This document shows positions 1-30,232 of a stretch of 30,232 nucleotides of DNA, piece after piece. The first letter of the stretch is position 1, and every line of letters starts with the position of its first letter. Where the stretch lies: the IMG/VR virus record IMGVR_UViG_2897333091_000004, one strand, 5' to 3'. The position numbers and the translations under genes are program-made. This stretch comes from a virus. Its lineage: Duplodnaviria; Heunggongvirae; Uroviricota; Caudoviricetes. Under the pieces are notes generated by a model. It made no database searches and was not told the origin of the DNA. It was given only the letters and a program-made list of their open reading frames with translations.

Positions 1-468
<468 letters not shown>

Positions 469-568
469 NNNNNNNNNNNNNNNNNNNNNNNNNNNNNNNN
501 NNNNNNNNNNNNNNNNNNNNNNNNNNNNNNNNNNNNNNNNNNNNNNNNNNNNNNNNNNNNNNNNNNNN
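469..568. other. assembly gap (100 N)
   Basis: Run of exactly 100 N. Confidence 1.
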
Positions 569-778
569 GTAAAACAAATCGGCGAGCATGCCTGGCTGAT
601 TGAGAAAGCTGGAATCGTGGTCCACAAATGCCCACGCAATCCGTTTACCGGAAACCGCATTTTTGCATTGAGCTGCGGCGACAATCAATTCGGGCAGGAT
701 TTCACATTATACGAAGCACTTCGCACGGTTGATCGTCTGCTTCGTGGGCAAAGTTTTATTAAACAGGCTGATTTATAA
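569..778 (+). CDS. 3' fragment of an unknown protein (N-terminus missing at the contig edge)
   Basis: Open frame from the contig start to a TAA at 776-778 (...AWLIEKAGIVVHKCPRNPFTGNRIFALSCGDNQFGQDFTLYEALRTVDRLLRGQSFIKQADL). No recognisable motif. Confidence 0.35.
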   Translation, partial: VKQIGEHAWLIEKAGIVVHKCPRNPFTGNRIFALSCGDNQFGQDFTLYEALRTVDRLLRGQSFIKQADL

Positions 779-788
779 CAGGTGCTTT

Positions 789-1067
789 ATGACCAAAGAG
801 CATGCACAAGGTGTATTTATCCGTTTTATTGATTTTCGCGGTGAACTGTTATTACGCGCATCAGCCATTGACGGAGTTGTTCCATCCGAAAAAAACGCAG
901 CTACTTACGTTTATCTGAACGGTACGCGCCTGACTGTGGAGCTTCCGTACCAGACCGTACGAGAAATCATTAGCGAAGCTGAAAAGGCACGTCAGGTTAA
1001 TGGCGATGAACCCTATATCGAAATTATTTGTATGGATTCAGAAGCTGAAATTCAGAAAGCAGATTAA
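789..1067 (+). CDS. hypothetical small phage-type protein (93 aa)
   Basis: ATG at 789 (MTKEHAQGVFIRF...), same strand and tightly spaced with the following genes. No recognisable domain. Confidence 0.5.
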   Translation: MTKEHAQGVFIRFIDFRGELLLRASAIDGVVPSEKNAATYVYLNGTRLTVELPYQTVREIISEAEKARQVNGDEPYIEIICMDSEAEIQKAD

Positions 1068-1078
1068 AGGGCGTTGCG

Positions 1079-1321
1079 ATGGGCAAAGAATATAAAACTC
1101 TCATTAATAAAGCACTTGAACGATTTTATTTTCGCTTAAGTGCATCAGGCGCTCATGCTGAACGTGCAGCCCGTGACTCATTGACCAGGGCAATCCGGAG
1201 TTTGTATGACGTCGCTTTTTACGCTGATGATCTGGATGCACTTAACGAACTTTCCGAGCTGATCTGTGCCGCAGAATGCGGGGAACATATTGAACCGTAT
1301 AAGCTGGGGAATATCGCATGA
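1079..1321 (+). CDS. hypothetical protein (80 aa)
   Basis: ATG preceded by AAAGGG; the stop overlaps the next start (ATGA). Confidence 0.5.
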   Translation: MGKEYKTLINKALERFYFRLSASGAHAERAARDSLTRAIRSLYDVAFYADDLDALNELSELICAAECGEHIEPYKLGNIA

Positions 1322-1431
1322 GTATATTTATCTCATGGCTTGTTCTGATTATTTCGGTGGCCTGCGCCATTGGGATTATGCGAATTATTCATTCAGTAAA
1401 AAAGATTGAACGCTTTTTCACTGACGAATAA
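1318..1431 (+). CDS. small hydrophobic peptide (37 aa), candidate single-pass membrane protein
   Basis: The ATG overlaps the upstream TGA (ATGA coupling). The product MSIFISWLVLIISVACAIGIMRIIHSVKKIERFFTDE has a hydrophobic core followed by basic residues. Not in the supplied ORF track (below its size cutoff). Confidence 0.35.
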   Translation: MSIFISWLVLIISVACAIGIMRIIHSVKKIERFFTDE

Positions 1432-1523
1432 CAGCTTAAACAAAACACCAGATTAAACCCGAAAACCTGAAAACTATCCGCATTCGCGGAGGTATTCGCA
1501 CACGTAAATAACGGAGATATAAA

Positions 1524-1940
1524 ATGAACACAAAAGAAGAAGGCATTATCAACACATTAAAAAAAATATCAGAAGCGGAAGATGAAATGGCTAAAGATGC
1601 CGTGAAGCGTAGCCAACATATGGCAGCACTTCACGCACTGACCATTGCAAAAATCACCGCTGACGCAGCCAAAATTATTGAGGAACAGAGCAAAGAAATC
1701 GACACTCTTAAAACACAGTCAACAGTTGCAGCCATGAATCCGTCCAGCATTGGACGCTGCATTTATATTCTTGGTTCAGCAATGATGCTGCAATACACCA
1801 TTATTGCCGAACTGCACGGCAAATACCTGATAACGCCTTACCACACAAAAGAGTCAGAGCTTCTGACAAATCTCCGCCTGATAGAACGCTCTCAAGCTGT
1901 ATTCATTGATGACGCGCAACGTGCCGTATTTAACGCATAG
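1524..1940 (+). CDS. hypothetical protein (138 aa)
   Basis: ATG preceded by GGAGAT; long ORF co-directional with the operon. Confidence 0.6.
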   Translation: MNTKEEGIINTLKKISEAEDEMAKDAVKRSQHMAALHALTIAKITADAAKIIEEQSKEIDTLKTQSTVAAMNPSSIGRCIYILGSAMMLQYTIIAELHGKYLITPYHTKESELLTNLRLIERSQAVFIDDAQRAVFNA

Positions 1941-1963
1941 GGTTACTGGACAAAGGGGGCGCA

Positions 1964-2167
1964 ATGGCAATTAAGCATTTTTCCGTCGTTCGCTTTACCT
2001 CCAGAGGGCGCGAATACGAGGTCGACGAACGCCTGATTACCACTATCGACAAACATCGTTCGGAAAAGGATGCGCACCACATCTACCTCACTGACGGCAC
2101 TTATTTCTGCGCCACCAACGTGGCGCGGGTGAATCTTATCCGACAAGTACAGGAGCCACGCAGATGA
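1964..2167 (+). CDS. hypothetical protein (67 aa)
   Basis: ATG preceded by AAGGGGG; the stop overlaps the next start. Confidence 0.5.
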   Translation: MAIKHFSVVRFTSRGREYEVDERLITTIDKHRSEKDAHHIYLTDGTYFCATNVARVNLIRQVQEPRR

Positions 2168-2430
2168 CCATTCTGGACTACATCGCTACTCATCCGGGGT
2201 GTAGCGGCGGAGAGATCGCCGCAGCACTGAATACTCCAACCACAGCCATTAATGCTGAGTTACGCCAACTTTGGCGCGGCGGCTTAGTCATCAGAACAAA
2301 CCGCAGCACAGGTGGTCGCGCTCGCAAAACTGGAGGCCAGGCTTCTTACCACGTAAACCCGATGCCGTTCGGGTGTAGCAATCCACTTACTCACATGTTT
2401 AACCAGCTACTGAAGGAAGCCAGAACATGA
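2164..2430 (+). CDS. hypothetical protein (88 aa), possibly a small winged-helix DNA-binding protein
   Basis: Translationally coupled to both neighbours (overlapping stop and start). The segment GGEIAAALNTPTTAINAELRQLWRGGLV resembles an HTH; this is inference only. Confidence 0.5.
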   Translation: MTILDYIATHPGCSGGEIAAALNTPTTAINAELRQLWRGGLVIRTNRSTGGRARKTGGQASYHVNPMPFGCSNPLTHMFNQLLKEART

Positions 2431-2726
2431 GCACCATCAACCACCAGAAGCTACGCGAACTGGCATTTGCCCTGCAACGAATGGCAACTCCTCAAAAATT
2501 ACTGGCATTTCGCGCAATGCTCTCGCCGTCTGCTGTGCTGGCACTGCTGGATCAGCTGGAGCACGCCAGAACCACGGCTCCTGCCATTCGCCTGACGCTC
2601 CATCATGAAATCGCTGATTTCTGCGCAACGCTGGGGGCACCTGGCGAACCGGAAACGCCGGAAGCAATGCAGCAAGAGCTGCTGCAACGCATTGACAAGG
2701 TTTTTGATTTTTTTCTGAACCAGTAA
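2427..2726 (+). CDS. hypothetical protein (99 aa)
   Basis: Start overlaps the upstream stop; last gene before the terminator. Confidence 0.5.
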   Translation: MSTINHQKLRELAFALQRMATPQKLLAFRAMLSPSAVLALLDQLEHARTTAPAIRLTLHHEIADFCATLGAPGEPETPEAMQQELLQRIDKVFDFFLNQ

Positions 2727-2848
2727 GAAACCAGAACATGCACACACAAAAAAACCGCTTGCCATGCCGCAATCGGTCAGGTTACATTTCCGCTGCACCT
2801 CATAAAACGGGTGCCGGGATTCTCAACCCGATACAGAGCAAAGCGCAT

Positions 2849-2869
2849 AACCGCGCCAGCGGTTTTTTT
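2849..2869 (+). terminator. rho-independent terminator
   Basis: Hairpin AACCGC-GCCA-GCGGTT followed by a T7 run. Confidence 0.6.
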
Positions 2870-2881
2870 GTGCGTACTGTA

Positions 2882-2910
2882 TTGCCACGTCTTTTTCGCG
2901 TCAGAATTAT
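2882..2910 (+). promoter_or_regulatory. candidate sigma70 promoter
   Basis: TTGCCA (-35), 17-nt spacer, AATTAT (-10), just downstream of the terminator and upstream of the structured leader. Confidence 0.35.
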
Positions 2911-3016
2911 GGCGGGGCGTACGGGGCCGACTTCGGTCGGGCCGGATTCTTTGCTCTCCGGTGTTGAGAACCCTGTACGTCTCGCCACCCCGAGATTCTC
3001 AACTCTGGATGGTGAG

Positions 3017-3116
3017 NNNNNNNNNNNNNNNNNNNNNNNNNNNNNNNNNNNNNNNNNNNNNNNNNNNNNNNNNNNNNNNNNNNNNNNNNNNNNNNNNNNN
3101 NNNNNNNNNNNNNNNN
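3017..3116. other. assembly gap (100 N); the contigs on each side share an identical 127-bp terminal sequence
   Basis: 2890-3016 is identical to 3117-3243. Confidence 1.
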
Positions 3117-3275
3117 TCTTTTTCGCGTCAGAATTATGGCGGGGCGTACGGGGCCGACTTCGGTCGGGCCGGATTCTTTGCTCTCCGGTGTTGAGAACCC
3201 TGTACGTCTCGCCACCCCGAGATTCTCAACTCTGGATGGTGAGTTATTTCTATCACCGAGCAAAGAGGCCACACC
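3117..3275 (+). promoter_or_regulatory. structured 5' leader: strong UUCG-tetraloop hairpin plus nested stems that sequester the SD of the downstream gene
   Basis: Hairpin GGCCGAC-UUCG-GUCGGGCC at about 3152-3170. A central element (3171-3200) contains CTTTGCTC and GTTGAGAA, complementary to TTCTCAAC (3223-3230) and GAGCAAAG (3258-3265); the latter overlaps the AAGAGG SD of the ATG at 3276. Confidence 0.45.
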
Positions 3276-3506
3276 ATGGCAGACCGCAAACAGCACCGCG
3301 CTATCGCGGAGCGTCGTCACATCCAGACTGAAATCAACCGCAGACTTTCCCGCGCATCACGCGTCGCGCAAATCATGCACATCAATATGCTGCATGAGCG
3401 CAGCCACGCACTATCAAACATTTATTCCGCCTCTGTTTTCAGCTATCTGGCGGATGATCTGCACGAGCTTCAACAGCTCATCCAGCAGCAAAACAAACTC
3501 CATTAA
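3276..3506 (+). CDS. hypothetical small basic protein (76 aa), first gene of the replication operon
   Basis: ATG with AAGAGG SD; a near-identical paralog lies at 6320-6550. Confidence 0.6.
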   Translation: MADRKQHRAIAERRHIQTEINRRLSRASRVAQIMHINMLHERSHALSNIYSASVFSYLADDLHELQQLIQQQNKLH

Positions 3507-3578
3507 TTCCTGTTCCGGGCCTTTCCTGCACCTTGCGGCGGGAGGCCTTCGCACATCTGTAACAAGAGGATTGCCGCA

Positions 3579-3944
3579 ATGATTCTCGCCAACGACTTTC
3601 TTGAATACCTGCTCAACACAGAACGTGATCTTGCCGCTCGCGTGCGTGATCGTTATGACATGTACCTGAAATCCCTGCCTGTACCGCAGCTCGCTGACGG
3701 AAAGATTGTTATTGATGGTCGCTACATGATTGACAGCCACGAGGGAAATTACAGGCTTTACCGCATTGAAGGTGGCACCCCGTCCGTTATTGGCATTTAC
3801 CAGCGCCCATCCTCTGCAATCGTCGATGTGATTGCCGACAGCATCCGCATCACACATCGCCATGCCGACACAGAAGACACCGTGCTGGAAATTCAGCGGC
3901 TGGCTACCGTCTGCCGCGACACCCTGAATGGCATGACGAAGTAA
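3579..3944 (+). CDS. hypothetical protein (121 aa) immediately upstream of gpA; positional analogue of the P2 B / 186 CP-type replication accessory genes
   Basis: ORF ending 6 nt before the gpA start; weakly similar to its counterpart at 6623-7012. Confidence 0.55.
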   Translation: MILANDFLEYLLNTERDLAARVRDRYDMYLKSLPVPQLADGKIVIDGRYMIDSHEGNYRLYRIEGGTPSVIGIYQRPSSAIVDVIADSIRITHRHADTEDTVLEIQRLATVCRDTLNGMTK

Positions 3945-3950
3945 ATCACT

Positions 3951-6060
3951 ATGACGGCAGAGTACATCAGGGACTGGCAACAACCGCGCCACGCAGTAGG
4001 ACGTGAAGGAACGGGGATCCCCGTTCCTGAATCCGCGCTTTCCTCCTGGCTGGATGCCTACCGGGTAGAGAACGAGCGCCGCCAGGAAATGGCTGATGCG
4101 GCGTTCTCCGCCACGCCGCTGGGCAACCTGATTAATAAAAGCCTGGACGCACAGGAAAAACAGGACAAAACCATCACACTGGCAGGAGACGCCAGAAAGC
4201 AGGTACGCGGCGCGGTGGATGAAGCCATGGCCTCGCTGCGCCTGCTGCCATCCTATCTGCGCGATCCGCTTATTCGCCACCTCTCCTTCCTGCGCAAAAA
4301 ACAGGAATCTGACCGCCAGAAAGGTAAAAAGAACCAGCAGGCTGAACGCTACGCGCGCGGGACCCTGCGCAAAATATTCGAACGTCTGGACCGCACCGAC
4401 CACCGCTGGCTGACACCGGGTTATCGCTCCCTTGCCGGACGCGAACGCCTGGATGATTTGCTTTACCTCCCGCAACTCAACAAGCACCAGATACAGACGC
4501 TGGCCACCATGACGGCAGCGATGTTCAGCAGCACCTTCGAAAAACTCTGCGATGGCTTTGGCGCGACCGATGGCGAGCTGACCATGGATGTAACCCTGAA
4601 GGCGTATCAGATGCTGGCCCGCATGGCGTTACACCTGCACGCCATGCCTCCACATTATGACGCACTGACAACAGACAAAGACCGGAGGAACGAACCGGAC
4701 ACGGAGCTGCTGCCGGGCGCAGTCCTTCGCCTGACCTGTGCGCAATGGTGGAAACGCAAACTGTGGCTGTTACGTTGCGAGTGGAGAGAAGAACAACTCC
4801 GCGCCACCTGTCTGGTTTCCAGAAAAACATCGCCCTATCTGAGCCAGGACGCGTTAAGCGAGTTTCGCGCACAGCGCGAGAAAACACGCGATTTCCTGAA
4901 AAGTTTCATGCTGGAAAATGAAGACGGGTTCACGATTGATCTCGAGACGGTGTATTACGCGGGAGTAAGTAACCCGGTTCACCGTAAGGCAGAAATGATG
5001 GCCACCATGAAGGGGCTGGAACTTCTGGCCGAAGCCCGTGGCGACAAAGCGGTGTTTCTGACTGTCACCTGCCCGTCAAAATACCACGCCACAACAGAGA
5101 ACGGTCATCCGAATCCCAAATGGAACGGGGCCACCATGCGCGACTCCAGCGATTATCTGGTTAACACGTTTTTTGCGGCGGTCCGCAAAAAACTGAACCG
5201 CGACGGCCTGCGCTGGTATGGCATCCGCACGGTGGAGCCTCACCATGACGGCACCGTGCACTGGCATATGATGGTCTTTGCTCATCCGGAAGAAATCGAC
5301 AGCATCGTGGCCATCACCCGCGATATTGCCATTCAGGAAGACCGCCACGAGCTGGGCAATGATATTACTCCGCGCTTTAAGGTGGAGTACGTCGACGGCT
5401 CCAAAGGCACGCCAACCAGCTACATCGCCACCTACATCGGAAAAAACCTGGACAGCCGCGCCGTGGATGGAATCGACCCGAAAACGGGCAAACCACGCGT
5501 TGACCACGAAACCGGAAAATCAATGGCCGAGAGCGTGGAGCGCGCCATCGGCTGGGCGCGCCTTCATCGGGTCCGCCAGTTCCAGTTCTTTGGCATCCCC
5601 TCCCGTCAGGTGTGGCGTGAACTGCGCCGCCTTGCCAGCCAGATGGCACGCAACCCGGAAGGCCCGCAACGGCTGAAGGATGACGCAATGGATGCGGTAC
5701 TCGCTGCCGCTGATGCCGGATGTTTTGCCACCTACATTGAAAAACAGGGTGGCGTACTTGTTCCGCGCAAGGACTACCTGATTCGCACAGCCTACGACCT
5801 CGCAGATGAGCTGAACGATTACGGCGAACAGAGTGTACAGATTTACGGGATCTGGTCGCCATTCATCGGGGAATCCTCCCGTGTGTGCACGCATCCGGAT
5901 AACTGGAAGCTGGTAAGACGTAAACCGGAAGCGGAAGACAGCGCCCGCGAAAATGGTTTTGACCTTCAGGGCGGCCCTGCCGCCCCTTGGACTCGTGGCA
6001 ATAACTGTCCCCGTGTACAGGAAACGGACAACAACGGGACAGAACAGCCGGAAGAACGGC
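3951..6060 (+). CDS. A: P2 gpA-like rolling-circle replication initiator (HUH endonuclease), allele 1; 3' end cut by the contig edge
   Basis: HUH motif in GTVHWHMMVFAHP and paired catalytic tyrosines in TSYIATYIGKN (YxxxY), the hallmark of phiX174-A/P2-A superfamily initiators. The track ORF continues through the N run artificially. Confidence 0.75.
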
Positions 6061-6160
6061 NNNNNNNNNNNNNNNNNNNNNNNNNNNNNNNNNNNNNNNN
6101 NNNNNNNNNNNNNNNNNNNNNNNNNNNNNNNNNNNNNNNNNNNNNNNNNNNNNNNNNNNN
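6061..6160. other. assembly gap (100 N)
   Basis: Run of 100 N. Confidence 1.
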
Positions 6161-6319
6161 TCTTTTTCGCGTCAGAATTATGGCGGGGCGTACGGGGCCG
6201 ACTTCGGTCGGGCCGGATTCTTTGCTCTCCGGTGTTGAGAACCCTGTACGTCTCGCCACCCCGAGATTCTCAACTCTGGATGGTGAGCTATTTCTATCAC
6301 CGAGCAAAGAGGCCACACC
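6161..6319 (+). promoter_or_regulatory. second copy of the structured leader (first 127 bp identical to 3117-3243)
   Basis: Identical sequence, including the UUCG hairpin and the SD-sequestering stem, ahead of the ATG at 6320. Confidence 0.45.
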
Positions 6320-6550
6320 ATGGCAAACCGCAAACAACAGCGCGCATACGCTGCGCGTCGTCACATCCAGACTGAAATCAACCGTAGACTTTTCCGCGCA
6401 TCACGCGTCGCGCAAATCATGCACATCAATATGCTGCATGAGCGCAGCCACGCGCTATCGAACATCTATTCCGCCTCTGTTTTCAGCTATCTGGCGGATG
6501 ATCTGCGCGAGCTGCAACAACTCTTCCAGCAGCAAAACAAACTCCATTAA
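6320..6550 (+). CDS. hypothetical small basic protein (76 aa), paralog of 3276-3506
   Basis: About 90 percent identical translation (MANRKQQRAYAARRHIQTEINRR...). Confidence 0.6.
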   Translation: MANRKQQRAYAARRHIQTEINRRLFRASRVAQIMHINMLHERSHALSNIYSASVFSYLADDLRELQQLFQQQNKLH

Positions 6551-6622
6551 TTCCTGTTCCGGGCCTTTCCTGCACCTTGCGGCGGGAGGCCTTCGCACAT
6601 CTGTAGTAAAGAGAATTGCAGC

Positions 6623-7012
6623 ATGATTGACGCTCATGACTTCACAAGATGGGTGCGCACACAGGACACCCGTCTGGCTCCCGTTCTTCAGGGATTATTT
6701 GATCTCTACATCCGTGGTCGTGACAACAGAGCACGCACCACAAAACCGGAGAATGCAGACACCCTTTATTTCACAGTAGACGACTGCTACCGCGTGGACT
6801 TCACACCACACGGGCTGGCGTTGCACTGCCTGACACCACACGGAGAATCACTGCTGGCGTATTACGACTCCCCGGCCTCCGTATTTGCGGCAATGCTGGC
6901 GCATCGCACTGCTGGCGGGTGTGCCTCGCTGAGTGAATACACCGCTGAATTTAACCGCCTTTCTGCCCTCTTCTCGCAGGAGTGGCAGCGCGTGACGGGA
7001 TACCAGCCATGA
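6623..7012 (+). CDS. hypothetical protein (129 aa) upstream of gpA allele 2; divergent counterpart of 3579-3944
   Basis: Its stop overlaps the gpA allele-2 start (ATGA at 7009-7012). Confidence 0.55.
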   Translation: MIDAHDFTRWVRTQDTRLAPVLQGLFDLYIRGRDNRARTTKPENADTLYFTVDDCYRVDFTPHGLALHCLTPHGESLLAYYDSPASVFAAMLAHRTAGGCASLSEYTAEFNRLSALFSQEWQRVTGYQP

Positions 7013-9136
7013 ATGAGTTTGCATGGAGCTGGAATGAACCACGGCCAGCCATTGATCCGGCCAGATTTACGGAGCACAGGCAGGAAACTGAAACCGACCT
7101 GCAACGCGCCATCCGTTACTACCTTGAGGCAGACAAAAAGGCTCTGGAAGAACAGGAAGCGAAGGAGGAAGCCTTTTTCGCACAATCCACCGTGGGTAAA
7201 AAACTCATGGCATCCCTTGAGGAAGCCGGACAGCGTGAAAAGCTGGCACAAAGCATCATCAGCAAGCGTCAGGCAACAGAACAAGACCCGGTGGCCCGTG
7301 CTTTTGCCACACTGAAGGTGCTTCCCGTTTATCTGCGTGAACCTCTGAGCCGCCACCTCTCTTTCCTGCGCAAAAAACAGGAAGCCGATCGCCAGAAAGG
7401 CAAAAAGAGCTGGCAGGCTGAACGCTACGCGCGCGGAACCCTGCGCAAAATATTCGAACGCCTGGACCGCACCGACCACCGCTGGCTGACACCGGGTTAT
7501 CGCTCCCTTGCCGGACGCGAACGCCTGGATGATTTGCTTTACCTGCCGCAGCTCAACAAGCACCAGATACAGACGCTGGCCACCATGACGGCGGCGATGT
7601 TCAGCAGCACCTTCGAAAAACTCTGCGATGGCTTTGGCGCGACCGATGGTGAGCTGACCATGGAGGTGGCACTGAAGGCGTATCAGATGCTGGCCCGCAT
7701 GGTGTTACACCTGCACGCCATGCCTCCACATTATGACGCACTGACAACAGACAAAGACCGCAAGAACGAACCGGACACGGAACTGCTGCCGGGCGCAATC
7801 CTCCGCCTGACCTGTGCGGAATGGTGGAAACGCAAACTGTGGCTGTTACGTTGCGAGTGGCGGGAAGAACAACTCCGCGCCGCCTGTCTGGTTTCCAGAA
7901 AAACATCGCCCTATCTGAGCCAGGACGCGTTAAGCGAGTTTCGCGCACAGCGCGAGAAAACACGCGATTTCCTGAAAAGTTTCATGCTGGAAAACGAAGA
8001 CGGGTTCACGATTGATCTCGAGACGGTGTATTACGCGGGAGTAAGTAACCCGGTCCACCGTAAAGCAGAAATGATGGCCACCATGAAGGGGCTGGAACTT
8101 CTGGCCGAAGCCCGTGGCGACAGAGCGGTGTTTCTGACTGTCACCTGCCCGTCAAAATACCACGCCACAACAGAGAACGGTCATCCGAATCCCAAATGGA
8201 ACGGGGCCACCATGCGCGACTCCAGCGATTACCTGGTTAACACGTTTTTTGCGGCGGTCCGCAAAAAACTGAACCGCGATGGCCTGCGCTGGTATGGCAT
8301 CCGCACGGTGGAGCCTCACCATGACGGCACCGTGCACTGGCATATGATGGTCTTTGCACATCCGGACGAGATTGAAACCATCGTGTCCCATGTCTGCGAT
8401 ATTGCCATTCAGGAAGACCGCCACGAGCTGGGCGATGACATAACTCCGCGTTTTAAGGCTGAGTACGTAGACGGCTCAAAAGGCACGCCAACCAGCTACA
8501 TCGCCACCTACATCGGAAAGAACCTGGACAGCCGCGCCGTGGATGGCATCGACCCGAAAACGGGCAAGCCACGCGTTGACCACGAAACCGGAAAATCAAT
8601 GGCAGAGAGCGTGGAACGCGCCATCGGCTGGGCGCGCCTTCACCGGGTCCGCCAGTTCCAGTTCTTTGGCATTCCCTCTCGTCAGGTATGGCGTGAACTC
8701 CGCCGCCTTGCCAGCCAGATGGCACGCAACCCGGAAGGCCCACAACGGCTGAAGGATGATGCAATGGATGCGGTACTCGCTGCCGCTGATGCCGGGTGTT
8801 TTGCCACCTACATTGAGAAACAGGGCGGCGTACTTGTTCCACGCAAAGACTACCTGATTCGCACCGCCTACGACCTCGCAGATGAGCTGAACGATTACGG
8901 CGAGCAGAGTGTACAGATTTACGGGATCTGGTCGCCGCTCATCGGGGAGTCTTCCCGTGTGTGCACACATCCGGATAACTGGAAGCTGGTAAGACGTAAA
9001 CCTGAAGCAGAAGACAGCGCCCGCGAAAATGGTTTTGACCTTCAGGGCGGCCCTGCCGCCCCTTGGACTCGTGGCAATAACTGTCCCCGTGTACAGGAAA
9101 CGGACAACAACGGGACAGAACAGCCGGAAGAACGGC
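7009..9136 (+). CDS. A: P2 gpA-like rolling-circle replication initiator, allele 2; continues across the gap into 9237-10076
   Basis: Same HUH and YxxxY motifs. About 97 percent identical to allele 1 after roughly residue 110, but the N-terminal ~110 residues are unrelated. The ATG at 7009 overlaps the upstream stop. Confidence 0.75.
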
Positions 9137-9236
9137 NNNNNNNNNNNNNNNNNNNNNNNNNNNNNNNNNNNNNNNNNNNNNNNNNNNNNNNNNNNNNNNN
9201 NNNNNNNNNNNNNNNNNNNNNNNNNNNNNNNNNNNN
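9137..9236. other. assembly gap (100 N); flanking contigs overlap by an identical 127-bp sequence
   Basis: 9010-9136 is identical to 9237-9363. Confidence 1.
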
Positions 9237-10076
9237 GAAGACAGCGCCCGCGAAAATGGTTTTGACCTTCAGGGCGGCCCTGCCGCCCCTTGGACTCGTG
9301 GCAATAACTGTCCCCGTGTACAGGAAACGGACAACAACGGGACAGAACAGCCGGAAGAACGGCCAGCACCGTGGCCGCAGCTCCCTGACGGCATTGAAGT
9401 GAATGAATGGATGCGCTCACTGAAACGGCACGAACGCCGGGCACTGATGCGTTCGCTGCGTGACAAACAGGCCAAAAACAGCAGTGATGAAATGCAGAAC
9501 TGGACACAGAGCCGCAAACAGCCACAGCCTTTGCCTGATAACCACGAATTACTCGCTAAAGAATGGCGGGAGTCTGCCGAATCTCTCGGCCTGCATATCG
9601 GTGAACAGCAGATGCAGCACCTGTTACGGGGCGGCAGCCTGTACGTTGACGGCAGCATCATTGCACCGCAGGGATTTGAAATTGTACGCAAACCGGATAC
9701 CCGCCCGGACAGCCGAATCACGCAGCTCTGGCAGCGCCTGAGCCGTAATCACGGCGTAAGCAGCACGGAGATCCGCCATAACCCGGTCGCCAGCTATCTG
9801 GCACAGCTCGGGGCATCAGACCCCGAAGCCGCCGCACGCCTGACATCCACACTTCAGCAGGACCAGAACACCATGAAAACACCCGTTACCGTGCTTTCTG
9901 ACATGCTGCGCGCCATTCGTGACGCAGAGCACGCACAGAGAATCAGTGAAACCACTGAACGCGCCCGCCGCAAAGCAGACCTGCTGCGGGGTAGCCTGAT
10001 CAGTGGCAACAAAAAACAGACAGAAACGGGATTCACAAATCCCGCAAATGAGCAAAAAACACGCCGCGATATATGA
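9237..10076 (+). CDS. A: C-terminal part of the gpA-like initiator (in frame with the pre-gap sequence through the 127-bp overlap)
   Basis: Frame 0 reads EDSARENGFDLQGG...TEQPEERPAPWPQLPDGIEVNEWMRSLKRHERR... without stops to 10076. The track ORF 9399-10076 is the distal part of the same frame. Confidence 0.6.
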   Translation, partial: EDSARENGFDLQGGPAAPWTRGNNCPRVQETDNNGTEQPEERPAPWPQLPDGIEVNEWMRSLKRHERRALMRSLRDKQAKNSSDEMQNWTQSRKQPQPLPDNHELLAKEWRESAESLGLHIGEQQMQHLLRGGSLYVDGSIIAPQGFEIVRKPDTRPDSRITQLWQRLSRNHGVSSTEIRHNPVASYLAQLGASDPEAAARLTSTLQQDQNTMKTPVTVLSDMLRAIRDAEHAQRISETTERARRKADLLRGSLISGNKKQTETGFTNPANEQKTRRDI

Positions 10077-10117
10077 AGCGCGCACAAAACAGGCGAAAGC
10101 GGGATTTAAAAATCCCG
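10027..10117 (+). promoter_or_regulatory. two related palindromes upstream of parM; candidate parC-like centromere/operator
   Basis: CGGGATTCACAAATCCCG (about 10027-10044) and CGGGATTTAAAAATCCCG (about 10100-10117), followed by the TTAATTAA palindrome and the parM RBS. Confidence 0.3.
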
Positions 10118-10152
10118 TAAACGGTTAATTAACCAACATAAGGAAAATCGAC

Positions 10153-11112
10153 ATGAAAATTTGTATCGACGACGGCTCCACCAACATCAAGCTGGCATGG
10201 ACTGAAAACGGCGAACGCCGCAACGCCATCAGCCCGAACAGCTTCAAGTCGGAATGGTCTGCGCCGTTCGGTGGCTCGCAGCCTGCGAACTACATGCTTG
10301 ATGGCGTGCGCTATGGTTTTGATCCGGTCAGCGATCGCTTTGTCCAGACGACCGACACGCAATACCAGTACAGCGATGTGAATGTCATTGCCATTCATCA
10401 CGCGCTGGTCAAATCAGGCATCACGCCACAGGAGGTGGATGTGGTTGTCACCCTGCCACTGAGCGAGTATTTCGACACAAACGCACAGCCGGACATGGCC
10501 AACATCAACCGCAAAAAAGCGAACGTTATGCGCCCGGTGGAGTACCAGAACGGCGAAGCATTCACTATCCGTAACGTGCGGGTTATGCCTGAATCCATTC
10601 CGGCCGGCTTTAAGGCACTGGCTGACATGAGTCCGTTTGAATCCCTGCTGATTGTGGATTTGGGCGGAACCACGCTGGATGTGGCAAAGGTTCAGGGGCA
10701 ACTGGCAGGTATCAGCCAGGTGTTTTGCGATCCACACGTAGGCGTTTCTCTGATGGCCGATGCCGTACTGTCGGTGATGGCCACTAACGGTATGCGCACC
10801 AGTCACCACATCGCCAATACCATTATCGAACATCGCCATGATGAAGCCTGGCTGCGCCAGCACATCCACAATGACGCACATTACGCCAGCCTGATGGCGG
10901 TTATTCGTGAAAAGGAAGAAACACTGAAACAACGCGTGATCCGCGCGCTGGCGGGTTTTTCGGGTTACGGGCGGGTGATGGTTGTAGGTGGAGGAGCGGA
11001 GATTGTGGCACCCGCTATCCGCGAAGCCTGCGGAGTTAATGCGACTTTCATCGCGGACGGGGTGCCACAGTTTGCTCTGGTTAATGGGCTGTACGCAATG
11101 GACAAGGAGTAA
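10153..11112 (+). CDS. parM: ParM/StbA-type actin-like plasmid segregation ATPase
   Basis: Recalled alignment to plasmid R1 ParM over the whole length: IDDGSTNIKL, ISPNSFK, YSDVNVIAIHHAL, MPESIPAGF, DLGGTTLD, VGGGAE. Confidence 0.85.
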   Translation: MKICIDDGSTNIKLAWTENGERRNAISPNSFKSEWSAPFGGSQPANYMLDGVRYGFDPVSDRFVQTTDTQYQYSDVNVIAIHHALVKSGITPQEVDVVVTLPLSEYFDTNAQPDMANINRKKANVMRPVEYQNGEAFTIRNVRVMPESIPAGFKALADMSPFESLLIVDLGGTTLDVAKVQGQLAGISQVFCDPHVGVSLMADAVLSVMATNGMRTSHHIANTIIEHRHDEAWLRQHIHNDAHYASLMAVIREKEETLKQRVIRALAGFSGYGRVMVVGGGAEIVAPAIREACGVNATFIADGVPQFALVNGLYAMDKE

Positions 11113-11116
11113 ACCA

Positions 11117-11318
11117 ATGACGACACCAACCAGACGGATAAGTTTCTATCTGAAGCCCGCCGCCGTCAAGAACGAAGGCGAAGCATGCGCCTGGCTGGAC
11201 AGCCTTACACCAGAAGCCCGCAAAAGCGGCCAACGCGTGGCTTTTCTGGCCGGGCTGGCACTTCTGAAAATGAATCCGGCAGAGGCTTACCGACTGGCTG
11301 CATGGGCTGATGATGAGG
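11117..11318 (+). CDS. parR: ParR-type centromere-binding adaptor, N-terminal part (cut by the gap)
   Basis: ATG 5 nt after the parM stop. MTTPTRRISFYLKPAAV...LDSLTPEARKSGQRVAFLAGLALL resembles the R1 ParR ribbon-helix-helix N-terminus. Confidence 0.6.
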
Positions 11319-11418
11319 NNNNNNNNNNNNNNNNNNNNNNNNNNNNNNNNNNNNNNNNNNNNNNNNNNNNNNNNNNNNNNNNNNNNNNNNNNNNNNNNNN
11401 NNNNNNNNNNNNNNNNNN
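11319..11418. other. assembly gap (100 N)
   Basis: Run of 100 N. Confidence 1.
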
Positions 11419-11721
11419 GACATAACCGTCTTTGATGGCACCGATATAATCCACTGTAACAGCTGCGCCATTTTCAGTTGAGTAAACGGTCTCATTGCGA
11501 TGGTCTTCTTCATGGCTCCATCCCTTACCCGTAAATACTGCCACTCTTCCCGGAATGTATTCGCCCGGGTCAATACCAGTGGAACAAGCGGGCATACTTA
11601 CGCCAGTATTAATATATTCATCAGACCAGCCCGTATACTCAGATGTTTCAGCATCATAATAAAAACAACGCATATCGCCCGGCACTGTAGCCAGCCCATT
11701 TTCATCAAAAACAGGTTTCAT
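11419..11721 (-). CDS. tail fibre assembly protein (lambda Tfa / Mu U family), N-terminal part; C-terminus lost in the gap
   Basis: MKPVFDENGLATVPGD...IPGRVAVFTGKGWSHEEDHRNETVY matches the conserved N-terminal Tfa region (recalled lambda Tfa motif VAVF...W.LVEDHRGKTVY). Confidence 0.6.
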
Positions 11722-12218
11722 TATTTAGCCCTCACCAGAAAGTTAAATGCAATATTTCGCGGTCTGACAGCAACAAAATTCACACCATCACCCACAGAGT
11801 TACTGGTGAAATTAAATCGTGAAAATCCTGGCTGATTTCCGGCGATGCCATCATGAAAGTTAATTGCGTGTCCTGCACCTCCGCCTATATTCCCGGCAAA
11901 CTGAGAAAAGTTTGTAGCTTCCTGCCAGCTTAATAATTCGCGACCACCATCGGCACCTCGCCCGTCATCCCAGATACGAATGAAATCACCGCGGGCTTCA
12001 GGTAATACCAGTGAAGGAAACACTTTCGCCAGCACAGGGTAATCAGAGGCAGAAAATTTCGCCCCGTTGAACTTCAAAAACACCATACTGGACCAGCTGT
12101 CGATTACAGTATTTGGCATTGCAGCGGACGGCCAGAAGAACGGAACGCCAATAGCTGGAGCACCTTCTCCCAAACCAACGTTTAAGAAAATGCAGAGATT
12201 ACGGCTAACTGGCATCAT
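11721..12218 (-). CDS. tail fibre C-terminal variable domain, probably a silent invertible-segment copy with no start of its own
   Basis: Glycine-rich tail-fibre-like C-terminal sequence directly followed by the tfa gene; its N-terminus runs through the candidate crossover site next to the invertase gene, as in the Mu G or P1 C segment. Confidence 0.5.
   Translation of the reverse strand: MMPVSRNLCIFLNVGLGEGAPAIGVPFFWPSAAMPNTVIDSWSSMVFLKFNGAKFSASDYPVLAKVFPSLVLPEARGDFIRIWDDGRGADGGRELLSWQEATNFSQFAGNIGGGAGHAINFHDGIAGNQPGFSRFNFTSNSVGDGVNFVAVRPRNIAFNFLVRAK
12165..12190. promoter_or_regulatory. candidate Hin/Gin/Pin-family crossover site (gix/hix-like)
   Basis: TTCTCCCAAACCAACGTTTAAGAAAA shares about 17 of 26 positions with the recalled gixL sequence, including the AAACC...GTTT core; located about 55 bp upstream of the invertase start. 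Confidence 0.35.
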
Positions 12219-12245
12219 CCCCGGTTTTTATTCAGGGGATCCATC

Positions 12246-12845
12246 ATGCTTATTGGCTATGTCCGCGTATCAACAAATGACCAGAATACAGAATTGCAGC
12301 GTAACGCGCTGGAGTGCGCAGGATGTGAACTGATTTTTGAAGATAAAATCAGCGGAACGAAATCAGCCAGACCGGGATTGAAAAAACTGCTCAGAACGCT
12401 ATCAGAAGGAGATACGCTGGTTGTCTGGAAGCTGGACAGACTGGGCAGAAGTATGAAACACCTGATCACGCTTATTGAGGAATTGCGGGAAAAAGGTGTT
12501 AATTTCCGTAGTCTAACGGACAGCATTGACACATCAACACCCATGGGGCGTTTCTTTTTTCACGTCATGGGAGCTTTAGCCGAAATGGAACGTGAATTAA
12601 TTGTAGAGCGTACACTGGCCGGGCTGGCAGCAGCACGCGCACAAGGACGCATTGGCGGACGTCGCCCGAAGTTGACAAAAGAACAACACGAGCAAATAGC
12701 GAGGCTGATTAAAAACGGTCATGACAGGAAACAACTGGCGATCATTTACGACATCGGCATATCGACGATTTATCGTTATCACCCTGTAGGCGATATACAG
12801 GCTGAAGAAACAACCAGGCAGACTCAGGAAAATGAAAACCGCTAA
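12246..12845 (+). CDS. pin: serine-recombinase DNA invertase (Pin/Gin/Cin/Hin family)
   Basis: MLIGYVRVSTNDQNTELQ... with the catalytic Ser in the VRVSTNDQ block and a C-terminal HTH; very close to recalled E. coli Pin sequences. Confidence 0.9.
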   Translation: MLIGYVRVSTNDQNTELQRNALECAGCELIFEDKISGTKSARPGLKKLLRTLSEGDTLVVWKLDRLGRSMKHLITLIEELREKGVNFRSLTDSIDTSTPMGRFFFHVMGALAEMERELIVERTLAGLAAARAQGRIGGRRPKLTKEQHEQIARLIKNGHDRKQLAIIYDIGISTIYRYHPVGDIQAEETTRQTQENENR

Positions 12846-12870
12846 TCTGACCATTAGCGGTTTTGCGTTA
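12841..12870. terminator. hairpin terminator between the convergent pin and U genes
   Basis: CCGCTAAT-CTGACC-ATTAGCGG hairpin followed by TTTTGCGTT. Confidence 0.5.
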
Positions 12871-12871
12871 A

Positions 12872-13366
12872 TCAAAACAGCCCTTTAACGGAGCTGGCCG
12901 CGCTGTTAAGGGATGATGTGACCTTATCTTTGAAGCCGGACAGCATATCACTGAACGATGAGGATTGCAGGCGCTCCCGCAAATCCTCATCACAGCGTTC
13001 AAGAGTCAGTGAAAATTCTATCTTTTTCGCCTTACCGTAGCGATCAAACTCGGAACGGGTCGTATTCGTTTCAGTCAGCACATACATGCCGTAAATCTGC
13101 CCGACGCCATCAATCAAAGGCCAGGGTCGTCCTGTATACGCCTGCGTGGTCAGCAGCGACAGCGACACTTCGCCACCTGTAATTTCAGGATAAAGCACAC
13201 CAGAAAGAACGATGCGATCATCACCTGCACCGATATACTGCCAGCTTGCTGAACGGTTAACGCGTTCATTTTTCACATGCCGCCAGCTTTTGTTTTGCTG
13301 TAACTGCTGATGCGGCAATGTGCGCAGCTCAAAAACAAACATGCCGTAGATCATCATCATGGCCAT
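12872..13366 (-). CDS. U: P2 gpU-like tail protein
   Basis: 164 aa beginning MAMMMIYGMFVFELRTLP..., size and N-terminus typical of P2 gpU; directly downstream of the tape measure gene. Confidence 0.75.
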   Translation of the reverse strand: MAMMMIYGMFVFELRTLPHQQLQQNKSWRHVKNERVNRSASWQYIGAGDDRIVLSGVLYPEITGGEVSLSLLTTQAYTGRPWPLIDGVGQIYGMYVLTETNTTRSEFDRYGKAKKIEFSLTLERCDEDLRERLQSSSFSDMLSGFKDKVTSSLNSAASSVKGLF

Positions 13367-13372
13367 GACTCC

Positions 13373-16216
13373 TCAATCTTTATCGTAAAAACTGCCACGC
13401 CCGGCACGGGCGCGCCGTTCCACTTCTGCCCTGACCATTTCACCGACCAGTTTCGCCAGTTCGCGGGGATTCTGCGTAACAACGTTATGCAGATGAACAT
13501 GAATTTCACCACCAAATTCGGAGGCAACAGGCTCCCGGTTACGGGAAGTTACAGGAACTGATGCCACTGGAGATCGTATAGCCTCCGCCACCGGGCGGGA
13601 GCTGGCCGCAACAACAGTGACCAGCGCCGGAGGCAGCGGAGCCGGGACCACGGGTGTGATATTAATTGCGGGGGCAGGCTTACTGACCTGCGCAATCTTC
13701 CGCTCCTGCCACTCCCCACGAACAGCCAGTGCGCGGGGCAGGTTCTTAAAGACAATATCGCCGGGGCCAATGCGTTTTTTCGTCTCATCAACCAGCTTAC
13801 CTGTGTTATCAGCAATTTTGCTGAGTCTGCGTAGCGTCCCGGTATTGCTGTCTGTGAGCGGTTTGTTGTCTTTGGGTTTATCACCTCCGGTGCCATTGCC
13901 ATTTTCCACAGGCTTCGGCGGATTGATTTTCGCCAGGTCCCCCTGAAGCAAGGCAACCTTGTCCTGAAGAATGGCCGCACGCTGTGCGTCTTCGATTTTC
14001 TTGCGCGCCCTTTCCGCTTCATCCGGAAGCACACCGAGTTTTTCAAGTATCCACGCCAGCGTATCCAGTAGCATTTTTGCAGGTGTCAGAACAAGCTGTA
14101 ACGCACCGCCAAGAACGTTACCGAATATCTCGCCAGCACTGGTACATTTATCCAGCGTTTCCTTGCTGGACTCCATCGGTGACAGCAGCGATTTAAACCA
14201 GTTAAACACCTGGCTGATCCCGCTTCCGATTGCGTCAAAAACAGGGCCAAACCGTTCAAAGGTTTCGCGCAACGGGGCCAGTCGCTCCATAATCCCACTG
14301 AACACCCCGGCATAAAACGCCTTGATGGGTTCCCAGTATTTCCAGATGAGAACCGCCGCAGCGACAAACGCTGCAGCAATCAACCCGACCGGACTGAACA
14401 GCGCCCCGATAGCGCCTCCCAGTAAAGAAACGGAACCCGTCACCATTCCCCATAGTGCTGGCAGGACCCTGACAGCATTCATTGATCCGGTCAGGAGAGA
14501 AAAACCAAGACGCAGTTTTGCCAGCGGGCCAGCAAGCACACCAATAGCCAGCGACAACGAGCCAACCGTTGCAGTCATTGCCAGCAACGCACCGCCTGCT
14601 ATCAGTAGCTGGCGCGTCAGTGTCGGATGGGCCTGCGCCAGCGCCGTCACCCTTGATACCACCCGTGTGAGCCACTGCGTGACAGAACGCAGCGGACCGT
14701 CAATCAGATCTGCAATGCGGATGCGCAACCCTTCCCATGCACTGCCGAGTGATTTCAGATCGCCGTCAAGGTTGTTGGCCATAACCTTTGCTGTGCGTTC
14801 AGCCTCACCGCGTGCGCCTTCAAGTTCTTTTCTCAGTTTAGGTAAGGAACCGTCACCCGCTGCATCAACGAGCGCCATAAACGATGTGAAAGCCTCTTCT
14901 CCGGCAATGTCCTTAAAGAACGATACCCGGTCAACTTCCCCGTATTTGCGGGTGGCTTTATAAAGGTCGGCCAGCACATCCTCCATCGGGCGCATTTTGC
15001 CCCCGGCATCCGAGACGGACACGCCCAGCTCTTTCAGAGCTTCTGCCGCCGCCTTTGGCGGTGATGCCAGACGAGCCAGGCTGGCACGCATTGCCGTCCC
15101 GGCATCACTCCCTCTGATACCCATATTCGCCAGCACGCCCGCCATCGCTGCGGCCTGCTCCAGCGATATTCCCAGCTTACCCGCCACCGGACCTGCATAT
15201 TTCATGGTTTCGCCCAGCGCGCGAAGGTCAGTGTTAGTACGGGTAAACGCTGCTGTAAGCGTGTCACCGACCCGGTCCATCTGGTCAGCGGAGAGGCCGA
15301 ACTGCGTCAGGATATTTGAGCCAATATCCGCCGTCTCGCCAAGGTCCATACCGCCAGCCGTTGCCATGCTCAGCACGCCCGGAAGCGCAGCCTGAATGGC
15401 CTGCGGTGTGAAGCCAGCCATTGCAAGAAATGCCTGCCCACTGGCGGCATCGCCTGCGGTGAACTGCGTTTCAGAGCCAAGTTTTAACGCCTGCTCACGC
15501 AGCGCCTTAAACTGCGGGCTGTTTTTGTCGATTCGCGTCAGTGCCTGAACGCGGGACATCTCTTTCCCGAACCCGATCGCAGGCTGCAAAAAACGCCCGG
15601 CAGCATAGCCGCCCGCCGCTGCCGCACCAATTGCCAGTGCACCACCTGTTTTCAGTTTTCCCGCTGTTTCCTGCGCGCGCGAATACCGCTCACGCGCCCG
15701 CGTTACACGCGCAAGCGCCTGCCGTTCGCGTTCAAGCTGGTTGTTGTACTGTTCGGTGCGTCTGATGGCCTGCTGGATGGTGTTATCGCTGCCTGTCAGG
15801 GAAATGCCGTGGCGTTTCAGCTCTCCGCCAAGCTCCCGCATTTTCTGAATTTCCCGTGTGCGCGATTCATTCAGGCGTTCAAGCCGGGTGCTTAACTGCT
15901 GCATCAGCTTTTGTTGTTTTTCGCTGAGCACTGTACCCGTGCGTTGTAACTGATTAAGGGCGTTAAGCTGGCGTCGTGCTTTCACGATGCCCGCATCCGC
16001 TTTACTGACAGCGTCGCGGGCGCGCTCAAATGATCGCGCCTGACGCTCGAGATTTTTGATCGCCCCCTGCGTTCGCTGGATGGAGTCACCAAACTGCCCC
16101 ATCAGGCGGCGTGCGTTTTCGGCAGGTCGGGTCAGCCTGTCAACGGCGCTGAAAGCGACCCGGATATCAAGAGTCTTCATTGTCTGCATTCCCGCTGCGA
16201 AGTGCCGCCCGCTCAC
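13373..16216 (-). CDS. T: tail tape measure protein (P2 gpT-like), GTG start
   Basis: 947-aa protein, coiled-coil rich N-terminus and Gly/Ala-rich hydrophobic central region; sits between E/E' and U. Confidence 0.85.
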   Translation of the reverse strand: MSGRHFAAGMQTMKTLDIRVAFSAVDRLTRPAENARRLMGQFGDSIQRTQGAIKNLERQARSFERARDAVSKADAGIVKARRQLNALNQLQRTGTVLSEKQQKLMQQLSTRLERLNESRTREIQKMRELGGELKRHGISLTGSDNTIQQAIRRTEQYNNQLERERQALARVTRARERYSRAQETAGKLKTGGALAIGAAAAGGYAAGRFLQPAIGFGKEMSRVQALTRIDKNSPQFKALREQALKLGSETQFTAGDAASGQAFLAMAGFTPQAIQAALPGVLSMATAGGMDLGETADIGSNILTQFGLSADQMDRVGDTLTAAFTRTNTDLRALGETMKYAGPVAGKLGISLEQAAAMAGVLANMGIRGSDAGTAMRASLARLASPPKAAAEALKELGVSVSDAGGKMRPMEDVLADLYKATRKYGEVDRVSFFKDIAGEEAFTSFMALVDAAGDGSLPKLRKELEGARGEAERTAKVMANNLDGDLKSLGSAWEGLRIRIADLIDGPLRSVTQWLTRVVSRVTALAQAHPTLTRQLLIAGGALLAMTATVGSLSLAIGVLAGPLAKLRLGFSLLTGSMNAVRVLPALWGMVTGSVSLLGGAIGALFSPVGLIAAAFVAAAVLIWKYWEPIKAFYAGVFSGIMERLAPLRETFERFGPVFDAIGSGISQVFNWFKSLLSPMESSKETLDKCTSAGEIFGNVLGGALQLVLTPAKMLLDTLAWILEKLGVLPDEAERARKKIEDAQRAAILQDKVALLQGDLAKINPPKPVENGNGTGGDKPKDNKPLTDSNTGTLRRLSKIADNTGKLVDETKKRIGPGDIVFKNLPRALAVRGEWQERKIAQVSKPAPAINITPVVPAPLPPALVTVVAASSRPVAEAIRSPVASVPVTSRNREPVASEFGGEIHVHLHNVVTQNPRELAKLVGEMVRAEVERRARAGRGSFYDKD

Positions 16217-16403
16217 GCCAGCTAACCACTTCGCCGGGCGTCATCATGAAGATTTCGGCGGGCGACCAGTTAAAAATAACGGCAATATCTGCCACAAAGT
16301 CTTCTATGTGCTCAAAGCACACAACCGTGATCAGGCTTCCGTCGCCTGTTCGTTCTTCCCGCCAGAGTCCGCACCGCTCAAAAAATTTACGGCAACCACA
16401 CAT
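16167..16403 (-). CDS. E': E' extension ORF (-1 frame), expressed as the E+E' frameshift product
   Basis: ORF in the -1 frame overlapping the 3' end of E and the 5' end of T; the T6G slippery site lies within the overlap. Confidence 0.65.
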   Translation of the reverse strand: MCGCRKFFERCGLWREERTGDGSLITVVCFEHIEDFVADIAVIFNWSPAEIFMMTPGEVVSWRERAALRSGNADNEDS

Positions 16404-16696
16404 AACTGAATAAAGTCACGGGATGCCATTTTTTTGATCGTCACTTCATCCAGTCGCGGTGATGTCACGCGTGACAGCAGCGTAAACATGGATTCCGCTT
16501 TCAGACTCAGCACATCAGACAGCGACAAATCTCGCAGAGATCCAGCCTGCTCAATAGCTCCGGTGATCTCCACATACGTGATTTTTTCGCCGCCTCGCTC
16601 AATTGGTTGGGTAAGTTTTACGCCACGCTCACTGGTTTCTTTCACAGTGTCAGCAACGACCGTGTTTTCGGTATCGATGTTTTTCGTCTCTTTCAT
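16331..16696 (-). CDS. E: tail assembly chaperone gpE
   Basis: Small acidic protein between the tail tube and tape measure genes; overlaps the -1 frame E' ORF. Confidence 0.75.
   Translation of the reverse strand: MKETKNIDTENTVVADTVKETSERGVKLTQPIERGGEKITYVEITGAIEQAGSLRDLSLSDVLSLKAESMFTLLSRVTSPRLDEVTIKKMASRDFIQLCVVAVNFLSGADSGGKNEQATEA
16379..16385 (-). promoter_or_regulatory. programmed -1 ribosomal frameshift slippery heptamer (UUUUUUG)
   Basis: The mRNA reads AAU-UUU-UUG in the E frame and AAA-UUU-UUU-GAG in the E' frame. T6G is the slippery site described for P2 E/E+E'. Confidence 0.6.
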
Positions 16697-16750
16697 CAGG
16701 AAACTCCTTTCAGTCAGAGGCGACGCACTGCGCCGCCTGCATATTACTTA

Positions 16751-17263
16751 TCAGCCAAGCCCGAGCGCGGAACGGATGCGATCGGGCACAATGTCCTTGC
16801 CGTCCTTCCGGTAAATGAAGTTCAGCAGGTCAATCTCCCACAACGGGCGATCGTTAACACTCAGCTTGTAGTAGGTGTTTTTAATGGCGTAAGTGTGTGA
16901 TGTGGCTTCGCCCTGTTTGGCTTCCCCCATATCAATTTCCGTCACACGTCCGCGCATTTCGACTTCATACAAGTCGCTTTCTGCATCGGTGTAGTATTCA
17001 CCCGCAAAACGCAGCAGCGTGCCGTCAATCGTGCCGCCATACTTAAGGAACAGCTCACGAACTGCGCCCCCCATGACAAAGCTCGCATCAAGCGCGGAGT
17101 CGTCCAGGCCGAGATCAATACTTACCGCCCCCATCATGCCACCACCCCGGTAGCTGTCGGTTTTGCGCGTCAGCTTAGGCAAAGTGACGGACGTCACCTT
17201 ACCCACTTCGTTTTCACCATCCACAAACAGCGTAAAAAAGCGAAGATGTTTTGGCACAGCCAT
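16751..17263 (-). CDS. FII: major tail tube protein (P2 gpFII-like)
   Basis: 170-aa protein immediately downstream of the sheath gene; conserved FETUD order. Confidence 0.8.
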   Translation of the reverse strand: MAVPKHLRFFTLFVDGENEVGKVTSVTLPKLTRKTDSYRGGGMMGAVSIDLGLDDSALDASFVMGGAVRELFLKYGGTIDGTLLRFAGEYYTDAESDLYEVEMRGRVTEIDMGEAKQGEATSHTYAIKNTYYKLSVNDRPLWEIDLLNFIYRKDGKDIVPDRIRSALGLG

Positions 17264-18447
17264 CAGGCACCTCCCAGCACCGCAAATGCGGGTTCAAAGT
17301 ATTCATCAGTAAACGTCTGGTAAAGCTCCATGTCTTCCAGTGGCGGAACGGGCGTATATTTGTAGCGAATGCGCACACGCCCCTGACGTAAATCCGTGGT
17401 GCTGTTATCCACCACGTCATACCAGCACTCCGCACCAATCAGTTTCCCGGCAGTAACCAGTGAATCCAGTTTTGCCCTGATGGCACTGATAACATCCTTC
17501 ACGTTCGCAGGCGTCAGTGGACTGTCGATGGTTTCAAACTGCGCTTCCGCAATTGAATCAGCCAGCACCTGTGCGGTTCGGGTATACACCTCAAAGATGT
17601 AGGCGTTCGTTTCCGGTGTGCGGTTGCCCCAGAAGCGGAACCCGTTGCGACGAATAATGGTCGTGATTTCTTTGTTGTTGAGGCTGTTGGCATCACTGTC
17701 TTCGGCCTGCAACGACCAGAACACATGCCTGGACATCCCCAGCACATTTTTAACCGGAACGTTGGACAGCGATTTGTGCCAGCCCTGCTCATGGTCAATG
17801 TACGCACGAAGGCCGCACGCATAGGCAGGCGCGGGGAACGTTTCGTTTTCGCCACTTTTCGGGTTGTAGGCGATGAAGTCCGGCCATAAGAGCATCACTT
17901 CACGTTCGTTGAATTTCTGGCGGTAGGTAATCGCTTCAGCCATCGTGTTACAGCCGTGACATGAGGCATACACAAATGCGCGCAGTTTACCCGCAATCAC
18001 GCACAGGGATTTTGTCACCGCCTCCGTGTCCAGCTCCGGCGCGGCCAGAATACGCGGACGGTATCCGATGCTTTCATCCTGCTCTGCAACAAGCAGCGCA
18101 TACATCCCCGTATAGCTGCCGTCATCCTCAGAACCACCGATAACCAGTTGATCCTGCGTCTTTTCGTCTTCTTCTTTGTGTTCAGCCACGCGAACGACGA
18201 TCACCTTTGTGCTCACCTGGTCTGCGATGGCCTTAAGCGCACGATAAAGCGTCCCCGTTGTTCCGCATTTTCCCAGCACGTCATTGACGCGGGTCAGCAG
18301 TGTGGGCTTGTTCAGCGGGAACAGCTTCGCGTCCGCATCATCCGCCGTTGCCACGATACCGATAACGCTGGAATCAACATCGTTAATCGCTGTTACCAGG
18401 TCGGTATTTTCCGTAACACGGGCACCATGAAAACGAGTTTCACTCAT
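17263..18447 (-). CDS. FI: contractile tail sheath protein (P2 gpFI-like)
   Basis: 394-aa protein (MSETRFHGARVTENTDLV...), size and position typical of myovirus sheath proteins. Confidence 0.85.
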   Translation of the reverse strand: MSETRFHGARVTENTDLVTAINDVDSSVIGIVATADDADAKLFPLNKPTLLTRVNDVLGKCGTTGTLYRALKAIADQVSTKVIVVRVAEHKEEDEKTQDQLVIGGSEDDGSYTGMYALLVAEQDESIGYRPRILAAPELDTEAVTKSLCVIAGKLRAFVYASCHGCNTMAEAITYRQKFNEREVMLLWPDFIAYNPKSGENETFPAPAYACGLRAYIDHEQGWHKSLSNVPVKNVLGMSRHVFWSLQAEDSDANSLNNKEITTIIRRNGFRFWGNRTPETNAYIFEVYTRTAQVLADSIAEAQFETIDSPLTPANVKDVISAIRAKLDSLVTAGKLIGAECWYDVVDNSTTDLRQGRVRIRYKYTPVPPLEDMELYQTFTDEYFEPAFAVLGGA

Positions 18448-18604
18448 AGCTTCAGCCCCTTGTATCCGTTAAATGATTCGGCAACAATCATCACCCACCA
18501 CGCGCGTAATCTCACCCCTGCGCCGTTCTCCCGCCACGGCGACAACAAAAAGCAGTAACCCCCTCCGCACGCACATGCGACCATGCCACACAGGGAGGGA
18601 GCAG

Positions 18605-19714
18605 ATGACCGACACCACCATGCAATTGCTCAGTCAGAGCACAGACCCCGTGAAAATGCCGGATTTTGATATTCTCGCCGAGGGGGAAACACTGTCCGGC
18701 GTGGCAGAGCGCCTGATGAGCCTGTCACTGACCGACAACCGGGGATTTGAAGCAGACCAGCTCACCATCACGCTGGATGATGCTGATGGTCAGTTGCAGT
18801 TGCCGCCACGGGGCGCTCGCCTGACGGTTCTCATTGGCTGGAAAGGCGAACCGCTGACAGAAAAAGGCACTTACATTGTTGATGAAATTGCTCATGAAGG
18901 ACCGCCCGACAGACTGACCATTTCAGCCAGAAGCGCAGATTTTCGGGATGAATTTAACGTCAAGCGCGAAGTGTCCTGGCATGATGTGACCGTTGAGCGA
19001 GTGGTATCCGCCATCGCTCATCGGTACGGTCTGAAACCGCAAATCAGCGAAATGCTGATGGATATCGAAATCGACCACGCCGACCAGACCGAAGAAAGCG
19101 ATATGTCCTTCCTTACGCGCATGGCGGAAATGCTGGGCGCAATCACCACGGTAAAAAGCGGCAATCTGTTATTCATCATGCCCGGTGGTGGCGTGAACGC
19201 ACAGGGCCAGCCGTTGCCCTCGTTCGCCATTACACGCAGCAGCGGCGATCGCCATCAGTTCCGTATTGCTGACCGCGAGGCGTATACGGGGGTACGCGCC
19301 TACTGGCTTGATCTTAATTACGGGAAAAAGAAAAAGGTCAGCGTAAAACGCCGTAAACCGCCAAAACCCAAAAAGGAGAAAAGCAGCAGCCGTGAAGGTG
19401 ATTATATGGAAGGTGCGGAAGGCAATGTGTTTGTGTTACGCAAGACTTATCAGAACGAGCAGGCAGCAAGACGCGCAGCGGCGGCAAAGTGGCAGCAGCT
19501 ACAACGCGGAGCCGCATCATTTTCCATCACGCTGGCACGTGGACGTGCAGAACTCTACCCCGAAATGCATGGCACGGTAACAGGATTTAAAAGCGAGATT
19601 GATAATCAGGACTGGATTATTGCAAAAGCCGAGCACACCATTGATAACAGCGGCTTTACCACGCAGCTTGAGCTTGAGGCAAAAATCCCGGAATGGATAG
19701 CGGAAACAGAGTGA
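18605..19714 (+). CDS. D: P2 gpD-like tail protein (late control gene D family)
   Basis: ATG at 18605 with a GGAGGG SD (the track ORF start at 18473 is an upstream extension); about 370 aa; followed by ogr as in P2. Confidence 0.8.
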   Translation: MTDTTMQLLSQSTDPVKMPDFDILAEGETLSGVAERLMSLSLTDNRGFEADQLTITLDDADGQLQLPPRGARLTVLIGWKGEPLTEKGTYIVDEIAHEGPPDRLTISARSADFRDEFNVKREVSWHDVTVERVVSAIAHRYGLKPQISEMLMDIEIDHADQTEESDMSFLTRMAEMLGAITTVKSGNLLFIMPGGGVNAQGQPLPSFAITRSSGDRHQFRIADREAYTGVRAYWLDLNYGKKKKVSVKRRKPPKPKKEKSSSREGDYMEGAEGNVFVLRKTYQNEQAARRAAAAKWQQLQRGAASFSITLARGRAELYPEMHGTVTGFKSEIDNQDWIIAKAEHTIDNSGFTTQLELEAKIPEWIAETE

Positions 19715-19756
19715 GCAACTTAGAATAGCGGCAGCACCACGTTAAGGGAGGTCGCT

Positions 19757-20017
19757 ATGTTCCGTTGTCCGCTTTGTGGCGCATCTGCCCGTATCCGCAC
19801 CAGTCGTCCAGAAAATGATTCAAACACCGTGCGGCAAAAGTATTACCAGTGTAACAACCTGGAATGCGGCGTATGCTTCTCAACACTGGAAGCTTTCCAT
19901 AAATTCACATCAAAACACGCCTCCGGCGTTCACTCTTCAGAAGATATCCCGTGGCATGATCTGCCAGCTTCACACAGGGGAAACAATCAGATGAGTTTGC
20001 CTTTATCTCAGAATTAA
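19757..20017 (+). CDS. ogr: Ogr/Delta-family zinc-finger late-gene transcription activator
   Basis: MFRCPLCGASARIRTSR...YYQCNNLECG, the C-x2-C...C-x4-C pattern and N-terminus of P2 Ogr. Confidence 0.85.
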   Translation: MFRCPLCGASARIRTSRPENDSNTVRQKYYQCNNLECGVCFSTLEAFHKFTSKHASGVHSSEDIPWHDLPASHRGNNQMSLPLSQN

Positions 20018-20088
20018 CAGGCAGAATTGCCGGAGTAACAAAAAAGCGATAGATTACGCGCGGGTGCCTTTCGGCTGATGGTCGGAGG

Positions 20089-20188
20089 NNNNNNNNNNNN
20101 NNNNNNNNNNNNNNNNNNNNNNNNNNNNNNNNNNNNNNNNNNNNNNNNNNNNNNNNNNNNNNNNNNNNNNNNNNNNNNNNNNNNNNNN
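20089..20188. other. assembly gap (100 N)
   Basis: Run of 100 N. Confidence 1.
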
Positions 20189-20520
20189 GTGACGGCGATA
20201 CCGTAGAGCAGATGGTTATACATCCGTTCATTGGCTTTGAGCAGCCCTTCATTCAGCGCCGGAGAACAGACCTGTGATATCAGGTTATCCAGTGCTTTTT
20301 CCGATAACTGGCAGGTTTTGCCACCCGCTATAAAGGAACGCTTCGACAGCTCTTCACGCAGAACCGGACGCAGCACCACCTCATCCTGTTTATAGCCCCG
20401 GTAATCCATAATCTGTTTCGGAGATAAAAACGTCCAGCCGAGGCTGGTCAGTAACGTCAGTGCCGGAATTTTGGCGCTGTATTCTTCCTGGAATTTAGGC
20501 GTGTACGTCTGGTTCATCAT
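20189..20520 (-). CDS. hsdR: N-terminal fragment of a probable type I restriction endonuclease R subunit (cut by the contig edge)
   Basis: Last gene of the hsdM-hsdS operon, preceded by an AAAGGA RBS; N-terminus has the general HsdR_N-like character. Identification is by position and weak pattern only. Confidence 0.4.
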
Positions 20521-20569
20521 TAATCCTTTTCTTTCTGGCGCTACTCGCTACTGGTCACATGAAGATTCA

Positions 20570-21253
20570 TCAATGCAGACAGCACTTCTTAAATTTTTTA
20601 CCGCTGCCACACGGACACGGGTCATTTCGCCCGGGCATGTTTTCTGCCCCCTTCACTGGAACAGGCCGGGATGATGCCTCTGACATTCTCACCGACAACC
20701 AGTGCTGGTAAAGCGCCAGTGCCGCAGGCTGAATGAGAGTAATACTCTGTTCAAATTGAACAGGTGACATTTTCTCAACCACTGGGAAGTTCTTTTCGAT
20801 ACCATGAAGGGCTATCGCCTCCAGCGAGGGACGTAAGGCCTCTGGCAAGGCTGACCAGTCATCCAGAGACCGGCCTTTCATATACCCGAAACACCACTCT
20901 TCGACGATTGTATATGTCTTCCCCTTCACCTCACGTCCATTGAAAATCGGTTCAAACTGTTCAGGGGCCTCATACAGGCAGCCAGCGATATCGTTCATAT
21001 GCTGAAAACACAGCCCCACAAAACGCGTCATCTCTTTTTCAGTGGTCCAGTGAGGGTAGTAGTCACCTCGCCCCCAGATAGCACTAAGCCAGGTATTAGG
21101 GGGGATCATATTCGGGCCAGAGACAATCGCTGTCAGAAAGCCATCCAGCTCAGAGAAACAGAGCACAGAGTCATCATTGCCGTATTTCAGCAACACCTCT
21201 TCCAGCCAGTCGATTTCCCGGTCAATCAGCGGCCCGCTTTTCGTCAGTTTCAT
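20570..21253 (-). CDS. YecA-like protein with a C-terminal SEC-C zinc-binding motif
   Basis: Terminal [20 protein letters not shown] is a canonical SEC-C motif; the body resembles the UPF0149/YecA family. The start ATG overlaps the hsdS stop (ATGA). Confidence 0.75.
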
Positions 21254-22476
21254 TCGGCAACCGCCTCATCGACCTTAACACGACGTTTGCCAGTCAATAG
21301 CTGTTGCATCAGGGCTTTTTTCTCATCTCTCAGGCAGGCGAGTTTTTTCTCCAGCGTGGAGATTTCGGTGTCAGCAGCGGACAGCACGGCGGCGATTTTT
21401 TGTTGCTCTTTAATAAATGGGCAAGAAAAGCTTAAAGTTTCAAAATCTTTCTTGGAAAGTTCTAAAAATGTTGAGCCAGATGATTTTTTGATCATCTCAT
21501 TTGTGTTCATTTGCAACAAATAATAAATAAATTCGATATTAAACCCTTCATTCGGAATGATGTTTTTAAAACCTTGATTGGTACAAATTTCCGATGTCGA
21601 AATTGCTAAAGCACCAATGGTAGCTCTTGTACATACCATCAAACTACCTTTTGGCAAAAGAACAGCTGAGCTATTTAGTAATCCCGCAGGAGTAATTTTT
21701 CTACTAGTATTGCTAACGAACCTACCCGTTAATGCAGTAACATCAGTTGGGGTAAGCCATAGAATATCGCCTTCCCAATACATGGCCATGTTTGTATCAG
21801 GTGTTCCACCGGATACAACTTTGCCCATTTGTATTAGTTTAGTAATTTTCCACTCCCCACTAAACCTCACCCCATTCTCATCCAGCAACCGTTTATTCCC
21901 GGTAAGCAATTGCTGCATCAGGGCTTTTTTCTGCTGTTGACTGTTGGCGAGAAGGCTTTCCGTCACCGAAATTGCCTTATCCCAGGCGGTCAGAATTTGA
22001 GATATTTTATCTTGTTCACAAATAGCAGGAGTTTTTATGTTTAACGCTCTAATATCAGAAAGGTTAATTCTAGAAAAGGTAGAACCACCTGCACTTTTTG
22101 CTATCTGTCGCTGGACTAAATCTGATTGTAATGTGTAGTAAATAAACCGCCAATCTGCATGGATTGCTTTAATTAAGACAGTGTCTTGCCCTAATACAAA
22201 TGGCTTTTTGGAATCCACATAGCTAACAACACCGACAGACTGGTTACGACTCATAACCAAATCACCTTGTTCAACAACACAGTGATCCATCAGAGAGCGA
22301 TATTCTTCTTCTGTAACTCTTTTTACAGGTGAAATCAGATCTAAGGCTCCCCATTTTATCGTCCCCGGTGAGACAAGTGGTATTCCCGATTTAACGTACT
22401 CAGGAGTCCTGTGTTTGCAATCGATTATCGACGCAACCGATGAGAGTTTCTGAGATGACCACCCCTTAGGAATCAT
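21250..22476 (-). CDS. hsdS: type I restriction-modification specificity subunit
   Basis: Two target-recognition halves separated and followed by the repeated conserved block [11 protein letters not shown]; overlaps the 3' end of hsdM. Confidence 0.85.
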
Positions 22477-23989
22477 AACCCAACTCCTTCAAATATCCAG
22501 CCATCTCCGTTTCCAGCTTCGCCAATTCCGCTTTCAGTTGCTCACGCTCAGCACGTACCGCCAGCAAATCGATCTCTTCCTCTTCTTCAAAGGTATCGAC
22601 ATAGCGCGGAATATTGAGGTTGTAATCGTTGTCCTGAATCTCTTTCAGGCTGGCAAGGTAGGCATATTTCTCGACGTTATCGCCATCACGGTAGGTCTTG
22701 ACGATTTTCTTAATGTTTTCTTCGCTAAGCTGGTTCTGGTTTTTACCTGCCTTGAATTCACGACTGGCATCGATAAACAGCACCTTGTCATCAACTTTCT
22801 GCTTTTTGAAAATCAGAATCGCAGCCGGAATCCCCGTACCGTAGAACAGTTTTTCCGGCAGACCAATTACCGCATCCAGCAAATTTTCGTCGATCAGTTT
22901 CTGGCGAATTTTACCTTCGCTGGAGCCACGGAAAAGCACACCGTGTGGCACAACTACGCCCATACGGCCAGTTCCCGGTTTCAGGGTTTCGATCATATGC
23001 GAGATAAAAGCGTAATCTCCTTTAGTCTTCGGCGGTACACCGCGACGAAAACGGCCAAACTTATCGTTCTCGGCCTCGTCATGGCCCCACTTATCGAGGC
23101 TGAACGGTGGGTTAGCGGTCACGATATCAAACAGCATCAGGTCGCCATTTTTATCGAGCAGCTTCGGGTTGCGAATGGTATCGCCCCACTCGATTTTATG
23201 GTTGTCTTCCCCGTGCAGGAACATATTCATTTTCGCCAGCGACCACGTAGAACCGATCGCTTCCTGACCGAACAATGCATAGTTACGACTATCATGCCCG
23301 GAGACAATTTTACGCCCACACTTCATCAATAATGAACCGGAACCACAGGCTGGATCGCAGATGGTATCACCCGGTTGCGGATCGAGCAGTTCTGCAATCA
23401 GGTCCGAAACTTCCGGCGGGGTATAGAACTCCCCGGCTTTCTGCCCACCGCTGGCGGCAAAGTTTTTGATCAGGTATTCGTAAGCATTGCCGATAACGTC
23501 CAGCGTACCGACACGACTCGGCTTCAGGTTGAGATCTTCACCGGCGAAGTCTTCCAGTAGCTGACGAAGGATGGTGTTTTTCTGTTTTTCTTCGCCAAGA
23601 CGATCGGTGTTAAACGAAATATCCTGGAACACGCTTTTCCCGGCATCTTTCAGTTTGGTTCCGTTGGCTTCTTCGATTGCATGCAGAGCCTGATCGATAC
23701 GCTCACCGTTACCCGGCTCATGGCGGCGTTCGTACAGCGCATAAAAGCTGGCACTTTTTGGCAGTACAAAACGCTCGTTGGCCATCATCGCTTCAATCAG
23801 TTCCGGCACATCGCCATACTGTTCTTTGTATTCGTCATAGTGATCCTGCCAGACATCTGAAATGTACTTGAGGAACAGCATGGTAAGGATAAAGTCTTTA
23901 TAGGTATCAGCACTGATGGTGCCACGGAACGTATCACACGCGGCCCACAGGGCTTTGTTGATCGTGTCCTGACTGATTTTGTCGTTCAT
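22466..23989 (-). CDS. hsdM: type I restriction-modification N6-adenine DNA methyltransferase
   Basis: AdoMet-binding motif DPACGSGSLL and catalytic NPPF motif; 507 aa. Confidence 0.9.
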   Translation of the reverse strand: MNDKISQDTINKALWAACDTFRGTISADTYKDFILTMLFLKYISDVWQDHYDEYKEQYGDVPELIEAMMANERFVLPKSASFYALYERRHEPGNGERIDQALHAIEEANGTKLKDAGKSVFQDISFNTDRLGEEKQKNTILRQLLEDFAGEDLNLKPSRVGTLDVIGNAYEYLIKNFAASGGQKAGEFYTPPEVSDLIAELLDPQPGDTICDPACGSGSLLMKCGRKIVSGHDSRNYALFGQEAIGSTWSLAKMNMFLHGEDNHKIEWGDTIRNPKLLDKNGDLMLFDIVTANPPFSLDKWGHDEAENDKFGRFRRGVPPKTKGDYAFISHMIETLKPGTGRMGVVVPHGVLFRGSSEGKIRQKLIDENLLDAVIGLPEKLFYGTGIPAAILIFKKQKVDDKVLFIDASREFKAGKNQNQLSEENIKKIVKTYRDGDNVEKYAYLASLKEIQDNDYNLNIPRYVDTFEEEEEIDLLAVRAEREQLKAELAKLETEMAGYLKELGYDS

Positions 23990-24207
23990 GAATCATCCTG
24001 GTCTGAAGAAAAAGCTAGCGATGCAGGGCTTTGCATCTTAAAAATTGCGGTAAATGATACCGTAAGATGCCTCCCCTGACACGCCAATATCGCAGCATTC
24101 AGGTTTGCATCATCCCCGTAATATCGACATGAGACAGACTGACACAACCGGGCTCGTCACTCGCTAAAAACCAATTATCTTAGTAAGATAGCATCCATAT
24201 TAGCCAT

Positions 24208-24233
24208 GGTGTAAAACTGCCGTTGGGGTAATG
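24208..24233 (+). repeat. direct repeat copy 1 (GGTGTAAAACTGCCGTTGGGGTAATG)
   Basis: 24 of 26 identical to 26180-26205, with weaker similarity extending about 25 bp further. Confidence 0.6.
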
Positions 24234-24361
24234 ATGATCCATATATCACCCGTTCTGGTGTGTGAAGCTGACATGATCCATAATCGGCAACGTTGATGCC
24301 CTTTGATTGTAATAGTGGCCGTCAATGTGATTCCCTTGTTGACTGGAGGTCTCCGGATAGT

Positions 24362-24628
24362 ATGAGTATTGCTAATTGCGTTATCGGCCCACTTTACGAT
24401 GAGCAAATAAAAAAAACACTTATGTATGCTGACCATAAATTCAAGCGGCTAATGAATACACGAATGTCGTTACTCGAACATTTATCACCCCACTATGACT
24501 TATCTTCCATGTTCAGCTATGAGTTGGAGGGAAGAGTTTTTCGGATTAAATTGATCAAGCCTGAGATTAAATTATCTCGCCAGCAGTTGATCTTCTCCTC
24601 ACTCTTTTTAGAGCAAGATTTTCGGTAA
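24362..24628 (+). CDS. hypothetical protein, probably truncated by the IS1 insertion (stop codon supplied by the IS1 terminus)
   Basis: ORF (MSIANCVIGPLYDEQIKK...) ends at a TAA formed by the first bases of IS1 (GGTAATG); AT-rich. Confidence 0.35.
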   Translation: MSIANCVIGPLYDEQIKKTLMYADHKFKRLMNTRMSLLEHLSPHYDLSSMFSYELEGRVFRIKLIKPEIKLSRQQLIFSSLFLEQDFR

Positions 24629-24638
24629 TGACTCCAAC

Positions 24639-25142
24639 TTACTGATAGTGTTTTATGTTCAGATAATGCCCGATGACCTTGTCATGCAGCTCCACCGATT
24701 TTGAGAACGACAGTGACTTCCGTCCCAGCCTTGCCAGATGTTGTCTCAGATTCAGATTATGTCGCTCAATGCGCTGAGTGTAACGCTTGCTGATAACGTG
24801 CAGCTTTCCCTTCAGGCGTGATTCATACAGCGGCCAGCCATCCGTCATCCATACCACGACCTCAAAGGCCGACAGCAGGCTCAGAAGACGCTCCAGTGTG
24901 GCCAGAGTGCGTTCACCAAAGACGTGCGCCACAACCGTCCTCCGTATCCTGTCATAAGCGTAAAACAGCCAGCGCTGACGTGATTTAGCACCGACGTAGC
25001 CCCACTGTTCGTCCATTTCAGCGCAGACAATCACATCACTGCCCGGTTGTATGCGCGAGGTTACCGACTGCGGCCTGAGTTTTTTAAGTGACGTAAAACC
25101 GTGTTGAGGCCAACGCCCATAATGCGTGCACTGGCGCGACAT
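24639..25142 (-). CDS. insB: IS1 InsB (transposase frame, expressed as InsAB' by a -1 frameshift)
   Basis: 167-aa ORF overlapping the insA 3' end in the -1 frame. Confidence 0.9.
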
Positions 25143-25336
25143 CCGACGCCATTCATGGCCATATCAATGATTTTCTGGTGCGTACCGGGCTGAGAGGCGG
25201 TGTAAGTGAACTGTAGTTGCCATGTTTTACGGCAATGAGAGCAGAGATAGCGCTGATGTCCGGCAGTGCTTTTGCCGTTACGCACCACGCCTTCAGTAGC
25301 GGAGCAGGAAGGACATCTGATGGAAATGGAAGCCAC
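25061..25336 (-). CDS. insA: IS1 InsA
   Basis: [42 protein letters not shown]..., an InsA variant. Confidence 0.95.
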
Positions 25337-25428
25337 GCAAGCACCTTAAAATCACCATCATACACTAAATCAGTAAGTTGGCAGCATTACCCGGAGCCAC
25401 CCCAATAACAAGTTATACAGAGAACATA

Positions 25429-25785
25429 ATGAAAATGGCTTACGGTTCAAAAATGGGGCATTTAAATATCTACAGTGAACATGATAAAGTACTTAACACG
25501 ATATACCCTCTCGTAGAGTCAGTAACGCCAATTGGGGTTCGGGAGGTGAGATTCAGACCTGCTCGGGTGATCAACTGGAAGTGGGATATTGGTCACACTG
25601 AATATATTACTTCAAACAGGATTGATTCATTAACACACTGGTTAAATGTTACCTGTGCCGATTTAGCTGATCCAGACGTAGAGCTCACTGACGACGACAT
25701 AAAATTGTTTAATGATATTATTGATCTTGCGAATTTAACACATCATAAAAACACTGTCGCACCTAAATTAATATCATTTGAGTAG
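25429..25785 (+). CDS. hypothetical protein (118 aa), AT-rich
   Basis: ATG at 25429 (MKMAYGSK...). The frame is open back into the IS1 end, so the true N-terminus may have been displaced by IS1. Confidence 0.4.
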   Translation: MKMAYGSKMGHLNIYSEHDKVLNTIYPLVESVTPIGVREVRFRPARVINWKWDIGHTEYITSNRIDSLTHWLNVTCADLADPDVELTDDDIKLFNDIIDLANLTHHKNTVAPKLISFE

Positions 25786-25866
25786 TTAAAAAAAGGTTGC
25801 ATTATAACGGGAGTGTATATTTACTCCCGTTAAGTTTCATATTTTATAGAATTGATATGGATTCGA

Positions 25867-26094
25867 TTAAAAATTTCGTCTAACTCGTTCCCTTATCAAA
25901 TTTGCCAGCCTTACCCTTCCAGGTGAAATAGTTTCCGTTACAATTTCAACTCTCAACAAATCACGCTGTCCGGTTCGGCGACTGACCGCGAAACGCTGAC
26001 ATATATCATTAACCGATACCGTATTACCGGTATACAGTTGTAGTAATATCCAGCACAGCCTTTCTGCGATCCTTTCACCGCGAGTTTTATACAT
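25867..26094 (-). CDS. short HTH protein resembling the N-terminal wHTH of WYL/BrxR-type regulators; possibly a truncated remnant
   Basis: ERLCWILLQLYTGNTVSVNDICQRFAVSRRTGQRDL fits the HTH pattern of WYL-domain regulators, but the ORF is only 75 aa with no WYL domain. Confidence 0.4.
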   Translation of the reverse strand: MYKTRGERIAERLCWILLQLYTGNTVSVNDICQRFAVSRRTGQRDLLRVEIVTETISPGRVRLANLIRERVRRNF

Positions 26095-26179
26095 CTGTAA
26101 AACCTTCAGTTATCGTCAACGATGACATAGTCCACCTCAAAACCTACATAACTGACTGTATTCATGAACATTTATTACC

Positions 26180-26205
26180 GGTGTAATACTGTCGTTGGGG
26201 TAATG
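26180..26205 (+). repeat. direct repeat copy 2 (GGTGTAATACTGTCGTTGGGGTAATG)
   Basis: See copy 1; the two copies bracket the IS1-containing 2-kb segment. Confidence 0.6.
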
Positions 26206-26245
26206 GATTAACCGTTATCACCCTGCTACAGGAGAATGCTCCATA

Positions 26246-26279
26246 GGGGGCAAAAACCACGAGGGATCTGAGATCCCCC
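26246..26279 (-). terminator. rho-independent terminator for the minus-strand four-gene cluster
   Basis: On the minus strand: GGGGG ATCTCAGATCCC hairpin followed by TCGTGGTTTTT; about 120 nt downstream of the last gene. Confidence 0.5.
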
Positions 26280-26395
26280 GTGTCTGCACTTGTTTATGCG
26301 AACAGCCAGGAAAAAGAGACATCATCTCCATGCTGTGATGCACGCCACATGCAGTAGATTACAAAGCCGCCCGCTTTCTTCCTGTTCATAACGGG

Positions 26396-26830
26396 TCAAC
26401 AACTTTCCACAGTTACCGTTACCCGGTAAATCCCCATAGAGAGATACTCCATAAAATTACGCTCCCACAGGGACCAGAGTTCATTCCTCTCTGCTGCCAG
26501 TGAAATATCCCCAATCAGATAATGGAAGACATAATTCCCCGACCAGCAGAAATCAATTTCTTTTTCCAGCTCAGGGTAGACACGCCCCATATAACTAAAA
26601 TCTGTGACATAATCAAAATACCATTCATTATTCTTACGGATAAACCGTATTTCAACGGGATGAAAGCCCCCGGATTCTGCACTGTAGTCCGGATCACGGA
26701 AATTAATAACCACTGCCTCAGTTATTTTTTGTAAAACCTGATTTGCCAGAAGAGTAGTAATATGCTGCTGAAATTCTTTAGTAACAGGCAGATTTAATCC
26801 TGCCTGTTTTAAGGCATATTGGGTTTGCAT
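26396..26830 (-). CDS. hypothetical protein (144 aa), last gene of the four-gene cluster
   Basis: Long AT-rich ORF co-directional with the cluster; no recognisable motif. Confidence 0.55.
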   Translation of the reverse strand: MQTQYALKQAGLNLPVTKEFQQHITTLLANQVLQKITEAVVINFRDPDYSAESGGFHPVEIRFIRKNNEWYFDYVTDFSYMGRVYPELEKEIDFCWSGNYVFHYLIGDISLAAERNELWSLWERNFMEYLSMGIYRVTVTVESC

Positions 26831-26902
26831 AATAAATTTTCCTTTAGAAAGTAAATAGCGGTGTGTGGTGATTTCTGGTTGTATAACAGTGCAGGAAATA
26901 AA

Positions 26903-27436
26903 TTAATCCTCTGTAATCTTTTCCTGGCTACTGATCGTATTAAGTTTATTCAACCGCTCCCTCCAGTCCGGGTATAATACATGAGTAAATAACTTCTCTG
27001 GATGTGCCTCCAGCAGACATATATCCGGGGAGCGTAAAACAGCAGCCAGAAAACCTGCATTGTTGGCGCTTGCCCCTTTGAATAACGGCCTGAATACTCC
27101 GGATGAGAAGCCGGTAGCAGGTTGTGTTTCCAGAACGGTTGCAATCTTTGAAAGTGAGATCCAGTCCTTAGAGAACAACCCTCCACAGCCATTTGCCACC
27201 AGACGAAGATAAAGTTCATTGTCCACCTCTGATATCGCCAGTTGCCATGTCAGCATACCACTTGCCTTAGGACTGATTTTTTCTGCCTGGCCTGTTTCAA
27301 TGAGCAACTGATAGTCTTTTACATCAGATAATGTTTGTTCATCTGCACTGAGATTTTCATGAATAACCTCTGCCTCATTTTTAATCTCCTTCGAAACTGA
27401 CTCAACATTATTTTTAACTAATTTTGATTTACTCAT
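26903..27436 (-). CDS. hypothetical protein (177 aa)
   Basis: Co-directional; contains a GCGG segment; no recognisable domain. Confidence 0.55.
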   Translation of the reverse strand: MSKSKLVKNNVESVSKEIKNEAEVIHENLSADEQTLSDVKDYQLLIETGQAEKISPKASGMLTWQLAISEVDNELYLRLVANGCGGLFSKDWISLSKIATVLETQPATGFSSGVFRPLFKGASANNAGFLAAVLRSPDICLLEAHPEKLFTHVLYPDWRERLNKLNTISSQEKITED

Positions 27437-27461
27437 TTTGCGTTCCTGGTTTTGCTTGTGT

Positions 27462-27833
27462 TTAATAGCGTGATTCGGCCATAGAAATTAATAAATCAAT
27501 ACCCTTCAGAGGGCAATCGGGGTGAAATAACAGATAAATACCGTTCCCGTTATCTTCCGTAACAGAAAGCATCAGGTAATAGTCATCTGTCAGACGGACT
27601 ACAAATTCTGGATTTGCAATTAACTGATGAATCACATTTAATACCTGCGTTTTAATATCTTCAGGTACATCATCGGGCTCGACATATATTAATGTCACCC
27701 CGACTTCATCCCAGAAACTCATTGCAGAGTATTCATCTTCAAATGGGAGTACCAGCTCTGTTTTCAACAGACTCATTACTGACTCCGGAAGAAGGAGCGA
27801 CGGCAGGTCTTGCCAATTCGAGACAAATTTCAT
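27462..27833 (-). CDS. hypothetical acidic protein (123 aa)
   Basis: Co-directional, 25 nt upstream of the next gene; strongly acidic composition. Confidence 0.55.
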   Translation of the reverse strand: MKFVSNWQDLPSLLLPESVMSLLKTELVLPFEDEYSAMSFWDEVGVTLIYVEPDDVPEDIKTQVLNVIHQLIANPEFVVRLTDDYYLMLSVTEDNGNGIYLLFHPDCPLKGIDLLISMAESRY

Positions 27834-27926
27834 TGAATAATCCTCATAAACAAAAAACCCGATACGTTTTAAGTATCGGGGTTACATAGACAGGCTAAAG
27901 AATCTGGAATTGCCTTCAGTGGTCAT

Positions 27927-28178
27927 CTATATTCTTTCATAATATCCACAATCCTTGCAGATCAGCACTGGCGCATTATTCCTTTCACGCTGTTCAAGGA
28001 ATCTAAAGAGACGTTGTATCGCCCTGATGATTTCTTTAAGCAATTCTGGTAATTGCTCCGGGCTAATATAACCGGATGTCGATGTCAGAAACCGGTCATC
28101 GCGAGTCACCTTTGCTATATTTCCGGCAGTTTCTGTCACTGTATTTCGGCTACCACACTTAGGACATTTTAACGGCAT
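27927..28178 (-). CDS. small zinc-ribbon protein (CPKCG...CKDCG), directly downstream of the integrase
   Basis: Two CxxC pairs at the N- and C-termini; GGAG SD 7 nt before the ATG at 28176-28178 (the track ORF starts two codons earlier at 28184). Confidence 0.55.
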   Translation of the reverse strand: MPLKCPKCGSRNTVTETAGNIAKVTRDDRFLTSTSGYISPEQLPELLKEIIRAIQRLFRFLEQRERNNAPVLICKDCGYYERI

Positions 28179-28193
28179 ACTCATACTCCACGT

Positions 28194-29411
28194 TCAAGGG
28201 GTGCTAAAATCATCATTGTTACCGGCAGTAACGGTGTTCAAAAGAAGGTCAGTTACGCCCTGCCCGGTCTGACGCATACGCTCTGGTGTCAATTTCGCGT
28301 AGCGCTCCGTACTTTGAATACTCGCATGCGCCAGTTGTGCTTTAACGTCATACAGGCTGAATTGACCACTCGAAACCAGTAAAGAGGCAACAGAATGACG
28401 TGTGGTGTGAAAACAGACTTCATTCTTGTCTATACCGCACTGTGCCAGTATTTTTTCATATGCCCACCGGGGTTCCGATATCGGTTTTCCATTATCCTTA
28501 ATGGCGAACAGATACGGATTACTGCCAACTCGTGGGATAGCATCAATAATCGATAATGCGGCATCGCTTAGATATACCGTCCGACTGCGACCATTTTTTG
28601 TATAAGGAATGAACAGAGTACGATTGGCCCGGTCGATATGTTCATGCCTGACATTAAGCATTTCTGATTTGCGTGTACCGGTTAACAACAACATGGCTAT
28701 CAATCCCCCGGCAGCTTTGTTGGGATATTGGGTAGCAGCGTCAAGAATGCGCCTGATCTCATCAGCATCAAAAAAGCGCGTCCGCTGATTATTCTCTTTC
28801 AGTAAAGGGATCTTATCGGCTTCATTCTTTTCCAGCACATCCTGTCGCAACGCATAACGCCCCATCGTTTTCAGAATAGCAAGGGCTCTGTTACAGGTAG
28901 ACGGCGCATATTGCTGCCCGTGAATACGCCCCTCCAGCATGTCAAACAGCACCTGTTGTATCTCTCTGGCCCTGAGATCGCAGTAACGTATCTTTCCCAG
29001 ACGAGGTTCAATGTATTGCGTGAAACGCTGAACATCCTTATCCCATGACTTTTTATGGCGCTTTATATAAGGAACATAGGTTTGATGGAAAAACTCACCA
29101 AGTGTTGGCATCGCGCGGTAGTTATCTCGCTCCGCTTTAGGGTCATTTCCCAGCGCAATCGCTTCTTTGTGACGACGGGCTATTTGCCGGGCTGTTCCCA
29201 CATCAATTTCAGGAAATCTGCCAATACTGATACTTTTTTTGGTACCGTGGAATGTATACCGCAGAAGGAAGCGCTTGTTGCCTGTTCGACCTGAGAGGCA
29301 CTTGAGTCCAATAACTTCGGTATCAGATACCTCAAGCTCTGTAGAGCGGGTATCAGTATTTGCAGGTAGGGCTTTGATGGATGCATTGGTAAACCGGAAG
29401 GATTTTTGCAT
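28194..29411 (-). CDS. int: tyrosine recombinase / phage integrase, P4-type with an N-terminal arm-binding domain
   Basis: C-terminal catalytic signature HTTRHSVAS ... RYAKL and N-terminal region typical of P4-family integrases. Start chosen at the ATG with a GAGGA SD (MQKSFRF...); the track ORF extends to 29441. Confidence 0.85.
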   Translation of the reverse strand: MQKSFRFTNASIKALPANTDTRSTELEVSDTEVIGLKCLSGRTGNKRFLLRYTFHGTKKSISIGRFPEIDVGTARQIARRHKEAIALGNDPKAERDNYRAMPTLGEFFHQTYVPYIKRHKKSWDKDVQRFTQYIEPRLGKIRYCDLRAREIQQVLFDMLEGRIHGQQYAPSTCNRALAILKTMGRYALRQDVLEKNEADKIPLLKENNQRTRFFDADEIRRILDAATQYPNKAAGGLIAMLLLTGTRKSEMLNVRHEHIDRANRTLFIPYTKNGRSRTVYLSDAALSIIDAIPRVGSNPYLFAIKDNGKPISEPRWAYEKILAQCGIDKNEVCFHTTRHSVASLLVSSGQFSLYDVKAQLAHASIQSTERYAKLTPERMRQTGQGVTDLLLNTVTAGNNDDFSTP

Positions 29412-29491
29412 ATTTATCCTCATGTATCTGATTGATATCATGGAGACAATATATATCTGAAGGTGTTTTTATTACGGGGCAGTATTGAAGA

Positions 29492-30232
29492 ATGGAAAAG
29501 CTATTAGACGCGTACAAACGGATATTACAGGAAGTTGACGCCCAGTCATTTAACCTGAATGAGGATAAATACTCAGGCGTATTTTTACCCGTACCCTTTG
29601 AAGAATACTGGCATTCGCCGATAAAAATCATGCTGGTTGGACGTGAAACCGCAGGCTGGAATACGCTGAATGGTAAGAATACGATATCACGGGTGTTGGG
29701 ACTTATACCTGACGTCACCATCGGGCAAGTGGTTGAAGAAGCTGTAGATCGCTACAGGAATCATCTTCCGGTACAAAATGATGGCACCACAAACCTCAAA
29801 TCACGTAGCCGCTTCACGCAATATCATTTCAGGCTGGCCCGGGAGCTTAATATTCTTCCCCAGGCAATCGTGTATGCCAATCTACTGGCGTGGGATTACG
29901 ACGGACTGACCCCTCTCAATCGCCCTCAAAATGAAGTGCAGGAAGTCATATTAGCCTCGCTGAAGCTACTGGCGGTACAAATTAAACACCTTGAGCCTGA
30001 TTTCATCATCTTTGCATCTGGAGCCCGGAGAACAGACTACATCATAAAACAGGTGCTTACTGAGCTGGGCGGCTATGAGACTTCTTCAGTCATTCCGGGG
30101 AAGCTGTGGGAGTTCAAAACAGGTAATACAATCTGTTTCAGAATTGCCCATCCAAGGGCTATGCGCGGACACCAGAAGTACAGAGATGAGGTGATTGCAC
30201 GAATTAAGCAACTTTGTAGTAAGGGCGGCTAG
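29492..30232 (+). CDS. hypothetical protein (246 aa), divergent from the integrase
   Basis: Complete ORF ending at the window edge with TAG; no recognisable motif. Confidence 0.5.
   Translation: MEKLLDAYKRILQEVDAQSFNLNEDKYSGVFLPVPFEEYWHSPIKIMLVGRETAGWNTLNGKNTISRVLGLIPDVTIGQVVEEAVDRYRNHLPVQNDGTTNLKSRSRFTQYHFRLARELNILPQAIVYANLLAWDYDGLTPLNRPQNEVQEVILASLKLLAVQIKHLEPDFIIFASGARRTDYIIKQVLTELGGYETSSVIPGKLWEFKTGNTICFRIAHPRAMRGHQKYRDEVIARIKQLCSKGG

Follow-up and report, generated by a model that had tools for sequence, protein, structure and literature searches.

The window analysed here is a stretch of 30,232 nucleotides of viral DNA (Caudoviricetes; IMG/VR record IMGVR_UViG_2897333091_000004). It is discontinuous, containing six runs of exactly 100 N, and its segments 3117-6060 and 6161-9136 are alternative branches that are ~95% identical and have the same flanks. 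The early region consists of a divergent C-like repressor gene, Cox, several small ORFs, an isrK-like RNA, a C4 RNA, two genes encoding proteins of 76 and 121 residues, gpA and ParM, in this order. In addition to Cox and the C-like repressor, the element carries P2-type tail genes, and as judged from its sequence it is a P88-like prophage of E. coli (Xuanwuvirus, Peduoviridae, P2-family). About a quarter of the complete E. coli genomes (1280 of 5426) contain the region, and both RNAs are missing from the RefSeq annotation, the RefSeq genome having no RNA annotated at the locus. The two RNAs, their boxes, the promoter-like site at 2759-2788 and the three genes described below lie on the + strand.

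The first gene downstream of the RNA elements (3276-3506, with a copy at 6320-6550 in the alternative branch) encodes the protein of 76 residues. This protein matches PF25738 (the "Derepression" family) with 32.5 bits at a cut-off of 27, and shares 32% identity over 50 residues with epsilon of phage P4 (BLASTP, E=6e-9), which itself matches PF25738 end to end with 170 bits. RefSeq names the protein 'derepression protein'. According to PMC8628076, which cites Liu et al. 1997, epsilon inactivates the P2 repressor, and the identity to P4 epsilon points to a putative anti-repressor role of the 76-residue protein. The second gene (3579-3944) encodes a protein of 121 residues belonging to phrog_3237, with a 129-residue version at 6623-7012 in the alternative branch. 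The third gene encodes the P2-type replication initiator gpA. It occupies 3951-6060, where it is cut by the contig end, and continues at 9364-10076, giving a full length of ~940 residues by path reconstruction; it matches PF05840 with 435.9 bits and is named 'replication endonuclease' in RefSeq. The original prediction had described this unit as a replication operon. The gene for gpA does lie downstream, but the gene gated first encodes an epsilon-type 'derepression' protein; the operon therefore combines a putative anti-repressor with replication and is not a purely replicative one.

A search with the Rfam covariance models revealed a C4 antisense RNA (RF01695) at 3132-3219, with 78.5 bits against a cut-off of 45 and an E-value of 5e-14, covering model positions 1-87 of 87. 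The same result was obtained in the finished genome. C4 consists of a long closing stem, hairpin 1 (CCGAC-UUCG-GUCGG), hairpin 2 and an ACC-type 3' tail. The GGCCGAC-UUCG-GUCGGCC hairpin that had been predicted for the leader is indeed present, but it is hairpin 1 of C4 itself rather than a separate leader hairpin. Folded alone, C4 adopts the Rfam family structure with a minimum free energy (MFE) of -47.5 kcal/mol, leaving its two recognition boxes, b' and a', both unpaired. The b' box (UCUUUGCUCU, 3175-3184), whose partner is b1 or b2, occupies the loop of hairpin 2, and the a' box (GUUGAGAA, 3190-3197), whose partner is a1 or a2, occupies the single-stranded junction. The two sequences first assigned to this central element, CTTTGCTC at 3176 and GTTGAGAA at 3190, fall within these boxes. 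A tRNA-like stem and the ACC tail are seen in the C4 sequence on the Rfam structure. No tRNA was found in the window; therefore, the tRNA-like shape of C4 is not that of a tRNA gene.

Upstream of C4, the segment 2795-2869 matches the isrK family (RF01394) over its full length with 62.8 bits (cut-off 50), and yields 15.9 bits on the c4-a1b1 family (RF03163) vs a cut-off of 46.7. This IsrK-like or seqA-like small RNA has a pair of hairpins, which appear in the computed fold, together with a single-stranded linker and a putative Rho-independent terminator. It carries two boxes. The a1 box (UUCUCAAC, 2820-2827) lies in the loop of hairpin 2 and is the complement of a', and the b1 box (AGAGCAAAG, 2835-2843) lies in the linker and is the complement of b'. 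Both sequences predicted for this upstream site, TTCTCAAC at 2820 and GAGCAAAG at 2836, were found, and the terminator proposed to follow them was recovered by a terminator scan as a terminator-like site at 2849-2869, with a stem at 2849-2864 and a T-run.

Promoters were located by a consensus scan, and the promoter and terminator coordinates were mapped from the locus L001 (L001 3370-3399 corresponds to 2759-2788 of the window). A sigma-70-like promoter, TTGCCA-18-TACATT, lies at 2759-2788, from which transcription would be expected to start at ~2795, where the isrK model begins. Its hexamers are conserved and its spacer is variable in 10 P88-like loci, and it is the analogue of PLE in P4 and of P51a/b in P1. 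The original prediction had placed a promoter at 2882-2910, between the terminator and C4. A promoter-like match (TTGCCA-17-AATTAT) does exist at this site, but it is poorly conserved and badly placed for C4. The -35 hexamer varies among the relatives (TCGCCA, TCGTCA), the spacer has a 6-nt deletion in one relative, and the -10 hexamer overlaps the 5' leader of C4, with a start ~7 nt downstream that would fall inside the closing stem and truncate it. The annotated promoters of P1 are both upstream of a1 as well. The match at 2882-2910 was rejected as the main promoter of C4, which it probably is not; a more likely source of C4 is the processing of transcripts that read through or come from the early operon, as in P4.

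A second pair of target sites is found downstream of C4. The a2 box (UUCUCAAC, 3223-3230) begins 4 nt past the end of the C4 model. The b2 box (GAGCAAAGA, 3258-3266, or to 3268 with the Shine-Dalgarno sequence) overlaps the Shine-Dalgarno (SD) sequence AAGAGG at 3263-3268, which lies 7 nt ahead of the start codon of the epsilon-like gene. The predicted downstream boxes (TTCTCAAC at 3223 and GAGCAAAG at 3258), the overlap of b2 with AAGAGG and the ATG at 3276 were all verified in the sequence. The overlap of b2 with the SD, followed by the start codon, recurs in nearly all of 55 loci.

The complementarity of the boxes was then compared among relatives. A search pattern that fixed the conserved stems of C4 but allowed any sequence in the boxes yielded 120 viral contigs with ~66 b'/a' combinations. 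The cognate test counted perfect complements of at least 7 nt in the flanks for 62 representative box types and 2754 non-cognate pairs. A complement at b1 was present in 73% of the cognate vs 5.6% of the non-cognate cases, and the corresponding values were 97% vs 6.1% for a1, 77% vs 4.2% for b2, and 95% vs 1.3% for a2. These complements occur at fixed registers. The complementary boxes that the original prediction rested on are thus far beyond chance, with 73-97% cognate vs 1-6% non-cognate. The a box typically has 7 nt, and the type found in the window has an eighth pair. Box sets are imperfect in a small number of relatives, at a1 in L016 and at b2 in L030, L052 and L072.

Alignment of 14 P88-like loci revealed a conserved scaffold in which the three box sets change together. 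For the upstream pairings, 95.0% of the cells are paired and 11 of the 17 pairs have changed on both sides, compared with 24-53% of cells paired in slid-register controls; the pairing of b1 with b' alone has all of its cells paired (100%) and 7 of its 9 pairs changed on both sides. For the downstream pairings, 94.5% of the cells are paired and 10 of the 17 pairs have changed on both sides. The covariation scores are 0.629 vs 0.121 in shuffles for the upstream and 0.648 vs 0.138 for the downstream pairings, neither being reached by any of 500 shuffles; the structure scored here was that of a single aligned locus, and the compensatory changes and the slid controls are independent of that choice. 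The C4 boxes therefore covary with both of their targets, as the pairing scheme of the original prediction implies.

The duplexes formed with the respective C4 box have energies of -11.7 kcal/mol for a1, -12.2 for b1, -10.3 for a2 and -14.3 for b2. The whole leader, which runs from isrK to a little beyond the ATG (L001 3406-3680), was also folded, and its stability is far above that of shuffled sequences (z = -4.67, with 0 of 200 shuffles as stable). In the MFE structure of the leader, b':b2 and a':a2 are paired in cis and the SD is buried. Cofolding of C4 with each target by RNAcofold revealed no energy gain over shuffled targets. Since the nested model of this program cannot represent loop-loop contacts, the cofolding is uninformative rather than negative, and the pairing was judged by box-level duplexes and covariation in its place.

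The arrangement had been likened to the P4 CI/seqA/seqC and P1 c4 systems, and this comparison holds: the window has Rfam matches to both C4 and isrK, and P4 and P1 give corresponding matches in the same order. The IsrK-C4 system has been described for P1, P7, N15, P4 and lambdoid prophages (PMC3632133). In the immI region of P1 and P7, c4 controls icd-ant, and it blocks the translation of ant at the ribosome-binding site (PMC12197685). The C4 of P1 belongs to the same RNA family, with 68.8 bits vs the 78.5 of the window. The P1 record annotates two promoters, a1, b1, a 77-nt C4 RNA, a2, b2 and icd, and the order in P1 is the same as that in the window, namely promoter (putative in the window), a1, b1, terminator-like hairpin, C4, a2, b2/SD and a small first ORF. 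Similar to the window, b' of P1 is located in the hairpin loop and a' in the junction. The spacing is also close, as the distance from a1 to b1 is 14 nt in P1 and 16 nt in the window, that from b1 to C4 is 61 and 62 nt, respectively, and that from the end of b2 to the start codon is 11 nt in both. The upstream element of P1 yields 51.0 bits on c4-a1b1 and 35.1 bits on isrK, the latter below the cut-off. These scores mirror those of the window, so the c4-a1b1 (RF03163) and isrK models describe the same type of element. However, the boxes of P1 (UUGACAG/GUUAGUG) differ from those of the window, and the genes downstream are icd, ant1/2, kilA and repL in P1 but the epsilon-like gene, an ORF and gpA in the window. 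No match to the Ant, KilAC or Icd families was found among the gated genes of the window, the gene content of which is not that of P1 immI. The host phage also belongs to the P2-family, unlike P1.

In P4, seqA, the CI RNA (seqB) and seqC control the left operon (kil ... epsilon, orf151, alpha), and Hershko-Shalev et al. relate IsrK to seqA of P4 (PMC4825925). P4 gives an isrK match of 60.8 bits (seqA) followed, on the same strand, by a C4 match of 74.9 bits (CI RNA), which is the order of the window. P4 has a single promoter upstream of the first site, as is predicted for the window, and the two share a b2 box that runs into an SD (GGAGG in P4) ahead of the ATG and an epsilon-family protein (PF25738) followed by the replication protein of the element. 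The boxes themselves differ, being GUGAGAA (a1) and UUCACAGG (b1), CCUGUGAA (b') and UUCUCAC (a'), and GUGAGAA (a2) and UUCACAGG (b2) in P4. The replication gene encodes a P2-type gpA (PF05840) in the window and the alpha primase-helicase in P4, the first gene behind C4 is epsilon-like in the window and an ORF of the 64-aa type in P4, and the gap between isrK and C4 is ~35 nt in the window and ~108 nt in P4. Between the 64-aa first ORF of the P4-like loci and Icd of P1, BLASTP gave no alignment. The element of the window is a full P2-type phage with tail genes, whereas P4 is a satellite (sid/psu/delta), and the window element is not a member of the P4-like satellites. The module is closest to the P4 arrangement (seqA, CI, seqC, epsilon and replication gene), with a P2-type gpA in the place of alpha. 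Our search of the literature for the IsrK-C4 module in P2-like or P88-like phages found nothing specific.

The locus very probably represents an antisense-RNA immunity module of the C4/IsrK type, a member of the P1 c4 / P4 CI family that lies in the early operon of a P88-like E. coli prophage. We infer the processing of C4, the direction and strength of the regulation and the polarity on gpA, and propose the following mechanism. The promoter at 2759-2788 would give rise to the ~75-nt IsrK-like RNA (2795-2869), which carries a1 and b1 and would end at a modest terminator. C4 (3132-3219) would be contained in the transcripts that read through this terminator, as well as in early-operon transcripts coming from upstream. 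By analogy with P1 and P4, it might be cut out as a stable RNA of about 80 nt (~77-80 nt), with RNase P cutting its 5' end. The excised C4 would display b' in the hairpin loop and a' in the single-stranded junction, and these would pair with b2 (3258-3266) and a2 (3223-3230), either on the leader of their own transcript (in cis) or on separate RNA molecules (in trans). Because b2 covers 4 of the 6 SD bases of the first gene, the translation of the epsilon-like putative anti-repressor gene would be blocked by the pairing with C4, and the expression of the downstream ORF and of gene A would be lowered through loss of coupling and Rho polarity. The upstream copy, a1/b1, would compete for the boxes of C4. 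As a result, it may titrate C4 and activate the operon, as shown for IsrK of Gifsy-1, or be the site of a C4-promoted early termination, as in P4. The box sequences would set the specificity, and different box types would correspond to different immunity groups. Masking of the SD of the epsilon-like gene by C4 through b':b2 and a':a2, with a polar effect on gpA, is the best-supported reading of the locus.

Alternatively, C4 might act mainly as described for P4, pairing with a1/b1 and a2/b2 on nascent transcripts and causing premature termination, which would silence gpA and the epsilon-like gene transcriptionally. The overlap with the SD would then be secondary. CI-dependent termination has been described in P4 (PMC3632133 and the discussion of PMC4825925), and the gene content of the window, with an epsilon homologue and then a replication gene, is nearer to P4 than to P1. 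In addition, the upstream element scores as isrK/seqA-type and not as c4-a1b1, and the only conserved putative promoter lies upstream of isrK, like PLE in P4. However, b2 overlaps the SD in almost all the loci, including P4 itself, as translational control predicts, and no terminator-like site was found on the + strand between b2 and the epsilon-like gene. We regard this alternative as rather unlikely as the main mode of action, although termination and a translation block do not exclude each other. In P1, a translation block is reportedly coupled to Rho-dependent termination, a result attributed to Biere et al. 1992.

The isrK - orf45 (STnc1160) - anrP region of Salmonella phage Gifsy-1 offers a further comparison. 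As predicted for the window, it has an upstream isrK-family RNA with its own promoter and a leaky terminator, a read-through leader that is self-inhibitory, and a gated gene of the anti-repressor type (PMC4825925). IsrK acts there in trans on the read-through mRNA, and a processed RNA of ~80 nt (STnc1160) has been detected (PMC4825925). Gifsy-1 is lambdoid, unlike the P2-family phage of the window, and its C4-like segment has been interpreted as orf45, a small ORF whose translation is coupled to that of anrP, whereas the first ORF of the window starts after b2 and encodes the epsilon-like protein. If the window worked in the same way, the C4 region would be mainly a self-inhibitory leader acting in cis, with its SD sequestered, and the short IsrK-like RNA would be the actual regulator in trans, which activates translation by displacing the inhibitory pairing. 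The MFE of the whole leader, which pairs b'/a' with b2/a2 in cis at the z-score given above, agrees with this, as does the upstream RNA, which is above the isrK cut-off and has its own putative promoter and terminator, and such a mechanism has been shown experimentally for Gifsy-1 (PMC4825925). Against it, C4 has a strongly conserved fold of its own, in which a tRNA-like stem and an ACC tail are characteristic of the RNAs that are processed and act in trans in P1 and P4, and a processed species of ~80 nt is found in Gifsy-1 as well (PMC4825925). A predominantly cis-acting C4 region is rather unlikely in our view, and cis and trans roles can coexist. The translation block of P1, the termination of P4 and the trans-activation by a short RNA in Gifsy-1 are not mutually exclusive.

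The kind, the family and the architecture of this module are already known, and the present copy is ordinary and common. It is a textbook-type antisense immunity switch that the existing Rfam models detect well above threshold, and what sets it modestly apart is that a helper-type phage carries it with an epsilon-like gene and gpA as cargo. Elsewhere, C4 precedes Rha-type and Bro-N anti-repressors, the 64-aa P4-type ORF, a DUF6124 protein and a Tad2-like protein. By standing ahead of an epsilon-type gene and gpA in this phage lineage, the module connects the immunity cassettes found in P2-type helpers with those of P4-type satellites. It is possible, and we suggest it tentatively, that the helper-type P88-like phages of the P2-family carry the IsrK-C4-epsilon cassette of satellite P4, applied to their own gpA replication operon. 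If so, the 76-residue protein would be a C4-gated anti-repressor against P2-type C repressors, be it the one of the phage itself or those of other prophages in the same cell. The many box types within one genus would then define RNA-based immunity groups, and helpers and satellites would have exchanged the cassette. No complete a'+b' specificity was common to the P88-like, P4-like and pRha-type lineages in the sample, where sharing is limited to single a' boxes. For the pairs sampled, this gives no support to a direct cross-talk of satellite and helper through these RNAs. The box types also form a natural panel of specificities for orthogonal RNA switches.

A different view of the region is that it encodes a protein and that the complementarities are incidental. 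An ORF of 205 residues starting at ATG 2738 does exist on the collapsed path, and NC_049391 annotates it as a 'transcriptional regulator'. However, this ORF spans two high-scoring structured-RNA matches and the terminator, overlaps the epsilon-like gene out of frame and is not called by RefSeq PGAP, and the relatives vary mainly in the paired boxes, in a compensatory and not a codon-like manner. A coding function is very improbable, and the 205-residue "transcriptional regulator" with which some phage records cover the RNA pair appears spurious.

The central element of the original prediction had been assigned an identical copy at 2944-2973. The contig ends flanking the N runs of the window share an overlap of exactly 127 bp with 100% identity, one set comprising 2890-3016, 3117-3243 and 6161-6287 and the other 5934-6060, 9010-9136 and 9237-9363. 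Such overlaps of 127 bp mark de Bruijn contigs (k = 127) that were joined end to end with gap spacers. The stretch 2890-3116 consists of the 127-bp duplicate (2890-3016) and a 100-N scaffold gap (3017-3116), and the true sequence was obtained by deleting 3017-3243 or, equivalently, 2890-3116. The collapsed sequence aligns with a finished E. coli chromosome without gaps, with 10 mismatches over 1307 nt, and the finished genome has an intergenic region of 322 bp, where the window has 549 bp (322 + 127 + 100). The copy at 2944-2973 lies inside the 127-bp overlap beside the 100-N gap and is therefore an assembly artefact; the C4 sequence at 2905-2992 is likewise artefactual, and a further one at 6176-6263 belongs to the alternative assembly branch. 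A true tandem duplication with two central elements per locus, which the letters of the window display 227 bp apart, is extremely improbable, since the repeat measures exactly 127 bp, abuts the 100-N gap and has the length of the overlaps at the other junctions, and a single copy is present in the finished genome, in phage genomes and in 14 of 14 aligned relatives. There is only one central element per locus, and the finished E. coli genome yields a single isrK and a single C4 match with Rfam. Scaffold gaps with k-mer overlaps can thus mimic "duplicated" regulatory elements.

The window consists of de Bruijn contigs joined one after another and does not represent a natural contiguous sequence. 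Six scaffold gaps of 100 Ns interrupt it (469-568, 3017-3116, 6061-6160, 9137-9236, 11319-11418 and 20089-20188), and exact 127-bp overlaps were found at the junctions flanking the gaps at 3017-3116, 6061-6160 and 9137-9236. The segments 3117-6060 and 6161-9136 are two alternative branches with common flanks and about 95% identity. The second ORF differs between them, encoding 121 and 129 aa, respectively, and the N-termini of gpA are unlike, yet both carry the same isrK/C4 and the same b2 box. Therefore, the branches derive either from one genome carrying two P88-like prophages with a single RNA-immunity type, or from a mixture of strains. When each branch is joined to 9364-10076, the resulting gpA is about 940 aa long for one and about 955 aa for the other. 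The ORFs listed at 3951-6626 (891 aa) and 6982-9402 (806 aa) both cross N gaps and were rejected as artefacts.

On the collapsed path, from which the N gap and the duplicated 127-bp overlap were removed, an ORF of 205 aa starting at window position 2738 spans both RNA elements, isrK and C4, as well as the terminator; it also overlaps the epsilon-like gene. The corresponding coordinates in two of the compared sequences are 3312-3929 (L002) and 8168-8584 (L003). The 205-aa ORF is labelled 'transcriptional regulator' in NC_049391; likewise, the P4 record retains a 'cI gene product' CDS on top of the CI RNA. RNA annotation of the isrK/C4 locus is absent in NZ_AP038246, the RefSeq E. coli genome examined.

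Some relatives among the viral contigs carry imperfect box sets. The upstream a1 box of L016 (TTCTCAC) is mismatched to its own a' recognition box (GTGGAAA); its own a2 does match a'. The b2 boxes of L030, L052 and L072 match b' only in part. These four sets could be immunity-type recombinants or decaying copies. In two further viral contigs, L010 and L063, b2 lies on the SD of a different first gene behind C4, whose 85-aa product is Tad2-like (PF11195, 27.7 bits against a cut-off of 25). Such a gene would place an anti-Thoeris-type counter-defence under C4 control.

Directly 3' of gpA, the P2-type prophage carries a ParM gene (10153-11112). This plasmid-segregation gene is full-length, with StbA_N and the ParM C-terminal domain, and its presence there hints at plasmid-like maintenance as an option for the prophage. 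At 11721-12845, a DNA invertase (phrog_125) adjoins a C-terminal fragment of a tail fibre, an arrangement that probably marks a Cin/Gin-type invertible segment for host range.

The segment 20189-30232 is an unrelated contig encoding the M and S subunits of a type I restriction-modification system and a tyrosine integrase. It is covered to at least 80% in only eight complete E. coli genomes, at about 94% identity. A 242-bp repeat with 93% identity (227-468 and 25016-25257) links the first small contig with this restriction-modification/integrase contig.

Follow-up and report, generated by a model that had tools for sequence, protein, structure and literature searches.

A tandem replication block in a P88-like prophage scaffold probably represents two alternative versions that differ by an exchanged initiator front end

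The window, a stretch of 30,232 nucleotides (virus record IMGVR_UViG_2897333091_000004), contains a 3-kb replication block twice in series. We asked whether this tandem exists in a genome or was created when the scaffold was written. The window consists of seven contigs joined by N gaps of 100 N each. The suffix of contig 569-3016 is the prefix of contigs 3117-6060 and 6161-9136, and the prefix of contig 9237-11318 is the suffix of the same two contigs, in each case over exactly 127 bp. The initial annotation had reported that these 127-mers are common to the two contigs and their neighbours on either side, and we found the match to be exact on all four sides. No overlaps were found among the remaining contig pairs of the window. 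The 127-bp overlaps cannot be due to chance, and end-sharing of this kind marks a de Bruijn bubble at k=127. The parts of the scaffold are:

469-568, 3017-3116, 6061-6160, 9137-9236, 11319-11418 and 20089-20188: N runs, exactly 100 each
2890-3016, plus strand: left 127-mer, copy 1, the end of the common upstream contig 569-3016; identical to 3117-3243 and 6161-6287
3017-3116: scaffold gap of 100 N
3117-6060, plus strand: bubble path 1 (allele 1, P88 type); k-mer overlaps at both ends, 127 bp each (3117-3243 and 5934-6060)
6061-6160: 100-N gap between the alternative paths, not a real adjacency
6161-9136, plus strand: bubble path 2 (allele 2, PhiR44_2/Chuche type); k-mer overlaps at both ends, 127 bp each (6161-6287 and 9010-9136)
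9137-9236: scaffold gap of 100 N
9237-9363, plus strand: right 127-mer, copy 3, the start of the common downstream contig

A short-read de Bruijn assembly with a largest k of 127 would have given a bubble, in which two alternative contigs link the common contigs 569-3016 and 9237-11318. The scaffolder would then have put both alternatives in series, with 100-N spacers between them and the k-mer overlaps left untrimmed. Once de-overlapped, path 1 aligned without gaps to a single-copy prophage of E. coli HCM-28C-2 adjoining pdxB (98.6% over 7,218 bp; 99.2% for contig 3117-6060). For path 2, the gapless match is the single-copy prophage adjoining ppa/ytfQ in E. coli GPEC1446 (99.4% over 7,252 bp), and contig 6161-9136 is 100% identical to this locus over 2,976 bp. 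Overlap removal also restores an intact gpA open reading frame in each path (940 aa in path 1 and 946 aa in path 2). As the scaffold is written, the first gpA ends at residue 703 because 227 extra bases shift the frame. A place spanning both copies was found in 0 of 5,426 complete E. coli genomes. In these genomes, the best place matched 87% of the 6,020-nt query within a genomic span of just 2,976 bp, which means that the two halves fall on a single copy. The 84 phage records that matched have one place apiece. The N runs do not certify adjacency, since ~16 kb of prophage is left out at the junction 11318/11419, an adjacency not seen in any finished genome. The scaffold lacks the genes for head, lysis and baseplate.

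We consider it very probable (roughly 0.88), on these sequence comparisons, that the tandem is an artefact in which two alternative versions of the replication block, derived from two prophages and distinguished by an ancient recombined cassette, were written serially. The overlaps, the single-copy colinear loci and the tandem-free genomes all support the earlier proposal that a scaffolder laid two alternative paths end to end. The true structures would be two separate elements, each with one copy of a derepression gene, a small Orf83-like gene, gpA and ParM. The genes concerned are:

3276-3506, plus strand: derepression-family gene, 76 aa, path 1 copy (PF25738, E 7.5e-8), outside the divergent patch
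3579-3944, plus strand: s1, small gene of allele 1, 121 aa; PHROG 3237, probably a distant relative of DUF5405 / P2 Orf83
3951-6060, plus strand: gpA allele 1, residues 1-703; true continuation 9364-10076, total 940 aa on the reconstructed path
6320-6550, plus strand: derepression-family gene, path 2 copy
6623-7012, plus strand: s2, small gene of allele 2, 129 aa; PHROG 3237; its stop overlaps the gpA start (ATGA)
7009-9136, plus strand: gpA allele 2, residues 1-709; true continuation 9364-10076, total 946 aa
9364-10076, plus strand: common 3' part of gpA, encoding the C-terminal 237 residues and the stop, used by both paths
10153-11112, plus strand: ParM-type actin-like partition ATPase, directly 3' of gpA and common to both paths (StbA_N E 2e-82, ParM_N E 1e-68)

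The gpA protein matches the whole Phage_GPA profile (PF05840) over residues 179-503 (E 1.9e-130, 435 bits with a cut-off of 31.4). As in P2 A, an HUH-type metal-binding motif and paired active-site tyrosines are expected in such a protein. The residues H443-W444-H445, Y497 and Y501 are invariant in a 28-sequence alignment (A3) and are present in both alleles. The StbA_N and ParM_N domains span the full length of ParM, which lies 3' of gpA as in the gene order of P88. The open reading frame 3' of ParM is cut by the gap at 11318, and its equivalent in a related locus carries PF10784 (Plasmid_stab_B). A ParM ATPase followed by a small adaptor gene, the arrangement of a ParMRC-type locus, was thus found here.

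The two paths most likely derive from two heteroimmune P88-like prophages (Xuanwuvirus, Peduoviridae) that reside together in one E. coli genome and occupy different attachment sites. Of the 5,426 complete E. coli genomes, 1,004 have the allele 1 patch and 408 the allele 2 patch. Together these make 1,340 genomes, and the 72 that contain both alleles always have them at separate places. The int/C/cox modules of the reference prophages of the two alleles (HCM-28C-2 and GPEC1446) are unrelated, and their block of homology starts ~155 bp before the common upstream contig and ends ~206 bp past the common downstream contig. Citrobacter rodentium provides a documented case of an intact P88-like phage residing alongside a remnant (PMC6456863). 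A mixed sample, whether by contamination or as a metagenome, in which two E. coli strains with one P88-like prophage each were co-assembled into one graph, would produce an identical bubble topology. Each allele is common alone at the frequencies given above, and a contaminated public assembly with this prophage family exists (a 'Vagococcus sp.' contig). However, co-residence in one finished genome is not rare, as the 72 genomes indicate, there are no further paired alternative contigs in the window, and each common contig is present as a single sequence without a second version there. We regard a mixed sample as possible but rather unlikely, and two co-resident prophages as the likelier source.

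We next describe how the two versions differ. Apart from a patch of ~700 bp, the DNA of the two paths is ~95% identical. Alignment of the contigs (2,944 vs 2,976 bp) gave 86-100% identity per 60-nt block outside the patch, whereas the patch itself (3580-4260 vs 6625-7340) is 30-55% identical, roughly as unrelated DNA. Uniform identity of the copies, which would argue against a domain swap, was not seen. From the identity profile, the patch extends as follows:

3585-4260, plus strand: divergent patch of allele 1, comprising s1 and gpA codons 1 to ~104
6630-7335, plus strand: divergent patch of allele 2, comprising s2 and gpA codons 1 to ~110

Each allele was found alone in independent phage isolates and in hundreds of genomes, which bears out the earlier view that the paths are real variants. 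dS is 1.8-3.2 in the patch vs 0.156 in the core, which means saturation at the synonymous sites of the patch, and dN/dS there is 0.27-0.58, below 1. This combination argues for ancient alleles moved by recombination and not for fast evolution. The patch alleles are natural, common and anciently diverged, and they are carried on a recently homogenised replication block (~95-97% DNA identity). The cassette was probably exchanged through homologous recombination in the conserved flanks, and its edges lie at the start codon of the small gene on the left and near gpA codon 100-105 on the right.

The gpA alleles are 97.5% identical over residues 111-940 (809/830), in agreement with the ~97% initially reported from residue ~110 on. 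The portion encoded in the alternative contigs (residues 111-703) is identical at 572 of 593 positions, and the C-terminal 237 residues are identical by construction, being taken from the common contig 9237-11318. Over residues 1-95 the alleles are 21% identical, as low as between the most distant family members (17-30%), with the core 94% identical between the alleles. The first ~110 residues had been described as unrelated or weakly similar. Weakly similar is correct and unrelated is not, as the N-termini are homologous (26% over 110 aligned positions, E 2e-6). The same description of the small genes fares likewise: the s1 and s2 proteins are 22% identical (BLASTP E 1e-5) and both match PHROG 3237 end to end (s1 residues 1-121 on profile positions 1-127 of 129, E 3e-55; s2 residues 1-128 on positions 1-129, E 4.8e-60). 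An AF2 model was built for residues 1-520 of the allele 2 gpA. Its N-terminal part, which is of moderate confidence (pLDDT 45-77), suggests that the first ~100 codons encode a poorly ordered tail with a W-x-x-P motif, followed by a long two-helix hairpin before the conserved nuclease core.

We detected no match to s1 or s2 in Pfam, NCBIfam or PADLOC, and no fold match to the small protein in the PDB. Neither s1 nor s2 reaches the curated Pfam threshold of DUF5405 (PF17399). This domain is matched by 8 of 16 representatives of the small-protein family at E ≤ 1 (best 1.5e-6), and hhalign of the family against P2 Orf83 gave a probability of 69% (E 4.4e-5, 77 columns). These profile comparisons point to a distant relationship to DUF5405, not membership. 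The family is very narrow, with 41 representatives among 1.84 billion proteins, and comprises about 14 full-length classes at <50% identity.

Linkage between the small gene and the gpA N-terminus was evident among 85 close loci holding both segments: all are s1-N1 or s2-N2 and none has a mixed pairing. The adjacent derepression gene varies freely in these loci, independently of the patch. Type-level co-segregation was seen in 99 loci. Among 12 distant relatives, a gene of the small-protein family abuts gpA in 11, with a 6-nt gap to a 4-nt overlap, and the upstream open reading frame of the twelfth (L095, Serratia) is unrelated. In partial Mantel tests, the small protein correlated with the N-terminus given the core (r = 0.83, p = 1e-4); with the core given the N-terminus, r was 0.02. 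Within types, the two type 2 loci L097 and L098 have small genes that are 92-98% identical in DNA and gpA N-termini that are ~62% identical, and the type 1 pair A1 and L099 has N-termini 82% identical and small proteins 50% identical. By these comparisons, the two segments appear linked at the type level and uncoupled within a type. The co-segregation may be trivial, reflecting adjacency and too little similarity inside the patch for homologous recombination. The initial annotation had proposed an N-terminal swap together with a partner gene. The joint swap is upheld by co-segregation in all informative loci; the status of the small gene as a partner does not stand as a finding, given the separation of L097 and L098 and a DUF5405 family protein annotated as 'not essential' in the record of phage 186.

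The cassette could nevertheless encode specificity, in which case the small protein and the gpA N-terminal hairpin would be co-adapted and together set replication 'types', maintained as a balanced polymorphism. Such types could, for example, keep co-resident relatives from activating one another, or evade a host or satellite factor targeting the initiator. In favour are two deeply separated allele classes, each of intermediate frequency, on a core that has been homogenised, together with the type-level co-segregation and partial Mantel correlation, the abutting or overlapping arrangement kept across Enterobacterales, and the number of small-protein classes within so narrow a family. However, adjacency and dissimilarity inside the patch explain the linkage without interaction, the parts are uncoupled within types, dN/dS <1 gives no sign of positive selection, and the DUF5405 family protein of 186 is annotated as not essential. 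Double carriers comprise 72 mixed genomes, 22 of type 2+2 and roughly 31-61 of type 1+1. This is near random pairing of alleles at 0.71/0.29, with the genomes being non-independent samples, and same-type copies are not avoided. The putative origin also bears on this question:

5982-6010, plus strand: putative ori nick motif, assigned because it resembles the nick sites annotated in P2 and 186; further copies at 9058-9086 and 9285-9313

The motif encodes APWTRGNNCP, invariant columns in alignment A3, at gpA residue 680/686, and is homologous, by similarity only, to the annotated sites of P2 (29892) and 186 (28576). A role of the patch as an ori-recognition determinant is unsupported, because the putative nick motif is part of the right-hand 127-mer and does not differ between the alleles; the catalytic core is the same as well. 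No allele-specific repeats were found in the patch. We consider a specificity cassette doubtful. In our main reading, the cassette may instead serve the initiator as a front end with an accessory or regulatory role, possibly involving tight translational coupling from the small gene to gpA or protein-protein contacts by the helical hairpin of gpA.

A true tandem duplication, with the 3-kb block really twice in series and the first gpA truncated, has the written order of the scaffold as its sole support and is extremely improbable: no junction sequence joins the right 127-mer to the left 127-mer, none of the complete genomes or matching phage records contains one, a young duplication would have near-identical copies and not a patch with saturated synonymous sites, and the essential gpA of the first copy would be broken. 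The case is most probably one of ordinary phage mosaicism and a scaffolding artefact, and the variant patch had already been sequenced before.

We compared the window to known cases and phages. Unresolved de Bruijn bubbles or repeat-collapsed contigs written serially likewise keep odd-k (127) overlaps at contig ends and have two alternative paths between the same two nodes with fixed 100-N spacers; we noted no difference. DNA identity to P88 is 84.6-97.5% over aligning blocks and 92.6-97.5% for the longer blocks, and the contigs are colinear with P88 2182-10021 and 26966-34807. On this similarity, the window is a P2-like, P88-type (Xuanwuvirus, Peduoviridae) prophage common in E. coli. Over its full length, path 1 has 95.9-96.7% identity to P88 (NC_026014; 95.9%), vB_EcoM-569R5 (96.7%) and P884B11. 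P88 has the same gene order (derepression gene, hypothetical gp15, replication endonuclease gp16, ParM gp17 and partition gp18). It differs in its upstream accessory genes, among which it has a lipoprotein/protease gene that is missing here, and otherwise in nothing of substance. The allele 2 cassette is carried by PhiR44_2 (PV340564; 95.1% identical over 100% of path 2), Chuche (PP925824) and the GPEC1446 prophage. The block is single-copy in all three, whereas the window places allele 2 after allele 1.

The A genes of P2 and 186 share with gpA the Phage_GPA domain, the invariant H-W-H and Y-x-x-x-Y motifs, a nick-site motif within the gene (putative here) and a small gene that abuts the start of A or overlaps it. 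P2 Orf83 is a DUF5405 member adjoining A, and according to the 186 record A is translated only if the upstream orf is translated. The gpA proteins described here are longer (940-946 aa vs 761 in P2 and 694 in 186), and their core has at most about 50% identity to that of the P2-type relatives examined. At 121-129 aa, the small protein also exceeds P2 Orf83 (91 aa) in length; it has two additional helices at its N-terminus and is only marginally similar. No P2 gpB homologue is annotated in the early region of P88. In lambdoid phages, the N-terminal domain of the O protein is exchanged together with its ori iterons. Lambdoid replication modules resemble the present case in that an N-terminal initiator segment is exchanged as a cassette, by recombination in the conserved flanks of near-identical phages. 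In lambda, the swapped domain binds iterons inside the swapped DNA, whereas the putative ori of the present case is found 2 kb downstream and does not differ between the alleles.

Six runs of exactly 100 N divide the 30,232-base window into seven contigs, of which four (c1 to c4) are at issue. c2 and c3 both open with the terminal 127 bases of c1, and both close with the 127 bases that begin c4; no other pair of contigs in the window overlaps. The initial annotation had the coordinates and the overlaps right, as our comparison of the contig ends confirmed. Overlaps of odd k=127 that were left untrimmed, together with two contigs running between the same two nodes, give the topology of a de Bruijn bubble. 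Each junction as written adds 227 extra bases, so that the frame is shifted and spurious ORFs appear that run across the N stretches. Rebuilt without the overlaps, path 1 (c1+c2+c4) is 7,220 bp and path 2 (c1+c3+c4) is 7,252 bp. Both contain an intact series of genes in identical order: several small early genes, a derepression-family gene, a small gene (s1 or s2), gpA, whose product matches Pfam Phage_GPA (E 1.9e-130), and a ParM-type ATPase.

Features of the scaffold and gene sizes in the rebuilt paths
569-3016: contig c1
3117-6060: contig c2 (path 1)
6161-9136: contig c3 (path 2)
9237-11318: contig c4
3951-6626: spurious ORF crossing an N run, 891 aa
6982-9402: spurious ORF crossing an N run
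Both paths: derepression-family gene, 76 aa
3579-3944: small gene s1, 121 aa
6623-7012: small gene s2, 129 aa
Both paths: gpA, 940 aa (path 1) and 946 aa (path 2)
5982-6010, repeated at 9058-9086 and 9285-9313: putative ori nick motif inside the right-hand 127-mer, by similarity to P2/186 sites

We searched the query 3117-9136 in 5,426 complete E. coli genomes. The rationale was that a true tandem would appear as one place with ~98% of the query covered and ~6 kb spanned. No tandem was found in these genomes; the best places cover 87% of the query and span only 2,976 bp, which shows that both halves of the query land on one copy. All 84 matching phage records also contain one place per record. 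A single-copy prophage locus of E. coli GPEC1446 matches all 2,976 bp of contig c3 at 100% identity and the whole of path 2 in a gapless alignment at 99.4%; for path 1, a single-copy prophage of E. coli HCM-28C-2 gives a gapless alignment at 98.6%. We interpret the apparent tandem duplication as a scaffolding artefact of an assembly bubble. This had been the initial reading, and every comparison, with finished genomes, with phage records and at the other junction of the scaffold, contradicts a tandem.

That other junction, 11318/11419, passes from P88 position ~10021 (partition gene) to ~26966 (tail-fibre/invertase region) and leaves out a ~16-kb stretch with the head, lysis and baseplate genes. 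Because this adjacency occurs in none of the finished or complete E. coli genomes searched, the N runs of the record do not certify adjacency. We rejected the join as real on the same ground, and the junction would come either from an error in scaffolding or from a deletion, as in the C. rodentium remnant CRPr20. Just before it, directly downstream of gpA as in P88, lies a full-length ParM-type actin-like ATPase gene (10153-11112), followed by a ParR-like adaptor gene of which the gap leaves only the start (11117-11318). These genes (10153-11318) form a plasmid-type partition locus within an integrating P2-like prophage. The 468-bp contig at 1-468 is a fragment of IS1, and the last contig contains a complete IS1 at 24624-25392; IS1 copies are likely causes of contig breaks. 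The last contig is not phage. At 20014-23989 and 28194-29441 it encodes an hsdR N-terminal fragment, a UPF0149/SEC-C protein, hsdS and hsdM (type I restriction-modification), a DUF2787 gene and a tyrosine integrase, and looks like a separate genomic island.

The element is a P88-like prophage (Xuanwuvirus, Peduoviridae), and both paths are known, common alleles of its replication block. The initial view of the two paths as true variants was essentially correct. Allele 1 is 95.9-96.7% identical to P88, vB_EcoM-569R5 and P884B11; phages PhiR44_2 and Chuche have the allele-2 type. Public phage and genome records already contain both sequences, at up to 100% identity, and the variation represents ordinary phage mosaicism; we found no published description of this particular dimorphism in the literature searched. 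The alleles are distinguished by a patch, a ~700-bp divergent stretch comprising the small gene and the first ~100 gpA codons. Among the 5,426 complete E. coli genomes, the allele-1 patch is present in 1,004, the allele-2 patch in 408 and either patch in 1,340 (about a quarter). It follows that 72 genomes have both, and in these the two patches were reported as separate places. A scan of genome contigs for related loci returned 3 loci. One related locus, L003 (NZ_JBQPOM010000071.1, ‘Vagococcus sp. WN89Y’), is on a contig of 226 kb from an assembly assigned to the Firmicutes and encodes an allele-2 P88-like gpA (91% identity) and a 100% identical small protein; this assembly is probably contaminated or mislabelled.

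The two reference prophages occupy different attachment sites, pdxB (HCM-28C-2) and ppa/ytfQ (GPEC1446), and their integrase, repressor and cox modules are unrelated. Their block of homology begins ~155 bp before the start of c1 and stops ~206 bp beyond the end of c4. These limits lie close to the ends of c1 and c4, as expected if the two contigs are the collapsed common parts of two co-resident heteroimmune prophages. An intact P88-like phage is co-resident with a related remnant in Citrobacter rodentium (PMC6456863). A mixture of two strains would result in an identical graph, and we consider it a possible but less likely source.

Compared end to end, c2 and c3 are 86-100% identical per 60-nt block outside the patch, and identity drops to 30-55% within it (3580-4260 vs 6625-7340). 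The gpA proteins are 21% identical over residues 1-95 and 97.5% identical from residue 111 on, in agreement with the initial estimate of ~97% after a divergent first ~110 residues; the last 237 residues are encoded by the shared c4. The small genes and N-termini had been described as unrelated or only weakly similar, of which the second is correct and the first is not. The s1 and s2 proteins are 22% identical and both have full-length matches to PHROG 3237. The gpA N-termini, 26% identical in pairwise alignment, share two anchors of the family, W-x-x-P near residue 8-11 and L-P-x-Y-L-R-x-P-L at the boundary of the conserved core. In a 28-sequence family alignment, the allele N-termini are 21% identical, the most distant enterobacterial relatives 17-30%, and the allele cores 94%. 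The patch consists of divergent homologues, not of a replacement by unrelated sequence.

Synonymous divergence (dS) is saturated in the patch, at 1.8 for s and 3.2 for the gpA N-terminus, vs 0.156 in the core, and the dN/dS ratios are 0.27-0.58 (patch) and 0.11 (core). Together with the N-terminal divergence, these values show that the alleles are old lineages, with purifying selection somewhat relaxed. As the cause of the divergence, fast evolution or positive selection was rejected, given dN/dS of 0.13-0.58 and saturated synonymous sites. Recombination placed the old patch lineages on a recently shared backbone, and the alleles differ by an ancient cassette in which an Orf83-like gene is combined with the ~100-residue helical N-terminus of a rolling-circle initiator. 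The derepression-family gene (3276-3506 and 6320-6550) ranges from 64-100% identity to absence across loci L006-L085 regardless of cassette type, and is a second, separately recombining variable spot.

We assessed whether the small gene and the gpA N-terminus form a pair. Among 85 close loci, s1 occurred with the N-terminus of its own allele (N1) and s2 with N2 wherever a locus had both segments, with no mixed types; the adjacent derepression gene varies freely across the same loci. We also looked up 12 more distant gpA homologues with their genomic context. A gene of the s family abuts gpA in 11 of them, and the twelfth, a Serratia locus, has an unrelated ORF upstream of gpA. The divergence of the small protein follows that of the N-terminus (partial Mantel r 0.83, p = 1e-4) and not that of the core (r 0.02). 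Linkage at the level of types is also predicted by adjacency, because the alleles are too dissimilar within the patch to recombine. Within types the two segments can separate: loci L097 and L098 have small genes that are 92-98% identical in DNA and N-terminal coding regions that are ~62% identical, and loci A1 and L099 have N-termini that are 82% identical and small proteins that are 50% identical. Given the adjacency effect and this separation, functional pairing is plausible but unproven. Of the proposed swap of an N-terminal domain with its partner gene, the joint swap is upheld and the partnership is plausible.

A more specific possibility is that the Orf83-like protein and the gpA helical hairpin are a co-adapted pair defining P88-like ‘replication types’. 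Such types would persist in E. coli as an ancient balanced polymorphism, since the type would govern whether co-resident relatives, satellites or host factors can use or block an initiator in trans. We regard this as distinctly improbable. Double carriers comprise 72 mixed, 22 type 2+2 and roughly 31-61 type 1+1 genomes, which are not independent samples. With the same caveat of non-independence, these counts are close to random pairing of alleles at 0.71/0.29 and give no sign of mutual exclusion of same-type copies.

Origin or iteron specificity of the swapped N-terminus was rejected, since there are no allele-specific repeats and the nick-site homologue is identical. Neither patch contains an allele-specific repeat family, only short two-copy matches as expected by chance. 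The putative nick-site motif, which encodes the invariant APWTRGNNCP at gpA residue 680/686 and is homologous to the annotated P2 and 186 nick sites, is the same in both alleles. As it lies inside the 127-bp overlap, the scaffold shows three copies where each real element has one. A consensus scan for a 186-like internal terminator (tM1) in the gpA 5' end detected no coding-strand terminator-like site within the patch of either allele. A perfect 22-bp palindrome, AGGAACGGGGATCCCCGTTCCT, is present at 4007-4028 in codons 19-26 of allele-1 gpA (chance expectation ~0.0003 in 1.2 kb). Among related allele-1 loci, 6 have it without mismatch, 28 with one mismatch and 5 with two, and no T tract follows it.

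These results serve mainly as a caution. Read literally, the scaffold would imply that the replication module is duplicated in tandem, that an 891-aa ‘gpA’ is truncated or fused and that the origin has an additional copy. Database clusters named ‘replication endonuclease, partial’ from E. coli drafts (P0002, P0011, P0044, P0045 and P0084) have 133 to 1,981 members. Evidently gpA is a frequent contig break point in short-read E. coli assemblies, and the large clusters are consistent with a widespread recurrence of the bubble problem. Given so many partial gpA entries, prophage counts, gene-content tables and duplication calls in this region should be checked against the assembly graph. The analysis also establishes a clean dimorphism of two types in a prophage family that is very common in E. 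coli, and narrows the variable part of the rolling-circle initiator to a helical front end of ~100 residues and the abutting Orf83-like gene. The two alleles are a defined pair of natural chimeras that can be used to test the role of the front end.

We modelled residues 1-520 of allele-2 gpA with AlphaFold2 from the 28-sequence alignment (mean pLDDT 76). The variable part is predicted as a poorly ordered tail, long helices at 30-59 and 61-90 and a short helix, and the well-predicted conserved region starts at ~residue 105. A profile search of 1.84 billion representatives retrieved only 41 members of the small-protein family, in ~14 full-length classes at <50% mutual identity. The name ‘inositol monophosphatase’, given to the s2 family in many NCBI records (P0121-P0129), has no Pfam, NCBIfam or predicted-fold support. 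A defence or anti-defence role was rejected as there was no PADLOC match, and the anti-Avs ‘ORF83’ of the literature is a different, Smf/DprA-like protein. Pfam DUF5405 is matched weakly by 8 of 16 small-protein representatives, and the family profile matches P2 Orf83 at 69% probability. Between s1 and gpA there are 6 nt, and s2 runs into the gpA start (ATGA); in P2, the beginning of gene A is overlapped by Orf83. The 186 record lists its DUF5405 family protein as not essential, and notes that translation of A appears to need translation to the end of the preceding orf.

Follow-up and report, generated by a model that had tools for sequence, protein, structure and literature searches.

Why does a temperate phage of the P2 family, which integrates into the chromosome of its host, keep next to its replication gene an actin-driven DNA-segregation module of the type known from plasmid R1? 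The question is raised by a stretch of 30,232 nt of tailed-phage DNA (here called the window), in which a ParM homologue and a ParR-like gene follow a gene of the gpA type. The cassette as such is already known: its genes are named by RefSeq/PGAP and by PHROGs, the record of Escherichia phage P88 annotates them as ParM and as a partition protein, and the element that carries them is among the commonest prophages of E. coli. As a sequence feature it is of limited importance; the biology lies in the strong selection under which an integrating phage keeps it. In the literature that we searched, no experiment deals with the cassette and no paper asks why a P2-family phage that integrates should retain a ParMRC-type module; the publication on P88 passes over it, and the one on PhiSM goes no further than to list it as a 'fitness' gene. 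A preliminary description, made from the letters of the window, had recognized a plasmid-type partition cassette with two candidate cis sites, and had read it as a sign either of a phage-plasmid lifestyle or of a partition module acquired as cargo.

An intact partition module in P88-like prophages

The cassette is a type II partition module in intact form and belongs to a temperate phage, P88-like (Xuanwuvirus, Peduoviridae), that resides in an Escherichia-type chromosome. The contig on which it lies, of 2,082 nt, is 97.5% identical in nucleotide sequence to P88 (NC_026014, Xuanwuvirus) throughout, and the contigs of the window match the early, replication, and tail regions of P88 at 85-98% identity. 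Pfam matches in the window include Phage_GPA and GPD; it is through such P2-type genes and the near-identity to P88 that the element belongs to Peduoviridae and Xuanwuvirus, the taxonomy being taken from the P88 record. Genes gp16-gp18 of P88 are the same element, with at least 99% protein identity in ParM and with equal gene order and palindrome location; there is no difference of substance between the two, the ParR of the window being cut by a contig end. The same module is found in PhiSM, P884B11, and 520873, in E. coli O157:H7 EDL933, and in about 1,300 complete E. coli genomes.

The window itself is scaffolded, its contigs being joined by spacers of 100 N. The two contigs flanking the spacer at 9137-9236 share an exact overlap of 127 nt (9010-9136 is identical to 9237-9363); gpA is therefore continuous across it and no sequence is missing at this point (Table 1). 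The joined gene is 95-97% identical to P88 gp16, its C-terminal part matches PHROG 91/6857, and its stop codon (10074-10076) is followed by a spacer of 76 nt before parM. A second gpA allele starts at 3951. The contig end at 11318 coincides with a repeat boundary between two P88-like prophages residing together, which the cassette contig collapses into one copy. The closing of gaps that the preliminary description had advised is thus largely moot, one gap being an overlap and the other a boundary between co-resident prophages.

Table 1. Position of the cassette and of the adjoining replication gene in the window.
Feature	Coordinates	Strand	Basis
gpA-type rolling-circle replication endonuclease	6982..10076 (6982-9136 joined to 9364-10076)	+	Pfam Phage_GPA, E 4e-129
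candidate parC-like centromere/operator	10010..10121	.	two 39-nt direct repeats, 10010-10048 and 10083-10121
parM, actin-like ATPase of type II partition systems, 319 aa, intact	10153..11112	+	Pfam, PDB, and IncF matches
parR-like adaptor gene, PF10784 (R1 ParR/StbB family), codons 1-67 of 103	11117..11318	+	Pfam match

Judged by its family, ParM is full length and intact, an actin-like ATPase of the kind found in type II partition systems. It covers the whole of both Pfam models, StbA_N (PF06406) with 275 bits (E 2e-82; curated cut-off 24.6 bits) and the ParM C-terminal domain (PF21523) with 230 bits (E 1e-68; curated cut-off 27.4 bits); residues 2-316 match the solved structure of R1 ParM (PDB 1mwk, E 7e-93), and identity to IncF ParM is 47% over the full length. 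The nucleotide-binding motifs align with those of R1: phosphate-1 as DDGSTNIK (position 6), phosphate-2 as DLGGTT (position 169), and the adenosine motif as GGGA (position 279). A ribosome-binding site, AAGGA, lies 8 nt 5' of the gene. ParM is intact in 84 of 87 loci, and a pN/pS of 0.054 across 67 distinct alleles denotes strong purifying selection.

The parR-like gene starts at 11117, 4 nt beyond the stop codon of parM (the end of the stop plus 5), and has AAGGAG as its ribosome-binding site. Its open reading frame in the window matches PF10784 with E 3e-23; the complete ParR of P88 scores 85.9 bits and that of R1 104.5 bits, against a cut-off of 25 bits, and the match in each protein covers residues 6-76. 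In BLASTP, P88 ParR is 33% identical to R1 ParR over residues 1-61 (E 2e-8), the R1 query having been confirmed by 100% identity in IncF plasmids. The 3' third of the gene is missing everywhere in the window, the whole of which was searched; it is the contig end at 11318 that shortens parR, not mutation, and the full-length protein of 103 aa is present in P88 and its relatives and intact in 83 of 84 loci. The preliminary description, which had placed a ParM homologue of R1 type directly downstream of gpA and a ParR-like gene just after it, is borne out on all three points.

Allelic diversity is marked in ParR, whereas ParM is nearly invariant. Residues 1-17 of ParR are essentially invariant; elsewhere, the alleles are 52-57% identical, and after a variable linker they all carry the conserved C-terminal motif NI(R/Q)ALFPE. 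The AlphaFold2 model of the monomer, of low confidence (mean pLDDT 57.6), has helices at residues 20-29, 32-52, and 54-61 and, after a low-confidence stretch (65-84), a further helix at 85-100; the N-terminal strand is not resolved in it. Sequence comparison of ParR with proteins of solved structure yielded nothing meaningful, and the presumed ribbon-helix-helix fold is taken from Pfam and from homology to R1 ParR, since confidence in the model is too low for a fold search. With its 103 aa, compared with 117 in R1, phage ParR has no counterpart to the last 34 residues of R1 ParR, where the known peptide for ParM binding lies. When one genome of each species was scanned, ParR of the phage type turned up in Salmonella and E. 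albertii only, besides two likely contaminant contigs (Vagococcus and Fredinandcohnia), and the scan yielded no more distant relatives usable for covariation analysis.

Two palindromes as the candidate centromere

Each of the two 39-nt repeats contains an exact 18-bp palindrome, CGGGATT-N4-AATCCCG, at 10027-10044 (inside the coding sequence of gpA) and at 10100-10117; the two are spaced by 73 nt, and within each the centres of the half-sites lie 11 bp apart. The window holds just these two matches, for a chance expectation of 0.16, and two or more were seen in 1 of 100 shuffles; P88 has the same two and no others (two or more in 0 of 100 shuffles). The 73-nt spacing is kept in 50 of the 52 distinct upstream sequences. 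In a Hafnia relative the palindrome core and the exact spacing persist while the flanks have diverged, and it is for this reason that the palindromes are the best candidate for a centromere or operator, as which they had reasonably been proposed. On sequence grounds we infer that ParR binds them.

The locus shares with parMRC of R1/NR1 (parA/stb) the order of cis site, parM, and parR, a similar ribosome-binding context (CATAAGGA), all nucleotide-binding motifs of a ParM that is nearly half identical, and membership of ParR in the same family. The cis site is nevertheless of a different design: parC of R1 consists of ten A/C-rich direct iterons of 11 bp that flank a TTGACA promoter, whereas the phage has two palindromes and no consensus promoter. 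R1-like 11-bp direct iterons were not found upstream of parM with a tool that detects the R1-type and IncL/M iterons used as controls. A likeness to plasmid centromeres lies in the arrangement, since parC of R1 and of IncL/M also has two repeat clusters around a core, which in IncL/M are likewise spaced by 73 nt.

Three properties of the palindromes weigh against the model proposed below: there are four half-sites in the phage as opposed to ten iterons in R1, the half-sites tolerate one-sided changes, and on the - strand both palindromes resemble intrinsic terminators, in the window as well as in P88. The last of these, together with the T-rich runs that follow both palindromes on this strand and the stable hairpins into which they fold, would suit an alternative in which they are not a centromere: they might act as - strand terminators or RNA hairpins that shield gpA from antisense transcription, or as sites for another protein, with the site of ParR located elsewhere or formed by another feature of the A-rich leader. 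The known ParR proteins of this family, which bind direct iterons rather than palindromes, also speak for it. We nonetheless consider this alternative unlikely, as P88 has no - strand gene transcribed through the region, and the stems are not preserved by compensatory changes, variants mismatching on one strand or the other and the counts of wobbles and mismatches being mixed across strands; nor do the palindromes match any family in Rfam. A spacing so strict, together with 39-nt units that are conserved, suits phased protein binding, and inverted repeats are common targets of ribbon-helix-helix proteins.

In the interval between gpA and parM there is neither a sigma-70 consensus promoter nor a + strand terminator, and between the palindromes no sigma-70 promoter reaches consensus. 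Given this lack of consensus signals and the short distance to gpA, parMR is probably transcribed as the last genes of the early replication operon, at times when the C repressor is absent. Immediately 3' of the parR stop codon, P88 has a GC-rich hairpin. A conserved GATATA element between the palindromes was spotted by eye only and is not relied on here.

Both 39-nt repeats also encode the peptide GF(T/K)NP(A/V)N, in different frames, which gave rise to the idea of a programmed frameshift joining gpA to a short open reading frame at 10003-10128. The shift would have to be +1, and there is no in-frame slippery motif; the idea is further disfavoured by the gpA of the Hafnia relative, which terminates within palindrome 1, and was rejected.

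Chromosomal residence and the phage-plasmid question

Among 5,426 complete E. coli genomes, 1,303 contain the cassette; chromosomes account for 1,449 of its 1,451 copies there, and plasmids for the other 2. It accompanies about 95% of this type of gpA (1,451 compared with 1,533 places), and the order gpA-ParM-ParR-cargo-portal is common to relatives from Hafnia, Cronobacter, and Citrobacter. The cargo downstream of parR is variable, with an interval from ParR to the portal gene of between 0.45 and 2.85 kb; the region after gene A had rightly been recognized as a cargo hotspot, which in these phages begins after ParR. Closer plasmid relatives were sought for ParM and, by tblastn, for ParR; when P88-like elements mislabelled as plasmids are set aside, the nearest ParM on a genuine plasmid is 52.6% identical, so that a recent plasmid donor of the cassette cannot be named. 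Being chromosomal, present with nearly every gpA of this type, under purifying selection, and located ahead of the hotspot, the cassette belongs to the conserved backbone of the phage. It is not cargo picked up sporadically, nor does it testify to a phage-plasmid, and the two readings offered in the preliminary description are thus not sustained. For annotation pipelines this means that ParM and ParR beside a phage replication gene do not by themselves indicate a plasmid or a phage-plasmid.

P88-like phages might still live facultatively as phage-plasmids, that is, as low-copy circles that are replicated by gpA, partitioned by ParMR and parC, and protected by hok/gef, instead of integrating. 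To all appearance the cassette is complete, and it is selectively maintained, as such a lifestyle would demand, and P88-like genomes contain a Hok/Gef gene, which gives them homologues of both stability loci of R1, parA (parMRC) and parB (hok/sok). Among 50,697 phage records, the only other phage with this type of ParM is D6 (StbA/ParM, 47.8% identical over the full length), which is a bona fide phage-plasmid; D6 is a P1-like plasmid prophage of 91 kb that does not integrate, in contrast to the P88-like phages, which belong to the P2 family, measure 31-40 kb (Xuanwuvirus records), and integrate. Finally, a circular 'plasmid' of 34,461 bp in one complete E. coli genome is an entire P88-like phage, and as a complete genome in circular form it suggests that episomal forms exist at least transiently; against its use as evidence for a plasmid stands the start of the record, which (by a query spanning attP) falls at the prophage end, as it would for an excised circle or for a loop in the assembly graph. 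The remaining 'plasmid' records with the cassette are a linear, degraded prophage fragment riddled with IS1 or are megabase-sized. Extrachromosomal maintenance, the defining property of a phage-plasmid, is contradicted by the overwhelmingly chromosomal location of the copies and by the integrase, C, and Cox, which P88 carries and all examined elements keep. We also know of no support for regulated plasmid copy control by gpA rolling-circle replication, and overall regard a facultative plasmid state as quite improbable.

A proposed role in positioning circular phage DNA

The reading that we favour, with a probability of roughly 0.6, is that ParMR positions or segregates the circular extrachromosomal DNA of the phage, before integration or after excision, and does not serve plasmid maintenance. 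Under this model, parM and parR would be translationally coupled. The invariant N-terminal segment of ParR would, by homology to R1 ParR, be the DNA-reading strand of a ribbon-helix-helix fold and would bind the four GGGATT half-sites, with two dimers on each palindrome, one helical turn apart, and the two palindromes seven helical turns apart. The C-terminal helix ending in NI(R/Q)ALFPE, on its variable and presumably disordered linker, would capture growing filaments of ParM-ATP, and these would push copies of the circular phage genome apart; the lack of a counterpart to the ParM-binding peptide of R1 and the low confidence of the ParR structure model count against this picture. In P2-type phages, monomeric circles are both the product of replication and the substrate of packaging; it is on such circles, as they arise from gpA rolling-circle replication, that ParMR would act, after infection and before integration as well as after excision, so that phage DNA would be distributed or positioned for efficient replication, packaging, or lysogenization.

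The model follows the AlpC/AlpA/alpS system of CGP3, an integrated prophage of Corynebacterium glutamicum that likewise encodes a protein resembling actin along with an adaptor that binds DNA. There, AlpC and AlpA tie the circular prophage DNA to filaments of the actin type, and the phage requires them to replicate efficiently; the adaptor AlpA binds upstream of its own operon, and the system is induced early (PMC4446434, PMC5539076). The two systems differ in host phylum and in gene order, and the function is experimental in CGP3, whereas in P88-like phages it is inferred.

More tentatively, P88-like phages may employ a spindle of plasmid-derived actin in their ordinary life cycle. It may segregate the monomeric circles made by gpA, each daughter cell thereby receiving one before integration, in an episomal phase that is transient and stabilized by partition; at the extreme, it may permit a facultative plasmid state with the aid of hok/gef. 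The minimal palindromic centromere would be unlike the parC sites that have been characterized. At stake is whether Gram-negative temperate phages in general use actin to position their DNA. About one E. coli genome in four has a P88-like phage, both P88 and PhiSM can be induced and are genetically tractable, and R1 ParMRC is the best-understood machine for DNA segregation in bacteria.

It is quite improbable that the cassette serves competition, with ParR/parC or ParM interfering with related phages or with ParMRC plasmids, or that it provides some other benefit to the host. In P2, tin and old are among the exclusion genes of the hotspot after gene A, and the cassette adjoins this accessory region with its varying cargo; up to three copies are found per genome, with two in the window, and the contrast between a diverse ParR and an almost invariant ParM is a pattern that conflict or the avoidance of incompatibility could yield. 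Against this, the cassette matches none of the PADLOC defence models, lacks a consensus promoter for expression in the lysogen, and has palindromes to which the parC repeats of R1 type and of IncL/M type are unrelated in sequence; moreover, the palindromes do not differ between alleles, nor does the N-terminus with which ParR would read DNA, and the alleles for this reason do not resemble distinct incompatibility specificities.

The ParM and ParR genes and their place in the phage backbone

The gene downstream of gpA and the one directly behind it, identified in the preliminary description as a homolog of R1 ParM and a ParR-like gene, hold up as relatives of the R1 parMRC system, the archetype of type II partition. 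ParM spans the two ParM domains of Pfam in full (E 2e-82 and 1e-68), aligns over residues 2-316 with crystallised R1 ParM (E 7e-93), is 47% identical to an IncF ParM and keeps all three nucleotide-binding motifs of the actin fold. The parR-like product scores against Pfam PF10784 (E 3e-23) over coordinates shared with R1 ParR, to which it is 33% identical over the N-terminal 61 residues; the R1 ParR sequence compared here is 100% identical to the gene adjoining parM on IncF plasmids. Its first 17 residues (MTTPTRRISFYLKPAAV), predicted by homology to R1 ParR to include the DNA-reading strand, are essentially invariant among alleles otherwise only 52-57% identical. Past residue 65, a variable Pro/Gln/Thr-rich linker leads to a conserved C-terminal motif, NI(R/Q)ALFPE; a low-confidence AlphaFold2 model places a helix at 85-100, behind a disordered stretch, and this end of the protein is the obvious candidate for a ParM-binding tail. 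The final 34 residues of R1 ParR, in which R1's ParM-binding peptide lies, have no counterpart in phage ParR.

Features of the cassette region and of sequences discussed with it (window positions unless P88 is named)
Feature	Position	Description
Palindrome 1	10027-10044	CGGGATT-N4-AATCCCG; within the last codons of gpA
Palindrome 2	10100-10117	CGGGATT-N4-AATCCCG
39-nt direct repeats	10010-10048 and 10083-10121	one palindrome each; 73 nt apart
parM	10153-11112	319 aa; Pfam and R1 ParM structure matches
parR-like gene	11117-11318	starts 4 nt past the ParM stop codon; AAGGAG ribosome-binding site; first 67 codons in window
DNA invertase	12246-12845	Hin/Cin-type
Genes of the final stretch	20189-30232	UPF0149/SEC-C protein, type I restriction-modification HsdS and HsdM, IS1 transposase, DUF2787 protein, P4-type integrase
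GC-rich hairpin	P88 10137-10160	CATCAGGGCGCATCCGCCCTGATG; 10-bp stem, 6 nt past the parR stop
gp19 (variable cargo)	P88 10195-10527	small protein, ClpX-type C4 zinc finger (PF06689, E 8e-18)

P88-like prophages very commonly carry this cassette, which is already known and annotated in them. Its 2,082-nt contig shows 97.5% identity from end to end with Escherichia phage P88, a temperate phage of the P2 family that was induced from E. coli K88 and is the type member of Xuanwuvirus; the same near-identity extends to PhiSM (Citrobacter rodentium) and to several further isolates. The P88 genes include integrase, C and Cox, and its RefSeq annotations already read 'replication endonuclease', 'plasmid segregation protein ParM' and 'partition protein'; PHROGs families named 'partition protein' cover both ParM and ParR. 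Among 5,426 complete E. coli genomes, 1,303 (24%) carry the cassette, including O157:H7 EDL933 and O104:H4, in at most three copies each. The full text of open-access papers and preprints yielded no study of it, and nothing relevant on ParM with P2-like prophages, Xuanwuvirus or StbA, or on phage-plasmids with Peduoviridae; the P88 paper makes no mention of ParM, partition or segregation. P88-type ParR also appears, at 90-93% identity, in contigs labelled as Firmicutes (L089, Vagococcus sp.; L091, Fredinandcohnia humi), almost certainly through enterobacterial contamination of the assemblies.

In E. coli genomes, 1,533 loci carry the C-terminal part of this gpA type and 1,451 the cassette, so that the latter follows about 95% of these genes; this near-universal linkage contradicts the proposal that the cassette was acquired as cargo. 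Hafnia and Cronobacter relatives share the order gpA-ParM-ParR-(short variable genes)-portal; 84 of 87 related loci have an intact ParM and 83 of 84 an intact ParR, and 67 distinct ParM alleles give pS 0.078 and pN 0.004 (ratio 0.054). ParMR is part of the conserved phage backbone. The P2-type accessory hotspot expected after gene A does exist, but it starts downstream of parR, where the interval from the parR stop to the portal gene spans about 0.45-2.85 kb (53 loci); in P88 the hairpin past parR sits where the conserved module gives way to variable cargo. Once P88-like copies are set aside, the closest plasmid ParM, that of IncL/M plasmids, is 52.6% identical, and tblastn finds no plasmid homologues of ParR at E 1e-3; judged by these sequences, the cassette has no recent plasmid donor.

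The putative palindromic cis site

Other than the two related palindromes noted earlier upstream of parM, the window has no match to CGGGATT-N4-AATCCCG, and P88 likewise has only two, against about 0.1-0.2 expected by chance. Within each, the centres of the GGGATT half-sites lie 11 bp apart, one helical turn and the period of the R1 iterons; the 73 nt from palindrome to palindrome correspond to about seven turns and recur in 50 of 52 distinct upstream sequences. In a Hafnia relative with a 74% identical ParR, the cores GGGATTCATGAATCCC and GGGATTTGAAAATCCC are kept, still 73 nt apart around a diverged spacer, and gpA now stops inside palindrome 1. Across the 52 sequences, half-sites vary singly, with no compensatory pairs of changes; this pattern suits protein binding better than RNA pairing, and no Rfam family matches. 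The near-invariance of ParR residues 1-17 matches this conservation of the half-sites. Read in different frames, as their spacing shifts the frame by +1, the two 39-nt repeats yield similar peptides: the one at the gpA end is KKQTETGFTNPAN, and that of a short ORF (10003-10128) is KQAKAGFKNPVNG; the likeness is probably incidental to duplication at the DNA level.

Two kinds of plasmid locus served as controls for this analysis. The R1-type locus has A/C-rich direct iterons of 11 bp, in two clusters flanking a TTGACA promoter; the IncL/M locus (L093, 766-881) has T-rich iterons of about 10-11 bp, in two clusters with the same 73-nt spacing as the phage palindromes, and its ParM is the closest genuine plasmid one. 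The phage site differs from both in having two palindromes in place of iterons; neither iterons nor a consensus promoter is found upstream of the phage parM. It is unlikely that the palindromes are something other than a centromere: T-rich runs follow both on the - strand, and they are flagged as terminator-like, but no P88 gene is transcribed through the region on that strand.

A predicted partition machine in an integrating phage

An intact, selected ParM and ParR pair thus stands beside conserved, unique upstream repeats in a phage that integrates, and the biological question is why such a P2-family phage maintains a ParMRC-type machine with a minimal palindromic cis site. In P2-family phages, rolling-circle replication initiated by gpA yields monomeric circles, which are also the packaging substrate; intracellular phage DNA is therefore physically plasmid-like. 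The gpA-parM interval contains no terminator and no consensus promoter, so parMR would be transcribed by read-through from the early (replication) operon; repression in the lysogen would keep it off, and a free, circular phage genome would express it. ParR dimers would then occupy the four half-sites, the ParR C-terminal helix would cap ParM filaments, and filament growth would separate circular phage genomes. Delivering copies to both daughter cells before integration and keeping excised circles are equally compatible with the data. Two or three chromosomal copies are tolerated in genomes, including the one sampled here, which suggests that the cassette is inactive or harmless once integrated. 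The closest functional precedent is AlpC/AlpA/alpS of the integrated Corynebacterium prophage CGP3, whose adaptor, induced early and required for efficient phage DNA replication, binds upstream of its own operon and ties circular phage DNA to actin-like filaments (PMC4446434, PMC5539076).

Near ogr, P88-like phages also have a toxin gene of the Hok/Gef family (34928-35068 in P88; 1291-1431 in locus L002), and this gene lies just past the contig end at window 20088; together with ParMR, these phages thus have homologues of both R1 stability loci, parA (parMRC) and parB (hok/sok). This pairing, and a single circular 34.5-kb plasmid record that is a complete P88-like genome including integrase, speak for a facultative plasmid lifestyle, at best as a minor state, yet the phage-plasmid reading is improbable with 1,449 chromosomal against 2 plasmid copies in complete E. 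coli genomes and a universal integrase. The other few plasmid-database matches are megabase-sized 'plasmids' and one linear IS1-riddled prophage fragment; among 50,697 records, the only other phage with a ParM of this type is D6, a genuine phage-plasmid (48% identity). A role in competition or exclusion, which the adjoining hotspot and the allelic diversity of ParR might suggest, has little probability, given no PADLOC match and a DNA-reading part of ParR and sites that are identical in all alleles.

Assembly of the window

The window is not one continuous sequence but seven contigs with 100-N spacers between them; two pairs of adjacent contigs overlap exactly by 127 nt, the signature of a k-mer assembly graph. 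One such pair flanks the gap at 9137-9236 that the preliminary description had proposed to close: 9010-9136 is identical to 9237-9363, and the gpA reading frame runs unbroken from 6982-9136 into 9364-10076. Contigs 3117-6060 and 6161-9136 are two alleles of one phage region (95% identical) and both end in the 127-mer that opens contig 9237-11318, which is thus a collapsed repeat common to two related prophages of the sampled genome. It stops inside parR, at the point where the two copies diverge, and no part of the window contains the final third of that gene. The gaps at 3017-3116 and 9137-9236 are the junctions around the two early/gpA alleles, whose presence side by side implies a sampled genome with two P88-like prophages, or a mixture. 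ParMR forms a single contig despite 5% divergence in the flanking gpA, a sign of recent gene conversion or of minor variants having been collapsed. Beyond the next gap, 11419-12845 holds - strand tail-fibre-assembly and tail-fibre genes and the invertase, equivalent to P88 from 26965 on; the window lacks the phage's portal-to-baseplate half, and scaffold and phage genome are therefore not colinear. The stretch 20189-30232 bears no relation to P88 and looks like a separate genomic island.

Follow-up and report, generated by a model that had tools for sequence, protein, structure and literature searches.

The order of the tail genes in this Caudoviricetes virus raises the question of whether a block of late genes was inverted within this one DNA or whether the arrangement is normal for its lineage. 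In the canonical order of phage P2, the genes FI, FII, E, T, U, D and ogr are co-directional and D belongs to the F operon, a description with which the P2 record agrees. In the stretch of DNA analyzed here (30,232 nucleotides; hereafter, the window), the genes from FI to U lie on the minus strand, whereas D and ogr on one side and a serine invertase gene (pin) on the other lie on the plus strand. An earlier note, made from the sequence alone, described this pattern as an inversion in place, with the invertase as its plausible cause and a chimeric contig as an alternative. Judged from the sequence comparisons, the FI-U block is inverted relative to P2 and the D-ogr orientation is kept. This inverted order is, however, normal and fixed in a large group of phages related to P2.

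The gene identities and strands noted earlier were confirmed with Pfam and PHROG profiles. Immediately right of the invertase gene, the minus-strand series begins with the tail protein gpU (12872-13366; Pfam Phage_P2_GpU, 5.5e-39; 99% amino acid identity to P88) and the tape measure protein gpT (13373-16216; Pfam PhageMin_Tail, 3.7e-58). It continues with E' (16167-16403; PHROG 1756 tail protein, 9e-44), a GpE-family frame that overlaps the 3' end of E and occupies a position annotated in relatives as "GpE family phage tail protein", and with a gpE-like tail assembly chaperone (16331-16696; PHROG 103 tail protein, 1e-34; 31% amino acid identity to P2 E). The series ends with the tail tube protein gpFII (16751-17263; Pfam Phage_tube, 7.5e-47) and the tail sheath protein gpFI (17263-18447; Pfam sheath domains; 46% amino acid identity to P2 FI). 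On the plus strand, gpD, a tail/baseplate hub protein of the late control D family (18605-19714; Pfam Phage_GPD; 49% amino acid identity to P2 D), starts at the position annotated in P88 and is preceded by GGGAGGG; it is followed by an ogr-type zinc-finger late activator (19757-20017, plus strand; Pfam Ogr_Delta). The two spacers bordering the block have exactly the lengths first reported: 26 bp (12846-12871) between the stop codons of pin and U, and 157 bp (18448-18604) between the FI start codon (18447, minus strand) and the D start codon (18605).

This gene set (FI, FII, E/E', T, U, D and ogr) and its internal order are those of the F (FETUD) operon of P2 and 186, in which the Ogr-type activator also lies downstream of D. 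In P2, however, all F-operon genes point the same way, and D, which overlaps the end of the U gene, is read from pF, whereas in the window FI-U is inverted and D diverges from FI. The amino acid identity of the window proteins to their P2 counterparts is only 31-49%.

A far closer match is phage P88. In a blastn comparison, positions 12235-20088 of the window aligned with positions 26966-34807 of P88 (NC_026014) as one collinear piece of 7858 bp at 95.7% identity, and this single piece covered 82% of the 9.6-kb query. The P88 annotation places the invertase on the plus strand, U through FI on the minus strand and D on the plus strand, as in the window. Between P88 and P2, the flip is limited to FI-U, relative to H-G, D-ogr, int-C and cox-A. 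P88 forms plaques, and its tails are contractile (PMC5285337). P88 and the other members of its genus Xuanwuvirus (Peduoviridae: P884B11, 500465-2, 520873, 503458, Citrobacter phage phiSM, PhiR44_2 and Chuche) are collinear with the window at 93-97% nucleotide identity over a stretch that runs from the invertase (or the U terminator) to ogr. The Xuanwuvirus members and the window are identical in gene order, strands, the 157-bp FI/D spacer and the dyad within it. The window differs from P88 in the variable tail-fibre segment left of the invertase, which resembles lambdoid side-tail-fibre/tfa DNA.

The ICTV genus level corresponds to about 70% nucleotide identity across the whole genome; the likeness of the window to P88 is known for the late tail region alone, the rest of the window being a gapped scaffold. 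Within the late tail region, the DNA of the window is collinear with that of P88 and highly similar to it, beginning at the U terminator and extending across FI, D and ogr. It also carries the P88-like order, as read against the P88 and PhiR44_2 annotations: invertase or G on the plus strand, U-T-E'-E-FII-FI on the minus strand and D-ogr on the plus strand. It is very probable that the layout is the ordinary late-gene order of a P88-like (Xuanwuvirus) P2-family prophage, a judgment that covers jointly the lineage-typical order, an ancient inversion and a shared Ogr promoter model.

The same order is widely distributed. Of 5426 complete Escherichia coli genomes, 1390 gave any match to the divergent FI/D junction and 1355 carry it intact, and the sampled exceptions were either interrupted by an adjacent IS or represented by a short fragment only. 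An unbroken pin/U junction was present in 621 E. coli genomes, whereas the canonical U-to-D junction, sought with a synthetic query, occurred in none of 1425. The share of complete E. coli genomes that carry this prophage group is about 25%. Across about 20 Enterobacterales genera, all informative prophage loci (43/43) have T, E, FII and FI on the minus strand and D and ogr on the plus strand. The order also occurs without an invertase, both in PhiR44_2 and one E. coli prophage and in three further Peduoviridae genera, represented by SEN4, 3LV2017 and phiT5282H. Senquatrovirus SEN4/5, Reginaelenavirus 3LV2017, Novemvirus phiT5282H and Serratia phage KSP20 share H-G (plus), U-T-E-FII-FI (minus), D-ogr (plus) and int-C (minus) but are only 64-73% identical in nucleotide sequence and lack an invertase between the fibre genes and U. 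In Burkholderia phage KS5, D, U and T are all on one strand. Explicit discussion of the inverted FI-U block was not found in the literature searched on Xuanwuvirus, P88, SEN4/5 and inversion in P2-like phages. The earlier note had itself proposed a comparison with related prophages and had named intact phages of this arrangement as evidence against its reading; such phages exist, because the order is fixed in viable P88, its relatives, E. coli genomes and about 20 genera. The view of the order as an event in this contig is not supported by that comparison.

The left border of the block contains a predicted bidirectional intrinsic-terminator hairpin (12835-12864) in the convergent pin/U spacer. 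Its stem measures 12 bp, with a U-run on each of the two strands (folding energies -16.9 and -15.6 kcal/mol; z-scores -4.9 and -4.3), and it lies within backbone sequence common to invertase-less phages. The FI-U transcript would end at this hairpin, which would likewise stop a convergent pin or tail-fibre transcript. The serine DNA invertase of the Pin/Gin/Hin type (12246-12845, plus strand; Pfam Resolvase, 6e-52, and HTH_7; annotated "DNA invertase" in P88) is missing in PhiR44_2 and Chuche, which are close relatives. To its left lies the alternative C-terminal (variable) segment of a tail fibre (11721-12218, minus strand), part of an invertible cassette; its matches to PHROG tail fibre families are confined to the C-terminal parts of the profiles, and its position is that of P88 gp42. 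Next to it is the 5' part of a tail-fibre assembly (tfa) gene (11419-11721, minus strand; PHROG tail fibre assembly, residues 1-101), which breaks off at a scaffold gap (11319-11418) and is 92-95% identical to lambdoid side-tail-fibre/tfa DNA.

Such a Resolvase and HTH_7 invertase beside an alternative fibre C-terminus/tfa pair is also found in the Gin/Hin/Cin/Pin systems (Mu G, P1 C, e14 P and the P88 H/G cassette). The only strong gix/hix-like site in the window, TTCTCCCAAACCAACGTTTAAGAAAA (12165-12190; 26 bp), matches 17 of 18 specified consensus positions and lies inside the fibre reading frame; the consensus used for the scan was validated on the two real sites of P88, which flank its invertible fibre segment. 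The partner gix-like site is missing from the window because the gap-free piece starts at 11419. The likeness to these systems concerns the fibre cassette left of the invertase, whereas FI-U lies to its right, without flanking sites and in one orientation.

A recent inversion in place by the adjacent Pin-type invertase at secondary sites, with a block that might still flip in a subpopulation, would be consistent with the end of an invertase gene only 26 bp away from the stop codon of U and with the genuine gix-like site just upstream of that gene. The adjacent serine invertase is dispensable for the arrangement, however, and the FI-U block has neither inverted sites at both ends nor relatives in both orientations. 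No inverted repeat between 11200 and 19800 joins 12846-12871 with 18448-18604; the only pairs found are short and at chance level. The search for gix-like half-sites at both junctions, which the earlier note had suggested, gave at best 7/9 on the left and 6/9 on the right, equal to the background density. The identical arrangement in P88 and in as many as 1355 genomes of E. coli, the persistence of the order in invertase-less close relatives and genera, and the absence of the flipped junction from all 1425 genomes make this origin extremely improbable. The adjacency of the invertase to the U breakpoint is coincidental, because only some of these phages have the cassette inserted at the convergent G/U junction. 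An older role for a serine invertase, acting on cryptic sites in an ancestor and leaving the Xuanwuvirus cassette at the U breakpoint as a relic, is very unlikely. The cassette does stand at one breakpoint in many Xuanwuvirus members, but three other inverted genera have no invertase there, the FI/D breakpoint has no site remnants, and within Xuanwuvirus the cassette is present in some members and missing from others, as an indel with its edge to the left of the backbone terminator.

Another possible source of the arrangement is the assembly itself. The junctions had been described as lying within one contig; the window is instead a scaffold interrupted by six stretches of exactly 100 N each (469-568, 3017-3116, 6061-6160, 9137-9236, 11319-11418 and 20089-20188), although the FI-U block and both junctions are contained in one gap-free piece (11419-20088). 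If the assembly were chimeric, the opposite orientation of FI-U would be a mis-join, and the six 100-N joins, together with a k=127 assembly bubble (gpA) placed in series with exact 127-bp overlaps, make the assembly untrustworthy at its joins. There is nevertheless almost no chance of such a mis-join here: both junctions lie inside the gap-free piece, and hundreds of complete genomes, as well as the genomes of isolated phages, reproduce them base by base at 95-99% identity. The gapped window contains no genes for head, lysis or baseplate. The apparent gpA duplication and gene loss are the product of scaffold joins and the assembly bubble; the reading of the window as a defective remnant, in which gpA had been duplicated in tandem and the genes for head, lysis and baseplate had been deleted, was rejected on account of the six 100-N gaps and the exact 127-bp overlaps.

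With the lineage-typical order established, the expression of D must be accounted for. As the earlier note pointed out, D no longer belongs to the operon that FI heads and must have a promoter of its own, and a strong candidate is present in the 157-bp region. This divergent FI/D intergenic region (18448-18604) is predicted to be a bidirectional Ogr-dependent late promoter region from its conserved blocks and its P2 pP/pO geometry. The candidate Ogr site is a TCT-N12-ACA dyad (18527-18544; center 18535.5), extended as GTTCT-N12-ACAACAAAAAGC. The dyad, of the general form TCT/TGT-N12-ACAACAAA, has -10-like hexamers 55.5 nt to each side. In an alignment of 40 distinct homologous FI/D intergenic regions, GACAACAAA is kept in at least 90% of the sequences with T(G/C)T-N12 before it. 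A perfect TGT-N12-ACA occurs in the orthologous regions of many genera, and ACAACAAA hardly varies.

The published P2 late-promoter consensus is TGT-N12-ACA (PMC3931495), from which the dyad of the window departs by one mismatch (C for the consensus G). The exact TGT-N12-ACA is absent from the FI/D intergenic region of the window, and the TCT variant emerged only through the multi-genus alignment and comparison with the P/O intergenic region of P88, which carries the same TCT-N12-ACAACA element. The pattern T[GC]T-N12-ACAAC occurs only four times in the whole of P88, and two of the four are in its two divergent late intergenic regions. A generic sigma-70 scan gave no match between FI and D, which is what promoters that depend on an activator would lead one to expect. 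The leftward (FI) promoter has a -10-like GATGAT (18487-18492, minus strand; predicted transcription start about 18480), in a block conserved as ATa.TC on the plus strand, and the rightward (D-ogr) promoter has an extended -10-like TGcGACCAT (18576-18584, plus strand; predicted start about 18591), conserved as TG.aA.caT across about 20 genera. Both hexamers, GATGAT and GACCAT, are weak and were chosen by position; they would occupy -12 to -7 if transcription starts 55.5 nt from the dyad center. The larger D-side block, CGCGCGC.TG.aA.caT, keeps a constant distance from the dyad across about 20 genera.

In P2, the starts of pP and pO each lie 55.5 nt from the center of a single TGT-N12-ACA-type dyad, 111 bp apart, and the predicted geometry here is the same. 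The P2 pair drives P-Q and O-S, whereas the pair in the window would drive FI-U and D-ogr. The element also encodes the cognate Ogr-type activator (Ogr_Delta, 5e-14), with a four-cysteine CX2CX24CX4C motif. By analogy with pP and pO, D is probably expressed from the Ogr-type site in the 157-bp region. It is unlikely that the layout is lineage-typical but the D-ogr promoter unrelated (constitutive or dependent on another factor), with the ACAACAAA block serving PF only or having some other role. The weak D-side -10 (GACCAT), a predicted leader of only about 14 nt, the C in place of the consensus G and the presence of a separate promoter for ogr in P2 all lean that way. Against them stand the conservation of the D-side block at fixed spacing from the dyad, the use of one site for both directions in the P2 pP/pO geometry, and the fact that D, as a structural tail gene, must be expressed late together with FI-U.

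The segment comprising the PF promoter, FI, FII, E/E', T and U was probably inverted between the tail-fibre genes and D in an old Enterobacterales Peduoviridae ancestor, a direction of change read from a few outgroups, and the inverted order would then have become fixed across a large clade. The invertase belongs to an optional cassette for tail-fibre switching, which some members carry between G and U. Transcription of FI-U leftward and of D-ogr rightward would proceed from back-to-back late promoters that share the central TCT-N12-ACAACA dyad. Tentatively, the inversion may have placed the symmetric Ogr operator of PF beside D, creating a single-operator bidirectional late promoter and a short, Ogr-controlled D-ogr operon, so that rewiring rather than neutrality would explain fixation in four phage and about 20 bacterial genera. 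No description of this bidirectional-operator rewiring, of the inversion or of these promoters was found in the literature searched.

If this proposal is true, positive feedback on the late activator would be tighter than in P2. With P2 and 186 as the sole reference, a normal layout is mistaken for a rearrangement, and P2-like prophages are better compared with the P88/SEN4-type order as well. The prediction is that one conserved Ogr-type dyad serves the divergent FI and D-ogr promoters in an abundant prophage group.

Pfam and PHROG matches confirm the genes and strands set out in an earlier note. A serine recombinase (Resolvase and HTH_7; 12246-12845) on the plus strand is followed by a minus-strand block of gpU (12872-13366), tape-measure protein (13373-16216), FII tube protein (16751-17263), and FI sheath (17263-18447), and then by a GPD-family protein (D) and an Ogr/Delta zinc finger (19757-20017) on the plus strand, all matched in Pfam. 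Within the block, PHROG tail families are matched by E (16331-16696) and by E'/GpE (16167-16403), whose reading frames overlap. The pin/U spacer (12846-12871) is exactly 26 bp and the FI/D spacer (18448-18604) exactly 157 bp, as claimed. The canonical co-directional order also stands: the P2 record has FI, FII, E, E', T, U, D, and ogr on one strand, with a single mapped start labelled "F operon; encodes FI, FII, E, E', T, U, D".

The orientation of the FI-U block is real but ordinary, the typical gene order of its lineage. Positions 12235-20088 align with 26966-34807 of Escherichia phage P88 (Xuanwuvirus; NC_026014) as one 7858-bp piece at 95.7% identity, and single-piece matches are likewise found in other Xuanwuvirus members and Citrobacter phage phiSM. 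In its RefSeq annotation, P88 has H, G (+); G', H' (-); DNA invertase (+); U, T, E', E, FII, FI (-); D (+). By collinearity and gene order over the late region, the locus belongs to the P88-like late region. P88 is a viable phage that is mitomycin-inducible, forms plaques, and has a contractile tail by electron microscopy (PMC5285337). A 1051-bp FI/D junction probe (intact if at least 80% covered) is intact in 1355 of 5426 complete E. coli genomes, or 1355 of the 1390 with any match; sampled partial matches either lack the D end (O157:H7 group, with an IS3 element adjoining FI at the one locus examined) or are short fragments. The pin/U junction probe is intact in 621 E. coli genomes, and a synthetic probe for the canonical P2-type U-D junction matches none of the 1425 E. 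coli genomes containing its halves.

The orientation is therefore explained neither by a local inversion, nor by the invertase, nor by a misassembly, all of which the earlier note had entertained. Inversion in place is at odds with the same layout in P88, Xuanwuvirus, and 1355 E. coli genomes; related prophages, whose comparison had been suggested, carry the divergent order as their normal one. The note's single contig is in fact split by six N runs, but both junctions and the whole finding fall inside the gap-free piece 11419-20088, and both junctions recur in P88 and in complete genomes, which disposes of a chimera. Action of the adjacent invertase at secondary sites fails because relatives without an invertase keep the inversion. 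PhiR44_2 (96.9% identical) has J, I, H, G (+), U to FI (-), and D, ogr (+) with no invertase; one E. coli prophage shares this order, with nothing but a tfa remnant beside U; an O157:H7 remnant has an acetyltransferase in its place; and the more distant SEN4 (Senquatrovirus), 3LV2017 (Reginaelenavirus), and phiT5282H (Novemvirus), from three other ICTV genera, also have this order without an invertase. Sequence shared with PhiR44_2 starts at 12787 and with Chuche at 12826, an edge immediately to the left of the terminator hairpin; the invertase cassette thus acts like an optional insertion where G and U converge. No inverted repeat was found linking the two breakpoints. A gix/hix consensus scan that recovers both real P88 sites gave only background-level scores for gix-like half-sites at either breakpoint, where the note had proposed to look.

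The evidence thus speaks against involvement of the invertase. The FI-U block lacks two defining properties of a Gin/Hin-type segment, flanking sites and two observed orientations; such a system is confined to the tail-fibre cassette on the left side of the invertase. There, the sole strong gix-like site in the window (12165-12190; 17/18 positions) lies within the alternative fibre frame, close upstream of the invertase gene; its partner would fall past the scaffold gap. The alternative fibre C-terminus and tfa (11419-12218) differ from those of P88. This stretch matches lambdoid-phage side-tail-fibre/tfa DNA at 92-95% identity (e.g., mEp213, mEp043, vB_EcoM-606R2) and, by this sequence likeness, is a fibre-module exchange between phage families.

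The arrangement extends well beyond E. coli. A D-protein search, with one genome per species, yields 47 loci with D at 65-99% identity, in Salmonella, Trabulsiella, Symbiopectobacterium, Edwardsiella, Serratia, Kluyvera, Erwinia, Enterobacter, Citrobacter, Mixta, Pantoea, Kosakonia, Pectobacterium, Brenneria, Izhakiella, Klebsiella, Raoultella, Yokenella, Rouxiella, and others. All 43 loci with enough upstream DNA read T(-) E(-) FII(-) FI(-), D(+) ogr(+). Two Firmicute-labelled assemblies, a Vagococcus sp. WN89Y contig (L006) and a Planococcaceae MAG contig (L047), have D/ogr regions that match the E. coli type at 98-99% identity, probably through enterobacterial contamination. Phages 186, HP1, and phiCTX are, like P2, co-directional. 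Burkholderia phage KS5 is co-directional too, with D, U, and T on one strand (PMC3091744). Identity between the P2 proteins and their window counterparts is only 31-49%. The simplest reading is a single old inversion defining a large Enterobacterales clade of Peduoviridae, with a polarity inferred from a few outgroups.

The window as a whole is a scaffold, divided into seven pieces by six runs of exactly 100 N (469-568, 3017-3116, 6061-6160, 9137-9236, 11319-11418, 20089-20188). Exact 127-bp overlaps at piece ends (2890-3016 = 3117-3243 = 6161-6287; 5934-6060 = 9010-9136 = 9237-9363) are the signature of a k=127 assembly graph. Pieces 3117-6060 and 6161-9136, in the gpA region, are 95% identical and are alternative graph branches (a bubble of gp15-gpA alleles) placed serially; positions 569-11318 correspond to only about 7.25 kb in complete E. 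coli genomes. The apparent tandem duplication of replication gene A, which such serial alleles imitate, is therefore a scaffold artefact or an unverified join, as is the apparent direct join of ParR to tail-fibre remnants. The bubble suggests a source with two related P88-like prophages, or a mixed population. ORFs spanning N gaps (e.g., 2738-3331, 10988-11425, 11287-11721, 20014-20520) are artefactual or truncated.

Behind gpA come plasmid partition genes of the ParM/StbA (10153-11112) and ParR/StbB (11117-11318) types, also present there in P88 and the O157:H7 remnant; an integrating P2-like phage thus carries an actin-type segregation module. A defective locus in E. coli O157:H7 strain 2159 (L002) retains the early region with gpA-ParMR and the sheath/tube/tape-measure block without head-to-baseplate genes; an independent defective relative, Citrobacter rodentium CRPr20, has retained and lost the same gene sets (PMC6456863). 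The deletion edge in both lies between ParR and the fibre/invertase region, and the scaffold join imitates their deleted layout. The last piece (20189-30232), which adjoins ogr only across an N gap, encodes a YecA-like UPF0149/SEC-C protein (20570-21253), type I restriction-modification hsdS (21250-22476) and hsdM (22466-23989), an IS1 transposase (24639-25142), DUF2787 (26396-26830), and a P4-type integrase (28194-29441). An IS1 fragment (227-468) matches 25016-25257. Another E. coli prophage has a YecA-family gene separating D from ogr.

The convergent pin and U reading frames stop, at the left junction, on opposite sides of a hairpin (12835-12864) with a 12-bp stem and U-runs on both strands (folding energies -16.9 and -15.6 kcal/mol; z-scores -4.9 and -4.3), plausibly a bidirectional terminator. 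At the right junction, three conserved blocks stand out when 40 distinct FI/D intergenic sequences, drawn from about 20 genera, are aligned. The central block, GACAACAAA, is kept in at least 90% of the 40 and follows T(G/C)T-N12; the resulting TGT-N12-ACA is perfect in many genera, and the window (18527-18544) and its E. coli relatives have TCT-N12-ACA. For the four P2 late promoters that depend on Ogr, TGT-N12-ACA is the published consensus (PMC3931495, citing Christie & Calendar 1985, Julien & Calendar 1995). The D-side block, CGCGCGC.TG.aA.caT, is extended -10-like (TGcGACCAT in the window, 18576-18584), and the FI-side block, ATa.TC, reads GAtTAT on the FI strand (GATGAT in the window, the reverse complement of 18487-18492).

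The P2 record annotates one activator site for divergent pP and pO, whose mapped starts (3016 and 3127) are equidistant, at 55.5 nt, from the centre of the dyad (3071.5). The window hexamers fit equal geometry: around the dyad centre at 18535.5, both fall exactly at -12 to -7 for starts 55.5 nt to either side, predicted at about 18480 (-) and 18591 (+). The P88 P/O intergenic region has the same TCT-N12-ACAACA with hexamers at equal offsets, and the whole P88 genome (35.8 kb) has only four copies of T[GC]T-N12-ACAAC, of which two fall in its two divergent late regions (P/O and FI/D). From dyad conservation, P2 pP/pO geometry, and the likeness to P88 P/O, we infer that the PF site serves both directions, as a bidirectional late promoter in which one predicted Ogr-type site would drive FI-U and D-ogr. 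The inversion would have moved PF's symmetric activator site beside D, and the relocated site would now serve both operons. The note rightly held that D must use a different promoter, and this shared predicted site is offered as the answer.

The Ogr homologue (19757-20017) has cysteine spacing CX2CX24CX4C; that of P2 Ogr is quoted as CX2CX22CX4C (PMC3931495). TCT for TGT in the left dyad half of E. coli lineage members may be activator/site co-variation. Small "hypothetical protein" ORFs annotated inside the FI/D region in three comparison records (L001, 33155-33286; L052, 8716-8868; L055, 9694-9807) differ between phage records, including in strand, and are probably spurious, as conservation there resembles promoter elements rather than coding sequence.

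As data, the arrangement is already known, since isolated phages that carry it have annotated genomes in the databases, and no published comment on the inverted tail block was found in the literature searched. The putative bidirectional promoter, predicted from sequence, would be a small, testable addition.

Follow-up and report, generated by a model that had tools for sequence, protein, structure and literature searches.

Type I restriction-modification (R-M) systems carried on plasmids and islands must spare a new host and tolerate constant reshuffling of HsdS. A similar arrangement is described for the prrABCD locus (EcoprrI), in which a single accessory gene, prrC, lies between hsdS and hsdR and, as far as the published account describes, is nearly confined to that context (PMC3874165). 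PrrC combines an ABC-ATPase with an anticodon-nuclease effector and belongs to a type IC system. Another related case is PDC-S12, a PADLOC candidate from a guilt-by-embedding screen which, as outlined in the preprint, drew on genes that lie within type I R-M, BREX and DISARM systems (Payne et al. 2024, bioRxiv 10.1101/2024.01.29.577857). A survey of Enterobacterales pipolins places Type I RM and PDC-S12 among their frequent, recently exchanged defence genes (PMC11551731). At the protein level, the closest system is the core YecA/AscA of E. coli K-12, whose SecA-type metal-binding domain (MBD) docks the protein onto SecB and ribosomes and whose N-terminal domain acts as a promiscuous holdase, and aggregation is prevented (bioRxiv 10.1101/2020.07.21.215244; 10.1101/613315). 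YgfB, a UPF0149 protein of Pseudomonas aeruginosa, binds and blocks the antiterminator AlpA (PMC9998450), a known case of such a protein acting by binding another rather than as an enzyme.

We analysed a window of 30,232 nucleotides that contains a type I R-M operon with a YecA-like gene, here called yecA2, embedded between hsdS and hsdR. The features of the locus and of its left flank are as follows.

22466-23989, minus strand: hsdM, 507 aa (Pfam N6_Mtase 3.3e-107, HsdM_N 8.9e-22; PADLOC MTase_I 1e-133)
21250-22476, minus strand: hsdS, specificity subunit, 408 aa (Pfam Methylase_S 2e-41; PADLOC Specificity_I 5e-215)
21250-21253, minus strand: hsdS stop and yecA2 start, overlapping by 4 nt (TCAT on the plus strand, ATGA on the coding strand)
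20570-21253, minus strand: yecA2, the embedded gene, 227 aa, paralogue of YecA/AscA
20699-21211, minus strand: UPF0149 (YgfB-like) helical domain of YecA2, aa 15-185 (Pfam PF03695, 4.5e-30)
20573-20632, minus strand: SEC-C, the SecA-type MBD of YecA2, aa 208-227 (Pfam SEC-C 2.2e-10, aa 209-225)
20521-20569, minus strand: yecA2-hsdR spacer, 49 nt, with an AAAGGA Shine-Dalgarno sequence/ribosome-binding site
20189-20520, minus strand: 5' fragment of hsdR, 110 codons, then the scaffold gap (Pfam HSDR_N 9.8e-07)
20089-20188: 100 N, the scaffold gap where a P2-like prophage contig is joined to the R-M contig
19757-20017, left of the gap: ogr of the P2-like prophage
18473-19714, left of the gap: gpD of the P2-like prophage

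In the window, hsdM and hsdS are complete and overlap by 11 nt, and hsdR is represented by its first 110 codons before the gap. With a P2-like prophage on its left side, the gap is a scaffold join, and its length is unspecified. Two complete E. coli chromosomes match the entire 3.9-kb stretch at 99.4% identity, and their annotation there gives M and S, then a YecA family protein, an R gene of 1094 aa and an M48 peptidase. HsdM is 99.8-100% identical to the annotated HsdM of complete genomes, and at the DNA level the hsdR fragment agrees at 99.4% with the beginning of the gene for the 1094-aa HsdR in complete genomes; RefSeq homologues begin at the second ATG (20517). HsdS contains two target-recognition domains (Pfam Methylase_S) and a C-terminal helix (16 residues) common to all related loci. 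Scanning the operon for promoters and terminators gave nothing above chance, so co-transcription is suggested only by the gene spacing. The original prediction, made from the bare sequence, had read the locus as hsdM, hsdS, a SEC-C protein with a YecA/UPF0149 body and an hsdR-like gene on the minus strand, with an ATGA overlap between hsdS and the SEC-C gene; the open reading frames, the Pfam matches, the junction itself and the complete genomes agree with it on each of these points.

YecA2 has three parts only: a helical domain like that of YgfB, then a flexible linker, then a SecA-type MBD. It belongs to NCBIfam PRK10396 (YecA) with 348.7 bits against a curated equivalog cut-off of 149, and its N-terminal domain also matches TIGR02292 (6.5e-39). 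The AlphaFold model has a mean pLDDT of 86.5, with a low-confidence linker (around aa 190-207) ahead of SEC-C, and the sole meaningful fold matches in a Foldseek search of the PDB are 4gyt (lpg0076) and 1izm (YgfB of Haemophilus influenzae). YgfB shares the helical fold and differs in that it lacks the SEC-C tail, is a chromosomal housekeeping gene and has 16% sequence identity to YecA2 in the fold alignment. The C-terminus (20 residues; 21 as the SEC-C feature) matches YchJ and SecA MBD peptides in the PDB. The motif CxCx8C(C/H) lies in a 15-residue segment together with the conserved Ser and aromatic residues; across the alignment C213, C215, C224 and C225 do not vary, and H227 is nearly invariant. 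Searches with Pfam, PADLOC, NCBIfam and Foldseek found no nuclease, ATPase, toxin or other enzyme domain in YecA2. An identical protein is already annotated in RefSeq (WP_038341189.1) and the family is listed in PADLOC as PDC-S12, so the gene is not new, contrary to what the original prediction had thought possible. The arrangement is widespread and conserved, and the family already has the status of a candidate defence gene.

By alignment and phylogeny, yecA2 is a paralogue in a distinct clade and not the housekeeping yecA. YecA2 and the core E. coli YecA (221 aa) are 58% identical over the full length, with an almost identical MBD, the same two-domain architecture, a similar length and the same predicted fold class as YgfB; YecA2 differs by a four-residue N-terminal extension, MKLT. 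Core yecA adjoins tyrP, whereas yecA2 lies in an R-M operon on mobile elements. Nearly identical complete E. coli genomes hold both genes about 15 kb apart, and yecA2 is thus not the single copy beside tyrP that marks the housekeeping orthologue. Identity to the YecA2 query is bimodal, at least about 68% for the YecA2 clade and at most 59% for core YecAs; within the clade, identity is at least about 70%. A neighbour-joining tree places YecA2 on a branch of its own, outside every enterobacterial core YecA group sampled. The mean net charge is about -8.5 for YecA2 versus -21.5 for core YecAs, and this loss of about 13 negative charges suggests changed partners. The expectation that yecA normally lies by tyrP and tRNA genes rather than in a restriction locus needs a qualification here. 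The R-M system is carried by an island inserted exactly between tRNA-Leu and core yecA, in the orientation of the core gene, which sits at the far edge of that island. Paralogue and original are therefore neighbours.

The clade is closely linked to hsdS. YecA2 directly follows hsdS in 10 of 10 species genomes, in 69 of 69 metagenome contigs with an upstream flank, in all but one of the 47 sampled E. coli chromosome records that hold YecA2, and in every annotated plasmid record sampled, among about 347 plasmids at identities of at least 80%. The single clade member seen away from hsdS is an outlier with 68% identity. About 8% of complete E. coli genomes have this coupling, as do hundreds of Klebsiella plasmids. 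When the junctions were counted with frame tracking, since every allele begins with ATGAA, the 4-nt overlap was present in 76 of the 85 related loci with an upstream flank and a 1-nt overlap (TGATG) in five more, giving 81 of 85; position and overlap are kept on chromosomes and plasmids of many genera. The gene is intact in 14 of 14 alleles examined, and dN/dS is mostly 0.05-0.2 across pairs with dS up to saturation, which indicates purifying selection. The 49-nt spacer before hsdR is identical across loci that hold YecA2 only, although their YecA2 alleles are just 72-100% identical to one another. Independent acquisition of YecA2 by two hsd families, considered because the Morganella HsdM is just 42% identical, was ruled out by DNA homology. 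The shared hsdS 3' end, YecA2 and hsdR 5' end point to one lineage moved by recombination, and the spread of a single lineage through these conserved ends means that the strict adjacency could reflect inheritance, not functional dependence.

The slot between hsdS and hsdR, which is also the position of prrC in the prr locus as originally noted (PMC3874165; PMC12707154), varies in content. Within the same hsd family it is empty or holds YecA2, YecA2 plus a cold-shock-domain protein, GmrSD, or Thoeris (ThsA/ThsB). Strain TUM9754 has the same hsdM, hsdS, hsdR and M48 genes without YecA2, a 21-nt hsdS-hsdR spacer and an hsdR 5' end that is 99.4% identical. Basic R-M activity thus does not need YecA2. 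We also considered YecA2 as a dedicated partner of the downstream cold-shock-domain protein and rejected this, as homologues of the latter are found by themselves in Erwinia, in an ICE of Vibrio and in an island of V. cholerae. The HsdR of the YecA2 operon is a distant match to the type IC enzyme EcoR124I (3.5e-32, motor core only, PDB sequence search), and by this comparison the R-M family of the operon falls outside type IC.

We assign a probability of about 40% to the reading that YecA2 is a mobile paralogue, fixed but dispensable, which would serve as a non-enzymatic chaperone or adaptor in one family of mobile type I R-M operons with the order hsdM-hsdS-yecA2-hsdR-ygjP-like peptidase. YecA2 would be made roughly one-for-one with HsdS and would act on the large, assembly-dependent subunits of the operon, with the SecB and ribosome docking and the holding of unfolded proteins assumed by analogy with core YecA (bioRxiv 10.1101/2020.07.21.215244). 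It may aid the folding of newly recombined HsdS variants and their joining to HsdM, or it may hold back HsdR assembly while the element establishes in a new host; YecA2 itself would kill neither phage nor cell. The separate clade, the hsdS linkage, the stop-start overlap and the purifying selection are consistent with this reading, as are the retained chaperone architecture, the fold shared with YgfB and lpg0076 and an MBD like that of core YecA. Several points weigh on the other side. The link between YecA2 and the Hsd subunits comes from gene context, the hsdS-hsdR slot belongs to a known kind of site where independent defence genes land, the embedding screen, as its preprint outlines, counts such genes as defence candidates, and loci without YecA2 indicate that the R-M system manages without a dedicated chaperone. 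The coupling of YecA2 to hsdS offers a concrete and easily testable handle on host sparing and HsdS reshuffling in this hsd family.

The varied slot contents count in favour of another, less probable reading, in which YecA2 is an independent single-gene anti-phage system (PDC-S12) and the R-M operon is its landing site and expression platform. YecA2 matches the PDC-S12 model from end to end (1e-97, 324.4 bits) and shares its context, embedded in type I R-M; in the same slot sister loci carry established or candidate defence genes, namely ThsA/ThsB, GmrSD or a cold-shock-domain protein (the last also found in an ICE hotspot); the island also encodes Hhe and GmrSD-like DUF262 genes; and SEC-C-type tails occur in other PADLOC families, namely the E2 and E1-E2 models. 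However, core YecA scores higher on the same model (365.6 bits), so the model is unspecific for the embedded clade, a candidate family in any case, and the listing of YecA2 under PDC-S12 carries little specific information. The protein has a YgfB-like fold and no effector-like domain, and its clade, apart from the one 68%-identical outlier, is tied to hsdS, unlike typical stand-alone defence genes. No plaque assay or other anti-phage experiment on PDC-S12 was found in the literature searched, and a PDC-S12 entry was not found in the accessible part of the supplementary tables of the embedding preprint. Somewhat below this in probability, and rather doubtful, is the idea that YecA2 is a passenger, a chromosomal yecA captured beside the tRNA-Leu integration hotspot, perhaps with a generic chaperone benefit to the element and without a role in restriction or defence. 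The position of the island exactly between tRNA-Leu and core yecA, in the orientation of the core gene (PMC11551731), makes imprecise excision or recombination with yecA plausible, and YecA2 keeps the domain architecture and the MBD of core YecA. Core::YecA2 hybrid genes (P0014, P0015 and P0018) point the same way, but each is found on a single low-coverage metagenome contig and in no complete E. coli genome, so they may be assembly chimeras. Purifying selection over saturated synonymous divergence, the conserved position and overlap across many genera and the much lower acidity of YecA2 argue against a passenger, and as the clade is not nested among the sampled core YecA groups, any capture was ancient.

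The comparison with PrrC, which the original prediction had extended from position to a latent effector held by the Hsd complex, stands for the position and fails for the effector domains. We consider it improbable that YecA2 is a guard of this kind, latent on the Hsd complex until a phage anti-restriction protein frees it and its MBD jams ribosomes or SecB and aborts the infection. The shared slot, the conserved ribosome- and SecB-binding residues of the MBD and a near-exclusive hsd linkage, which the embedding survey, as far as its preprint describes, otherwise notes mainly for PrrC, are in its favour, and when core YecA is overproduced it binds many proteins and aggravates the secretion defect caused by a secB mutation. 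Yet YecA2 lacks ATPase and nuclease domains, gives no hit to the PrrC model, shares 58% identity with a housekeeping protein that is not toxic and resides in an R-M family that appears not to be type IC, and nothing points to its toxicity. Misassembly is refuted. The scaffold gap does lie 380 bases downstream of the yecA2 stop codon, which could have placed an ordinary chromosomal yecA beside the hsd genes, but the hsdS-yecA2-hsdR junctions all lie on the same side of the gap, in uninterrupted sequence, closed genomes that also carry core yecA reproduce them at 99.4% identity, and the 58% identity to core YecA separates the two proteins.

Plasmids of Xanthomonas, Pseudomonas and Methylocystis carry distant genes that combine UPF0149 and SEC-C immediately behind Tn3-family or IS66 transposase genes, which suggests repeated recruitment as helpers of mobile-element enzymes and counts in favour of the chaperone or adaptor reading. 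A speculative and rather unlikely extension is that proteins with UPF0149 and a SecA-type MBD form a general class of ribosome- or SecB-tethered helpers of mobile elements, each coupled by translation or position to the large DNA enzyme of its element (HsdS/HsdR, or the Tn3 and IS66 transposases). In R-M systems, YecA2 might then time assembly, for example by delaying HsdR loading in an unmodified host, or might be a non-nuclease guard against phages that disable the enzyme.

In genome surveys, a PDC-S12 call by itself does not tell a defence-embedded gene from core yecA; what identifies the embedded clade is at least about 70% identity to YecA2 together with an hsdS neighbour. Matches in the phage collection were core yecA at the edges of prophage records, not YecA2. 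A scan of viral contigs gave one 90%-identical YecA2 match (L189), and there too hsdS lies directly upstream.

The operon lies on the minus strand of the window as four successive reading frames, the last of which runs into a gap.

22466-23989, minus strand: hsdM, 507 aa (Pfam N6_Mtase, 3e-107, and HsdM_N)
21250-22476, minus strand: hsdS, 408 aa (Pfam Methylase_S, 2e-41)
20570-21253, minus strand: yecA2, 227 aa (Pfam UPF0149, 4.5e-30, and SEC-C, 2.2e-10)
from 20520 into the N block, minus strand: 5′ part of hsdR (Pfam HSDR_N, 1e-6, in the 110 residues before the gap)
20089-20188: block of 100 N, scaffold join

The hsdM and hsdS genes overlap by 11 nt, the hsdS stop and the yecA2 ATG overlap as ATGA (plus-strand TCAT, 21250-21253), and the 49-nt spacer 5′ of hsdR carries an AAAGGA ribosome-binding site. 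The reading frames, the Pfam matches and the TCAT confirm the originally predicted layout of hsdM, hsdS, a SEC-C gene and an hsdR-like gene. Of hsdR, the window contains just the first tenth. Left of the gap, a P2-like prophage comes to its end (sheath, tape measure, gpD, and ogr), and right of hsdM are IS1 and pipolin-type genes (DUF2787, integrase), which indicates that the gap is a scaffold join. A promoter and terminator scan of the operon was uninformative, so co-transcription is suggested by gene spacing alone.

The 3.9-kb operon stretch is 99.4% identical to two closed Escherichia coli chromosomes (FDAARGOS_943 and FDAARGOS_944), in which the operon consists of M, S, a 'YecA family protein' (WP_038341189.1), R (1094 aa), and a YgjP-like/M48 peptidase gene that overlaps R. 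In both chromosomes, and in related genomes, an island between tRNA-Leu (leuZ-cysT-glyW) and tyrP harbours the operon, and the housekeeping yecA (221 aa) is retained beside tyrP, ~15 kb from the operon and in the same orientation. This island site is the pipolin/prophage hotspot 'tRNA-Leu between pgsA and yecA' (PMC11551731); no tRNA gene was found inside the window. As YecA2 shares 58% identity with the housekeeping (core) YecA, and the core gene is also present beside tyrP in near-identical closed genomes, the embedded gene is indeed not the ordinary yecA. An assembly artefact is refuted. We note that in all complete loci, with or without YecA2, there is a 4-nt overlap between the hsdR stop and a YgjP-like/SprT-like (M48) metallopeptidase gene of 251 aa.

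L001 (a related locus):8293-9048 and equivalents, minus strand: YgjP-like/SprT-like (M48) peptidase gene; for the window, past the gap

Homologues of the window protein are bimodal, with a gap between one group at ~68-97% identity and the core Enterobacterales YecAs at 52-59%, and a neighbor-joining tree places YecA2 on a branch of its own, basal to the sampled core sequences. In our YecA alignment, YecA2 proteins have a common four-residue N-terminal extension, MKLT, relative to core YecAs, and 14 positions separate the two groups cleanly. The mean net charge is about -8.5 for YecA2 and about -21.5 for core YecAs, with some overlap, corresponding to ~13 fewer negative charges; this lower acidity hints at different partners. 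YecA2 occurs in ~418 of 5426 complete E. coli genomes and in species-representative genomes of Buttiauxella (two), Intestinirhabdus, Klebsiella michiganensis, Franconibacter, Enterobacter, Pseudescherichia, Citrobacter freundii, Morganella, and an uncultured enterobacterium; Providencia also carries it. It is further found on ~347 plasmids. Most of these are conjugative IncF plasmids of Klebsiella pneumoniae (for example, pKP048), on which the same module is accompanied by two DUF262 genes and Hhe.

Wherever the upstream sequence was usable, yecA2 was directly 3′ of hsdS, in 10 of 10 species genomes and 69 of 69 metagenome contigs. The same holds, with one exception, for the 47 sampled E. coli entries containing YecA2, and for every annotated plasmid entry among the matches listed. 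This recurrence across species genomes, metagenome contigs, and plasmids upholds the proposal that the SEC-C gene is specifically associated with restriction-modification (R-M). The overlap between the hsdS stop and the YecA2 start is 4 nt in 76 of 85 loci and 1 nt in five. Only one clade relative was found away from hsdS, a metagenome gene of 68% identity, and its contig holds a second yecA paralogue. HsdM is divergent in the Morganella and Providencia loci (42% identity), yet these loci share with a Citrobacter locus homologous DNA that spans the final 70 nt of hsdS, YecA2, and the initial 33 nt of hsdR. The same 16 residues form the C-terminal end of every HsdS protein. Several independent acquisitions of YecA2 are ruled out by the shared junction DNA and HsdS ends, and on this sequence evidence the hsdS-yecA2-hsdR junctions are one lineage spread by recombination. 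Two metagenome contigs (L101:164-838 and L102:355-1029) contain hybrid genes, half core-yecA-like and half YecA2-like. One hybrid lies between hsdS and tyrP, as a deletion between both paralogues would give, and the other has hsdR next. Such hybrids are absent from complete E. coli genomes, so they may be a real recombinant in another genus or an assembly chimera.

Within this one hsd family and island, the slot between hsdS and hsdR is variable. In strain TUM9754, it is empty, with a 21-nt spacer, and the 5′ end of hsdR is 99.4% identical to that of the window. The window is an example of YecA2 as the sole insert; loci of this form have an identical 49-nt spacer despite YecA2 alleles of just 72% identity. 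YecA2 is accompanied by a ~594-aa cold-shock-domain protein in ~190 E. coli genomes, seven of the 10 species genomes, and 23 of the 69 metagenome contigs, and by GmrSD in Morganella and Providencia, where the GmrSD gene is inserted in the 5′ end of hsdR. When there is a second insert, YecA2 is first, adjoining hsdS. In E. coli strain 1283, the slot contains a Thoeris ThsA(STALD)/ThsB(TIR) pair without YecA2, and IS elements break the locus. These variants, including the empty one, show that R-M has no strict need for YecA2, and the Thoeris and GmrSD cases show that the site takes defence cargo. The slot is a recombination hotspot for such cargo.

L026:7789-9714, plus strand: GmrSD gene in the slot
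L016:8397-9493, minus strand: Thoeris in the slot, E. coli strain 1283
L014:7194-9056, minus strand: cold-shock-domain protein, example locus
L008:3801-5585, plus strand: cold-shock-domain protein, example locus

About half of the related loci have the ~594-aa protein after YecA2; it is absent from the window. Its N-terminal cold-shock domain is followed by a helical stretch and then by a C-terminal domain with ~17 invariant Cys/His residues. A fold search of the PDB gave a match for the cold-shock domain only, and there was no PADLOC match. In an Erwinia chromosome, a Vibrio ICE hotspot, and a V. cholerae island, homologues occur by themselves without a neighbouring YecA; this is an independent gene. 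It looks like an uncatalogued defence candidate.

We conclude that YecA2 is a selected, non-enzymatic YecA paralogue, start-stop coupled to hsdS, and that the basic enzyme can do without it. Each of the 14 alleles examined is intact, and pairwise dN/dS is 0.05-0.2 in most comparisons, with dS up to saturation, so yecA2 has long been kept by selection. We consider it unlikely that a gene with this record is a generic passenger that was captured from the core yecA nearby. The AlphaFold model (pLDDT 86.5) consists of a helical domain with one beta-hairpin (residues 11-193), a low-confidence linker, and a metal-binding knuckle, and the only meaningful Foldseek matches in the PDB are lpg0076 (4gyt) and YgfB (1izm), the latter a related UPF0149 protein that binds and blocks the antiterminator AlpA (PMC9998450). 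No nuclease, ATPase, protease, or membrane feature was found in YecA2 by Pfam, the AlphaFold model, or Foldseek against the PDB. The comparison with PrrC made originally therefore holds for the position, which is the same, but the likeness is positional only, and a PrrC-like guard is very improbable. The PADLOC-DB v2 model of the phage-defence candidate family PDC-S12 matches the window protein over its full length (1e-97). PDC models come from a 'guilt-by-embedding' screen for genes that lie inside type I R-M, BREX, and DISARM (bioRxiv 10.1101/2024.01.29.577857). In a pipolin survey, the defence genes called frequent and recently exchanged in Enterobacterales pipolins include Type I RM and PDC-S12 (PMC11551731). 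The observation was thus already made and catalogued, and the YecA2 family is a known, listed candidate for defence, not the 'new' effector or regulator of the original prediction; no functional test was found in the literature searched. With this listing on one side and the constant place behind hsdS on the other, YecA2 is somewhat unlikely to be a stand-alone defence gene. The PDC-S12 model (PDLC04917) scores the housekeeping E. coli YecA (L003:7210-7875) at 365.6 bits, above YecA2 at 324.4 bits, so a PDC-S12 call alone cannot tell the embedded clade from core yecA, and such calls in genome surveys need caution.

We favor, with a probability of about 0.4, the interpretation that YecA2 is an accessory chaperone that keeps the docking and holdase properties of YecA and serves the operon's own subunits. 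Preprints on core YecA (AscA) report that the SecA-type metal-binding domain (MBD) binds metal, that SecB and ribosome binding are MBD-dependent, and that the N-domain is a holdase (bioRxiv 10.1101/2020.07.21.215244; 10.1101/613315). The YecA2 MBD differs from that of core YecA at one position and aligns to SecA and YchJ MBD peptides in the PDB. YecA2 would retain ribosome/SecB docking and holdase properties and would act on the subunits of its own operon: it may assist the variable HsdS in folding and in joining HsdM, or it may set the timing of HsdR assembly once the element enters an unmodified host. The accessory-chaperone interpretation is supported by the mobile-element neighbours of distant UPF0149 and SEC-C genes (25-33% identity), a protein type that is recurrently associated with mobile-element enzymes. 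Such genes lie directly 3′ of Tn3-family transposase genes on plasmids of Xanthomonas and Pseudomonas; one is behind an IS66 transposase gene and overlaps its end in Methylocystis, and another is amid HEPN and helicase genes on a Paraburkholderia plasmid. As the hsdS-yecA2 arrangement is common, conserved, and mechanistically unexplained, it is a reasonable experimental target.

L098:6001-6699: distant UPF0149 and SEC-C gene
L099:5974-6687: distant UPF0149 and SEC-C gene
L195:4986-5675: distant UPF0149 and SEC-C gene
L196:5055-5978: distant UPF0149 and SEC-C gene

In the right part of the window (24200-30232), IS1 lies just upstream of the hsdM promoter region, with pipolin-type genes beyond it, including two PHROG-only ORFs. 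The left two thirds (1-20088) are a P2-like prophage that ends 70 bases before the scaffold gap.

24639-25142: IS1 transposase
26396-26830: DUF2787, pipolin-type gene
28194-29441: tyrosine integrase
13373-16216: tape measure, P2-like prophage
17263-18447: sheath, P2-like prophage
18473-19714: gpD, P2-like prophage
19757-20017: ogr, P2-like prophage

Unusually, this prophage has a pair of gpA-like replication-initiator genes in tandem (3951-6626 and 6982-9402).
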